A DNA stretch of 64,000 nt from Zootoca vivipara. Its lineage: Eukaryota. The notes beneath the pieces were generated by a model. That model worked only from the letters and a program-made list of their open reading frames with translations, searched no databases and was not told the origin of the DNA. Location of the stretch: positions 71,052,001-71,116,000 of the forward strand of contig NC_083279.1 in the NCBI RefSeq assembly GCF_963506605.1. Reading direction: 5' to 3'. Below, piece by piece: positions 1-64,000 of this stretch. A program made the translations under genes and the position numbers. Numbering within the stretch: position 1 is the first letter of the stretch; every line of letters starts with the position of its first letter.

Positions 1-1927
1 TGTGAAAACAGTCAAGATCCAAGGATCCCTAGGCACACACCTCCAGATGGTGGAGACGTCAGGCACCTGGCACCTGGGCATCTTCATTTAGTGGTCACAA
101 GTGGCCAATAGCCAGGAGGAAAATGCACCAGCAAATTTCAAATGCTGGCAGCAGGACACTTGAGTAAGGGGCCCTGTACACAACCACAACTGGCCACACA
201 CTTTTGAAAGCCAGTGAAAAATAAAATGAGGAGGCCTCAGTAGGTGCTAGAGCAGTTTACCGAAATGAGCCCAGACATTTGTTGAAGCCTTCTCATCTAG
301 GTTTTTCCCTACAGAAATTTGCAACCAGAAGTTAGAAATAAAAATGTGTGTCCATTTATGAACATATGGGTCTTTGAAAGGAAATATTCACAAAGCGCAC
401 ACTGTACCTTTCAACACCACTCCTCCAATGCTTAATTTTTCACTATCGTTTCAGAATGTAATTACAAATCCGACTTCTATCCCACCATTCCCTGAATGCA
501 CAGAGGACAACGTACATAGGAGTGTACATGAATGAGAGATCTGAACTCAAGTGGCCGAGGTCCAAGCCAGGCACTCTACGCTACGTTGCTCTTCTGCATT
601 TCGCACTTTCCCCGAGCACTTCTAAAACACGTGGACTCGCCTAAAACTGCAGTGAAGGTGAAAGGTGACCTTCAGCCAGCTGATACCGGTGTGTGTTAGC
701 ACCAAATAGCTGGAAAGGCGGTTCCAAAGAGCACACGTTTAGCATTTACCTTGAACGCTCTGAGAGTATCATGGCCTATTAAAAATTTATTACCTTGCTA
801 CACAGAAGGCCAAGAGCTCAGCCAATCCCTTTCTCCTTCGCGACTGGGAACATTTTGAGCCAGCATGCATTGTGTACTATAGTTTAACCAAATAGTCTCC
901 TGCCAAGGCTGTCATTAAAGTTAAAACGCTTCTTTCACCTCGTGTTGTGTCAAATATTAACCCTTGGGCAATTCAGCCGAATACAGATTTCAGCCAGAGC
1001 AGACAATGTCTGATGGCATACTCATAAATCCTCTATCATAAAGACAGATACCAAGTTAATATTGAACAGGTATGTGTGTGTGTTTTTAAAAAGCTTATCT
1101 AATATCTTTAGTAGTGAGTAACGTAATAAATGATGAAAATGGAAAGTTCGCGGGGGGGGGGGGGCAAGAGGATTCCGAATGACAGGCACAGTATAAATTC
1201 CTGGAAATAAGTGCAAAAGTACAAAATAACAATAAAATCTTATTTATTCAGATCAACTCATAAAATTGGCTCATTAATTCCCCATTTAAAGGTTACACTA
1301 TAAATTTACTTTGTTGCCAAAACATGAAGGGCCATTCTGCATGATTTCTACCACAAGCCCTCTCTCAGTTCAAAAGAACAATGACATTTGTTGTCAGTTG
1401 CCTTATAAGCGATCAGGAACAAATGATTCATTACCATTTCAGATATTCAATGTAACCAGCTGCAGCACACAGAACCAGATGTTTTAACATTTCTGCTATA
1501 ATGTGGTTGCCTGAACAGGGGCTGCATATGGCAGAGATGCATAAACAGACCAGGGCATAAGACTTAGTCACACTTGCAGAGCAGAATATTGGATTAGCAG
1601 AAAATCTCATGGATTTCAAATAGATATGCCTTTCCTGTTATCAGCTATCTGATCCTTTCATGTCAAGGACTAAATCTGGGGCCTTCTGTCACTGAGAATG
1701 ACCTGCCGTCCTGCTACTGGGTTTCCACTCGAATCAATAACCATTATAGCAAGCACAGGGGAAATTAGACCACCAGGAAGTAGGTACTTTACCTTTCTGA
1801 CCTAAACTGGATTTCCAGTCATTTGCTCCCTTTCGTTCCATTGGGATTATCTTTCCCCTTAGTAAAATGGTGCTATTTATTATTCTGAATGGATTAACAG
1901 AGGATTGTCTCGTTTAAATTGTAAATA

Positions 1928-2212
1928 CAGTGATGCCTCGCAAGATGAATTTAATTCGTTCCGCGAGTCAATTCGTTTTGCGAAAAATTCATCTTGCAAA
2001 TCGCTGTTTCCCATAGGAATGCATTGAAAATTCCTTTTTTGCCCATAGGAACGCATTCATTAAATTTCAATGCATTCCTATGGGAAACCGCGATTCGCAA
2101 GACAATTTTTTCGCAAGACGAATTTGTCTTGCAAGTCACCATCAGATCGCAAGACACATTCGTCTTGCAAAAAATTCAACTTGCAGGGCATTAGTCTTGC
2201 GAGGTACCACTG
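1928..2212. mobile_element. Tc1/mariner (Tigger/pogo-like) MITE
   Basis: TA on both sides; TIRs cagtgatgcctcgcaaga / tcttgcgaggtaccactg; internally palindromic. Confidence 0.85.
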
Positions 2213-2562
2213 TATTTATGAAACAGAACAATTCTGGTCATGTGGCACTACTGTTGCCCATGGAACTGTTTGCACAACAGAACTGTTGCTCATGGAATCT
2301 TTTTCCATAAGTACATCAGTTAGAGTACAATTAAAAGTAATTCCAGCTATCACAGTATGTTTTCCAATGCTCTGAGGATAGGGAATATTTACAAATGGGT
2401 CCAACTAATATGGTTTACATGAACAAACTATAATGGGCAGCAGGCAAACACTCACCCTTTAAAAGAAATGACAGGTTCAGGTTTGTCAGCTAAAGGGCTC
2501 CACCTAGTGCTCCACAGAAGTCAGATTATATCAAGTCTCAACTAGGAGAAATTGTATTATTT

Positions 2563-2695
2563 ATCTGAAGAAGTGTGCATGCACACAAAAGCTCATACCA
2601 ATGACAAACTTAGTTGGTCTCTAAGGTGCTGCTGGAAGGTTTTTTTAAAATATTTTGTTTCGACTACATCAGACCAACACGGCTACCTACCTGAA
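2563..2695 (+). mobile_element. Penelope-like element terminal fragment with degenerate hammerhead motif
   Basis: Near-identical to 44859-44985 (ctgaagaagtgtgcatgcacac..aaagctcataccaatgacaaacttagttggtctctaagg...gaccaacacggctacc). Confidence 0.7.
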
Positions 2696-4987
2696 ACTAT
2701 TATTTATTAATTATTGTTAAACTATGGGTAGTGTGTGGACTGGAACAAATATATGAAAGAAACATAGTACACTTTAGCAAATGACAAAAAATAAATTCCA
2801 GGCAAATAACCAATCAAATGTATACTCAAGCAAATTCACACCATTATTTAAACATTTGAGGCGCCCTAGCCTCTTACTCTTGCAGAAATGCACGAGAGGC
2901 ATGTGAGGCCCTGGCTTATTAAAAAAATGACCAGTGCAGTGCACTGGGCGCATCAGCAGCATGCCCAGTTCAAGGTTGATATGGGCATGAGATTTTGTGA
3001 CTAACTACAAGTTAGCAGAAATTTCTCCACTGTCTATAAATGCGAACACTTGGATTGTAGCCACTGTTACTCCTACTCAGAATACAGACTCATCAAAAAT
3101 ACTGTTAATGATTCGCTTAGGTCCATTCATTTCAATTGTTTACTCCAACAATAAATAAGCTAGATACAGCCTTTTATTTCTACCCATACTTCTTTAAAGT
3201 CAAACATAATTCTGCTCTTGCTGAACTGTTCTGGAGGCTGCTTACATCATGAAAATCCTACCTGAGATTTTGAGAAAATTAAGCAATCTCATCAGTTACA
3301 CTTAAAGTCATCTTTTAGGAAGAGGGCCAGCTGAGTGGGAAGAGAGCTTGAAGAACAATTACTGCCCACTTCCACATAAATTCATTTTATGCATGATGCA
3401 AGTTTAAATCGCACACTCGCTAGCACAGAAGCTAAGCTAAAAATAAAAGCAGACAAAGCTAAGACTAAAGAAAGAAGCTAGCTTTCATCTTGCCAGATGA
3501 CGATCCTCTAAAACTGATATTTTTTATTATACAATACAGTATAATCCTACTTTGGAAATTCACCAAATGTATGAAGTATTTTTTAGAAATTATTTTCATC
3601 ACATCTAATCACAGTTGTTTTCAATTAGATGAAAATATGATGCCTAATTTTAGAACAATAAACAAATAAGTAAATACGGTACTGTATTGTAAATCACTCA
3701 TTATTCTTTCAACAGACTCACAAGAGTTGCAATATATACCCCAATACAATATTGATAAATTTAATAGGTTCAGGATACACTGTATATATAATATTTAAAG
3801 TAACAGTTTGGTATATAACTGGGGTGGATCTGGTCAGCAGACTGGATCCGAATCTCCCACATCCACCCCATGGGCCAAGTTTGACAGGTAGACAGTCATT
3901 ATCTAATGGCACATGTCTCATTTTCGCCTGCACAGATGATCCAATTTTCATCAGGGATTGTACAGCACAAACAAACAAAGCTTTCCCTCTAGCCAGCACA
4001 GAACCTTCAATAGAAGGGAAATGTTTGGGGACCCAGTCTCTGTTGAATTAAATTTATTCAAAGAAGAGGGAACTAAGAGAGAGACAATAATAGGTTCCAG
4101 GTTTCCTCCAATCTACAGTATGTCTCACATTGATGGGGCCCTGGTCCTGTCTGAAAGGTACAGAAAGTCTGCATCCCTACTATTATGTATCAGATTGTCA
4201 TGCTGAGTACATCACTGTTCTATGTTTCACCTTTTTTACAGAAAGGGTTATCTCCTTCATCATTCATGGACCAACTCTGACATCTGGGCACCATCACCCA
4301 CCTGTCTATCATCTGACATCATTATGATGTAGGAGACAACTTCAAAGGTGAGCAACATGATGTTGTTTCTAGGACCAAGGTAAAACTCAAACTCCCTTGT
4401 TTTGCTTTTGCCAGCAAGATTAATGTTGTTAATGTAATCTTATTATACTTATTGCACTGAAATGGGTTTTTTATGTTGTTACACTTGCTATTATGTTGTT
4501 GTTTTATTATGCTACTATGGCATTGTTCTTGTGATTGTTGATTTCAAGAAATGTTACTGTTTCCTTTGTTTTTGTGTGGAAGAAGCAGCATATAAATAAA
4601 ATTATGACCGAATGAAAGGGAATCACTGTATCCACTGACCAGCAGTCACATCAAACCCCTTTGAAGTCCATAGGCTGGCATAGTTTAGATCTAATCATCT
4701 GTTGCTGGGGCTTCAAATGTTCTCTCTTGAAGTTTGTCCTCTTCAGTGTTGAAGCACACATGTCCCTTAAGTCTTTTTCCCTTTGTCTTTGTTTGTTTTA
4801 TTACATTTGTAATATTATAGCATCCTTGTATCTTTATATGCGGTACAAAAACAGGCAAAGATGAAGAACTTGTGGCCGTTCAGGCATTGCTGGGCTACAC
4901 AATTCCCATAACCCCTGACCATGCAGGCTGGAGCTAATAGAGTTGGGAGTCCAAGACCACATGGATGACCACAGGATCCTTCCCCAC

Positions 4988-5195
4988 TGGTGGTACAGTG
5001 GTTAAAATGTCAGGCTAGGAACAAGAAGAGCCAAGTTCGGAACACCACTCAGCCATGGGCTCCCCTGGGTGGCCCTGAGCCTGTCACTGATCCCCAGCCT
5101 AGCCTACCTCGTAGGGTTGCTGTAAGGATAAAATTAGGGAGAAGAGTAACAGAGACCACTGCCTTGAGCTCCTCAGAAGGCAGGATGTAAATAAA
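4988..5195 (+). mobile_element. Old MIR-like/CORE tRNA-SINE
   Basis: tggtacagtggttaa A-box, gttc B-box, ctcagcc-tacctc-agggttgctgtaaggataaa core; resembles 44309-44556 and 44625-44755. Confidence 0.55.
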
Positions 5196-5339
5196 TGTAA
5201 TCAATGACGTCACAAAACACAACATTCCCCCCCCCCAAAAAAAATCACCTCCACTGGGGAGCTATTAAGCGCCATTTCTTCGCTAATATACCATCCTTCA
5301 ATAGGAGTCACTGCAGAAGCATTATATATATATACACAC

Positions 5340-6560
5340 GGCGACTAGCTAATGCATCATTCCAACCCCCCCACCCCGGAACTCACCATGGTACAGTCCT
5401 CGCCTGCCCTTCACGCTCCTCTGCCTCAGCCCAAGCACCACTAGCTCCCTCAAACAACAAAACGGTCCAACTCTGCCCGCCCGCCTACCAAAACCGCTTC
5501 TTAGCAACCGAAGCCACTCCTCCTTCCTGGAGCGCGCTTAGGACGCGGTGGCGGAAAATAAACTTCCGTTGAAAGAGGAAAACCGCCATTGGCGGTGACT
5601 CACGATTGGCTGAGAGTAAGCGCCGCTCTAGGCCTTGACGGTAGATAAAGCCGGGTTCCCTATTGAAAGGAAGCATGCGAAGCGCAACATAAGCGGACGT
5701 CATCGCTGTGAAGTTGGACGGAAGCGTAGAGATAAGAAATTTCAGAGTCAACAACTGCGCACTTCTCTCGCGGTCATGCCTCATAAATTCTTTTTGAAGC
5801 TCCCTCTCCCACTTCACCTTCCCATACCAAGTGACAGTTGCCCATGGGGGAAGGGGGGGTAGAGAAATGTGGAATAGGGTCATCTAATTCAACCTTCTGC
5901 AATGCAGGCATCTCAACATGCGGTGCCACATCCAATTTGAAACCATACCGGACCCTGCTTAGCTGTGCAAATGGACTTGGAGTTTTATTGTTGCCTTTCT
6001 GCCAAGGAAATAAGTCTTTTATTTATTTTATCTTTATTTTATTTTATTTTATTTTATTATGGATTGGCAGGGGAGAGTGATGTCACTCAAATCAATGGTA
6101 CACTAAAACCCGGGGCTTCCCAACTGGTTTTGTTAGGGCGGCTCAGCTCTCGCGACGTGGGAAGGCCGAGAAATTCGAAAGCAATCCGGAAGTTAACTGT
6201 ACGCCAGTCTAATAGATATGCCTCTATACGCGGAAGTCAAAAGAGCGGAAGTTGATTAGAGAAGGCGGACGAGTGAGAGAGATGGCGAGCGAGTGAGAGG
6301 GTCGAAAAGGGAAACTACTCGCAAGTAATCCGGGCCGCTGGTAAATCGGGGGGGGGGGGTGTTGTGCGGAGGCGGCTTGGGCGGCGGCGGCGGGTGGGAG
6401 GAAACTACGCCTTTTCACGCGTTGTTGAATATTCCCTCGTAGCGAAGCAACCTGCTGCTGCATTTCCCAAACTGCCGTTCCTGGGACGTAGATCCTATCG
6501 AAAGTGTACTGCGGGGTAGCCAGAATCGTTTTTTTCTCCTTCGGGCGTAGTACTGTGCCA
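5340..6560. promoter_or_regulatory. Bidirectional CpG-island promoter NME7/BLZF1 (two CpG-rich modules ~5340-5780 and ~6100-6560)
   Basis: High CpG density; ETS/GABPA CGGAAG(T) sites (~6186, 6231, 6246, 5719); YY1-like ATGGCG (6282 +, 5584 -); CCAAT (gattgg 5604); TCTCGCG motifs (5766, 6148); X-box-like GCTTCTTAGCAAC 5496-5508; candidate BLZF1 exon-1 donors at 6325 and 6341. Confidence 0.8.
5387..5389 (-). CDS. NME7: NME7 (nucleoside diphosphate kinase 7) exon 1 coding part: initiator ATG only; remaining exons lie left of the window
   Basis: Minus strand reads gtaccATG|GTGAGT (donor 5386-5381) at the edge of a CpG island, head-to-head with BLZF1. Human NME7 has this arrangement with exon 1 ending at the ATG. 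No NME7 exon 2 recognised in 1-5380, so identity rests on synteny. Confidence 0.7.
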
Positions 6561-8660
6561 CTGTGTATATTACATAGCAGGTGTTGGCAGAAGGTGGATC
6601 GGGATCTACCGGGAGGCTTCTGGTTGGGCTTGTTTTTGTTTGTTGTTTCATAAAATTTATACAGCTATTGACTGTAAACGGGGGGGGGGCGGAGGTCAAA
6701 GCGGTTTGCCAAAGGTGAAATCAAGGAAAATCAGGGGGGGGGAATACAGCCCTACTTTAAAAACATGCAAAAGCTAAAATACTCAAACCGATTAAAATTA
6801 TCTCAGCTTTCCAAGCATCTGGGTAGGCTTTTAGCAGGCGTGGAAAAGATGGGTGAGGATTTCTGACTCCTAGATGTTTTAACAATGACAACCAAATGCC
6901 AAATTATGCTGCTGAAGTGGGGACTGGGATAGACTTGGGAGCAGAGATCAGTGTGTGAGGACTGTGAGCTCATTTCACTTCTAGTGCTCAAAACAAATTC
7001 ACAGGGTCAGAATTTTTAATTTCGAAACGCCTGTCGTTTTCACCTGGCTCAAGCTGGTGGAGGGTTTTTAGTAAAAGTGGATCCTGCAGGACTGACATCA
7101 GTCCTACCTAGTGAATTCAAATGGGACTAATTCACATGCATAGGAGTGTAGGCTTCCAGTGAGATGGGGCTGAAGGGATTTAAGATACAAAGTGAAAATC
7201 TGACACACTTGCAGAATTTGTGGTAGGCACACAGCCTGTGGAAGAAGCATCATCCTATTGCCTCTTTGCAGGTTAAGAATTTTTTATCTAGTATAGGACA
7301 CTACAGCTTAGTTTCTGAGTTTCCAGTGCAAAATTCCTGCCTCTTTGGGTTTGTCAGTTATTAAAAATGCCAAAACTGTAAGACTCTAGACAACAGCTTC
7401 AAGAGCTAGTTTCTGATGGCTGAAAAGAACTGTCATCATGAGGCAGGATGGTGAAGAGAAGTAACTTGGCTAGCCTGATTCTGAACATGTTTGTTCAAAT
7501 TAAACCCCCTCAGTTCAGTGGGAGTTGCTGCCTAAGTATGATTAGGGTTGCAGCCTTAGTCAACTTCCTGTTTCAAAATAATAGTCTCACTGTGTCTTAA
7601 GTTTTTGTGTCTCACCAATCTATGGTGTTGGGCCAATCTGGAGCTGGTGCAGTGTTTGAAAGTAACCTCTTCATCTCTCTTGTACGTTTTGCCCAACTGT
7701 ATGGGTAGTTTACCTTTTGCAACTATGCAAGCCCTGGCTGAAACTCTGGAGATCCACAGCCAGTCATGGACAATATTGAGCTGCATGCTGGGCACCGAGG
7801 TGGCGTAGATCCTATTCCTTCCCAGCTCCTAAACTTTTAAAAAAGAAACTTTGCTTACAGGGTGGTTCTCCTTCTGAAGTTGACCTAAATATGCATCTAT
7901 ATGTATAAATTAACATATTAACTTGTATGCATCCTATATCCTTTAAAATGCGTTTTTCTTGTTTTTATTATGTGTTTTGTGTTTTGTTCTTTTTTATGCT
8001 GTGAACCACCCTGAGATCTATGGATGAAACACAATATATTTTAAAAAAAATAAAATTGTGTCATGAGCCTGGTCCCGAAGCCTTTGAAGAACCTAGCACC
8101 ACCGCTGGCTATAAGGACCAATAATCTAATTTGGTACAGGGCAGTGGTTTCTAAGCTTCCCACACACTGGCCTCTTGAAAATTGTTGAATGTCTTGGTAG
8201 TCCAGTTAATTGCTTTTCCGCTCCTTACAGCAGCTGCAATGCACTGTGCTAGATAATTGCATTATTGTTGCTTTTTCATGTTTCTAATGCCCCCCCGGTC
8301 ATCACTTCTGGTCTGTACCACTCACCAAGCAAACTGTCAGGTTCTTACTGGTAGAATAACAGAGCAGCCACTGTGCCCACCATTCACAGCCACAGAAATT
8401 GTGGCCAAGCAATTTGTAAGGATCCTGAATTAACACAGCTAGGATGTATATTTGCACCCTCATGAGTTACGTTTGTGGGAAGTTTCTAAACAGTGCTTGC
8501 CTTTTTGGATTGGAGCAATGTGACTTGATAAAGGATGCACTACTGGTTTGGCATATTTCTCAGAAGAATTAGCAGCTAAAATATGCAACTGAGATTTTAT
8601 GCATTTTTCTTTTTCCTCCACATAGTGTTTATCTGCTGTGTGTGAAGCTCCATCAACAAG

Positions 8661-8688
8661 ATGACAACACTACAGAATACAGTAAACA
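8661..8688 (+). CDS. BLZF1: BLZF1 first coding exon (exon 8626-8688), MTTLQNTVN
   Basis: Pyrimidine tract + catag acceptor at 8625, ATG 8661, phase-1 donor gtaagt 8689. Confidence 0.88.
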
Positions 8689-11600
8689 GTAAGTGTTCAT
8701 CCTTTTTAAAAACAAATGTTGTGTGAAACTATGCATTCTTCACTTATTTGTAAAGGAAAGACTTTGGTAAAACTATCTGTTTAGACCAGGAAGTAGGTTT
8801 CCGAGGGAGGCTAAATGTATGGTAATTGCAAGGTCTAATCATTTAGGGTTTTTACTTAATATTTTTAATTGCCAAGTACAGTATATCAAATATACTAAAC
8901 CTCTTTCTTTACAGATATTCAGACATTAAATCAATCAAAATAAATCTGCTATATCATATCACGCTATCTGAGTGATAATCTGCTTCGAACTATAATTTTT
9001 GGGGGTGGTACTAAGTGTGTAAATATGGCCACTGTTAAAATCAACTAGCAAACAATTTCTTAAATTGATCTTATGTCTAGTTCTGCGGTTTTCTTTTTAA
9101 AAATTTGGCTAACAGTGTAGCATGCAATGTGGGGGGAATGTAGTGAAGAAACAGAAGCTTTTGGACGCAACCCAATGACAAGTACTTATCTCACCGGAAT
9201 ACCTTTTTTTGCATTAACTTTTCTGCTTTCTTTCTCCAAGCTTCGGCTGAATATGCCACCTCACCCATCCGTGGACCTGGTGATGGCATGGAAATGGAGC
9301 AACCGCCCAAATCTGTTGAAGTAATCCCATCCTCGGCCACTCATACCCATCGAAGCCCACACAAGAAAGCTCTTCCTTCACCAAGTCCTGGAGTTCTTCA
9401 ACTAGGGAAGATAAAAGGTGATACGGCCGTGGAGATCGAAGCTGTGCGAATCCTGGTTCCCAAAGCTGCTATAAACCATGTCGTTCCTACCAAAAATGCA
9501 AAGACGTCCAGGTCTTCAGGACACCAAAGGGAAACCCTCACTCTGTTAGATGGAATTTCGGGTTCTAAAAAGGAGCTTAGAAGTGAAATAGCAAAGCTCA
9601 AGAACTCCGAAAGAAGATTGCTACAGGATAAGGAAGGCCTTTCCAATCAGCTCCATGTGCAGACAGAGGTGAGGGACCAAGAAGTGGATTTAATCCATTA
9701 TACTTTTATTCCTTTTAAAAGATGGCCTGGAAACTGCAATATAACAATTATTCATATTGCATTCTGGGTGGTTCACTCACTACAAGAAACGAAGTTACAG
9801 GGAACCAGGCAGAGGGCATTCTCGGTAGTGGTGCCTGCCCTATGGGACGCCCTCCCATCAGATGTCAAAGAAATTAACAACTATCTGATGTTTAGAAGAC
9901 ATCTGAAGGCTGCCCTCTTTAAGGAAGTTTTTAATGACTGATGTTTTAATGTATTTTTAATTTAGAGGTAACACTGTACATGTATATATTTATCTTCTAG
10001 CAAATTGCACCTTAGTATTTGTTATTTTAAGCAGCTACAGTTGCATCAAATATCTTAGTATACAGTATTAGCGTGCTTATGGTTTGGGTATCCAGGCATT
10101 TTGTTTAAGAATACATATCTGTCTCTTAGAGATGTGTCCTATATATATTTACTATGAAAGTCTGCTAACCTTGGAAGGGGAGTCTTCTTGCATCTTGCAC
10201 TTGATAGCTTCAATATTAACCAGGGGTAGCTTGATTATATTCTATGTTGACACATGATGAATGGTTAAATAATTGTCTTGTCTTAGGTCAATCGGGAGTT
10301 GAAGAAGTTACTTGTTGCTTCTGTGGGGGATGACCTGCAGTATCACTTTGAACGCATGGCACGTGAAAAAAATCAACTGATCCTTGAAAATGAGGCCCTA
10401 GGGCGAAATGTGTCTCAATTATCAGAGCAATTAGAGCGGATGTCTATACAGTGTGATGTTTGGAGGAGCAAATTCCTAGCAAGCAGGTATTGTGCCTCAA
10501 TGCAACTTTATAAAGGCTGTCTTGATACATTAGCTGCAGGGAACCTTTGGCCCTCCAGATGTTGCTGAACTACAACTGGTAATCTGCACCTTGAGTGAAA
10601 GTTCTTGAGTTGAACATAAATCCATTCTAAGCCCCTAGAGGACATGCAAGGATCCCATGTGGGATACAGGAAAGCTATTTGTGGGGGATTGATGGCTGTT
10701 TCAGATTAAGATAGACCCTTGGGTGCTAAGAACCAAAAGACAGTTGAGAGTAAGGAAAGCCTTGTCAAACTCCTCGTGTCTTATTCACAACAACCTAGAC
10801 CCGAGCAGTGGCATAGCAGTGCAGTTGGAGATGCCACTGATGAGGTGGAAGCTGGCTGGAAGTGCTGGGCTTTCTGAGGACTGCTGCTCCTGTACTGCAT
10901 ATAACTTTGAATAGTATAACTGGGGACCTCAAAGAGTTAGTCCATCTTGCTGACCCCAAGCTGCTTCCCTCTTAGGCTTGCTTATGAGATTGAATAGAGA
11001 GTACAATCTGTTTCTATGCAGCAGATCCACAATTCCTCTTTCCTTGCAGGCCAAGTTTCAGCCTTCCACTCCCAGATGTGTTTTGCTTTACACTTCTAAA
11101 TACCATAAAAAGATAGACAAGCCTAACAGGGGTTTTCAGTTAGCTCTTGATCAGTAGCATCACCACAGCCCCAAAGATAAAAAGCAGTTTAGAAGTTTGG
11201 TTCCTGAAGACGTAGCCGGCCAGAATTACCCCTCCTCCTTGCTGCTGCTTTGCACCTTGCTGGAGAAGTCCATGCACAGCAGGAAAGTAAATAAGGTGCA
11301 TTGGATAAGGTGTTCAGGTGTCAGTGCAGCAAATTTACGTTCTCAGGGTGACTGACCCAAAGTTGCCTCTTTCAGTCTAATTCATATCCTAGCCTGATCG
11401 CTGAAACACTCCAGAGGGGAGTGGTTGGTGGTTTCTCCTGTTACCATTTCCATCCTATGGAAGACGTTTCCAGCAGAGATTTGACAGGCATCCTCGCTTT
11501 TGACTTTTTAGGCCAGCAGGCATATGTGACTGTTCAAAATTTTCTGTATTACTTTTAAAAATTGTTTTATGTTGTTGTACAGTGCCCTGATGGTTTGTGA

Positions 11601-13483
11601 AATGGTTACTTTAAATGATAAATAAATACCTTGCAGTGTTATTATGAGAATAAAATAAGTGTTCCTGAGTGGGGAACAGGCTAAGAGTGACATAATAACA
11701 ACATAATGTACTTCGGATCAACAAGCTGATTTCTTCTTATTTTTCAGTTATAGCCATTCAGGGTGCATCCTGTAGGTATTACCAGTTCATTTGTTATCTG
11801 CTAATGTAACATGAATTAGGATTTTAAGTGGATAAATTCCTTTACCTGTCTGAGCCACATTTGGGATTTCTTCTACAGAGTCATGACTGATGAGCTGACT
11901 AATTCCAGAGCAGTTCTCCAGCGTCAAACCAGGGATGCACAGAGTGCAATTCAGGATCTGTTAAGTGAACGTGACCAGTTTCGCCAAGAAATGATTGCTG
12001 CACAGAAGTATGAACATTTGGTTTTCCCCCAACTTCTAACAGCTCCTTCCCCATTTGCACCTGTGGGTCATTCATATCCATATTTGTGGGTGGGGGTAGG
12101 GAACAGCATTCTTACGTCCCCTTAACAATTAACAGATTTATCGTTGCATACCATTTCATGGCTTCTAACACACATTGTCATAGCCTCTGCTTCAGGAAGG
12201 GACCCTGGAGGTGCTCAAGGTCTCCCCAGTCCTTCATGCAAGATTTCCAATCAGAAACCTTGTCCGGAAACTATATGATATTCCTTTTAGCATCAAGATT
12301 GTATCTGGTAGTTTCTGCATTTGAATCCTGTCTCTCACCTTCCAGCAGGACTCCTTACTTACCCTGCTAAATCTTTTCATGATGGTCTAGACTCTAGAAT
12401 GTTAGTCACCAAAATAAACTATTTTCTTTATTTCCTATACAGATTGCTGGAGGAGCTGATGGTTTCTCTGCAGTGGGGAAGGCAGCAAACCTACTATCCT
12501 AGCGCACAGCCTCATAGTACAGCAGAATTAGCAGCTGTCAACCACAAACTAGCTAGAGCAGTGACCTCACACCTGCTTGGAAACACTAATAGCACTAACA
12601 GTCCAAAAAAGGGCTCTTCGCCGACAGAACTCTGCAACACCCCTGCTGAGAAAATGGCTGAAATGGTAAAAACCCTTTCATTTTGGTCTCACAATTTACC
12701 TTTTTAATATATATATTAATTTAATATATATAGATTTCTCAATTTACTCTTTTGAGCATTAAGATTATGCTGTTTCAATGTCATCTTCTGAAACACAAAG
12801 CATTATCTTTTTATTGTATCAACTGATGCTACATTATTGAGCCTTTAACCCTATCCCAACAGATCTATCATACTATGAATACAAAACTGTATAGTCACAA
12901 ACTTAAGAAAGTCCAGCTTACATGGGCTGTCCATTCAGTGAAAGATGGGGGCAGTTGCCCTGGCCCTGAACAGCTTGAACTGTGCAGTATAGTAGAATGC
13001 AGGACTTCTACCCATGCAGAAGAAACTACAGCATCTGAGGAGGTTGGGGCAACTGGAGCAGTTCTACCACCAGTCATGATTCCTGATCACTGGAGTTTCC
13101 ATACCTGTTGCTCAACATACAGCAATTCTCCCCCAGCCCAGAACAGTGTTGCAGATAAAAACATTGCCCCATCCTACCTTTACTGTTGTTAATGAAGTGG
13201 GTAAGGGTTTGCTTAATAGCAAGGAGTTCAGAAGCTCCTCATGTAAAATGCACTGCTCCAGGACTTTCACCATAACATAATGATTATTTTCTTGCAGGTT
13301 CTGAGAATGCTGGATCCCGGCACTTGTACAGAAGCATCTCCAGAACTTCCTTTTTCTGATCCTTCACCATCCCCTTTCCTTTCCCCAAGGAAGAATATTG
13401 GACGGTTTCATCCATACACTAGATATGAGAACATAACTTTCAACTGCTGCAATCACTGCCAGGGAGAATTGATAGCGCTTTAA
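8661..13483 (+). CDS. BLZF1: BLZF1 / Golgin-45, complete CDS join(8661-8688,9241-9668,10287-10486,11879-12007,12443-12665,13298-13483), 397 aa
   Basis: Translation matches Golgin-45 (SPIRGPGDGME, VNRELKKLLVASVGDDLQYHFER, C-terminal RYENITFNCCNHCQGELIAL); all introns GT-AG; 1194 nt total. Confidence 0.97.
9241..9668 (+). CDS. BLZF1: BLZF1 coding exon 2
   Basis: ccaag acceptor; ...SPIRGPGDGMEMEQPPKSVEV...NQLHVQTE|gtgagg. Confidence 0.95.
9770..9955 (+). mobile_element. L2-clade LINE 3' fragment in BLZF1 intron
   Basis: Encodes RAFSVVVPALWDALP...[10 protein letters not shown], typical of an L2 ORF2 C-terminus; homologous to 61165-61243 (-). Confidence 0.75.
10287..10486 (+). CDS. BLZF1: BLZF1 coding exon 3 (coiled coil/leucine zipper)
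   Basis: cttag|VNRELKKLL...SKFLASR|gtattg; 200 nt. Confidence 0.97.
11879..12007 (+). CDS. BLZF1: BLZF1 coding exon 4
   Basis: tacag|..VMTDELTNSR...EMIAAQK|gtatga; 129 nt. Confidence 0.96.
12443..12665 (+). CDS. BLZF1: BLZF1 coding exon 5
   Basis: tacag|LLEELMVSLQWGR...PAEKMAEM|gtaaaa. Confidence 0.96.
13298..13483 (+). CDS. BLZF1: BLZF1 last coding exon (GRASP55-binding C-terminus)
   Basis: tgcag|VLRMLDP...CCNHCQGELIAL*. Confidence 0.97.
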   Translation, partial: VLRMLDPGTCTEASPELPFSDPSPSPFLSPRKNIGRFHPYTRYENITFNCCNHCQGELIAL

Positions 13484-14501
13484 AAAAAAAAAGACACTGC
13501 CTAATAGCCAGATATGTTGTCTCTGAATATGCTAACTTTCTTAAGTGATCAGTATTCACTTTTCTATGCTTTTTTCAGATAGGGTGGGCTTGTGCTAGAA
13601 ATATACTTTTCACACAGATTTCAGACTTCTAAGAGTTCTTTTATCAAACTTTTTTTTATCAGGCTGGGATCATACTGCAATAAGAGCAACACAAGCTGTT
13701 CTCCAAGGCAAATAAGAAAATGTTAGAACAGTGTGTGCATAGGCCCTTAAATAGAATTTACATGCAAACTTTTTTTCCAAGAGAAGGCTGAAGTGGAGTA
13801 TTATAGAAACCCTACCAGCATCAGGCATTTGGATTTCATTTCTGTGAAGTTCAGATAACTAGTTTAAGTATTTATTTTAATTTAGAATAATAGTGAGTGC
13901 TGTGCTTCAGTATCTTTTAGAATCTGTTTCTAGTGCTATTATAGCAATTGTTACATAGCAGGTGAAAATGTGAGAGCTCAGCATTCTTACTATGATAGAA
14001 ACTGATCTTGAATGAATTTGGTTATTGATTGAGGCAAAAATGAATTCTGGCATGCACAAAAATTGAAGCCAAAGAGTAGCAACAAGCTTCTAGGTCAAAC
14101 TATTAGAGGTGATTCTCAGTGAATTATGTATCTCTATAAACCAGCTTTTACAGCCTATAAGTATTCCTGGTGGACCTTATATAAGGACATATTTCATTGG
14201 TGCTATTAAATGTGACAGAACTGCTCTTCTACCTGTACTTTTAGAGAAATAAGCCTTGAGGATTCCTTTCTCATCTTTTAATTTGGAAATAGGTAAAAAA
14301 GGGCCTACTGCTATATGTAAAAGAAGAGGCTTTTCCTTTCATTTCTGGGACAATCACATTGCTAACATGTTGCCATTACACTGAAATACTAAGCAGGTGT
14401 ACCTGCTCTGTGTCTGCATGCAACAACCTATGTTTGGTTAACAGAATATATGGATTGAGACATGCTGCAGTTTAGGCCTACTCTGATCTTGACAATTTTA
14501 C

Positions 14502-14507
14502 AATAAA
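14502..14507 (+). terminator. Candidate BLZF1 polyadenylation signal AATAAA
   Basis: First canonical hexamer noticed, ~1 kb after the stop codon; not confirmed by transcript data. Confidence 0.45.
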
Positions 14508-15407
14508 TGTTAGCTGCATATTTTGCAGGGGGAATTTTCTACCTCTTCCAAAGCTGGTATATGTGAACATCCTTTGCTAAGTAACTTGACAATTAAAATG
14601 AATAATGCATGATTATGTGTGCTGTTTTTGCAGTAGTAAACAAATGTTTATCTTCAAATGCCTGCTGTATGGGTGAGAACAAATTGACAAAAACGTAAGA
14701 ATAATGTCGGACAGTATCAGAGCACCTTGCACTTTACTAGTTGTGTTCTGAGCACAAGAACCATTCCCTAACATTTACCTACCTTCACCAGTGCAGTAAA
14801 TTAGTCTGTGCACATTTCCATTGGTTCTGTGCTAGGAAAGGATGAGATTTCTTATGCGCAGTAAGTACCCCCAAATGAGCAAACAGTGCTTTAGAAATGG
14901 TGTATACCTTTAAGTTTCAGTTGTTATTTTCACACTGCCCCCTCCACTACCTATTCAGGATCAGTACAACAGGGAAGAACATCAGGACAGAACTTTGAAA
15001 CTGCAATGTCCAGGAGTAAGTGCCAACTAGTTGTTGGTAAAGTCCTTAGTGCTATGTGCTAGCACATTGCCATCAGCTGTGACAGTAGTTTAAGTGTAGC
15101 TTTTACACAAAATACTTGGTATGAAGGTAACACTGGTCCCCTAGCCAAGTTATTTAAAAAGGATTTACACCACAATTGCCATATGGGCATTTATTCTGTT
15201 TTTTGCTCTGTAGAACTAAGAACACCACCCCAACCCATTCACAAATAGAGACTTATTCCAAGTTTAAGAGGGGGAGAGATTAGTAAGATTGAGAAAATTA
15301 AGCCGTTATTGAAGGACTATGAAACATCCCAGAAGAAGCTGCTTTCAAGAGCAAGCTATACAAGGTACTGTGAGAGTCATACTAGAGGCATCCGGTGACT
15401 CTAAATC

Positions 15408-15570
15408 TCAGCTGTACTGGTCCGAGAAGCGAAGAGATTTTGGTTCAGAAATTGAACAGAGAATGTTCTCTATTTGTTTTGCTCTTCTGGCTTCCTGCCT
15501 AAGCTGCCTTGCTCGCTCTTTGGCAGCCATTTGCTCTTCTCGCCTCTCCCGTCTCTTCCTTTTTAGCCAT
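15408..15570 (-). CDS. CCDC181: CCDC181 last coding exon
   Basis: ctgcag|WLKRKRRERREEQ...LRFSDQYS*; candidate minus-strand AATAAA at 15190-15195. Confidence 0.93.
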
Positions 15571-18500
15571 CTGCAGAGAAATTAATTATTTTGAAGAACT
15601 GAATATGAAGTGGCCCAAGCTTAATTTGATTACTTCTTCCAGGTTTACTAAAACCAGGTCACCTACTTTATCCTCATCAAAAACAGCACACTCTCCAGAA
15701 TAGAACACAGCATCAGAGGATAGTTTATAGAGCTATAAGAACACTGACTACTAGGTGGACCACAAGTGCTTTTGACTAGATAATAATGCTTGAGAGCTAA
15801 TATGCACTTTTGAAGTTCCTCATGAGTTCATCATGAATTAAAGAAGGCTGTGAAATATAATGACATGATATTCCACAACCAGTTTTAGACCAGTTTTGGA
15901 GAAGTCTCAATTTTCAAAAAATTAGGCTCTGGCAATTCAGTATTACTTTCACTACTACTTCTAGTGCTACATCCTGCTGTCTTAGCAGCAGGTACAGTTA
16001 TGTGGTGTTGCATAGGCACCCTCCCAACATTATCATATACTCGGGTGTGTGCCTGTGCAGCCACATCCTTGCAGTGACCCAGCCCATGTACCACCGTAGT
16101 AAGCAGCTGTAATGCTGATGTTAAGAGAGCAGCACTTCTCTCTAGCAGGAGGATGCTCCCCAGAAATACATGGGCTCTAGAGGGTGAAGAAAACTGTAGA
16201 GGGAAAACACTTCCGAATGGGGGCAAAAGGCTGTCGTCTTCTGCTTCCTAGGGAAACAATCCAAATTAAGTTGATAAAAAGTGAGATGGAATTGTTCCTG
16301 TTAGGCAGTAACAGGACAAACACAACACTGAACAACTTACTGTTTATAAGCCTTGTCATTTTCCGATGTTCTTGGAAGGAAAAACATGCATTCTTCCTGC
16401 TCTTTCATGTTCTGCATCTGTTTTTCCTTCATGTGTTCTACCTGCTTTTTTCTAAGCCATGACCTGTAAGCTGCTTCTGGATTTCTGCTTTCCTGCTTTC
16501 AAAAGAAAAATAAAATCCCCAAAGATCTACTCCAAATAAATCAAATATTAGCAACTTATTTACAATGCTAATGTGAGCATTTTACACCACTTTCCAGTTA
16601 CAGCCGTACCTTGGAAGTCAAACGGAATCCATTCCAGAAGTCCGTTCGACTTCCAAAACGTACGGAAACCAAAACACAGTTTCTGATTGGCTGCAGGAAG
16701 CTCCTGCAGCCAATCAGAAACCACGGAAGCCCCGTCAGACGTTCAGGTTCCAAAGAATGTTCACAAACCTGAACACTCACTTCCGGGTTTGTGGTGTTCA
16801 GAAGCCAAAACGTCTTGAGTACCAAGGCATTCGGGATCCAAGGTAAGACTGTATTCAGTATATATTTTGAGGAGGCATAGTTGCTTGATAATCAACAAAA
16901 ACGCATCTAGAAGGCATTCAGATTCACACATATTGAGGCTAAGGCTCATGGCATCATACCGGCTTTCCAGAAACGGATAGATACACTAAAGGCTATATAA
17001 ATATATATATATTCCAATATATACACATACACTTTGGGGAAACAATATTACTTACCTGCGGTGGAAGTCTGAACCTTAACATCAGAAAAACTTCACAACC
17101 TGAGAAAAAACTAGATGTAACTCAGTTTTCAAGCTGGTCAGTCACAAAAGGATGCTGTTTTTTGGAATCAAGGCTCAGATTTGCCTATCAAGTGATTTGT
17201 TTAGTAACACAATGATTTTAGTTTGAGATGTTTGATATTAGAATTTATGAATTCTCATATCCCATCCTTTAGTTCACTGAGAACTTTCCATTGAGAACAA
17301 TATTCCTGTACAATAAGGGCTTAAATGCAGCTGCCATAAAAAGTCTGAAGTAACTGACATCATCATCATCATCATTTGGATATATAAAAGGTCTTGCCCA
17401 CTCCTTACTCTTTACCACCACCACCCCAAGAGCCAAAGACAAATAAGGCCACCTTATTTTCTATGCCTTCTGCAGTTATACCAGGCATTAAATATGTTTG
17501 ATAAAAGCAAATAAATGTGTCATGACAGAAGATAAGTAGTCTCCAACGGATGCCTATATTGGACACAAACATCTGCTTAGGGGGAAAGCTGCCATGTTAA
17601 ATTTAATTAAAGGGTAGCATGCAAATACCACAACTGCCACAAAAGGGGTCTTGCAGATGTTTGATAGCCTAGCAAATGGGTTTCTAAATAACTGATAATT
17701 GTATTGGCTGTAGGCAAGTGCTCCTAAACTTGTCAGGGCCATATACCTGCTTGCAGCCACAGTTCTGGAAAAAGAAGGTGAGATTGCTGTCAGTCCTTGT
17801 CAGGCAGATTGGGTTTTTCTTCGTTTCAACTTTTTAGAACTATAATAGGCTGCAGAAGGACAACAGGCATGGGAAAACTTACTCTGCTATTCAGGTTTTC
17901 CAGCTGTTTTGCCCTCTGAATTCGTCTCTCTTCCTGCAGCTGCCCTTTTTTCTTCTGCAGCCAAGCTCTGAAGACCATGTCATTCTCTCTCCTTTTCTCC
18001 TCCTCCTCTATTCTTTTCCGAATTTCTTCCTTACATTAAAATGTGAACAAAGAATGTGAACTTTTCAACAATCCCAATTCAAAGATTCAGCAATTTTTCA
18101 AGCAGCGGTAGTAAAAGGTGTGAAATTATTCTAGACCACCCTGAAAAGAACCGAAGCATGAATACAGTGATAATAGTAATGTGTTCCGGAGGTTACAATG
18201 CAACAATGTTATCAATGTGTCTGGGAGATATTAAGGACATTAAGGCGAATGGATGTTCGTTTGGTTCAACGAGATTTCCAGGTGGAATGGTTTTTTGGAG
18301 CTGCATTTACAAACATCTGCAAGCTAGGTGGGGATGGTAACGATCATTATTTGTGTCTAAAAAATACTAGAAGGATCAAAAAACAGTAGAATTTCAAGTT
18401 TGGAGACAAATGCAGTGAAGTCACGTATTACTTGGCACCTCTTTACAAGATCCTCCCGTTCCCCATTTCCAATTTCAAACCACAGCGCAAAACCAACAAT

Positions 18501-21500
18501 AAGGGGAACTGCATCTGAGCAATGCTTTAACGATAAAGGCTAGTGGTTTTAGGTGGAAGAGATACATGTAAGCAAGATCTGGATATGCAAAACACTGCAT
18601 CTACTTCAGATTTCTCTTCAAGTCATACAAGTCTTTCCTACAAGACTTTCTAAGGAGCAAAATGTAATTCTATTGAAAGTGGGTAGAAACCTATCACCTT
18701 ACAGAAGGGTTGCCAACATAGTGCCCATGGGCATTAGCACCAAAGATCTCAGTATATGTCCCCTAAAAATCCAGTGTGCGAGTTACTGTTTGCTCTTCCT
18801 GTTTGCACTGGCTCAGCCTCCCCTACATCACACACACTCCCCTCTAAACATGCCCTTCATTAAATGCTAAAACTGGACACCCATCGTCCCATTTTGAATA
18901 GAGCAGAGGTGCAAGGAGTGAGCATGACGGTGACTGATATAGGTGCCTTTTTCCAATGATGATAGTGGCTAACAGGACCACAAAATGGTACAGTTGAGTG
19001 TCCATCTCTTTTCCTGTTATTTTAGATGTGGCAACCATTTTGTGGTATGCCAAACCTCCACAGCAGTCATTTTTGACTGGAACTTGTAGAACTCCCTCAA
19101 ATTTCCCAGTGTGCCCAGTGGCCCAAAAAGGTGGTGCCCTCTGCCTTAAAGATAGATAGATTCATTCATTCATTCTTACACTGAAAGCAAATATACAACA
19201 CTTAATTATTGCTAATGATGAATTGATGGCAACTAGCTTAGATGGTATTAAAAGTGGAATTGACAGTTCTCATTAAAAGCCATTAGCCATGACAGCTGAA
19301 GGGAATTTTCATATTCAAAAGCAGTGTATCTCTGAATATTAGCTGAAGTGGGAATAAACAATGGGGGTAGCTTATTGCCTTCGTGACTGGCTTGTGGGCA
19401 TTTCAGATCTACCTGGATGGCCACTTTGAGAAAACAGGCTGCTAGGCTAGAACCCCTGTCGCCCCACTCCCACCCCGATTTCACATTCTTATGCTAAAAG
19501 AGCACTAATACCTAAAAGAGTGTTTTTAAAAAAGGTAGTTAATGCTTCTCTTTCTGAAAGTAAAGTGATGTGCACTATGCACAGGAAGCTTGTTCCGTAA
19601 TTGTAGAGCCACAACTGAAAAGGGCTTACTACTTGCAACTGTACTAGTGGAATGACAGGACTCTGCACAAGATTCTCCTTGCTATTCTTAACAAGAAAGT
19701 GAGTTTGCCAAGGAGAGTCGCGGAGGGATGTGTCTAAAACAAGACCCAATTACAGTGCACTGATCTTCTCATTTCCTTTCTACTCTCACCTCTTTCTTTA
19801 ATTTCTCTTTTCTTTGTTCCATTTGCTTTTGCAGTTCTTTTTGCCTGGGTGACAGGCAGTATGTAGAGCTTCTTGCACCGAGACTCACATTTGCTGACTG
19901 CACCCTTCGTGGACTTTTCCCCCTTTCTGTGTTTCTTGTAATGTTGATTGCTGAGCATGGTCGAATGGGTGGTGGTTGAGGGACACGAATGCACCCTTCT
20001 CTGGTCACAGAAGTTAGTCCTAAGGAGTCTTCCTTTGTTATACAGACAGGGCTGAAAGCAGTACTGTAGGAGGTTTTAGGAGAAATGTGTTGAGCTTCAA
20101 TGTCACTAAAAGAAACACTTAGTGGAGGAAAGAAGCCTTGGCTCTCAATGTCATGGATACTGAGGAGTTCAAATTTCCCATCTCTTTCTACTAGGATCTT
20201 ACCATCCTTGTGCTCATCATCTGTACCGCCATTAATAGAAAGAGAAATATCCTCCTTTCCATTACAAATGTGCAATTGAGACAGCCTGCCTGAAATGTTC
20301 CTGTGGGAATCATTTTTTTCAGTTTCTAAAGCTTTCAAAGAGGGGATTTCAAGATCTACTAGATCATCCTTGAATTTTAGCTTCCTTTCTTTCGTTTCAT
20401 CTAAAGGTTCCTGAGAAAGAAGTAGTTTGTTGGCTTCCTCAATTTTTTCTAAGATGTACCGCTTTATATCTTCATCATCATCCTCCTGGTCTTCTAGCTT
20501 TGATTCCGGAGAGGAACCTTCACTGTCAGAATCAGATGTTTGCTCCAACTGCTTAGGATTAAGTTCAAGTATTGAATAAATTTCATTTTGTGACTTCTCA
20601 TCCAGAACTTCCTCAGGCTCAGGAGGCTCTTGTGAAAGATGTCCTCCCACTTCATCACCTTCCAAAGATTCTTGTGGAGAATTTATTCTATCTTCTATAT
20701 ATTCTAAGTCTTTGTCAACACCTTCATTTTCATCATGATTCTGCAAAGAAATTCAAAATACCTATTTATGTTAGGATATAATGGGAAGCACACATAAAAT
20801 GACTGTCTTCAAATGTCATGCTAAACTCCATTTTATGAAATGAACAAGCCTAGTCTCCTCTCTGACTTACTCCACACACTTCCTCTCTTTATCCCATGCA
20901 GGCAGGAATTTGGAATAATTCACTTCCACTTTCAATTAATCAAACTTGCCGTATCATCTGGACCTAAAAAATGTGGTTAACCTAAAAGAGTTAAGCAAGC
21001 CAGCTTTGGTAACTATGGTTTGAAATTGGCTTGTTTGAAACTAATCATAGCTGAAAGTAAACACAGTTTGTCAGTCCAACAACAAACCAGTGTCAAGCAG
21101 AACCAGAAGCAAAACATTCAAATTCCTCCTCTCTGGCAAGAAGGGTATGAGCTTGAGGCTGACTGCAAGTCACTTCTTTTGCTCATGTTGCATAACTATG
21201 GTTTAGTATAATCTGCACATACAGCCAGTGTGCCATTAACAATTATATTTAAGAATATGGGAGAAGGGTTGTATCTTGGGGGTAGAGCATCTGTGTTGCA
21301 TGCAGAAGATCCCAGGTTCAATCCCCAGCATCTCCAAGCATGTCCCCTTTAAATCCCTGAAAGCCACTGCCAGTGAGATGGACATTACCTAACTAGACGG
21401 ACCAGTGGTCCAGTTCTGTATAAAAGCAGCTTACTATGTACCTGGAGCCAATTCACATAGTTCCCAAGGCAAATTTCGTTTTTGTTGTAACTAAATAAAA

Positions 21501-22466
21501 ACTTAATAGCTTAAGTTCAAAAAGCGTATAAACAACATTCTAGAAGAATAGCCAGTGAGGTGCAATGACTGAGAAGTTGAGCTTGGATGTGGGAAGCCCA
21601 GGTTCCATTCCTCACTCAACTGTGCTGATTCCAAGTCAATTACAGTCGTACCTTGGAAGTCGAACAGAACCCATTCCGGAAGTCCGTTTGACTTCTGAAA
21701 CATTTGACTTCCTATGCAAAAGTTGATTGGCTGCAGGAAGCTCCTGCAGCCAGTTGTAAGCCGCGGAAGCCCCGTTGGATTTTCAGCTTCCAAAAGAACG
21801 TTTGAAAACTGGAACAATCACTTCCAGTTTTTAATTGTCTGGGAGTTGGAACGTTCGACCCCCAAGCCGAGATACAACTGTATTCTCCTTTAAAAGTGAA
21901 AAAATTTCCCCAAGTAAGTGTGTGTGTGTTATCTCAATAAAATATTAGATTGCCTGTTTTTAAAAGTTTTAAACATTGCAATCCTATGCATATTAACACT
22001 GCGTTTAACAGAGCCTACTCGCTATTATTTAGGATTGCAGCCCTAGACTGCAAACCAAAGAATCTCTTCATTCCAACACACACTTCTGGGTGCACACAAG
22101 GAATTATCTCCTTTTGTACCATTAATGCCAGATGAGATCACTCCAGATGTTTCTGAAAGTTGGCACTGGCTTGATCTCGAAGGTCTAAGTTCCCTGGATC
22201 TCAGCCTATGTCCAACAATATTTTAAGAACCCCAAATGCCCTCTCATTCCAGTCTATCTATTTACATCAGCACATTTCATATGGAATTGAGATACTGGCA
22301 CAAGACTAATGTAGTATTTTGCTAATACCTGTATATCATTAGAGATTTGTTTTTCTTCTTCATTAATTAGCCATTCAAGATCTTTTTCAAAATCATCTTC
22401 ATAGTCCCCACCATCTGTGGGACCTCCAGTGTCTGAAGATTCACTAGTGTCTTTTTTGTCACTCAT
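15408..22466 (-). CDS. CCDC181: CCDC181 (C1orf114), complete CDS join(22329-22466,19790-20740,17883-18029,16341-16495,15408-15570), 517 aa
   Basis: YEDDFEKDLEWLINE, KILVERDGKFELLSI, RRVQSA, AFRAWL-type coiled-coil C-terminus ending LRFSDQYS*; syntenic position; 1554 nt total. Confidence 0.94.
16341..16495 (-). CDS. CCDC181: CCDC181 coding exon 4 (NAGNAG acceptor)
   Basis: gaaag|(Q)ESRNPEAAYRSWLRKKQ...DKAYKQ|gtaagt. Confidence 0.92.
16601..16851. mobile_element. Tc1/mariner MITE, family copy 1
   Basis: TA TSD; TIR cagccgtaccttgg / ccaaggtaagactg; internal palindrome ttctgattggctgcagga-ag-ctcctgcagccaatcagaa. Confidence 0.85.
17883..18029 (-). CDS. CCDC181: CCDC181 coding exon 3
   Basis: gtaag|EEIRKRIEEEEKRRENDMVFRAWLQKKK...NLNSR|gtaagt; 147 nt. 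Confidence 0.93.
19790..20740 (-). CDS. CCDC181: CCDC181 large acidic exon (951 nt)
   Basis: ttgcag|NHDENE...KEKLKKE|gtgaga; lies within ORF 19769-20746. Confidence 0.95.
21268..21440 (+). mobile_element. tRNA-derived squamate SINE
   Basis: ggtagagcat..tgcatgcagaagatcccaggttcaatcccc head; similar copy at 30567-30845. Confidence 0.65.
21643..21880. mobile_element. Tc1/mariner MITE, family copy 2
   Basis: TA TSD; same TIR and internal sequence as 16601-16851. Confidence 0.85.
22329..22466 (-). CDS. CCDC181: CCDC181 first coding exon (exon 22329-22489)
   Basis: tttgtag acceptor, ATG at 22466, MSDKK...ISNDIQ|gtatta. Confidence 0.92.
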
Positions 22467-23229
22467 TGTGGATGTTCCTTAATGGAAAGCTACAAATTGA
22501 AAAAATATATGAAGTGTTTCATTACAAAGAAACCAAGTGTTTTGGAATATGGACACTTTAATGACTCTAAGAAGGCAATCTTGCAGAATATTTTCATGAC
22601 TTGTACCTGATTATTTCACAGCTGTAATTCAATAGCTTTATTGCCTGTCGGACCATGTCTGCTTTTTTACCCAAATTTCATGACCACCAACTGGTCCTAC
22701 AGTCACCCAGCTTTTTGCAGCTTGTACAAAATGCCATAGGCCTACAAGATTGGATAAAAAAACTTATAGGAAGTTTCCTTGAGAGTCCGAGACAAGAAAT
22801 ACTGCCTGAACTCCAGAGCTTCTGTTCTGTACTAAACATGTTTCCAAATACAAGATTCTTCACTTTTATATTGCAGTTAACGAGAGTTGAATGTGTATCA
22901 ACACTAAATTGCATATTGACAGAGAAATGCATGAAATGTCCTCTGATATCGAGACACATGTTCACAACAAAAATAAATAAAATTGTCACCAACTCGGGTT
23001 GTTATTTAATCAAGTAAGTGTCACATTAACCTGATTACTGATAAACTAAAAGCACAATCCTATGCATGCCTACTCAGAAATAAATTCCACTAAGCTCAAC
23101 AGGACATATTGATCCATCAAGGAAAACTGGCCAAGCACCATCCCATTCTTACAATGCAAATCTGCCGGGGCAGGCGATGAAGTTATCGCCTGCAAAGCAG
23201 CCTCAGACCAACTTTCCTGATCTAGTCGG

Positions 23230-24010
23230 AGGATCCAAACCAAGCCTCGGGGCGGCCACTTGATGAGGAAGATCGAGGCCCCTCCCGAGGCGAAACCTGC
23301 CTGTTCGGACGCCGAGGCTTCCCGAGCACATGAAGCGCCTGACCCAACCGAGCGATTTACGCCCGTCGCCATGGCAGCCGCCTCCCCGCCCACCCCAGGG
23401 CAAGGCCCGCTCTCTGCCGAAACCACGGGGCCGGAGGAGGCGCTCAAGCCCCACGCTCCTGCCTTTCCCCGCCGCCCCTTCGGCTCCGTCGGCGGAGAGC
23501 GCCTGCCCGACCCTCCCTCGCCCCACGGCCCTCCTGGTTGGGACAACCAGCCAAGGGGGGCGCTTCGGACGGGTCCGTGCCACCCCGCCGAGCCCAGGGT
23601 CATCAGGCTGCTGGCCGTAGACCGGAGTCCGCCTCGACAAGACCCGCCTCGGCCCTCGCCCTCCCCTCGTTCATCTCCACCTGTGGACGGCGCCGGGCCG
23701 CGACCCGCCCTCCATGGCGTTGTCATGGTAACCGCTGCGCCCACCGGCGGCCCGTCATGCCGCCGAGACTTCCCCTCCCCACGCCACTCACCAAAGCGGA
23801 GGACGACGGCGGCTGCGAAGGTCCACACAGAGCTGCTCACGCGCCGCCCACCACGCTCGCCGTCTCCATAGCCACCGCAGGCGGGGCGAGCCGGCGGGAG
23901 GACAAACGCAGGGCTTCCCGCCGCGGCCCTTTGCCGTCGCCATGGAGACGCCGCGAAACGTCACGCAGGGCGGGAAATCCGCCCTTGCCGGCCTGCTCCG
24001 CTAAGCTGAG
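23230..24010 (-). promoter_or_regulatory. CCDC181 CpG-island promoter / non-coding exon 1 (donor GTGAGT 23791-23786) with four RFX X-boxes
   Basis: Very GC/CpG-rich; X-box-like palindromes at 23365, 23719, 23862, 23936. Confidence 0.8.
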
Positions 24011-24440
24011 GTTATATGTAGTAACTTGGCAAGGAAGGCATTTTACCGGTCAGCTTCAAGGTCGTTTAATGAGGGCTAGTGGCCTCTCGACCTTCCCTCA
24101 TGGCATCGGGGAGTAAAAAAGCACAATTACAGTATTACACTTGGGATGCTTATCTGCGCCTATGATCATGCTATAGTGACTCAAGATTATTTAACACCAG
24201 TTCATGAAAAAGTAATCTTGAGTGCATTTTGGACTTTCGAATTTAAATGGAATGATCTCAGATTGTGGATTACGTTTATTCTAGAACTACCGCTATTAAC
24301 TTTTGTGCGGTTTTATAAAAAAAAAACAACACGTATCTTGTAAACTGCCTTTAGAACCTATTCGGAGGCAGACATCCATAACGAATAGCGGTACGGACGG
24401 GTGGATGGAAGGAAGGATTTTGGTACTTCTGATTCATCTA

Positions 24441-25266
24441 CAGTGGTACATTGGTTCCCAAGCTTAATCCGTTCCTGAAGTCTGTTCTAAAACCAAAGCG
24501 TTCTAAAACCAAGGTGCACTTTCCCATAGAAAGTAATGCAAAATGGATTAAACTGTTACAGACTTTTAAAAACAATTCCTAAAACAGCCATTTAACATGA
24601 ATTTTACTATCTAACAAGATCATTTCTGGGTTAGGGTTAATTTTAGGATTTTAGGGTAAGGATTAGAATTAGGGTTAGAGTCAGTGTTTTATGTTTTCTT
24701 GTGATTTTGATTCATTTGTGATTGGTTTGCTTTCAATTTGTTGTGTTGCTGCTTTTTCAAGAGTTGCAAGTTTGTTGGCTTTGTGGTTTTCTGGATAGTT
24801 TCAGTTTTAATTTTGAATGGCAGCTGGGGAGCACGAAGCCTCCGCCCCGCCCCACTTGCACGGGAATAGGAGCTGAATTAGGGCTGCTCAACTGGAGAGT
24901 TGCAGGCTCCCTCACACTTTTCCATTGTGTAGCTGTATTCATCTCAACATAAGTTTAAAGGAGCATCGCGTGGCAATGTGGAGACAGCCCAACAGCTGCC
25001 TCAGTGGCAGTTTAGGGGCTCTCAGATGCAGCTGCCGAGCTGTCTCCACCTTTGCCACCCCAGCAACTATTCTGCCTGGCTGCCTTCAGGTGGTGCAGGG
25101 GCTCTGATGCTCCCCTCATGGGAGAAGTTTAAAGGAGCCCCCAGCCGCAAACAACTGTTCAGATTAAGAAAAAAGTTCGCAGACCGGAACACCTACTTCC
25201 TGGTTTGCAGCATTCAATTTCCAAGTTGTTCATGAACTAAGTTGTTCAAAACCCGAGGTACCACTG
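24441..25266. mobile_element. Non-autonomous Tigger/pogo-like DNA transposon (~826 bp) with internal TTAGGG-like tract
   Basis: TA flanks; TIR cagtggtacattgg / ccgaggtaccactg. Confidence 0.8.
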
Positions 25267-25418
25267 TACTTTGTACGTAATTGTTTCCTACCCAGCGAGA
25301 TTAACTTGCTGTCATTTCTCAGACCCAGGTTTGCCTTAATTTGCATTTGCCACACAAGTTTGCTGTCAACAAGCAGAATTCCTCATCTAGGAGGCCGATT
25401 ACTTTTATCTAATGTAGC

Positions 25419-25888
25419 CAGAGGTGTTCAACCATTTGGGGGTCCATGGCTCCCTTGACCAACTACATTCTGTGGCGCCCCTGTGGGGCTCAGAAGCCAT
25501 TATGTGACCCCTTGCCTGCCAAGCTGGCAGCCTCTCACCCTTTTTCAAACACCCTCCCTTGTGTTCTCTCAGCCTCCTCTCCCCTCTCCTTGGGCAGCTG
25601 CTGCCCCCAGTCTTTGAGCTGACCCCCTGACCCAAAGAGAGGTGCCTCTTCAGACTGCCCCACAGGGGCCTGGGAAGCAGCCCTCGGCCAGCCCCAGAGG
25701 CACCATTTGCCTGGGGAGCTTGTAGCCAGGGCTGCTGCAATGAACAGCTGTGCAAGCCTTTGGTAGGGAGAAATGCGAGAAGGCATCAGAGGGAGAGAAG
25801 GAAAGAGGGACAGAGGCTAGTGTTGCCTGCGGCAACCCATCATTTAAGGCACCCCAGGTTGCCACAGCACACTGGTTGAAAACCACTG
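25419..25888. mobile_element. hAT-like non-autonomous element
   Basis: TIR cagaggtgttcaacc / ggttgaaaaccactg; flanking duplication taatgtagc at 25410-25418 and 25889-25897. Confidence 0.8.
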
Positions 25889-28295
25889 TAATGTAGCTCC
25901 CAGTATATATATTTTCTTAAGCTACAGAGAAGTGTGTGTGATTTATTCTGTTAGCTAGCAAAATTTGGGAGCTGGATTTTCTCATGAAATTGTAAGAACT
26001 GTTATGAAGGTCATTTAATGTAATTATAACATTGCACTATTAATAACAAGTAAACTTTAAAGAATATCATAAAATAATTTTATTTGATTTAAAAAATAGG
26101 TTTGCCACTTGGCTAGAGTAGTGTTTTCCTATTCCAATACCATTACAACAATGCAAGAGAACCTGGAGCCATCTCCAAGCTTACATTCATCAGACTGGAG
26201 TAGTCCTGCATAACCAGTTATGCAAATTACTACAAGGCAACTCTTAGGCAAGGAAGACATCTTGGTCATCTACATTATATTAACAGGGTTTATCCAGAGA
26301 TGAGGTCTTCCTAGTTATTTCAGTTCCCCCCCAGGAGGAACACAGAAGGCTAATCTAGACATGAGTTGTGCGCTTTCCTTTAACATTCACAATTGCAGTG
26401 CAAGTAGCAGCTGAAGGGAAGCCTGGAGTTTAACTCTCTCCCTGTGTCACAACAAAAAGCAGCTCTCAGAAGATACTATTTGCATACCACAGAAGTTCCC
26501 CTTGACACCAAGGGAGGTTTCCCTTGAAATGCAAATAAAAGTAATTTTTATTAGGAACCCAGCAATAGGAGCAAGAGTTAAAAACTCCCTCTTCACAGAC
26601 CCCCAGTCCCAATATATAGAGAGAGTGTGTGTTAATTGAATTCACGAAATGAATGTCATATCTTGGCCCAGAGGCAATAAGTATTTGCTGCTTGAATAGG
26701 TCCATCTTCCTCTTTGGTTACCCAACACTTCTCTCCCAAGCTTCTTTCCATTTTCCTCATTTGGATTTTAATGTAGTAAAGAGAGCACTAGATGAACAAG
26801 TACTGGATACTTACAGTGAACAGGTCTCATACTTCACACACTGGTTTTCCCACTTGCAGAGCACTTCTGTCTTGAACATACAACCACCACACCCATATCT
26901 GCTTGATTTACATGAATTAGGAAACACAACTAGCAGTGGCCTCCCAAAGTCTGTATACACAGCTAAGGAAAATGTGCAGTCTTCAGGTGTAAAACCTACT
27001 TATGGCTTTAAGTTACATAGAAGTGGTTTTCATGTTAAAGTATGTACCACTGACAACAGCTTCATTATTTAGGCTGGTCTAACATCCTTAGCAGCTTGCC
27101 AGGAAACAACCCTGCAATCCTGAGGCAAATGCTCCTTGTTACTGATTCATTCAACCCTCTCATTTGCAATTATTTTGCTTGTCACAGGAAGTAACAGTGG
27201 ACATGGAAAGGAAGAGGAAATAGAACATGTAATTTAGCAGCATCCCTGTTCCCCATAGTGTTTACAAACACAAACCATGTAAACACTCTTGCAGTTTAAT
27301 CCCACTCCACATCCATCCTACAATGGATGAATAGACAGAATCTGATATTCTAAATTCTTGCGGATGAGATTTCATCCAGTGTTGTCAAACGCATTTGGTC
27401 ACCACTGGAAAACATATTAGCAATAGAGGAAAATGCTAATCAAGGTTTCAATTATGAGTTAAGCAAAATAACATTACTGTTGTGAGAGTTCATTCTCCCA
27501 GGTGTCATGAAAATCTGTGGAGTTGAAGAAAGCTTTCAGGGAATCGAAGGGTAACTGAGGTTTTAAGGATGCCAAACCAAGCCAAATTTTCATCACATGC
27601 TCTCTGTGCCCTATATTATTGATGAATGAAGATGTATAACTGACATGTGGTCAGCAGGATAATCCATCTATTTAACCTTGCTGAGCAAGGGTAATCAAAG
27701 GAAGCTGAGCCTTTAGAAATATCAAAAGGCAGACAATACATGACCTACTACATTGTGAAATGTGTTTGCACATGTATATGATAAGTCTATTCAATATTCA
27801 TGAGTTTGCTTCTACCAGCCTTGGTAGAGTTCTTCTGCTATGTCCAACTTGACTTAAGACTACTTTTGGTATACCTCACTGCCTTAATATTTCTTCTATA
27901 CCCGCAAAACCCAGCCTACCAAGACCCCTGTAACAGCATGAACTGGGCTAGTTTCAACAACACCTTCACTTCAGTGGCTGATTTATGGGCTTGCTGGTTT
28001 CAGGAAGCAATCAGTAAATCTCAAGGAGGCTTCTGACCATCTCTAGTTATGCAGTTTTGACCTAAAAGGCATTATCCAAGACCAATGTGTTGCATATAAA
28101 ATTCTTACTTACGTAAGATATAAGTAAATCTGTTCCTAATTTATGCTACTAATATAGTACAAACATGTATCAAGGACAATTTAGGTAACAGTCTTGAATT
28201 AACAGCATCTGGATACATTAATAAATAGGAACCAGCATATTTAAATAGATCCCCCTTCCCTAACACAGGGGCTTAACAAGTCCATATTCTTCATT

Positions 28296-28421
28296 TTAAG
28301 CACCATCTGTTGTTGCTTCATTTCTCCTCTCCTTCGTCCAGGATTTCTTGATAATACTGCATGTCCCACTGATCAAGAACACTACTGCTATGGCAGCAAA
28401 GTAGCCAGCATAGATCATGAA
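28296..28421 (-). CDS. SLC19A2: SLC19A2 exon 6 coding
   Basis: tgcag|[19 protein letters not shown]...TTDGA*; candidate minus-strand AATAAA at 26079-26084 (~2.2 kb 3'UTR). Confidence 0.95.
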   Translation of the reverse strand, partial: FMIYAGYFAAIAVVFLISGTCSIIKKSWTKERRNEATTDGA

Positions 28422-31400
28422 CTGCAGGGAACAAAAAGAGAAGGGAGTGGTGAACTGAGAAGCAAAGTTCATTAACCTAAACCAGGGCCAGTCCTACCGT
28501 TAGGAAGGGTAAGACGGCTGGTAAGGTAATGTTGCACATCATAGGGCAGTAAACAGCCAAAAAATAGTGCTATCTTTAGCACAATGGGAGGTTGGCAGTC
28601 ACTATTTGGATTTTATGTCTCAGGCACTAAGATGACAGGCTGTCATTTTATTATAATGAGTAAGAATCACATTTTGTGCTCCATTTTACACTCACCACCC
28701 ATTTTTGCCAATGCATTTATTAGGTGTATCTAAATAGGAAGCAGTCTTCAAGCCAAGCCTGAGAGAAGCTTCCATTTCAAGTAAAACATGTGCAATGGTT
28801 TTATCTCCTGGCAACTCATTAAGACAGATAAGCATGTATTAGAACATGTATTAGAAAATGGGGTGTATGAAGGAAACCTCCTCCCCTCAGCAAGCATAGG
28901 ACAAGGCACTACCCACCCCCCAATGAAAAATTGTTGCAACCAGAATGACCTCTCACACCCTGAAGCAGACAAAAGGATTTTACTAGGAAGGCTGTATACC
29001 CTTTCCCCACCCCACACCCAGCCAAAATAGGCCTTACCTGCGTGAATATGTCCAGGCCAAGCCCTTTTGCATCAACAACAATCACTGTGAGCAGAGTCTG
29101 CAATGCCAGGGCAATGAATGTATTGATGCCAAAAACAAGAGCATAGCGCTCTACACTTAGATTTGTTGCAATCTGGAAACTTCACAGAAAAAGAAGAAGA
29201 AATAGAGCATGAGTACTGAAAACAAAAGCCTCTTTTCAGGCAAACAGAAGAGATCCACACAAGTTAATAATCAAAAGAGTTGGGATCATACAGGATCAGG
29301 GCAGCCAGTGTACTGCCCTCCAGACATTGGATCCCAGCCAGCTACTTTTACCATCCAAATGGTAAGGAAGTAGGCAAACTCAAGCTGTTCAGCTATCTGA
29401 ATCAGCTGTTCATGTACCAAGGTTTGGGTATAATTCTTTTGTGTTCAGATAACTGAGATTTCAGATATCTTGCATGTACAATTCTACTAACTGCAGGATG
29501 CATTCCAGCCACACAAAAGTCAAGAAGTTCTCACACATCTCTCCATTGTCCTTCCAGGTAAGCACGAGGCAATACTACAATCCAAGGACACTAAAGTCAG
29601 GTAAAATTACTTAAGGAAAGTGTGGCCTTTGAGAATGGGCCTGGCCTGGGGAGAGTCCCAAGAGTCAAACAGAGAGAACAGGAAAATCCCATTTGGTCCT
29701 TGAGCCTAAGGTTCCCCACCCCTGCTCTACATGATTGGTGGCAGCTCCAGATTTAATAACACAATGAAGTGCCACCATCATGTGTAATTTGGCCCTTAAA
29801 TATTTGCATATGCAGTGATCTTATTGCTTCAACCCACAAACCAAAATACACACACACACATTGATGTCATTTCCCAGCTGAGTATATCAAAGGGAAAATC
29901 AAAGCAGTTGAGCTGGTTGTACTATCCCAGCTTGTTCAATGGAGGAAATGGAGGTGGCGTGCCCATTTGTAAAATGGGAACAGTGACCTAATTCAGTGCG
30001 GAGGAGGATAGACAAGGTGCTGAAATATTAACTGCCAGGAGCTCTGGTGATAAAATGACTGATAAGTTGCATAGGATTTGTAAACAGTGGGCAGAAGGGA
30101 GGAGCCAAGATGCACAATGGAGAGGTGACTAGTTAATCCTGACTACAGCTGAGAAGACTCAATGGGTGGGAAATCAGTCAGTCATTTTTGCCAGCTATGA
30201 ATCGCTGCTTCCCAGTGCGACTGGTGTAGAGGAACAAGCAAAACTAGGGTTGAAGCTGCAAAGCATCAGATCAGCCCAATCTGATGCACATTTTATGAAG
30301 TAACTCCTATCATTCAATGGGGCTTACTTTTCTGAAAACACACATAGGATTAACTTCTACCAAAAATCAGGGTGTTTTTCTTATCTGCATTTGCTCACTG
30401 GCACAGTTTTTCAGGGCAAGTTGTACGACAGCCTTCTCTGAAGGCTTTGGGAGAAATGGGTGGTCATCCAGATGTGGTTTTAAGCTGTTGGGCGCAATAA
30501 CTCCCACCCAACTCCAGTTTTGTAAGCAAAAAGCACTGTTCCAAAACAATAATTATCAGTTGGGAAGGACTGTAGCTCAATGGTAGAACACATGCTTCCC
30601 ATGCAGAGATCCCAGCTTCAATCCCTCCTGGAAGGGCTGGGAAAGTTCTGTCTGAAACCCTGCAGAGCTGGTGCCAGTATCACTACTGGGGAGTCGGTGG
30701 CCCTTCAGAAGTTGCTGGTTTTACAACTCTCATAATCCCAGACCATTGGCCATGCTGGTTGGAACTGACTGGAATTGGAATCCAGCAAGAACTTGTGTTG
30801 AATATAGCTGGGCCCAGCTCAGTATAAGACAGTTTTCTTTGTTCCCACATGTGAACACATGGGAGTCTCTCGATAATGCAGTTTCCCTCCCACGACAATT
30901 AAAAGATTAAAGCTATTGATACCTATGTCCTTGCTATTCTTACTTGTGTACTGTCTATAACTACTGCCCATTGCTCAGTATTCAGCTACTGTACTTGCAG
31001 TAACTAGGACAATCTGTCTTAGTTTGTGTGCTTTCCTGAACTATTGCATTACACTGCAAAATGAATTATGCAAACCCAAAACATAGCTGATGCATGCGAA
31101 TGCACTGCTTACAAAGCACTTATTGCTCTTCCTAACTTTCACCTTTACTCAAACAAATCAGCCTGGAAGAAACCCAACATATGAGGATATCATAATATGG
31201 AGAATCTATTTTTAATTCTGACATTTCTGGTTGCCAGTGTCTTACTGGCTGCATGCCCAAAGTCGCAGTCATTTGGCATGACAGCAATTAGATGTGCATT
31301 GCCAAAAAAATAAAAAGACAAATGGTTGCATAAGACAGACTGGAAACCCCAGACCTAGTTTCAAAGTGACACCAGGTACGCAAACCCGACTTTACATTGA

Positions 31401-34400
31401 AAACTGAACCCTCATCTGCTACATGCAACATTAGTAACTCAATTTAAAACAAAATGTCAGGCACTTTTTCTTATATAACCATAGAATCAAAAGAGTTCAA
31501 AGGGACCCCCGAGCACCATCTAATCCAACCCCCTGCAATGCAGGAATCTTTTGCCCAGCATGGGGCTCGAACCCATGATCCTGAGATTAAGAGTCTCATA
31601 TTCCACCGACAAGACTCATGTTTACAATGTAAACAGCACAGATTGAATAAATGTACCCGCTGTTCTTTGCTTATATTACAATTTTCTGATTACAGTCTGG
31701 ATTGACTTGTGCTACAGCAGACATAACTGAACAAGCAAGCCACGGCATTCTAAAATTCAAGAATCTAGATGCATGTTGATTGTCTTTGCTTGTTTGACAT
31801 TCTTAAATGCAGAACATCAATTCAATGCTTACAATGCAATACAGCTTTGTGCTGAGTTTACTGAAACATGGATTATTAATTATAAACTGTCAGTTTGCAA
31901 AGATCTACTTACGTTGCAATTGTGATGAGCAGCATATAAAGAATTCGGAATACTACATACGAAGCATAACAGACCCAGATGTTATGAACACTGTCCATGA
32001 TATATACGGCAGCAGCAATGCACAGGGAAAACATGGCTAAGGCTATCTCGCCCCAGGTAGCCCAAGATATTTTTATGTGGCCCACAACAAACACAGCCAC
32101 AGCTCCTGTAAGTGCAAAAAACAAATTAATTTAGGGCAGGGTTGCCTAATCTGTGGCCCACACCCACCACTCACCCCCCCCCATTTTTTGTGGTCACCCA
32201 AAAGACAGACCTCTGAAATATGTCATTTTACATATATATAATAATAAATTGGGGGGGGGAAGAGACACCCCTGCCAAACACACACATGCCTCAAATTATC
32301 TTCTAAACAGAAGTAAAATTGGCCACACCCACTTTGATATGTGACTCCCTGGGCACTGTTCACAGGTCATTGTGGCCCTCAGCCCTAAAAAGTTTAACCA
32401 TCCCCATTTCAGGGCTTCTACACTTATATGGAGCAAGCAGGCTTGAGAATTTTGAGGGCGGAGAGAAAACAGGTGGGAGGTTAATGTAGAAATGTTGCCC
32501 AGTACTAGCAGTTACAATCATTACTCAATTGTGGTTGTGCACAAAAGCCTGTGTAAGCATCGGGCTATTGCTCCAACTGCTGTTGCATTGGTCATATTCA
32601 TGTACCAAACCTGGGCATACTTTGCTTGGGTAAAGCTCCTCAGGAGGTTGCTATAAACACTATCATCTCCAGACAGAATTTCAAAACACTAAAATTGCTA
32701 GCAGAATCAAGTGAGTCATCACATGCACACATCATATGAAACTCACTCAACTGTAATTTAAGGGAGTGCCGTTTACGGGAAAGGGTCTCTTGCTTGAAAT
32801 AGGAAAGCATCAGTTTCGGCAGCTGCACAACGCACCTACCCTGTAGGTAAGGTATGTTTAGTCCTTTGGATCCAGTGCTTAACGTAGTCCCATAGCATGT
32901 ATCTTACCTCTTTTAAAAAAATAGTTACAGAGGGAACTTACCCAACAGTGTGGAAACAGCCTCCACACCACCGTTATAGATCTTAGAGGTCTGAGAAGGC
33001 AGCACTTTTTCCCATAGACCTTGAGCATAGTTTATGACTTGGAAGTAACCACATGTTGAGAGCGCCCACCAAACAGACCAACACAGCAGAGGCCGGGATG
33101 AGTAGCACCGAAGGAAGTCCTGCCAGAGCTCTTTGATTACTTTCACAATGTCCACTTTCTGCTCCTGCATAGATGTAAAACACACACAAAATTCAGCTAA
33201 TCTTTCTGTCTGTTACTTGCATGTACAGCAGCACAATAGGAAGAATACAGATCTAAATAGGGCTAAAAATAAAATAAAACTGTCTCCTATTCAAGAAGAA
33301 GCACCACCAGAAAGCAGTGCCCCGGCTATCTTTCCAATAAAAAGATGAACCCATGACACTGAAACTGAAGACCACTAGTTCAGATACATTCATGGGGTTG
33401 GATTAGATGACCCTAGGGATCCCTTCCAACTCTATAATTCTATGATTCTATGGTCCTTTTCTCATCCTGGATTGGGCCCTGCCTGATTATACATGCCACC
33501 ACAATTCTTTTTGATCTCTGAATAATTGTGTTCAAAAATAGCCACTTTGTGCTAGGAAAACTGCATGATGGAATCTGGGTAGAGGGGTGAAAAGGTTGTG
33601 TGGTGCACAGAGACATCATATGAACTGGCCACCCAAAATCTTCAACTGTTATTACGTTGCTACATATACCGTAGTATTAAACAAATATAATATTCCTGTT
33701 TAGAAAACAGTCCACTCCATGTATGGACAAAACAATGGGACAGCAGGATAGTGGTTTGGGGTGGAGAATTAGTCAAAGAAATATGCAATTCTGGGGTGAA
33801 GATGGATAGAGCCAGTTCCTGCTAGCCATACCCCATATTCTCAACATTCAACAAGTAGTAGAAAGTAGGTCATTTAAATAATGGGACAGCAATGGTTGGA
33901 CACATGGAGAATTCTACAAAAACCACTTGGCAAACCCTATGCCCAGAACTTCCAAGGCCCAGGGCTTGCAAAGCTTGCTCAGCCCTGCGCACCGCGACTC
34001 CCAAACACCCTACAATCGGCTGTAACACATGGACTCCTTGCCTATACTCTGTGCAGGAAAACATTTACACTATGGCTGAGGTCAAACAGCCAAAGGTTCA
34101 TAGTTTGCCAGTTGTTTTTAACAAGGGAGATGGACATTTATATGCTTGATCCCAACTGCCCATGACCAAGTTGCTGTAGTAGATGACGCATTTGCACTCT
34201 GCCTTAGTTCCTTTCCAATAAATAAAAACAGCCACAGTCCCCACGGGATTGCTATGACTACGATCAAGATAAGAATTATAATACTCTTTGTATATTCAGC
34301 TATGGGGAATTATTACAGCTGAACTAAAAGGTGCAGGATGCTAAACTTTCACCACCAGCAAAACCTGCACAGACACCCTTCAAGCAATTTAGGGGGAAGG

Positions 34401-37400
34401 TACAAGCAGCCAGCCAGCCCATGAGGTGGGGGCGAGGAAGCTGGCCCCAAGGGGCAACACACCCTTTCCACTACCCAGCTTTGCCACTGGTCTCCCCAGC
34501 CTCTAGGGGCAGAGAGGGACCGGCAGCAAAGTTCTGCGAAATGCCTCCCTTGCTGCTGAGTTGGTGAGAGAGGAGGTGTTCCACCACCCAGCTTGGCTGC
34601 CATGTGTGGAAGGGAGATCCCCCCTCCACACATATGTACACAAACACCATCCAGGAGATGTGGTAGGGCTTTGCACCAGTTTCTTTTGAATGGAGAAGTC
34701 AATGCAAAGCTGCATCACATGACAGGAGGGGGAGGATCCAGAAAGGATTCATTCACACACACACACACACACACACAGTGGGAGACGCCACAAGAGCTTC
34801 TCGAGTAGCCCTCATGGAGTTTGCCCCCTCCATTGCAGGCGGCAGCAGAATATTTCCCCTTGTGCATACCGAGCAAGGACAATGGTAGCCTAGAAAGCAC
34901 TACTCCTTGTTGTCAATGGGCTGTGCTAGTTAATATCCCTGATTAACTAAAATCAGTGGGTCATTTTCAACCAAGTTTTACTCACGAGTACACCTATTTA
35001 TATTCACTGACCTAACTTAGTCATGTTCATTGCTCTGAGTAAAACTTAGTTTAGTATCACCCAGTATATTCCCAGAACAATTTTTTAAAGCATTGAAGAA
35101 GCTTTTCAGAGACTAAACAGGCAACGAACAAGATGAGCAACTTTCCCTCCCACAATTGAAACAAGCAAGCACTCCGCTCAGCCCTAATATTTAAAACCAC
35201 ATATTTTTCAAGGCACATCCAACTGAGGTAGGGCTGTAAACTAATCAGAATCAGCTGCCATAATTACTCAATGGAGATGTTGAAATACTTGTCAAAAGGT
35301 GCCGAAAATACACTGGCAATGGATATTCCACATCATCTTAAATAAGAGATTGTAGAGAAGACTCAGAACCCGCCATCTTTAGTCAATATCCGACACTTGG
35401 AAAGCTAGTAGTCCAATCCCTTAGGGAACCTGTAACCCACCGGATGTTATCGGACTATAACTCCCATCATCTCTGCCCAGTGGCCATCCAACAACTGCAG
35501 TGATACAGGTTAGGCCACATCTGGTTTAAAGCCACAAATAATGCCTAACCACATCTGCTTATTACTGAAGAAACAAGCTAGGGCACATCCAATGGTACAA
35601 GGGAATTATGTCTCTCATGATGGGAGCCAAGCAAACTTAGCTCTCTTAAAATCAATGGAGAGAATGGCTGTACACTGCTGCTAGTTACTCTAGCTAACTT
35701 TTTTCCCACAGGGACAAAGCAATGTTTATTAACATTCTATGGATTCTGAAATGTGTTTGTGGGAGGGGGTTATTGCCTTGTTTTTTATTTTGTTATGTAT
35801 CATTTTGTATTTTTATGTTGTGAACTGCCGTGATCATCGGTTGAAGGGTGGTTTACAAATTTAATAATATTTCTTCCAGCTTTACTGATGAAATGGCTAG
35901 CAAAGTAATGTCCCAAAGCAGTATGAGTACACAGTAAGACCCACAGCAAGAGTTGCAAGTGGTACACTACTGCTGTAGTCATTTATCCTGTATGGGGTCT
36001 GAGTGAATGTAACTTTTCAAGGTGAACAAAATGTGATTTGTGAACAAAAGAGAAAGGATAACTTTCCCAACAGTAAAACTCATGGGCAGCTTGGAGCAAA
36101 TTTACCAGAAAAGGGGGAAAATTCCAATACTGCCCCACACCTAAATTCAGCTCCTGTGTTTTACTGAAGTTTTAGAACTTGCATTTTTAAGAGCAGTCAA
36201 GCTGTTTTTAGAGAGTGAAAAGCCTATTAATGGCAGCCGAGTTTGTGATTCCTTAAGTGGGACACAAAACATATGCTGGAGCAAGTGTACAAATTCTGCA
36301 AAACCTGGCCAACATCAACACCTAGTCACCAACCTGACGCCCTCCAAATGCTCCAAAATCATGCTGTGCTGACCAGAACTGATGGGAATAGATGTCCAAG
36401 GCATCCAGAGGGCACCAGGGCCTCGTCTATAGGGTGCAGAAAAGAATAAAAACCTCAAATCCTACTTCCCTTTCTCTCAATGTCTGTGACTATTCTGGAG
36501 TCCTGCACGTGAATGAATGGTCTGGGAAAGAGGCAGGTAGAAGAGCTGTATTTGGTTCTGCCTTTTTGACCACAAGTTTGGAGCCAGCATGAGGCAGAAC
36601 ACTTCAGGTGGCTCTACCCGAGGGCGGCACAGTGGTGCCAAAGAAGACATACTGCCTCCAGTTTCCATCAGCTAAGGAAACACAAGTTCCCTCCTCAGCA
36701 CAGGATAAAGAGGAACAACTATAGAGCTCTATACACAAAGATGGGGGGGGATGCAGACTGATGCAAGATCTTCATGTGTATTCTCTCCTCTCCCACAAAG
36801 CCTGCTGCCTGGAATTTATAATCTGTAGGGTTCCACCAGGATGTTTAAGATTATATGTGCTTAGGCCAAGACCAAGCTGTATTTGCAGTTTGCTTGTGTA
36901 CACAGTCCGCAGATAAGGGGCTTTTTTGCCATTCCCTGTAACTAAAGAATCTCTTTTTACAATGGACTTTTTCTCCATTCAGAACTCTCACCTCAACATC
37001 AGTGCACTGAGTAGGCTGGTGACACAGCACTGACAATACATTCAACTTTCAATGTATAGAATACAAGAACACAATATGAAAACACCTGAGTTGAAAAATG
37101 TCAGTAGAAGGCAGGGGTGGGGGAGAAATGAATGAGAGAATAGGAGAGGAGGAGGAGGAACAGTATTAGCCTATACCAGGATACACTGTTGTGCTAATTT
37201 ACATAGAACTGAAGAAAGTGCTGCCATCTATCCATACAGGTTCTCCCCGCTTCATGCTAATCCTCTGCTAGGGAAGCAGAGCTTGACTGGGAAACTTTAA
37301 TTCCATGGAATGCTAAGAGCTTTAATTACCAATTGTAGCCTAGCAAACAAAACAAGAACAAGAACACAGAACCCTTTCTGGCCAAGGGACAGGATTTTTA

Positions 37401-40400
37401 AAAAGTAATTTCTAGATTTGTTTGCACAATTGCAGAAGTTTGCTTTCTGCTGAAGTGTCAGGCTTCACTATGTCCTGCAAACTCCTTTAGAAGCATCTCC
37501 ACACAAGCGTCTCACTTTTTCTGACCCAGTCTTCACTTCATTGGTTCTTATCTCTGGACCTAGTTTACCCTGACAATTGGCCAAAACTTCTCTATAGGCT
37601 CTCCTAAGAAGCTTGTGGTAACATTTGTACTTGCAAAGAATGTCTAGAGTTTAAAAGTATCGTATTCTTAAGATGGATAGTAGCCCACCTTCAGAAACAC
37701 ACAAGCATAAGCTGTTCTTGGAGCTACCACCTGCCCTCCCCAGCAACAATAGATTCCCAAAAGAATCTCCTTTCTTCTCTCAGGCCTTTTAAGATCTTGT
37801 TTTTAAGTTCCTATGGAATGGTTAGTGGTTTTAGCATAAGCATTTGATGGTTCCAGTTTCTGCACTCTGTACGGTATTTGGCTGTGCTTGATTTTTGTAT
37901 TTGGCTTTTATGCTGGCTTGTTTTATGCGATTATAGATTTTTATTGTAATACTTTATTTTTCTCCCTTTGAATACCTAGAAGATTCATTTAACAAGGCAT
38001 CTCATAAACAAGAATAATAAATAGGAAGTTAATAAAACTAGCATATTTGATTGGCCTGAACTTGTACTTGTTTCAGCAGGCAATAGGACTCGACTGCCAG
38101 AGGCATGCTGAAGATCACATCCCCAGAATTTAAAGTGATCAGACACCTGAAAACCCAATGAACTGCCCTGACATGCCACAAGCAACAGACAATGTAATGG
38201 TCAATTAACCCAACAGAGATTTTCTGTGCAATGAGAGATCTGCACCTTCCATTCCCCTGGAAACAGCATTATTGCTTACCTGTTGCACTGCTGGATGCTC
38301 ATCTCTATTTAAAGGGATCTCCGATTCAACATCTTCCCACCCAGGAACCCTCTTTAAGGCAGGATCTACAACCTTCGTTTCCTTACTGACCTGGGTGCTT
38401 GACTGTCGATGGTGAAAGAAAAGGCTTTTCTGTGGCATGGGCAGAAACCAGGCCATGGCGAAGGCAACGGACACAGCAGTGAGAGAGATCACATTCAAAT
38501 TGAACAGAGGCCAGTCAAATACAGACACCAGGATTTGTCCAGAAACAGAGCCCACTGTAAAACCCACAAGCGCAGCACTCCGACAGTAGCTTGTGACTTT
38601 TTGATACAACGTTAGGTCCACAACGCTATAGATGTAGGAATAATAGGCAATTTCCGTGGCAGTCACCAGTCCATAAAAGAACTCCAGGAACTGAATAGCC
38701 AGCAGTCCTTCTGCATAAAGCAGCATAAACCATGTCACTATAAGGCTTAGTCCTTGTAGGAGGATGACAGGCTTGTAGCGGAGATAGTCTGTTGCCAGGA
38801 AGACAGGAAAGAGCAGCACCAAATAGGAGTAAGTCCATACTGGATAAATTTCATTGAAGACCTAAATGAAGAAGAAAAAGATATGAACATTTGTTAACAG
38901 AAAATTCATATTCTAAGAGGTGTAACTTACAGCTCATTCAAATACAAGCTTTTGCGTAACATCAAACTGTGCAAGGGGTAGTTGCCAAGCAAATTCTCTC
39001 TAGAGAGGCTATTATACAGCCAGAGTCCCTTGGAAAGCATGGAGCATCTGATGGCATTTGGTAGTCATTTCTAGAGAGGGGAAATGGAGAATGAGAAGAG
39101 TATGCTCGCTGGTCCACACTGCAACCTCACTCCATCACCCCAGTGTGAGTTTAGAAGAAACAACCTCATGAAGAACAGCTATTTCCCCCTCATGTTTCCC
39201 TATTCATGGTTTTAGGATCGAGTCAGAGATATCCTGCTCTGTTAAGGAAAGGATGGGCAACCTGTGGCCCTTCAGAACTTGTTGTTGAACTCCCACTCGT
39301 CTAGGCATCCCCAAACTTCGGTCCTCCAGATGTTTTGGACTACAATTCCCATCATCCCTGACCATTGGTCCTGTTAGCTAGGGATCATGGGAGTTGTAGC
39401 CCAAAACATCTGAAGGGCCGCAGTTTGGGGATGCCTGCACTAGTCCATAGCTGCCAAGTCTCCCGTTTTTCGCGGGAAACCCCCGTATTTTAAACCGTTT
39501 CCCGCCAGCAGCCCAAGTTGAAAAAAATCCCATAAATCCTCCAGATTTCCTACCTGCCAGGGAGGTCCTGGCGCCACCCGATTTCCTGTGTTCATACATG
39601 GGTAGCGCAGCTCCGGAAGTCGCTTCTACGCATGCCTGGACATACATAGAAGCGACTTCCGGTGCCACTCCGTCCATGCCTGGGCACCGAAAATCGGGTA
39701 GAGCAGCACCGGATGTTGCTTCTACGCATGTCCAGACCTGCATTTTTCGGCGGGAGACTTGACAGCTATGCACTAGTCCCAGGCTGCATGGCCAATATTC
39801 ATGGCTGATAGGAGTTGGCAGTTCAGCTACATGTAGAGAGTCAGAGGTTCCCCATCCCTGTATTCTGGCTCCACCCCACTGACCTTTACCCCACTGCAAG
39901 GATTGATTTTTATGTGTTCACCGCAGAAAAATAAACTTTTGCTGGCTAGGGAGGGAGAAGAGAAGGTAAAATAGGTTAAAAAGAGTGGTCCAAAATTAAA
40001 GTTTCAGAAGCAGTGCCTTACTAGGGTTGGCTGGCATGACACTTTATTAATCTCAGGCTCGGACACTGCAGTAGTGGTACAGGCTGATACGGTATTTCCA
40101 GCTTGAAATGTACCAAATACATATTGAAACAGAGTGCATGTGGGGTTAGTTGGAAAAGGCAATAGAAGATGACCCTGTAATGTTTACAAGTCCATTTGCA
40201 CGAAAAAGTTATGTGTTGTGTTGTTTTTGTGTTACTTCTCATTATTTTTAAGCCTTTGCAAGAAAGACCAAGATGTATAAAAAGCAGCAGTGATCTAAGT
40301 GGATAAAAACTTGTAGGACTGGATATTTCAGAACCTTATCACAAAATCTCCAGAAAATTTTGCTGTCATCTGCAACAGTCAGAATAAAATCATTTGCAAG

Positions 40401-42793
40401 GACTTACAGATTGCTGAAGGTTGAGACAGTCTGCTTCATTGTCATTACAGTATTCATAAAAGGTAAAAAAGAATCCAGTTAAAAAACTGATAGAGGTAGG
40501 AGAACTATGGAATTTGTTTCATGATTTCTACTTAGCAAGCATCCAAGTGATAGCTGTCCTACGCATTACAACCTGTCTCCAAGGGCAAAATTTTAAAAGT
40601 ATGGTTTCTCATAAATAAGTCCTATTCACATCAATTGGATTACTCCTTGGAAAATATGTTAATGGTGCAGTCTTCAGCAAAGGTCTACCTGTTCATTATG
40701 GCACAAGGTAACTCCTGGCATTACTGAAATTGGGCCTTTAACTGTTTCCTGGACGGATTTCCTCCCTACTAAAGGTGTTCAGCCCTTTAATGACTAGTTT
40801 CCTAAATCCAAATGGCATTATTTTCCTGATCTGTTTAACTTTGTTTTATTAGCTTTCCTTCTGCAAGAAACAGAAATGAATTTATTTATTTTTAAGAAAA
40901 TGAAGATCAAGCATGTGCACTCTCTCCAAAACGCAGACAATAGAAAACTGAAGCAGGGAGCAGGTGCCAAAAGCGTCCACAGGTTTAGAAGAGGTTGAAG
41001 GCCAGCAGCACACCAACTGTAGATTCTCTCAACAACTTTGAGTCAACCAGCTCACAGCTGCTGATTGCAGCCTATGCTGATGATGATGGACAACAAAGAT
41101 AAACTCCCCAAGCCCTCAACCAAGGGTCAATAATGCTTAGGTAGTCCATACAGGATGGCCTAGGCCTGCAGCTTGGATGAATAGCTGCAGGCCAAGGCTT
41201 GAATGAGAAAACACTAAAATGCAACAGGCAGCAACTCAAGTCTCCATAATAACTGAGTGGATGATGGCAATTCCAAATAACCGTTACTGTAGACGCAAGT
41301 TTGATCTAGGTGAGGGATGGGCAGAAGATAGACCAAGATCTTCTGGTAGGATTAATATCACTCATTTGCACTACCACCATGCAAATCATAGAATCATAAA
41401 AGTGTAGAGCTGGAAGGGACCACAAGGGCCATCTATTCCAACCGCCTGCAAAGCAGAAATCTTTTGCCCAAGGTATGGCTTGAACCCATGACCCTGAGAT
41501 TAAGAGTTTCATGCTCTACCAACTGAACTACAAATATATGGTTAAAAATTATGAAATGGGTCTCCAAATACATGTTTGGGTTAAAAGTGGGTTCTGGGTC
41601 TAAAAAGTTTGAAACGTATGGCTCTATATGATTCCACAGTAGATCAACAATTATTTTTGAATCCAAGTCTGGGATAGCTGAGTTGGTAGAGTGTGAGACT
41701 CTTAATCTCAGGGTCATGGGCTCAAGCCCCACTTTGTGCAAAAAAAATCCTACATTGCAGGGAATTGACCTAGAGGACTCTTGGTGCTCTCTTCTAATTC
41801 TACAATTCTATGAATCTAAGTTGTCTAACAAAGGACTCTCTCCTCCCATTATACTTCTGAAATTACGGAAGGAGAGGTGATCACATGCGGAAAGGACTTT
41901 TCTTAAATACTGTAAGGATTATGAGCTATATTGATTTCCAGCACTCAGAATAAATGTGTGGGCTCAGGATTCTTTAATTCAAGCTGCATGCCTTTTGCAC
42001 AGGGATGCAAGATTCCAGTAAAAATATAAGTAAACCCCACATGCCCACCCTGATCTATCAATCTCTGCATACAATGCAGTATACCAGTGACAGCAGGGAC
42101 CCCATCGCAGGCTAGTGACGTAAGTTTGGCAAGTGCAAGTCAGAAGATCCACCTGCTGCTGCTCAGGACAGTGACAAACTTTCCCGCCGCGACATCCTCT
42201 TTCCCTCCCGCTTCCACCAAGGGGATCACGCGCTTATGAATCTACCAGTAATTCTGACTTCCCCTATAGCTCCAGCAGCCAGCCATTCATCAATACCGAG
42301 TCCCGGGGAGCTTTAGCATTCCAAACCAAGAGATGCCGGAGGGGCTTCAGCCTACCTGGAATTCGGCGCTAGCGAAGGGTCCTCTGCACATGTTCGAGAG
42401 CCCTCTCTCCTTAGCATGACCGACGGCTGAGGTGGAAACACAAAGCCCCGGGCTACTAGCACTGAACTTTGGGAGTAAAGCTCTACAGAGCTCGGTGGGG
42501 CTTACTTCCGAGGAGACACGTGCCCCGTCCCCCCGCAGACGAATCCCCTCTTCGAAACGCTACGGACTAAAAATGCCGCCGCCCCGGAATACCTGAGTCT
42601 CGGTGAGGTTCTTGTCCGGTCCCAACAGGTAAGGCGTGAGGAAAGGTTCCGACGGCCGCAAGTTGGCGAAGAAGCCGTAGCCGCACAGCACCGCCGTGGG
42701 CAAAGCCCAGCCGAAGGCGCGCGGAGCCCGCCCCACGCGGCGAGGCAACAACACCCGGGACCGGAGCCCGTCCAGAACACCCTGCGCTTCCAT
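28296..42793 (-). CDS. SLC19A2: SLC19A2 thiamine transporter 1, complete CDS join(42593-42793,38280-38861,32942-33164,31913-32105,29038-29179,28296-28421), 488 aa
   Basis: SLC19 motifs [65 protein letters not shown]; six exons; located between CCDC181 and F5; 1467 nt total. Confidence 0.97.
29038..29179 (-). CDS. SLC19A2: SLC19A2 exon 5
   Basis: gtgaag|[24 protein letters not shown]...DIFTQ|gtaagg; 142 nt. Confidence 0.96.
30567..30845 (+). mobile_element. tRNA-derived SINE apparently interrupted by an old hAT-like MITE (~30686-30790)
   Basis: tagctcaatggtaga head, ctcagtataagacag tail, MITE-like sequence in between. Confidence 0.55.
31480..31610 (-). mobile_element. tRNA-Lys(CTT)-derived SINE with CR1-type tail
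   Basis: Reverse strand gagactcttaatctcagg..tgggttcgagcccc head plus (attctatg) tail. Confidence 0.8.
31913..32105 (-). CDS. SLC19A2: SLC19A2 exon 4
   Basis: tacag|AVAVFVVG...LLITIAT|gtaagt; 193 nt. Confidence 0.96.
32942..33164 (-). CDS. SLC19A2: SLC19A2 exon 3
   Basis: tgcag|EQKVDIV...VSTLLG|gtaagt; 223 nt. Confidence 0.96.
33393..33452 (+). mobile_element. CR1/SINE 3' tail fragment
   Basis: ggggttggattagatgacc..cccttccaactctataattctatgattctatg. Confidence 0.7.
34754..34776. repeat. (CA)n microsatellite
   Basis: Direct reading. Confidence 0.9.
38280..38861 (-). CDS. SLC19A2: SLC19A2 exon 2
   Basis: tttag|[17 protein letters not shown]...EHPAVQQ|gtaagc. Confidence 0.96.
39302..39437. 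mobile_element. hAT MITE family A (~136 bp palindromic)
   Basis: TIR (c/t)aggcatccccaaact; 8-bp TSD cactcgtc/cactagtc. Confidence 0.88.
39446..39770. mobile_element. hAT MITE family B (325 bp)
   Basis: TIR catagctgccaagtctcccg / cgggagacttgacagctatg; perfect TSD cactagtc (39438-39445, 39771-39778). Confidence 0.9.
41385..41530 (-). mobile_element. tRNA-Lys-derived SINE with CR1 tail (left member of inverted pair)
   Basis: Reverse strand tagttcagttggtagagcatgaaactcttaatctcagggtcatgggttcaagcc...ttccagctctac..atgattctatga. Confidence 0.85.
41669..41820 (+). mobile_element. tRNA-Lys-derived SINE with CR1 tail (right member of inverted pair)
   Basis: gggatagctgagttggtagagtgtgagactcttaatctcagggtcatgggctcaagccccac...ctacaattctatga. 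Confidence 0.85.
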
Positions 42794-43160
42794 CCGACGA
42801 GCCCCGGGATGGGGCGTCTCCGCGTACGTACGTCCCTCTCGCTCTCTTTCTATCTGAAGCGCACCGCTCGCTCGGCTCGCACTAATCTGCACCGCTGCCC
42901 ACGCGGCTGAGTGCCAAAGGCACCTTGGCCCTGCGCAGTAGCGCGCGCGCCAGGCACGCCCCGCCACTTCCGGTATCGTTTGTTTGTTTGTTTTTTGTGG
43001 TACCGGTAGTAGGAGCGCGGGGCGGGAATCTCTGTTCCGTCCCGCAGAGCGTAATAAGGAAGTGCGATGCGGGGGCTCAGGAGACGGTCGTTGAATTGGA
43101 ATTTAAAGAACTGCGCCTTTGCTGCAATCTGAGAGGTGTGGCTTGCGGATGACCCCACAC
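42480..43160 (-). promoter_or_regulatory. SLC19A2 CpG-island promoter
   Basis: CpG-rich around exon 1; ETS CCGGAAGTG 42965-42973, GCGC-rich NRF1-like run ~42932-42950, GC box ~43019. Confidence 0.75.
42593..42793 (-). CDS. SLC19A2: SLC19A2 exon 1 coding
   Basis: MEAQGVLD...DKNLTETQ|gtattc. Confidence 0.93.
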
Positions 43161-43210
43161 AACACACGCATAGGCACACTGGGCTCTCTGGTTTTTTAAA
43201 AAATAAATAT

Positions 43211-43680
43211 ACCTTGCCGACAAAGGTCCGTATAGTTAAAGCTATGGTTTTCCCAGTCGTGATGTATGGAAGTGAGAGCTGGACCATAAAGAAGGCTGAT
43301 CGCCAAAGAATGGATGCTTTTGAATTATGGTGCTGGAGGAGACTCTTGAGAGTCTCATGGACTGCAAGATCAAACCTATCCATTCTGAAGGAAATCAGCC
43401 CTGAGTGCTCACTGGAAGGACAGATCCTGAAGCTGAGGCTCCAATACTTTGGCCACCTCATGAGAATAGAAGACTCCCTGGAAAAGAACCTGATATTGGG
43501 AAAGATTGAGAGCACAAGGAGAAGGGAATGACAGTGGTTGGACAGTGTTCTCGAAGCTACCAACATGAGTTTGACCAAACTGCGGTAGGCAGTGGAAGAC
43601 AGGAGTGCCTGGTGTGCTTTGGTCCATGGGGTCACGAAGAGTCGGACATGACTAAACAACTAAACAACAACAACAACAAC
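43211..43680 (+). mobile_element. RTE-BovB LINE, 5'-truncated
   Basis: Encodes TLPTKVRIVKAMVFPVVMYGSESWTIKKAD...[11 protein letters not shown]; ends gaagagtcggacatgact..(caa)n. Confidence 0.93.
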
Positions 43681-44308
43681 TATGTAATGATGCTTCTAAG
43701 TGATTTTTTTGATTTTTCAATATTATTATCTCAATACCGTAGCTGTCTTCATCCGAGGTCCCAAGGCGGTTCACAAGTCATCTATATAAGGGAATGAGCG
43801 TAGTAAAGGGGGGGGCAGGGGGGCAGCTGCCCTCCCCCAATAAATCAATGCAAATCAATAAAAATACATAGCTAACTGAGGTTCTGCCCCCCTCCTAACA
43901 AAAGACCTTTCTTCTCCACCCCCCCTAACAAAAATTCCTATGGTTCCTGAGAGAGCGTCTCAGGGGCTATGGGATTTTGCAGATCTCCTCGGCAGGTGTC
44001 TTTCCTTAGGCTACATATTTGACCCTCGGATCCAGCCGTCAGATCAGTCAAAAGTCACTGTCAATAATATCCGGAGTCAGTTTTGAACCATCTGAATGAA
44101 AGATGAAGCTGGAACATTGGTGGAAAGGTTGCTGTGTAGGATCCAATGTTGATTAGACATTAGAAACCAAGGCAAACTTCTTGACATGGAAACTGCTAGA
44201 AGCTGGCATGGGAAACACTTGTGTAAGTAAGTAGTCAGTAATGTGTGAAAGTATATAGACCCAAGTTCAGACCCCACTAGACCCAGCATCTGTGCTCTCT
44301 TACAATAG

Positions 44309-44556
44309 GAGCCAGCATGGTGTAGTGGTTAAGAGCAGTGGACTCGTAATCTGGTGAACCAGGTTCGCTTCCCCCGCTCCTCTACATGCAGCTGCTTGGT
44401 GACCTTGGGCTAGTTACACTTCTCTGAAGTCTCTCAGCCTCACTCACCTCACAGAGTGTTTGTTGTGGGGGAGGAAGGGAAAGGAGATTGTTAGCAGCTT
44501 TGAGACTCCTTAAGGGGAGTGAAAGGCAGAATATCAAGTCCAAACTCTTCTTCTTC
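44309..44556 (+). mobile_element. MIR-like/CORE tRNA-SINE
   Basis: tggtgtagtggttaagagc A-box, ggttcg B-box, gtgaccttggg core, (ctt)n tail. Confidence 0.75.
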
Positions 44557-44756
44557 TAGGTTGTATTCCACTAAGTCCTACTCAGAGTAGACCCTAATGA
44601 ACCCTAATGATGGGCACCTCACTCAGTCACCTTGGGCCAGTCACTGTCTCTCAGCCTAACCTACCTCACAGGGTTATTGTGAGATTAAAATGGAGAGGGG
44701 ACAACAAAGTACACCACCTTTTGCTTCTTTGAAGATAAAGTGGTATATAACTGATT

Positions 44757-44985
44757 AAAAATTCCTTCCAGTAGCACCTTAGAGACCAACAAAGTTTCTC
44801 ATGGGTATGAGCTTTCGTGTGCACGCACACTTCATTTCACACTTGTGAAAGTGTGGTGTCTGAAGAAGTGTGCATGCACATGAAAGTTCATACCAATGAC
44901 AAACTTAGTTGGTCTCTAAGATGCTACTGGAAGGAATTTTTTTATTTTGTTTCGACTACATCAGACCAACACGGCTACCTACTTG
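44757..44985. mobile_element. Penelope-like element remnant with inverted terminal duplication and hammerhead motif
   Basis: 44761-44833 is the reverse complement of ~44865-44937; 44859-44985 matches 2563-2695. Confidence 0.75.
44854..44895 (+). ncRNA. Minimal type-I hammerhead ribozyme-like motif (Penelope-associated, degenerate)
   Basis: UGGUGU-CUGAAGA-A-GUGUGC/AU/GCACAU-GAAA-GU-UC-AUACCA: stem I (UGGUGU:AUACCA), catalytic boxes CUGANGA and GAAA, UH site. Confidence 0.6.
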
Positions 44986-45730
44986 TAACTGATAAAAAAT
45001 GGAATGTCCATTAACTTCAGTGGGTCTACTCTGAGTACAACTAGGTTATCTTATCAAGCATATTGTTGTCCTATGTTTCCTTTAAAGTATCTCTCTCACA
45101 CACACAATTAGATAAAAAGTTGTGCCTTAATTAAGCATCTGACCTTGTGGCTGCAGTTGACATGAATTTTAGGTGATGCAATTGTTATCTGAACTTTCAA
45201 AAAACAAAGAGGCTCTAAATAATATGGTGTCACAACTACTACCAGTTCTCATGACTGTTTTGCCTATCATTTTGTAGTTTATGACCCATTGATCTGACAC
45301 ATTATTTTTGAATCTGTGTTGCCACAATTGATCCAGATCTAGAAATAGCAGGAGGAATCCTTGAGAATTAGTGTACTAGAAGGTTACTAGCCACAAGGCT
45401 TCCGTTCTGTACACTCAACAGCATCCTTTCTCTTTCCTTGCTGAACTTCAACTGAACCTCTGTTATTGAGTTTCAGGAGTTTTACCCTGATCCAAGGTCA
45501 GATCTAAAAATAGTCTTTGCTCTATATTAGGGGAAATGTCCACAATATTTAGAATAGGCCCAGGTCTTTTACATAGAGGGACCACATCAATATTGACAAA
45601 CAGTACATTCTTCCTGAGAGTCTCTCAAATGAATGTACACACACACCCTGGACTCTCAGGGGCTTTAAAAGGAGTGGAAAGGGCTCAGGAAACAGGGCTG
45701 CTTCTGTGTCTTGCCTAGATTAGTCTAGAA

Positions 45731-45867
45731 CAGGCACCCCCCAAACTGCGGCCCTCCAGATGTTTTGGCCTACAAGTTCCATGATCCCTTGCTAACAGGA
45801 CCAGTGGTTGGGGAAGATGGGAATTGTAGTCCAAAACATCTGGAGGGCCGAAGTTTGGGGATGCCTG
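45731..45867. mobile_element. hAT MITE family A
   Basis: Perfect 8-bp TSD gtctagaa; TIR caggca..cccaaact. Confidence 0.9.
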
Positions 45868-46773
45868 GTCTAGAACAAGACTTCAGTCTAGACTACATCA
45901 TGTAAGGAGTTTCTCCCCTCTGAAATTTTGGGGAGCCTGAATCTTCATCAACCTAATAACACAACCTGGATCCCTCTCTCAGTTGAATTTTGCATGAAGT
46001 ACAGAGTGAAGTCACCTCAGAACTTGTCTATTTCACCAGAGTAAACCAGTTTCAGTTATTGCTGAAGGCGCTCTCAAAGCACGTTGTAGCAAGCATCATG
46101 CACGAGACTGTTTCTGCCTAATGACTAAGCATGGTCTTTTGAAATTTCAGGTGTAGTCACCCAGGAATCATCTTATTCCACATAAGATCAGCTGAATGTA
46201 TTGCAAAAGAGAGGGCCAACAGACAGAAAGGGAAAATAATATTTCCTGGTTATAGTGTACCTGTTAAAGAGCTCCTGATTTTATTAAGATGTGAGCTAAC
46301 GGGGGACACTATTAGAAAGTTTAAAATGCTGGCCTGAGTTAAGCTACATAAATTCCAAACAGAATAATCAATGATGCAATATTGCATTAATTATAAAGTA
46401 CTAAAATTATTTGTTTTAAATTATCATGCAAATATTGAGCTACCTGGATGTCAGCAACTGAATACTGTGGGACTTCCAAGTAAACATGAATAGAATAGTG
46501 TTGTTGGTCTCAAACTCAATTTCCCACCTGTGAAATGAGCCTATTTTTAGCCAAATCATCCTTGCTATTATGAGGGATTAAAGAAAAGATATGAAAAGCT
46601 TGCTTTGTTTTCATTAGCATATTTTATGGGAGTGAAGACATTGCAGTGAAATCATTTTGCCAAGGTGTGCTCAAGGACCACACATACAACAAAGCAGAGC
46701 TGTAGCTCCCTTCTTTACTTTTGCAGGTTTCTCTTCCTTGCATCCTAGGATTTCCCTCTGCTATGTTAACCTG

Positions 46774-47290
46774 GAGAAAAGCAATGACAAACCTAGACAG
46801 CATCTTAAAAAGCAGAGACATCACCTTGCCAACAAAGGTCCGTATAGTTAAAGCTATGGTTTTCCCTCTAGTGATGTATGGAAGTGAGAGCTGGACCATA
46901 AAGAAGGCTGATTGCCGAAAAATTGATGCTTTTGAATTATGGTGCTGGAGGAGAATCTTGAGAGTCCCATGGACTGCAAGAAGATCAAATCTACCCATTC
47001 TTAAGGAAATCAGCCCCGAGTGCTCACTGGAAGGACAGATCCTGAAGCTGAGGCTCCAATACTTTGGCCACCACATGAGAAGAGAAGACTCCTTGGAAAA
47101 GACCCTGATGTTGGGAAAGATGGAGGGCACAAGGAGAAGGGGACGACAGAGGATGAGATGGCTGGACAGTGTTCTCGAAGCTACCAACATGAGTTTGACT
47201 AAACTGTGGGGGGCAGTGAAAGACAGGAGTGCCTGGCATGCTATGGTCTATGGGGTCATGAAGAGTCGGACACGACTAAACAACAACAAA
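46774..47290 (+). mobile_element. RTE-BovB LINE, 5'-truncated, with TSD
   Basis: Uninterrupted RT C-terminal ORF (46721-47302); 11-bp TSD atgttaacctg at 46763-46773 and 47291-47301. Confidence 0.95.
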
Positions 47291-47888
47291 ATGTTAACCT
47301 GAGTTATCTGCATTGGTAAAGGCAGGTGACACAGTATATCCATGTACCGGTACTAATGTTTGTGCAACACCCCTACAAATAGCTGGATGTCAGAGGCTAA
47401 GCTAGGATAATAGCTGATTGTTTAATACCAATACAATATTATTTGCCAAAACAGAAATGGAAAATAAAATCCAGTTTAAATAAAGTACAATGAATACAGG
47501 AAGAATAATATTCATATGGTAAGCATATGAGCTGGCTGTGTGCAGGAACTTTGATCAGAAAAACATAATAATGTTGCAACCCAGAGTTTGAGTCGGATGC
47601 TTTGAAGTAAACTCATTCTTCACAGTTATAAGAAATAACAACAATGAATGATTTGTTAAAAATTTAACATGCTTGATAAAGTGAATCAGATGCATCTAGC
47701 AGTAGTCAGCTTGGCAAAAAACCTCACATTTTTAAAAACAACCACTGCCTCAGATTAGATCTATTTAAGCACTTAATCCAGTTTTCTATGATTTGGGCCA
47801 AATTGCATGAAAGTCATGATGATATTTCTCAAAATTCTTTTTATTTACTCCAAAGCAGATGTAGACTGAAATTGATTAAGGTTTAACC

Positions 47889-48024
47889 CAGGCATGGCCA
47901 AACTTGGCCCTCCAGAGGTTTTGGGACTACAACTCCCATCATCCCTAGCTAACAGAACCAGTGGTCAGGGATGATGGGAATTGTAGTCCCAAATCATCTG
48001 GTGGGCCAAGTTTGGCCATGCCTG
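47889..48024. mobile_element. hAT MITE family A variant
   Basis: TIR caggcatggccaaacttggccc; perfect TSD gtttaacc. Confidence 0.9.
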
Positions 48025-50003
48025 GTTTAACCCTTTTCCCCACCACCATTTTCACTATAGAAATTGCTCCTCACTTCTAAATTGATGTTAGCCCATGTGG
48101 GGGCTCTCCCATTCCTCAACTAGAACTAATAGCAGCTTTGCGATAATTGATTTTAGTTGGGAAAAAACAGTGGGGAATGGCGTTAAATGCCTCCAATAGC
48201 ACCAGTTGATTTTATACCTTTAAAAAATAAGAAAATGTCTCCTACATCATATATAGTTTGGGCCTTTGTTCCACAACAGGAAAGAATGCAACAACATTTG
48301 CTATTCATAGAAGGATGGGGAATCTGTGCCCCCTCCAGATTGTGCTGGACTCCAAATCCTATCAAGCAGCAAGTATGGTCAGTGTTCAGAGATGATGGAA
48401 TCTGAAGTTAAGTTCCTGCACCCAGGCTGCAAACTTTACTCATTGCACCACACTGGCTGAGCCATGATTTCAGTGTTTTTGAACTAATTCCTTTCTAGCA
48501 TTTCCCCTCATACAGTGTCAGTTTTGTTATACAGAAATAAGAATACAACGCATTTTCTTTGCCTCTTAGTAGCAGTCCAAAGGTCTTGCGGATCAGTGAT
48601 TTTTAAAGATGTTGGAATAAAAGGGAGCTGCAACCAAGTGTGCTTTTAACACATTAGATATGCATTGTTTTGCATTTCATTCAGAAAATACAAATAACAG
48701 ATCCTGAAAAAGTGTTAAGCACCTTGCAGAAAGATTTACCACCCGCTTATGAATTTCAGTGTTAATCCACCTCCAAAGTCATGGAAGGAAGACCTGTCCA
48801 TAAATAGTTAGCAAAGTACATGACTGTGCATTTGGAGACATACCTTACATAACCATTTCTACTCATCTTAAATTATTCTCTAATATGCGGTGTACAGTAC
48901 GTTCTTTTAAATGTTTTCCCCACATACAATGAAGTCAATAATTGTTTGAAGCACAAACATCTAGCTGATACGCAGAAAATCACAGAACTCTACAATTCTA
49001 TGATTTCCTACTTATATTTGCGAACTACCCTTTTATTAGGCAAGTTTGGAACTCATCTGAGATAATGTAGAACCAATTGCGGTGTCTACTTAGATCAGTT
49101 ATACTGACAAATGTTGTGAATGTTCATTTATCAGCAGCAACAGCTTTTGTGAAGAATCAGAACAGTGGCTCCTGTGGCTGTAGGGGAGCTCCTGAGGTCT
49201 TGCCCAGGTGCCCCCTCTGAGCTGTCTTCTTGGTCATGAGGGTGCTTACCTTTTCTCTCCTGAAGGAGGAAGTTGAAAGAGCAACGCTATTATTCCCCAC
49301 TTCTCTTTCAGCTCTATGCCCTTTCCAAGGCTGAAATTAATTCTGCTGGATCCAACTTCTATTCAGGTCCCATAGTAAGGGAAATACGTGCACTATCTTT
49401 CTGTCTCTCATGGAGGTGGGATGTGATCCGCAGAGAAGAAATGAAAAGTGGGTGGTGTTGATAGCACGGTCTCAAAAATCCAAATGTGCTTACAGGCCTA
49501 CAAAAGTTGGTGACCCCTGAATTAGAACAAGACCAACTAACCTCACCTGAAGGAATGGCTCCTCAGAATCCTTTGGTAAACAAAGCTCATGTGTCTGCTG
49601 ACAGCTCACTGATCAGAGACTCCTGAGTCCTGACCCCACTCCTCATTCCTGCTCTTACTATCTGGTTGAAGCATGCTATTCTGAGCATGGAAGAGGGAAG
49701 GTGGGAAGTGCAGAAGAAGGCAAAGGCAATGATTGTAATACACATTAAGGTATCTATTCACAGTGATAATGGAAAATACAATTGCTTGTTTATCTTATGC
49801 ATTCACAGTACTTAAATAGGTACGAATGTCTTTTAATTGAATTTTCAAAGCTATTCCAATCCACAGCTTAAAGTGCTTTGGATACGCACACCCCTAATCA
49901 CTCTAAAAGAGTTTTTTTGTTCTGGTTTCCCCTTTTAAAACATCTGGTATCAGCAAGCTTAAAGGTTGTGGGGCTTTCAGTATGATAGTCTTCTGTTCAG
50001 CCC

Positions 50004-50150
50004 CTAAAACACATCACAACCAAAGAGTTCGATCCGAAGTACAATACTCTGATTCCATGTTTTTGGAACGACACGAAGAAATCGGGAAAATATCGGTGGC
50101 CTGAAGTAGTTCTTGACTAAGCCACCACTGTTAATGTTGCCTGTGAACAC
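50004..50150 (-). CDS. F5: F5 exon 25 coding
   Basis: ttcag|VFTGNINS...ELFGCDVF*. Confidence 0.97.
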
Positions 50151-53100
50151 CTGAAAACAAGCATAACAAAATGAGTGGACAAAAGTGCAGAATGAATGCA
50201 CAATGAGTAGACAAAAGGTTGGACTAACTCATATTCCCACAATGGCACATAATATCTAGGTTCATATAAACCTGTGCAGTCCCTTATGTGTCAGGCCATT
50301 GGGCCATCCTTTGAGTCCACAACAAACACTGTACCAATTATGATTCTCTATGTTCTCAGGCAGAGATCTTCCCAAGCTCCAGTCCCCACAGTGGGGTGGG
50401 GGGATCCGCTACACATTACAATTTGGACCCAAGGCCTCTAGCTTTTGATCTTTACAATAAAACCACTGTTCAGAGATGTAGCTCTAGTATTCTATTCCAT
50501 GTTACACAAGCCATATCTAATTATCACTGGTCCCTATATTGCTTGTAAGAACTCTAAATCCATAGTGAAGCAAAATGATTTGGCAGTATAGAGTTACTGA
50601 GTCAAACCTGGCAAATCAGGACTGTTAAAGGACTTCAGTAGTAGGGGGGAGTGGCCAACATTTTTAATGCTTAGCATAAACGAAAATAATAAATAGGGAG
50701 GGGGAGGAAAAATTGGTACCTTTCCCATGGAAGTTGAATCATTCATGTAAGGCTTCCACACTGAACCATCATCGCTGTAGAGGATGGAAAATGTCTTCAC
50801 ATACATTTCACTGTACATTGATTTAGCTCCTTGTGTTATGATGCCTGTTATCTTCTTAGGTTGAAGGAGATCAATCTGCAGCCATTGTTGGTTGTTGTTG
50901 GACTGTAAAATTAATGAGAACAATAATAACACTGAGTTATGCAAGTTCACTGGTGAATGTGCAATACATGCAAATCTTTAACTGAGTTCTACAGAAGTGC
51001 ACAGGGTTACTGAACACTGGGCGAAGACTCTAAAATAGGCAAGTGTTTAGGATCCTTCCATGTATTCTTTATTTAATTACATGTATTAGTTGACCTACAA
51101 TCAAAATAATTTGTGAAGTGGAAGTAAATCAAAGAAAATAAAACATAGCTGTTAAAAGAATTTAAAGCTAAATAACCAACACTTCATTCAAGCACAATTC
51201 CATATATGTCTGCTCAGAAGTAAGTCCTATTAAGCTCAGTATTCCAGGGTTAAATGTGTATGCTAATCAAGGATATCATCTGCAGGCATTACAGCTGCTG
51301 ATCCTGTGTACGCTGGAGTAGATCCAATGACTTCAAGCTACAGGTATTATTTTTTTAACGGAGTTCTTTCACTAGTGCCAGCGCTAACTTCTTTCCACTT
51401 TTTTTGGTTGTTTTCTTTATATGCTATTTTAATATGATGGTTAGCTTGTATGCCACCCTGATTATTTCATTTTTACTCTACTTTTACATTATTAAAAAAT
51501 AAACAACTGCAGAAGCTTCGGTTTTGCAGCGTTCATTGTTACCTTTGCTTGCCAGGCATTCATCTTCCCTTTGAGATTGAGGCGGGCAAGAGATGGCTCC
51601 CATGAACCCAACCAAGTCTTCTTATAAGAAGAGGCTGTAATTTGCACATTCTTGATAGCCACACTTTCCATTCCCAATGGCATAAAGCAATCTATCATAA
51701 AAAATATGGACACATCCTGGTTAGATCTCCTAAGCAACAGTATGGTTTACAGCAAAGATGTACACAAAGAAAGGCCTCAGCTGCAGGGTCCAGGTCTTAC
51801 CTTCTGTATCACAACCCAGGAGTTCCATACGAAGAGTCGGCCTGTTATAGAACTTGGTTGGATACACCCTAATATACCTAGCAACAACAGGAGGATCAAT
51901 GAGGTTTTCTTTTATGCCATGGGCATCTGAATTGCCTTCAAAAACCTAATGGAAACAAAAGAGCTCTGTAAGTAACTCTGCGGTATTTGTTAATAGATGC
52001 ACTTCCAGTGAAGTATCTCATGTATATTTTCTTACATGGATTCTGCCCATTTCTATACAATTGCTCGGGCTAAAAAAGATGGACTATAATAGCCCTGAAC
52101 CAGTTTTTATTCCAATTAACCATGCATAATAAATGGTGGCTCTCTAGGTGGGGATGCGTTTCAGAAGATGCACCCAGCCAGTTCAGTGGGGATTGGATGC
52201 ATAGCTGCCAAGTTTTCGCTTTTCTCGCGAGGAAGCCTATTCAGCATAAGGGAAAATCCCTGTAAAAAAGGGATAACTTGGCAGCTATGATTGGATGAGA
52301 ATTGCAATATGAATGGCGATACACATGTTAATGGACATTTATATCCTCATTGGCTACATGTGAAAAAAGTTACTTTCATGTGGTCATATATGTTTAGTAC
52401 GAGCATATAGTATTCATATAATTTTAGCATTTATATTCTCATATTTATCTATTATTACGTTTACATTCCACCTTTCCTTCCAGGAGCTCAAGGTGGCATA
52501 CCTGGTTCTCTGTCTCACTGTGATTTTTAAATTTTTATTTATTTCTATACTGCTACGTTATTTTTAAAAAATCAATGTGGTTTACAGTATATGCAATAAG
52601 ACATGTAAAAATTTAAAATCAGAGACCATCAACTAGCTTTTTCTTAATTACCTGCATAAGACTAGCAGCACAGAAAAGTTTTCAACAGGCATTTCAAAAG
52701 GTTGAAACTAAAGGTGCCTGCTGAATCCCTATTGGTAGAGCATTCCACAGGACTAGGCTGACCATACTAAAGGATCTATTTCAGGCATCCCCAGACTTCG
52801 GCACTCCAGATGTTTTGGACTACAATTCCCATCTTCCCTAACCACTGGTCCTGATAGCTAGGGATCATGGGAGTTGTAGGCCCAAACATCTGGAGGGCCG
52901 CAGTTTGGGGATGCCTGCTATTTCATGTTGATGTCAAATGAGCCTTGCCATCTCAAGTGATGCTCCTGAAGATGATCTCAGTGATCAAGCTGGGATATTA
53001 GGGTTTAGGCAATCCCTATGGTACTCTAGACCTAAATTAAAGCAAGGACCTTGAAGCTGACTCCGTAGTAGATGCACAGCCAGTGCAGATATTTTAACAA

Positions 53101-56100
53101 CAGTGTTGCATAATATATTATTATTATCATTATTACCACCCATCTTCCAACACACATAAAAATAATAATACATTAATAGTATTATAGTAACAATCAGATC
53201 CTTTAAAAAATTCACAATAACTTTAAAATAAACAATTTTCATAAAATAAAGCAATATTCAACAATCCTTTAGAATCCAATAGTAAACAGTAAAATTAAAC
53301 ATCAGCAAATAATAATTTAACAGTCTGCACTTATCAATTACAATAAAGAATTACTATTCTATAATCAGATTAGTACTGTAGCAAAGCAGGTCTCTTATAA
53401 AGGCTCCCGGGACTGGAGGATGGGGCAAGGCAGGTGGAAAAGCCATTCCCTGCAGAACGTGTATTATCCCTTGAGCAAAAACTTCAATGCCTGCTGCCTA
53501 TTTTTTTTCAAGTGGAAAACAGGGACAAGTACAGTAAAGATACACACCTTCTGTGCCCCTAAGTGATTCCCTTTAAAAGCAACCCATTTTCTTCCATCTT
53601 TGCTGTAGGCAATGACGTACTCCATTGTATACAAGGAACGCATTAACCGCTTGGCTCCTTGGGTCTGAATGCCTGTGATTAGAACCTGGTTTTCTAGGTC
53701 CACCTATACAGAAGCAAAACAGTAGATCCATATAAGTGCAGTTTCATTGGAAAGGTATCCTCTTTGTGAGGAAGACAAGTGTGTTTTTGCCACATGCACA
53801 CATAAAACTCCATGGTATATGACTAGTTCTATGTGTATGCTGTGACTCAGCCAGTTTATTTTTATTTTTCAATGTTCATTTTTTAATATAATATGCAGCT
53901 TTATTGTCTGTCTGTCTGTCTGTCTTTCTGTCTGTCTGTCTTTCTGTCATGTTATATTAGTGTTGAGAAAATATTTAAATCAGCCATTTCAAAAATTGTT
54001 CTTGGGCTCCATGTACTCCATGTAACCAGCTGGCAACTGCCAGGCTTATTGATTCCATACAAGTGACGGTAAGATAAAATGACTCCTTTCTCTTTCCCCA
54101 TACAATTCCCTCTGAAAATGTAAGACCCCTCTAGATGTCCTTTTCATTATGTGTTCATGATGATTTGCACTCATCAGGGCCACTGGGAGTGGGTTTGGGC
54201 CACAATGGAAAAATATTTTCAGGCCCCACAGCAAGGACAGACCAGCTAAAAATCTCTACACAGAATATATAATAAATGTGTGGTCTCATTTTTATATTAA
54301 TAATAAGTATGATAATATTCATAGCTGTTGAGAATATTAAGATCCCAATCACTAATAATAATACAAGCAGTCACATAATCGTTGCAGAACTAATCATACA
54401 CTGTAAACATTAAACTTGAATGTGTAACACAATGCAATCTGTATCACAAAACAACTTTGTTGTATTCACACAGTGTTCACTTATGAAAGCATATTAATGT
54501 GACTGTGCATAATAAGATGAGAGATCGCTGTCATACTGTCAAAGTGCAGTAGCGAATGTTTGTATTGAGTCGGAAATGCTCAGTTTGCGGCACATGTTCT
54601 CAAGCGATTTTATAATGTATGTCAAAAACAACTGATAGATAATGATGATGCTGAGAAAGACAAAAATATATGCAAGATAGTTAGGATCTGGGGCCCCTTT
54701 CATACTGTGAGTTCTGGTATAATGAGAGAAAATTTCACCACATTCTCCACACCATGCATTATCTTATAGACCTCTGTTATGCCCCACCCCTCGCTCCACT
54801 TTTTATTTAACCTGAAAAGGCCCAATTGTTGTCACCTCTTCTCATAGGGGAGTTGTTCCAGCTCCTTAATCATATTGCATGCTCTATTCTGAACATTTCC
54901 CAACATTTTCCATTTTTGAGGTGAACTTTACACAGTTACAAGAGAAGTTTAATAAATCGATCCTACTCTGTTTCAAGTACAACAATGTTCTTTGGCCTGC
55001 AACTTTATCCATCAGACTATTCCAGAAGTTCAAAGCTTAAGGACCTTCTGATGTCTAGTCTATTGGTTCTTTTACCCACACAGGCCATCATACCTTCAAC
55101 TCAGCATTTCCTTTTTAAGCTAAAAAAAGAAAAGCAAGCTATTTTAAATCAAGTTACTTCAAATCTATACTCTGTTTCTGTGATCAAATCATACCTGGAT
55201 CCAAGGATGTTCACTTTCATTCTTCCCAACGCTCCAAGCATTGTATTTTCCATCATTATTTAATCTTGCCAGTTTAGGCTCCCAGTATCCTGGGTAAGAC
55301 CCAATAGAAAATGTATTGCAAAAGGAAATTGAAAAGTTTAAATGATGCCAGTTTTCAGAACAATTGTTTTAAAAAAGCAGTTTAGTGGTTGTAAACTATA
55401 TTATTAACAATAAATAAAAGCTATTGAATCTCATTACAAACTACAATAGGCTACCACATTCTAACCCAACAGAACAGCCAAGGTCTTTACCATCCTTTTT
55501 TGCATGCTCCTTGCGTTTTTGATGGAAACACGTTTGAACTGACTGATTCATTCATGACAAGAATGGACATGATACTAAACATTATCAATAATACATTGGC
55601 AATCTCTAAACAAAATAGTGAGTGAGAATTTTAAAAAAAAAACAACACCTGCTCTTAGGAACAGTCTAGAACTTGCTAAAACAAACACATTCTAATGCAT
55701 TTCAAAAGAAAAATTTGCTGTTGTTAATTCATCACCAGCAGGGCAAGTCTTAGGTTGAGATGGCCTTTTCAGAACCAATTTATAGCCCAGGTCTTTGCTT
55801 GCTGAACCAAACACCATAACAAACTACACTGAATGGCTGAGAAACTGACCTGTCAAATTAGAGCAGCCAGAGGCAAGCATTATATATTTTCATTTTGCAA
55901 TATGTGGCAAATATTTATATAATATATTAATTGTGGACTATGATATGAAACTAACAAATATGGGAAAAAATGGGGCAATAATTATAATATATCATAAGAG
56001 TCTGTACAAATGCCAGGACAATTCACAATTGTTTGTACAGTATTTGGAAAAATTGTGTTGTTGTAGATGTAATATAGTAAATATTACAATATTGTAATAT

Positions 56101-59100
56101 TTATAAATATTGTAAATAAAAACATTTAAACAAACACATTATATTCAGTATGTTATATTGCATGCCTACTAGTTAGTATATTACCCTTTTGTGCTGTCAA
56201 TTTTGGTACCATGAATGATAATTTATGTCTACCACCATGGGGAAAAATGGAAGAGTGTTAATGTTGGGCCACTACAGAACGTGGGTGTTCATTAAAGCAG
56301 TAGTCTATTGTGTAGTGGTTCCATTGCTAGAGGCTAGAATTTAAAGTATATCACTTGCAAAGAGGCAAAACATATTCAACTTAACGACTTAAATTCCTTC
56401 ACTTTGAAATTTAACTTACCTATGTAGTTCGAAGCACTGATCTGTGAGTCTTTTATAATGCCACTTGCTAGACCCATGGGCAGCTTGCATCCTATTGAAA
56501 GGGACCAAACATGTTAACCCTCCCTAAATTTTGGTGTTAGGCAGAACAATCCTATACCCTAGGTTACACCTGGGGGTGAGATGGAGATGCACCATTGCAA
56601 CATCTTGTGTGCACTTAGTCTGGGATGGGAAGGAAAAAATACACAGCCAGACTTTTTTTTAAAAAAAGCATAAAAATGGCAGACATGATCCCTGTTGAAG
56701 TTCAAGCTACGTGCAGCTTTGCAAGTGAGCAATTAGTGATTTGACTACAGGCTAGGGAGACAGAGCACGGGAGAAATTTGCCTGGAGATAAGAGGTCCTT
56801 GTAACAGCTTGGTGATTGGCTGAGGTCTCTCATATAGGCAGCATGACCTATGACATTGTTTGGCTAGTTAGGAGTATTCTGGAGTGCTTGGAGAGTGATG
56901 AAGTTTGTGTCTGTATATAGTAACTTGTATATAGCTTGTGAGTTAACTGCCGTATTTACCATAATAAACTACAAAATCAAGTTACTAGTTGTCAGCTTTG
57001 TTCCTGATTGTTGTCCTGACTGAGCAGTCTAGATCGTTGCCTAGGAAAAGCTGCACTACTCTGCTAAGTTGTGCATCATTGAAGAAGTTCAGAGGTGAAG
57101 AGACTAGTTCTAGCAGCATGCAAAAGGACTTCAGAAAGTGATACACAGGCTTTGGAGTTTTAACAATCCCAGCATCCCTGGAAACTCTGCCAGTACCCAC
57201 CAATCAGGGCCTGTCCCAGTGACAATGGGTGGCATCCAACAAAGTTTTCGTCAGAATAGACTCACTGAAATTAATAGGCCTGAGTAAGCCATCTTGATTA
57301 ATTTCAGTGCATCTACTCTGAGCTGCACTAGTTGGACCAGTACTGTATTGGATACAAAACAATGCTCAATTTACTTGCAATAGCTTGAAGTCCCACTGCA
57401 CACACACTGCTTCCCAACCATGCAATGGCACTTATGTGCCTTGTTTTGTGAGGTTCAATATGGTTAAACTCTGTTACCTGTATCTATAACAGTAAAGGAG
57501 GCTTGCATTCCTGCTTCCTGATATTCACCGACTTCTGTTTTTAAAAGCCACGTGCCAGCTCCTGACGGTTTCATTTCAACAGTACCAAATGAACCTTAAA
57601 AGCAGAAAGAAAATACATGCACATTTTTGTTAAACATGTCTAAACTGCAAATGTGGTCAGAAGATGAGTAGAGCAGTATTATATTAAACCAAAGCCTACT
57701 CTGTTTTTTATGATTCTGCACTAACGGGAATTAGATCAGGTGCAAGGTTCCTGAACTTTCACAGACATCCAGTTGTTTTTGTTTTTTTTTTTGTTGTTGT
57801 TGCTCATGGTTAAATCATATTCAGCTTTAGACTGCCAGCTATGTATTCTCGTGCTATATTTTCACTGCATACGTTGGGATTTCTGATAAAAATCAATAAA
57901 GCAGAGCAGATCTGTAGACAATAACATTTTCTCTTTGCATACTAACTTGTATTCAACCCAGTTTGCAAAGAGAAATGCTTCGCCCGCTGTCAAGGTGATC
58001 GCAGGTGATTGACAGGTGGTTGGTGCCTGCTCACCTGTCAAAGTGGCCCATGGTGATGGGGAATATTAGGATCCAGACTACCAGGTGGATCCAGTTCGTC
58101 ACCCCTCTTCTTATATAACATAAAGGAGTTAGCCAGTGCATCTCAGAAGGCTAATGGAAGCAAAGTGGATTCTATTGCAATAATTTCTCAACCATTTACC
58201 ATGGAAATTAGGGGTTGTTTATATGCTGACATGGACTGGGTCATTTGCCATTCTTTTTTAAACAATCATATATTTTTATTCACATTGATATAACTACTTA
58301 AGAATTCTTCATTCCAACATCATAGAGAAGAGCATTTAATTTTCTGACAACAATATATGGATCCATCTGATTATATTTACCAGGAAGAAGAGGGTAGACA
58401 CCAAGCTGATGATCTTCCATTCCCTGTTCTGTGAATGTCTGACCATGGAAATTAACAACATGAATGTCTTTTGGCCCACCCATGTTTAGCAAATGCCAGT
58501 GGACCTTCTCATCCTTAAACATCCGCAACCCCTGAAGGTGGTATGAAACCCCATTAATAGCTGAAAGAAAAAGAACATGTGATCAGAGATTAAGAAACAG
58601 CACACATATCCTTCTGTGGTTGTTGTTGTTTTTAAACGTTTTGATGCATAACTGCAATTTCTATAACTACTTACGGTAGTTCTACTTACAGTCTATAACT
58701 ACTTAGTTCTACTTGCAATTTCTATAACTTCCTAGTAACTACTTGCAGTCCCATGGACTGCAAGAAGATAAAACCTATCCATTCTTAAGGAAATCAGCCC
58801 CGAGTGCTCACTGGAAGGACAGATCCTAAAGCTGAGGCTCCAATACTTTGGCCACCTCGTGAGAAGAGAAGACTCCCTGGAAAAGACTCTGATGTTGGGA
58901 AAGATTGAGGGCACTAGGAGAAGGGGACGACAGAGGACGAGATGGCTGGACAGTGTTCTCGAAGCTACGAACATGAGTTTGACCAAGCTGTGGGAGGCAG
59001 TGGAAGAAAGGAGTGCCTGGCGTGCTCTGGTCCATGGGGTCATGAAGAGTCGGACATGACTAAACAACTAAACAACAACAACTTAGTTCTTCAAAGCCTT

Positions 59101-61116
59101 GACATAGAAGAGTATTTCAGCTCCGTGGTTTAATTAAGATAGTATCATCATAGCATGCAGTAGTAACCTGGAAATCTAATAGACTTGTGGCCACATTGGA
59201 TAATTTGTTTTTTGCTGTCACCAGGGGCGGCATGTCCTGTTTCAGTTCTTTCTCTGAAGCTGCAGAAGCCTCTAATCCAAATAGTCCCCACCACCACCAC
59301 TTGAAGTTGCTAATAGGAAATGAAAATTTACAGGCACAACCATCCAAACTGGGACATGGCAACTTGCTGGTTTTACAAGACAACAATTATGTTGGAAGTT
59401 CTAATCACAGAATTACAACACATAGTTGGTGCCTATTTTCTCATTGGGGGCATCACCTTCAAAGAATGCATTCAGGAACTATGCTCCTGACCACCTGCTA
59501 TTTTCAAGGGCTTTAGCAAAAGTTAGCTTTACAAATGTCAGGTTAGATGTGGAAAATAAAAATGGATGTAATCCAGTCAGCACTAAATACCTCAAGCCCT
59601 TCCCGTTTCAATGGAAAGGAGTTAAATATAAGCTCAAATCCAAGTAAGTTAAAACTTTTTAACTTTTGCTCATTAGTGCCCACTGATGGGATAAACAATG
59701 GCCTTGAGGAATATCTCTGCTTTTCTACCTAGTTAAACTTTATTTAAATAGAAAAATTCAATTTGAAAGGGAGAGTAAGGATGCAGTGTTAAGTTTGAAG
59801 AATAAAGAGAAAACTGACTTGCGTATTATGATGGAGGTTAATGATATTTTTCTGTTAACAAAATATTAACAGAATACATTAACATGTATCAAGAGGTGGC
59901 CTTGGAATGAAACAGGAAAATATTTGAAGCAAAAATAAGATCAGATGAGTTTGATATTAGTTCAATGGAATACCTGTAGTCAATAGCAGGACTGGTTGTG
60001 CTAAAACAATTTGAGACCTCTGATTGTAAATCTACTCTATTCGAACTCTTATCAGGAATATGGGTGACAACACAGAGAGAAAAATCTCATGCAAGTGTTT
60101 TGTGTCTGCAAAATGTTAACATTCAGAAAACATCCCTATCATTTTTCTTCAATATAGTCATAGTTATTATTCGTCATCACTAGGGATCTTAAAATAGACA
60201 AAGGAAAACATCTATACCAGGAAATTTATGGTGCCTTTTTGCTCCGGAAATTCTCTCAACATGAGTCTTTTTTTTATATTTATTGAAGTACCAGCTTTTC
60301 TCCTCATCAAAGACCATAAAAAGCAGGACAAATTCTCTCATGTCCTTTGGCTTGCTATACTTGTCAAGCATTCCTTTTTGACAGACCAAGACTGGTCCAA
60401 TCAAGCCAGAGTGAATATCTTTTTCCTACAAAACAATGACAGGAAAGAGGTTCCAAAATTAGTTTCTCAGGTAAATGAATTGCTGCTCTTGTGGTTTATT
60501 TGAAAGCATCAGTTTACTCCATTCTGATGCAGATATATTAATATGTAATAAATTTAAACTGTTTACATTCTGAATTTTAAATTGCTGTAACCTGCCCTGG
60601 GACCAGCTTGTGAAAGGCAGATAATAAATTAAATCGTTATTAGTAATTCATGAATGTTATAACACCGCCATTTCCACACACACCCATTTAATACACAGGG
60701 AGTCTCAAATCCAAAATATATCTGAAAAGCAAAAGGCATACAAATTTGGAAGCCAAATTTGCCAACATGTTCTTCATTACTGTTGAAAGAATTCATTTCC
60801 CTTTTCACTCAGAGGATTCCACAGAAGTATTACTGCCTTAAAAAAAAGTAAAAAACTTTCTGTATTAGATTGCCTTACCGGGTTTACAGCAGAGTAGTAG
60901 GCCCAGGATCTACATGTTCTCTGATTTTCTGGAGGTCCTGACCGTTGGGTCGCATGCCAGACGTAAGTATAGGTGCCATTTGGCAGGATTGCATCATCCT
61001 CTTTAAACCATTTTGGAGACTGGTCATCATAGCTTCTACCCTCAGAAGACTTCTCATAATAAAGCCCATGGGCATGGAGAGAATATGGCCTGGAGGCCAG
61101 ATTTTTAAAGTGAATC

Positions 61117-61165
<49 letters not shown>

Positions 61166-62620
61166 TGATAAAATCTCAAATATTAAAAAACTTCCCCAAA
61201 TAGGGCTGCCTTCAGATGTCTTCTAAAAGTTAGATAATTGTTTACAGTCAGACCTTGGAAGTCAAACGGAATCCGTTCTGGAAGTCCGTTCGACTTCCAA
61301 AACGTTCAGAAACCAAAGTGCGGCTTCTGATTGGCTGCAGGAAGTTCCTGCAGCCAATCAGAAGCTGCGGAAGCCCCGCCGAATGTTCAGGTTCCAAAGA
61401 ACATTCGCAAACTGGAACATTCGCATTGCGCCACTAGAGTCAATGGGCGAGCCAGGCCTGCTCCAGATATGGCTGGACTCCAAAAGCCATTCATCCCTGA
61501 CTATTGGCCATACTGACTGGGGCTGATGGAAGTTAAACAACATCTGAGAGGCATATCACATATTCCCACCCCCCATGCTATAAGAAGTTCATGCAAGATT
61601 GTTGCATTCAGAGCACATTGGTGAGTATTGTTCAGGCTGCATTCAAAAGGCTTCAGATTTATTATATACTAGCTGGCCCGGCCACACATTGCTGTGGCTC
61701 AGTCTGTTAAATGGAGCCTCAGAGTCCCCCCTTCAGATTCCCTCTCCTTCAGAATCCCCCTGTTTTATGTGTGTTCTGTTTACACAGGTGCATCCCTGTG
61801 ACTCCCGTCCCGATCCGACCCATGACCCATCCCGGCCCCTCCTCCCCCCCACCCATCCCTGTGATTGGCCCCTCCCTGTCCCAACCCATGACCTATCTCG
61901 CCCCCTCCTCCCCCCACCCCCCACCCAGGCAAGCCCCCACCTCCACTTGACACAGTTTGGAAAGCCAAGCCGAGATGCTGTGGAGATGGAAGTTTTCCTA
62001 GGTGCAGTACCAGTGCATCCGTCGCTAGAGGGCACTGTTTTGCAACCTCTCCTGTGCTGCCAGCATGCACTTTCGTCTGATTTGTGAGTTCTGGAACACA
62101 TGGGTTTTACCTGGCCCAGGTGTGACACCTGTTTTTGAAAACGGTATGGGGTCACTCGCGTAGTCACATTTGACTTTGTGTCAAAATTTGAACGCAATCA
62201 GTCAAACGGTTTTGTTGAACATTGGAGACGAACCAACATACCCAGTCAACATTTATATATAGATAGATATTTATGCTTCTATTTTCATTAGTAATGTCCA
62301 TTCCTGAACTCAGCCACAAGAAGACACATGGTCTTTTAAGGAATTTATTTATCTATTTTAACACACTCAAACCAAAATAAAATCCATTTTTTATTTTGAA
62401 GTTATTAAAAATGAAAAAAGAATGCCCCCAGTTATTCAAAGACTGAGAACATGAACTTACTTGGATGACATCCTCCACCTCAGCTCTAATGACAGGACCA
62501 AGGATGCCAAGGTGTTCCTCATATTCCCCTCCAGCTTCCGGTGTCCTAAAAGTTTCGTCTTGATAACTTCGGAAAATCACTTTTTTGTACCCTGTCCTGG
62601 CTTGGCCACTTTTCACTGTA
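50004..62620 (-). CDS. F5: Coagulation factor V, 3' part (exons 14-25; A3, C1, C2 domains; 615 aa in window); 5' exons lie beyond 64000
   Basis: Twelve GT-AG exons in frame (1849 nt): [43 protein letters not shown], two discoidin domains ending [11 protein letters not shown]; adjacent to SLC19A2 as in human. Confidence 0.97.
50720..50902 (-). CDS. F5: F5 exon 24
   Basis: tacag|[12 protein letters not shown]...STSMGK|gtacca; 183 nt. Confidence 0.96.
51543..51691 (-). CDS. F5: F5 exon 23
   Basis: gatag|CFMPLGMES...NAWQAK|gtaaca. Confidence 0.96.
51801..51945 (-). CDS. F5: F5 exon 22
   Basis: attag|[14 protein letters not shown]...[11 protein letters not shown]|gtaaga; 145 nt. Confidence 0.96.
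52200..52289. mobile_element. hAT MITE family B, 90-bp version
   Basis: TIR catagctgccaagtt / aacttggcagctatg; perfect TSD attggatg. Confidence 0.9.
52782..52917. mobile_element. hAT MITE family A
   Basis: Same palindromic body; flanking ctattt duplicated. Confidence 0.85.
53548..53703 (-). CDS. F5: F5 exon 21
   Basis: tatag|[17 protein letters not shown]...HLGAQK|gtgtgt; 156 nt. Confidence 0.95.
53905..53948. repeat. (TGTC)n imperfect microsatellite
   Basis: Direct reading. Confidence 0.85.
55195..55289 (-). CDS. F5: F5 exon 20
   Basis: cccag|[19 protein letters not shown]...HPWIQ|gtatga. Confidence 0.95.
56420..56491 (-). CDS. F5: F5 exon 19
   Basis: aatag|[23 protein letters not shown]|gtaagt; 72 nt. 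Confidence 0.95.
56693..57165 (+). mobile_element. Solo LTR (473 bp) in F5 intron 18, antisense to F5
   Basis: TGTTGAA...TTTAACA termini; 5-bp TSD atccc (56688-56692, 57166-57170); TATA-like ~56913, AATAAA 56963-56968. Confidence 0.8.
57478..57594 (-). CDS. F5: F5 exon 18
   Basis: ttaag|[38 protein letters not shown]|gtaaca; 117 nt. Confidence 0.95.
58381..58560 (-). CDS. F5: F5 exon 17
   Basis: ttcag|[11 protein letters not shown]...GVYPLLP|gtaaat; 180 nt. Confidence 0.96.
58747..59082 (+). mobile_element. RTE-BovB LINE, 5'-truncated
   Basis: Matches 46960-47290; (caa)n tail. Confidence 0.93.
60218..60425 (-). CDS. F5: F5 exon 16
   Basis: tgtag|[11 protein letters not shown]...HHKFP|gtatag. 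Confidence 0.96.
60879..61115 (-). CDS. F5: F5 exon 15
   Basis: tatag|[17 protein letters not shown]...AYYSAVNP|gtaagg; 237 nt. Confidence 0.96.
61120..61164. repeat. (AAT)15 microsatellite abutting the F5 exon 15 acceptor
   Basis: 15 perfect units; the acceptor AG is at 61117-61116 on the minus strand. Confidence 0.95.
61165..61243 (-). mobile_element. L2-clade LINE 3' fragment
   Basis: Reverse complement aligns with 9876-9950 (tttagaagacatctgaaggc.gccct.ttt..ggaagttttt). Confidence 0.75.
61245..61425. mobile_element. Tc1/mariner MITE, family copy 3 (right end missing)
   Basis: TA + cagtcagaccttggaagtcaaacggaatcc; same internal palindrome. Confidence 0.8.
61669..62267 (-). mobile_element. 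Non-autonomous Helitron in F5 intron 14
   Basis: Minus strand starts A|TCTAT(CTAT)ATATAAA and ends with hairpin GCCAC-agcaatgt-GTGGC then CTAG|T; no TSD; internal C-rich imperfect tandem repeat 61790-61930. Confidence 0.75.
62461..62620 (-). CDS. F5: F5 exon 14
   Basis: ctcag|.[17 protein letters not shown]...EVEDVIQ|gtaagt. Confidence 0.92.
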
Positions 62621-64000
62621 CTGAGGACATGGAAGGATTGAGAAGAAAAGACTGTAAATAAACAATAACTTTTTGTGGGTAAATTTTTAATATCAGTAAG
62701 CACTTGGAGACTGAGAAATGGTGAAGCTACTGCAGAATCAAAGCAAAAGGGCATGGCTCTGTGACTCTGGCCCACTCTGCTCTGTACATTTAAAGGTATA
62801 TCACACCACTTTAAACAGCCATGGCTTCCCCCAAAGAATCATGGGAACTGTAGTTTGTTAAGAATGCTGAGCATTGTTAGGCGAACATATTCCTCTCACA
62901 GAGCTATAATTGTCAGATTGGTTTAACAGTCAATTCCTATTCCTAGGGAACTTTGAGAATTGTAGCTCACAGGGCCCTTATGTATAGACAGGATGAGATC
63001 TACCCAACTCTTTCTTTGCTGCCTTTGTAGGCAGCAGCTAAAAAACATTTTTCTTTGAATGAGTACTGCTGTTGTTTTTAACTTGATTGCTGGGGTTTTT
63101 TTAAAATGGCATGGCTTACATAAACATTTTTCCTAACTGACATGACGTTTTTGTTTTTAACTGCATTGTACGTTTTGGATGTGAAATGTTCTGCAAACCG
63201 CAGAGTGGGATAAAAATATTAAACATTAACTGATTTAATATAACTAAGCAAACATGGTTGCATTTGCTCATCTGCTTAGAGGCGCTCAGTGTACTTCCTG
63301 AAACAGCCCCACAGAAGTATCTTGTGCTTTAAAGAAAGAGAATAAAGAGACTGGATTGTGCCCAGTGCTGCTGTTCTGCTTCTGCAACATACGTCTGCTA
63401 GTGCAATGAATCTTTTCCCCTCCTCTCCCCTGCAGCCCCTTATGCACCCTCAAAATCTGCTCTAGAGGGTTGAAGGACCTTCCGGAACAGATTTTGAGGA
63501 CACAAGGAAGGAGAGCAAGGAGAACAGAAAGTCCCCTTGCATGAGCAGAACTCTACGCATGCCAAAGTGGTACAACCTGTTAAGGAAAATCTGGGTGCGA
63601 GGCTGCTCTGCCACCCAGCTCGTCGGGCTCTTTCCATAACAAACCCATTATCCCCTAAAGAATAAATTAAAAAAGAATAGTTTCCTGGATTTGCGGGTTT
63701 AACCACCTGATTCCGATGATCAAGAAGTACCCAAAATCGATCAGTCCTGATGGAGTGGGCATGGACTTTTGATGAGTTGTTGCTTTACAGTTATATTATT
63801 TATTGTTCTTTTCATCATTTGTTGCTTTATATTGTAAGCCACTTCGGACAACCATTTGCCCAGAAACAAACGGCCATCCATCCATTTATTTATTTATTGC
63901 AGCCCATCAATAAAGACTGACGTATTCTAAAAGGTTTTAAGCTGCAATCCTAAACACAATTACTGAGGGGGGGGGATTTGCATCTGAGTAGACATGTATA

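What the first reader, a model, noticed from the sequence alone, without database searches (positions are those of the whole stretch)
44757..44985. Minimal hammerhead ribozyme inside a Penelope-like remnant with inverted terminal duplication
Seen: three copies of one motif (2565, 44860, and inverted at 44761-44833) give the consensus UGGU(G/A)U-CUGAAGA-A-GUGUGC-AU-GCACAC-GAAA-GC-UC-AUACCA. This has a 6-bp stem I closing around the UC site, both catalytic boxes, a palindromic stem II, and a one-base-pair stem III on a self-complementary AGCU. Established: Penelope-like retroelements carry minimal type-I hammerheads that can fold as dimers and often show inverted terminal copies; an extra A between A9 and G10.1 occurs in a natural viroid hammerhead (ChCMVd). 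Inference: these are decayed copies of an active self-cleaving RNA. The 44860 copy has CG>TG and GC>GT, and the inverted copy keeps GAAAGCTC but lacks CUGA. The copy sits ~2 kb upstream of the SLC19A2 promoter.
Basis: partly seen in the sequence, partly recalled or inferred. Interest (0 to 1): 0.7.

Follow-up and report, generated by a model that had tools for sequence, protein, structure and literature searches.

The report
Decayed Penelope stub, known mini-hammerhead
This is a short, mutated copy of one end of a very common Penelope-type jumping gene that carries an already described tiny self-cutting RNA motif; this copy is likely inactive, but thousands of sister copies start at the motif's first letter with an extra G, which likely marks the capped, uncut start of the element's RNA.

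Summary
The motif is real and belongs to a known kind. 44757-44990 is a palindromic stub (inverted arm, direct arm, one-sided tail, target-site duplication) of an endonuclease-positive, Neptune-type Penelope-like element. Its core 27-mer occurs 23,213 times in the genome. Intact ~3-kb elements (RT + GIY-YIG) carry the motif in both terminal repeats: the minimal hammerhead of Cervera and de la Pena 2014. Corrections: the family's stem I is 4 bp (GUAU/AUAC), not 6; none of the three window copies is intact (the 2565 copy has lost G12); the 44860 copy is predicted to be buried in an 86-bp hairpin; no RNA read ties it to its flanks; nearness to SLC19A2 is unremarkable. The one fresh point is family-wide. 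Copy 5' ends peak at the first G of stem I, 31 nt behind a TATA-like box, and are preceded by an extra G (4,116 G against 2,125 A+C genome-wide). They do not peak at the cleavage site. This likely marks sense, capped, uncleaved RNA as template. I found it in no paper searched. The scan has noted the same pattern in other genomes.

The parts
44748..44761 (+). Left target-site duplication (14 nt, one mismatch to the right copy); its A-run overlaps the T-run end of the inverted arm
   Evidence: Sequence read directly
44757..44833 (-). Inverted, tail-less arm: pLTR piece from just inside the core (CUGA missing) to the T-run; keeps stem II and GAAAGCUC
   Evidence: blastn to family references; inverted repeat I4
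44834..44854 (.). Rearranged junction between the arms, with a small palindrome; not continuous element sequence
44855..44855 (+). Extra G in front of the element's first base; inferred copy of the RNA cap
   Evidence: Masters have T here; 4,116 genomic copies have G, 2,125 have A or C
44856..44893 (+). Minimal type-I hammerhead, decayed: stem I 5' strand 44856-59 (A>G at 44858), CUGAAGA 44860-66, extra A 44867, palindromic stem II 44868-81 (C11.1>U at 44881), G12 44882, AGUU instead of AGCU (44887), predicted cut after 44889, stem I 3' strand 44890-93
44894..44990 (+). Rest of the pLTR and the one-sided ~45-50-nt tail, ending about 10 nt before the ORF's ATG in intact tandem elements
44986..44999 (+). 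Right target-site duplication; first 5 nt overlap the element's 3' end
2562..2699 (+). Second, independent stub of the same subfamily, with a 10-nt duplication (2555-2564 / 2698-2707); G12>A at 2587, only 3 nt of stem I
42592..42793 (-). SLC19A2 first coding exon (context only; boundaries read from the sequence)
   Evidence: exon 2 best matches thiamine transporter 1

Best explanation
This is a decayed, likely inactive stub of a Neptune-type Penelope-like retroelement whose terminal repeat carries the known minimal hammerhead, likely made when the element's reverse transcriptase copied only the capped front ~135 nt of its own RNA. Shown: the family, its intact ORF, the hammerhead in both repeats, the 5'-end peak, the extra G, the TATA spacing, the damage in this copy. 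Inferred steps: (1) transcription starts in the pLTR at the G of GUAU, 31 nt behind a TA(T/C)ATAAG box, so the hammerhead is nt 1-38 of the RNA; (2) the GIY-YIG nuclease cuts an AT-rich target, and RT starts inside the RNA at the tail end or at the U-run (as shown in vitro for the anole element, PMC11167929); (3) RT runs to the RNA's 5' end and copies the cap as an extra G; (4) a second, inverted copy primed on the other strand or by fold-back is joined through a rearranged junction; (5) the insertion then decays neutrally, first at the CpG that spans C11.1-G12. In the family the hammerhead is kept by selection and likely cuts only as a dimer or with the element's protein, on RNA that is not being used as template (removal of the capped leader, or release of unit-length RNA). 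Odds: identity of the element and motif 0.97; this copy without function 0.88; capped, uncleaved sense template 0.75.
For: Intact tandem element: ORF of 925 codons stop to stop, with RVT_1 (E 3.8e-12) and GIY-YIG (E 6e-5); motif on the sense strand at L101:5569 and 8605, 3,036 nt apart. Core boxes invariant and stems covarying in 16 sequences from three or more families: 24 cells with two-sided changes, 0 of 500 shuffles as high, score 0.362 against <= 0.147 for slid controls. Among promoter-bearing subfamilies N7 is the position that varies. 5' ends of 275 anchored copies: 21 at -4 (21 per nt), 0.85-1.0 per nt upstream of -10, 3 over +29..+31 (cut site = +30). In the 121 copies chosen only by a downstream anchor: 12 at -4, 1 at +30. 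Base before a -4 end is G in 12 of 21, against 29 of 133 at other ends. Genome-wide T 15,958, G 4,116, A+C 2,125. 42 of 43 G-type copies are junctions, not point mutants; of 12 with a resolved duplication, 6 have a G not in the target and 6 share the G with the target. The box-to-start spacing is kept in 53 of 54 promoter-bearing copies despite indels in the spacer (read). This copy: RNA predicted as one long hairpin, -134.4 kcal/mol, z -17; unique flanks have depth 0-1.5 in three RNA runs. CpG decay: G12>A in 25 and C11.1>U in 14 of 180 copies. An extra G marks capping at full-length L1 junctions (PMC11702581, one passage).
Against: No transcript start was seen directly: the RNA runs show no pile-up of read starts at -4, and the ORF is nearly silent. 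One base of cDNA fold-back on stem I would also add a G, and one junction of that kind was seen (L267). Half of the resolved extra Gs (6 of 12) are shared with the target. Samples come only from the first 33 Mb of contig C1; set 1 (154 copies) was partly chosen by a core-containing pattern and holds tandem duplicates; 2 of the 21 ends at -4 begin TTAT. Rows in the covariation test are related, the descriptor fixed the boxes of the other families' rows, and those older families were not shown to carry a PLE ORF (tblastn hit only L184). The 44860 copy keeps all catalytic-core bases, so some activity in a short transcript is not excluded.
Confidence: 0.85

Rival explanations
1. The 44860 copy is a working ribozyme that acts on SLC19A2 upstream or F5 read-through transcripts.
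For: All catalytic-core bases are present and a 6-bp stem I can form in this copy; it lies 1,964 nt from the SLC19A2 ATG, downstream of F5.
Against: With 39,104 anchor matches in 1.44 Gb, about one per 37 kb, a copy within 2 kb of some promoter is expected often. G10.1-C11.1 and the AGCU palindrome are both mutated. Any RNA through the locus is predicted to fold as an 86-bp hairpin. On the strand of both genes only the CUGA-less arm is sense. No read joins the unique flanks in the ~6% read of each of three runs.
Confidence: 0.04
2. The ~135-nt hammerhead units are a separate non-autonomous element (SINE or retrozyme) bounded by ribozyme cleavage and copied from circular RNA.
For: Very many short copies with their own duplications; one tandem array of 598-nt units with a hammerhead in each; model in PMC4209133 and bioRxiv 10.64898/2026.07.22.740005.
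Against: Ends do not map to the cut site (3 of 275 within 1 nt of it). Stubs lack the TATA box. They track the subfamilies of the long elements, and 5' ends run continuously into the ORF.
Confidence: 0.05
3. The peak at -4 and the extra G come from DNA structure, not from a cap: the cDNA 3' end pairs back on stem I's complement, gains a base and is released. The true start would be the TCA(G/C)T initiator-like site at -7 or further upstream.
For: Stem I complementarity predicts G as the first added base; one long fold-back junction exists (L267); a TATA box plus TCACT initiator at similar spacing was proposed for a rotifer PLE (PMC3846280); T is 44% of the bases before the extra G (1,839 TGGTRT, against 4,116).
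Against: Fold-back predicts GG for the ATACCC subfamily; seen 0 of 6. No CG was seen before the start in 43 copies, so CpG decay can explain part of the T excess. Only 5 of 275 ends lie at -7. End density drops about fourfold upstream of the peak, as expected at an RNA end. -31 is the usual TATA distance (own knowledge).
Confidence: 0.15

Closest known systems
[quoted passage not shown]
   Same: CUGANGA and GAAA boxes, extra base between A9 and G10.1, G10.1-C11.1 pair, palindromic 15.2-16.2, 4-5 bp helix I, two copies ~3 kb apart around the ORF, many dispersed single and opposite-strand copies; reported there in reptiles.
   Different: Stem II here is a perfect 14-nt palindrome (5 bp as monomer; a 14-bp duplex is predicted between two RNAs). 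The paper's model of cleavage and circular templates is not supported by copy ends here.
PAc, Poseidon element of Anolis carolinensis (Frangieh et al. 2024, PMC11167929; parts 1-2 of 4 read)
   Same: Lizard EN+ PLE, hammerhead in the pLTR, two internal RT start sites that define a one-sided tail, AT-rich targets, unprocessed RNA as dominant template, no RNA-seq ends at the cut site.
   Different: Here the linker motif is of Neptune type; the ribozyme and both 3' ends lie upstream of the ATG instead of overlapping the ORF; the parts read do not mention a cap-derived G or a transcription start at stem I.
Neptune-clade EN+ PLEs (Craig et al. 2021, PMC8557442; 12 passages read)
   Same: Single RT + C-terminal GIY-YIG ORF, CX2-5CxxC linker, CCHH motif, partial tandems, inverted 5'-truncated partner, tail at one end.
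   Different: Tail is ~45-50 nt here against 30-40 bp; placement by tree not tested.
Extra G at 5' junctions of full-length LINE-1 insertions (PMC11702581; one passage read)
   Same: Non-templated G at the junction where cDNA reaches the capped RNA end.
   Different: Here it marks ~135-nt stubs, because RT starts just downstream of the RNA's 5' end.

Membership tests
Minimal type-I hammerhead of PLE pLTRs (family level) | CUGANGA and GAAA boxes, A15.1-U16.1, H17 | tested here: met
   All 11 core positions intact in 133 of 180 copies; N7 varies among subfamilies
Minimal type-I hammerhead of PLE pLTRs (family level) | Extra base after A9, G10.1-C11.1 pair, palindromic 15.2-16.2 | tested here: met
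Minimal type-I hammerhead of PLE pLTRs (family level) | Helix I of 4-5 bp and helix II with compensatory changes | tested here: met
   7 of 11 pairs with two-sided changes across 16 related sequences; almost no covariation inside the main family (2 copies)
Minimal type-I hammerhead of PLE pLTRs (family level) | Located in both pLTRs around the ORF, sense strand | tested here: met
   L101 and L102
Minimal type-I hammerhead of PLE pLTRs (family level) | Self-cleavage after H17, as dimer or with protein | not testable with these tools
   No read starts or ends piled at the site in three RNA runs; such libraries need not show them
Intact minimal hammerhead (the three window copies) | All core bases plus G10.1-C11.1 and the stem III palindrome | tested here: not met
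   44860: C11.1>U and C16.2>U; 2565: G12>A; inverted arm: no CUGA
Rfam hammerhead families | Match to a curated model | tested here: not met
   0 of 28 matches at E <= 10 are hammerheads
EN+ Penelope-like element | One ORF with RT and C-terminal GIY-YIG | tested here: met
   (sister subfamily; 83% DNA identity to the window's subfamily over the 3' 617 nt); GIY-YIG also in the window's subfamily, E 2e-4, just under Pfam's cut-off
EN+ Penelope-like element | Partial tandem pLTRs, inverted truncated partner, one-sided tail, target-site duplication | tested here: met
Neptune clade | CX2-5CxxC linker and CCHH motif | tested here: met
   CX4CxxC before, and CxxC..H..H within, the GIY-YIG domain, read; motif definitions from PMC8557442
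Neptune clade | Placement in the RT tree (against Nematis, which shares a linker) | not tested
   No named reference sequences on hand
Non-LTR retrozyme | Tandem units, each with a complete type-I hammerhead | tested here: not met
   This locus is a head-to-head palindrome; only a distant 598-nt array fits

The most novel reading that the evidence does not exclude
The element's capped RNA begins exactly at the first base of hammerhead stem I, and thousands of genomic stubs, this one included, are cap run-off copies. That would show that a Penelope-like element copies sense, capped, uncleaved RNA in vivo, and that the minimal hammerhead sits at the cap as a decapping or leader-removal switch rather than as the maker of the template's ends.
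Probability: 0.7. Interest if true: 0.55.

Novelty: new member of a known kind. Interest (0 to 1): 0.36.

Why it matters
The locus itself is ordinary. The family-wide end pattern bears on two open points in Penelope biology: whether the template is sense or antisense RNA (left open in PMC3846280) and whether hammerhead cleavage makes the template (proposed in PMC4209133, found unnecessary in vitro in PMC11167929). A cap signature at stem I favours sense, uncut RNA and gives an exact start site to test. The genome also holds young, intact elements for such tests.

Tried and rejected
Rfam scan: no hammerhead model matched; the miRNA-family hits over 44784-44912 are far below gathering score and reflect the palindrome. 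Six-bp stem I as a family trait: rejected. Putative start at the TCA(G/C)T site (-7): my first guess, dropped when single-base mapping peaked at -4. Peak of ends at the cleavage site: looked for, not found. A UGG-bearing subfamily as source of the 1,839 TGGTRT copies: rejected; none of 20 loci continues into the element's upstream sequence. Arms from different subfamilies as a test of two templates: 0 of 98 inverted pairs mix A- and B-type; a few differ at one diagnostic base; inconclusive (some pairs counted twice). PLE ORF remnants in the window: none. Run search: no RNA holder listed on record; three raw RNA runs of the same species label were laid, about 6% of each. Lunse et al. (PMC5785218) is not held; known only through a review's passages. 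Literature searches for a cap or extra G in PLEs listed no such paper; subscription papers are not searched, and I opened no supplements (those of PMC4209133 and PMC11167929 may show this motif or these ends). The ChCMVd origin of the extra-A precedent is recalled; PMC4209133 only cites the 2001 paper.

Full report
Observation. The three copies are there: direct copies with C3 at 2565 and 44860 and an inverted arm at 44757-44833. The arms at 44757-44842 and 44856-44941 are 87% complementary. The insertion is framed by a 14-nt duplication with one mismatch, which overlaps the element's 3' end on the right and the T-run of the inverted arm on the left. The locus lies 1,964 nt upstream of the SLC19A2 ATG and downstream of F5. 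The host is a vertebrate with a 1.44-Gb genome, probably a lizard (my recall of its repeats, not a call). Rfam has no matching hammerhead model (0 of 28 matches).

What it belongs to. A 27-mer of the motif occurs 23,213 times in the genome and a downstream 20-mer 39,104 times; reversed controls give 0. Longer copies extend upstream into a GIY-YIG coding end. A young sister subfamily has intact tandem elements: an ORF of 925 codons stop to stop with RVT_1 and GIY-YIG, and the motif on the sense strand 3,036 nt apart on either side. The protein has a CX4CxxC linker and a CCHH motif, which PMC8557442 gives for Neptune-type elements. No tree was built. The window's subfamily is 83% identical to the young one over its last 617 nt. 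So the finding is a 5'-truncated end of an endonuclease-positive Penelope-like element with the usual inverted partner and one-sided tail.

The hammerhead. In promoter-bearing copies the motif reads GUAU, CUGANGA, extra A, a 14-nt palindromic stem II, GAAAGCUC, AUAC. Stem I is therefore 4 bp. N7 is the position that differs between subfamilies. Other families in the genome keep the boxes and change stems I and II in a compensatory way: 24 cells with two-sided changes, 0 of 500 shuffles as high, score 0.362 against at most 0.147 for slid controls. The rows are related, the search pattern fixed the boxes, and those families were not tied to an ORF. This is the min-HHR of PMC4209133, which reports it in reptiles, no activity as a monomer and low activity as a dimer. 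The anole element's hammerhead cut only with protein and was not needed for insertion in vitro (PMC11167929).

State of the window copies. None is intact. 44860 has C11.1>U, C16.2>U and a G.U in stem I; 2565 has G12>A and three bases of stem I; the inverted arm lacks CUGA. These are the family's commonest lesions: G12>A in 25 and C11.1>U in 14 of 180 copies, both at one CpG. RNA through 44740-45000 is predicted to be one hairpin of -134.4 kcal/mol, which would bury the core. In about 6% of each of three RNA runs the unique flanks have depth 0-1.5, and the reads on the element run on into other loci. At one anchor match per 37 kb, nearness to a promoter needs no explanation.

Where copies begin. 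I mapped 5' ends of 275 copies anchored downstream of the cut site (154 from C1:0-2.9 Mb, partly chosen by a core pattern and with some tandem duplicates, and 121 chosen only by a downstream anchor; 90 of the 100 places listed were fetched, all on C1). The single highest position is -4, the first G of stem I: 21 copies, against 0.85-1.0 per base upstream of -10, 3.1-3.5 per base from +3 to +22, and 3 copies over +29..+31 around the cut site. In the unbiased set: 12 at -4, 1 at +30. The base before a -4 end is G in 12 of 21, against 29 of 133 elsewhere. Genome-wide the base before GTATCTGANGAAGTGTGC is T (the element's own) in 15,958, G in 4,116 and A or C in 2,125. 42 of 43 inspected G copies and 24 of 30 A/C copies are junctions. 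Of 12 G copies with a resolved duplication, 3 have exactly one extra G, 3 have longer extras ending in G, and 6 share the G with the target. One palindrome has the extra G on both arms (L263). A TA(T/C)ATAAG box starts 31 nt upstream, with the same spacing in 53 of 54 promoter-bearing copies despite indels between (read).

Mechanism. Inferred: the pLTR promoter starts a capped RNA at the G of stem I; RT starts internally about 135 or 85 nt downstream, as for the anole element, and runs off the capped end, copying the cap as a G, as at full-length L1 junctions (PMC11702581). Starting in the downstream repeat gives long copies; starting in the first repeat gives stubs like this one. The template was uncleaved, since the first 34 nt would otherwise be lost. 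The hammerhead is likely kept for a step outside templating, such as removing the capped leader or releasing unit-length RNA, as a dimer or with the protein. Against this: no start site was seen directly. RNA reads cover mainly the 135-nt stub inside host transcripts, the ORF is nearly silent, and no starts or ends pile up at -4 or at the cut site. One base of fold-back on stem I would also give a G; longer fold-back is not supported (0 of 6 GG in the subfamily that predicts it) but one such junction exists.

Known and new. Element, motif and insertion shape are known. The cap reading answers a question left open in PMC3846280 (sense or antisense template) and agrees with PMC11167929. My searches listed no paper that reports it; supplements and subscription papers were not seen. 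I reached this reading before looking at the scan's notes (note); those notes report the same pattern in several other genomes. They are unchecked AI notes and I do not count them as support.

Papers seen: PMC4209133 and PMC11167929, parts 1-2 of 4 each; bioRxiv 10.64898/2026.07.22.740005, part 1 of 5 and one passage; PMC8557442, PMC3846280, PMC6765202, passages; PMC11702581, one passage; PMC2377424, abstract and outline; PMC5785218, nothing.

Verdict. A new member of a known kind. This copy is likely a dead stub. Interest 0.36, carried by the family-wide cap signature (probability 0.7, interest 0.55 if true).

Noticed in passing
L061:3326-5742 (G000:C1, about 2,777.3-2,779.7 kb): Four tandem 598-nt units of an internally deleted element (ORF start fused to the GIY-YIG end plus pLTR), each with an intact hammerhead: a retrozyme-like array made directly from this PLE.
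   Followed up: partly
L181-L183, L186-L189, L199, L211, L218 (positions 1501-1531): Older hammerhead families with the same boxes but other stems I and II; probably other PLE families, no ORF link shown.
   Followed up: partly
L101:5577-5590; window 44868-44881: Stem II is a perfect 14-nt palindrome; two RNAs are predicted to pair through it (-28 kcal/mol) more strongly than through AGCU (-14.9), a possible second dimer contact.
   Followed up: partly
L190-L219 (positions 1501-1532): An RTE/BovB-like repeat (name recalled) has a CUGAUGA...GAAA look-alike in coding sequence, hundreds of copies; stem I does not fall in register, probably chance.
   Followed up: no
L101, L102, L104, L078-L100: Many near-identical long copies with open ORFs, including a head-to-head pair of full-length elements (L102): the family is young and probably still mobile.
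   Followed up: partly
98 inverted pairs across fetched loci: The two arms never mix the A- and B-type subfamilies; tail-less arms more often reach the start, tailed arms more often stop inside the hammerhead.
   Followed up: partly
window 39303-39438, 45733-45868, 47890-48025, 52783-52918; 1922-2218; 16595-16778, 21637-21819, 61239-61422: Palindromic MITE-like repeats; the first group gives the sub-threshold mir-5408 Rfam hits.
   Followed up: no
window 43211-43670, 46750-47290, 58747-59046: 3' pieces of an RTE/BovB-like LINE (name recalled) on both sides of the finding.
   Followed up: no
window 41420-41530, 41675-41743, 31507-31616: tRNA-derived SINE-like repeats that give weak Rfam tRNA hits.
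   Followed up: no
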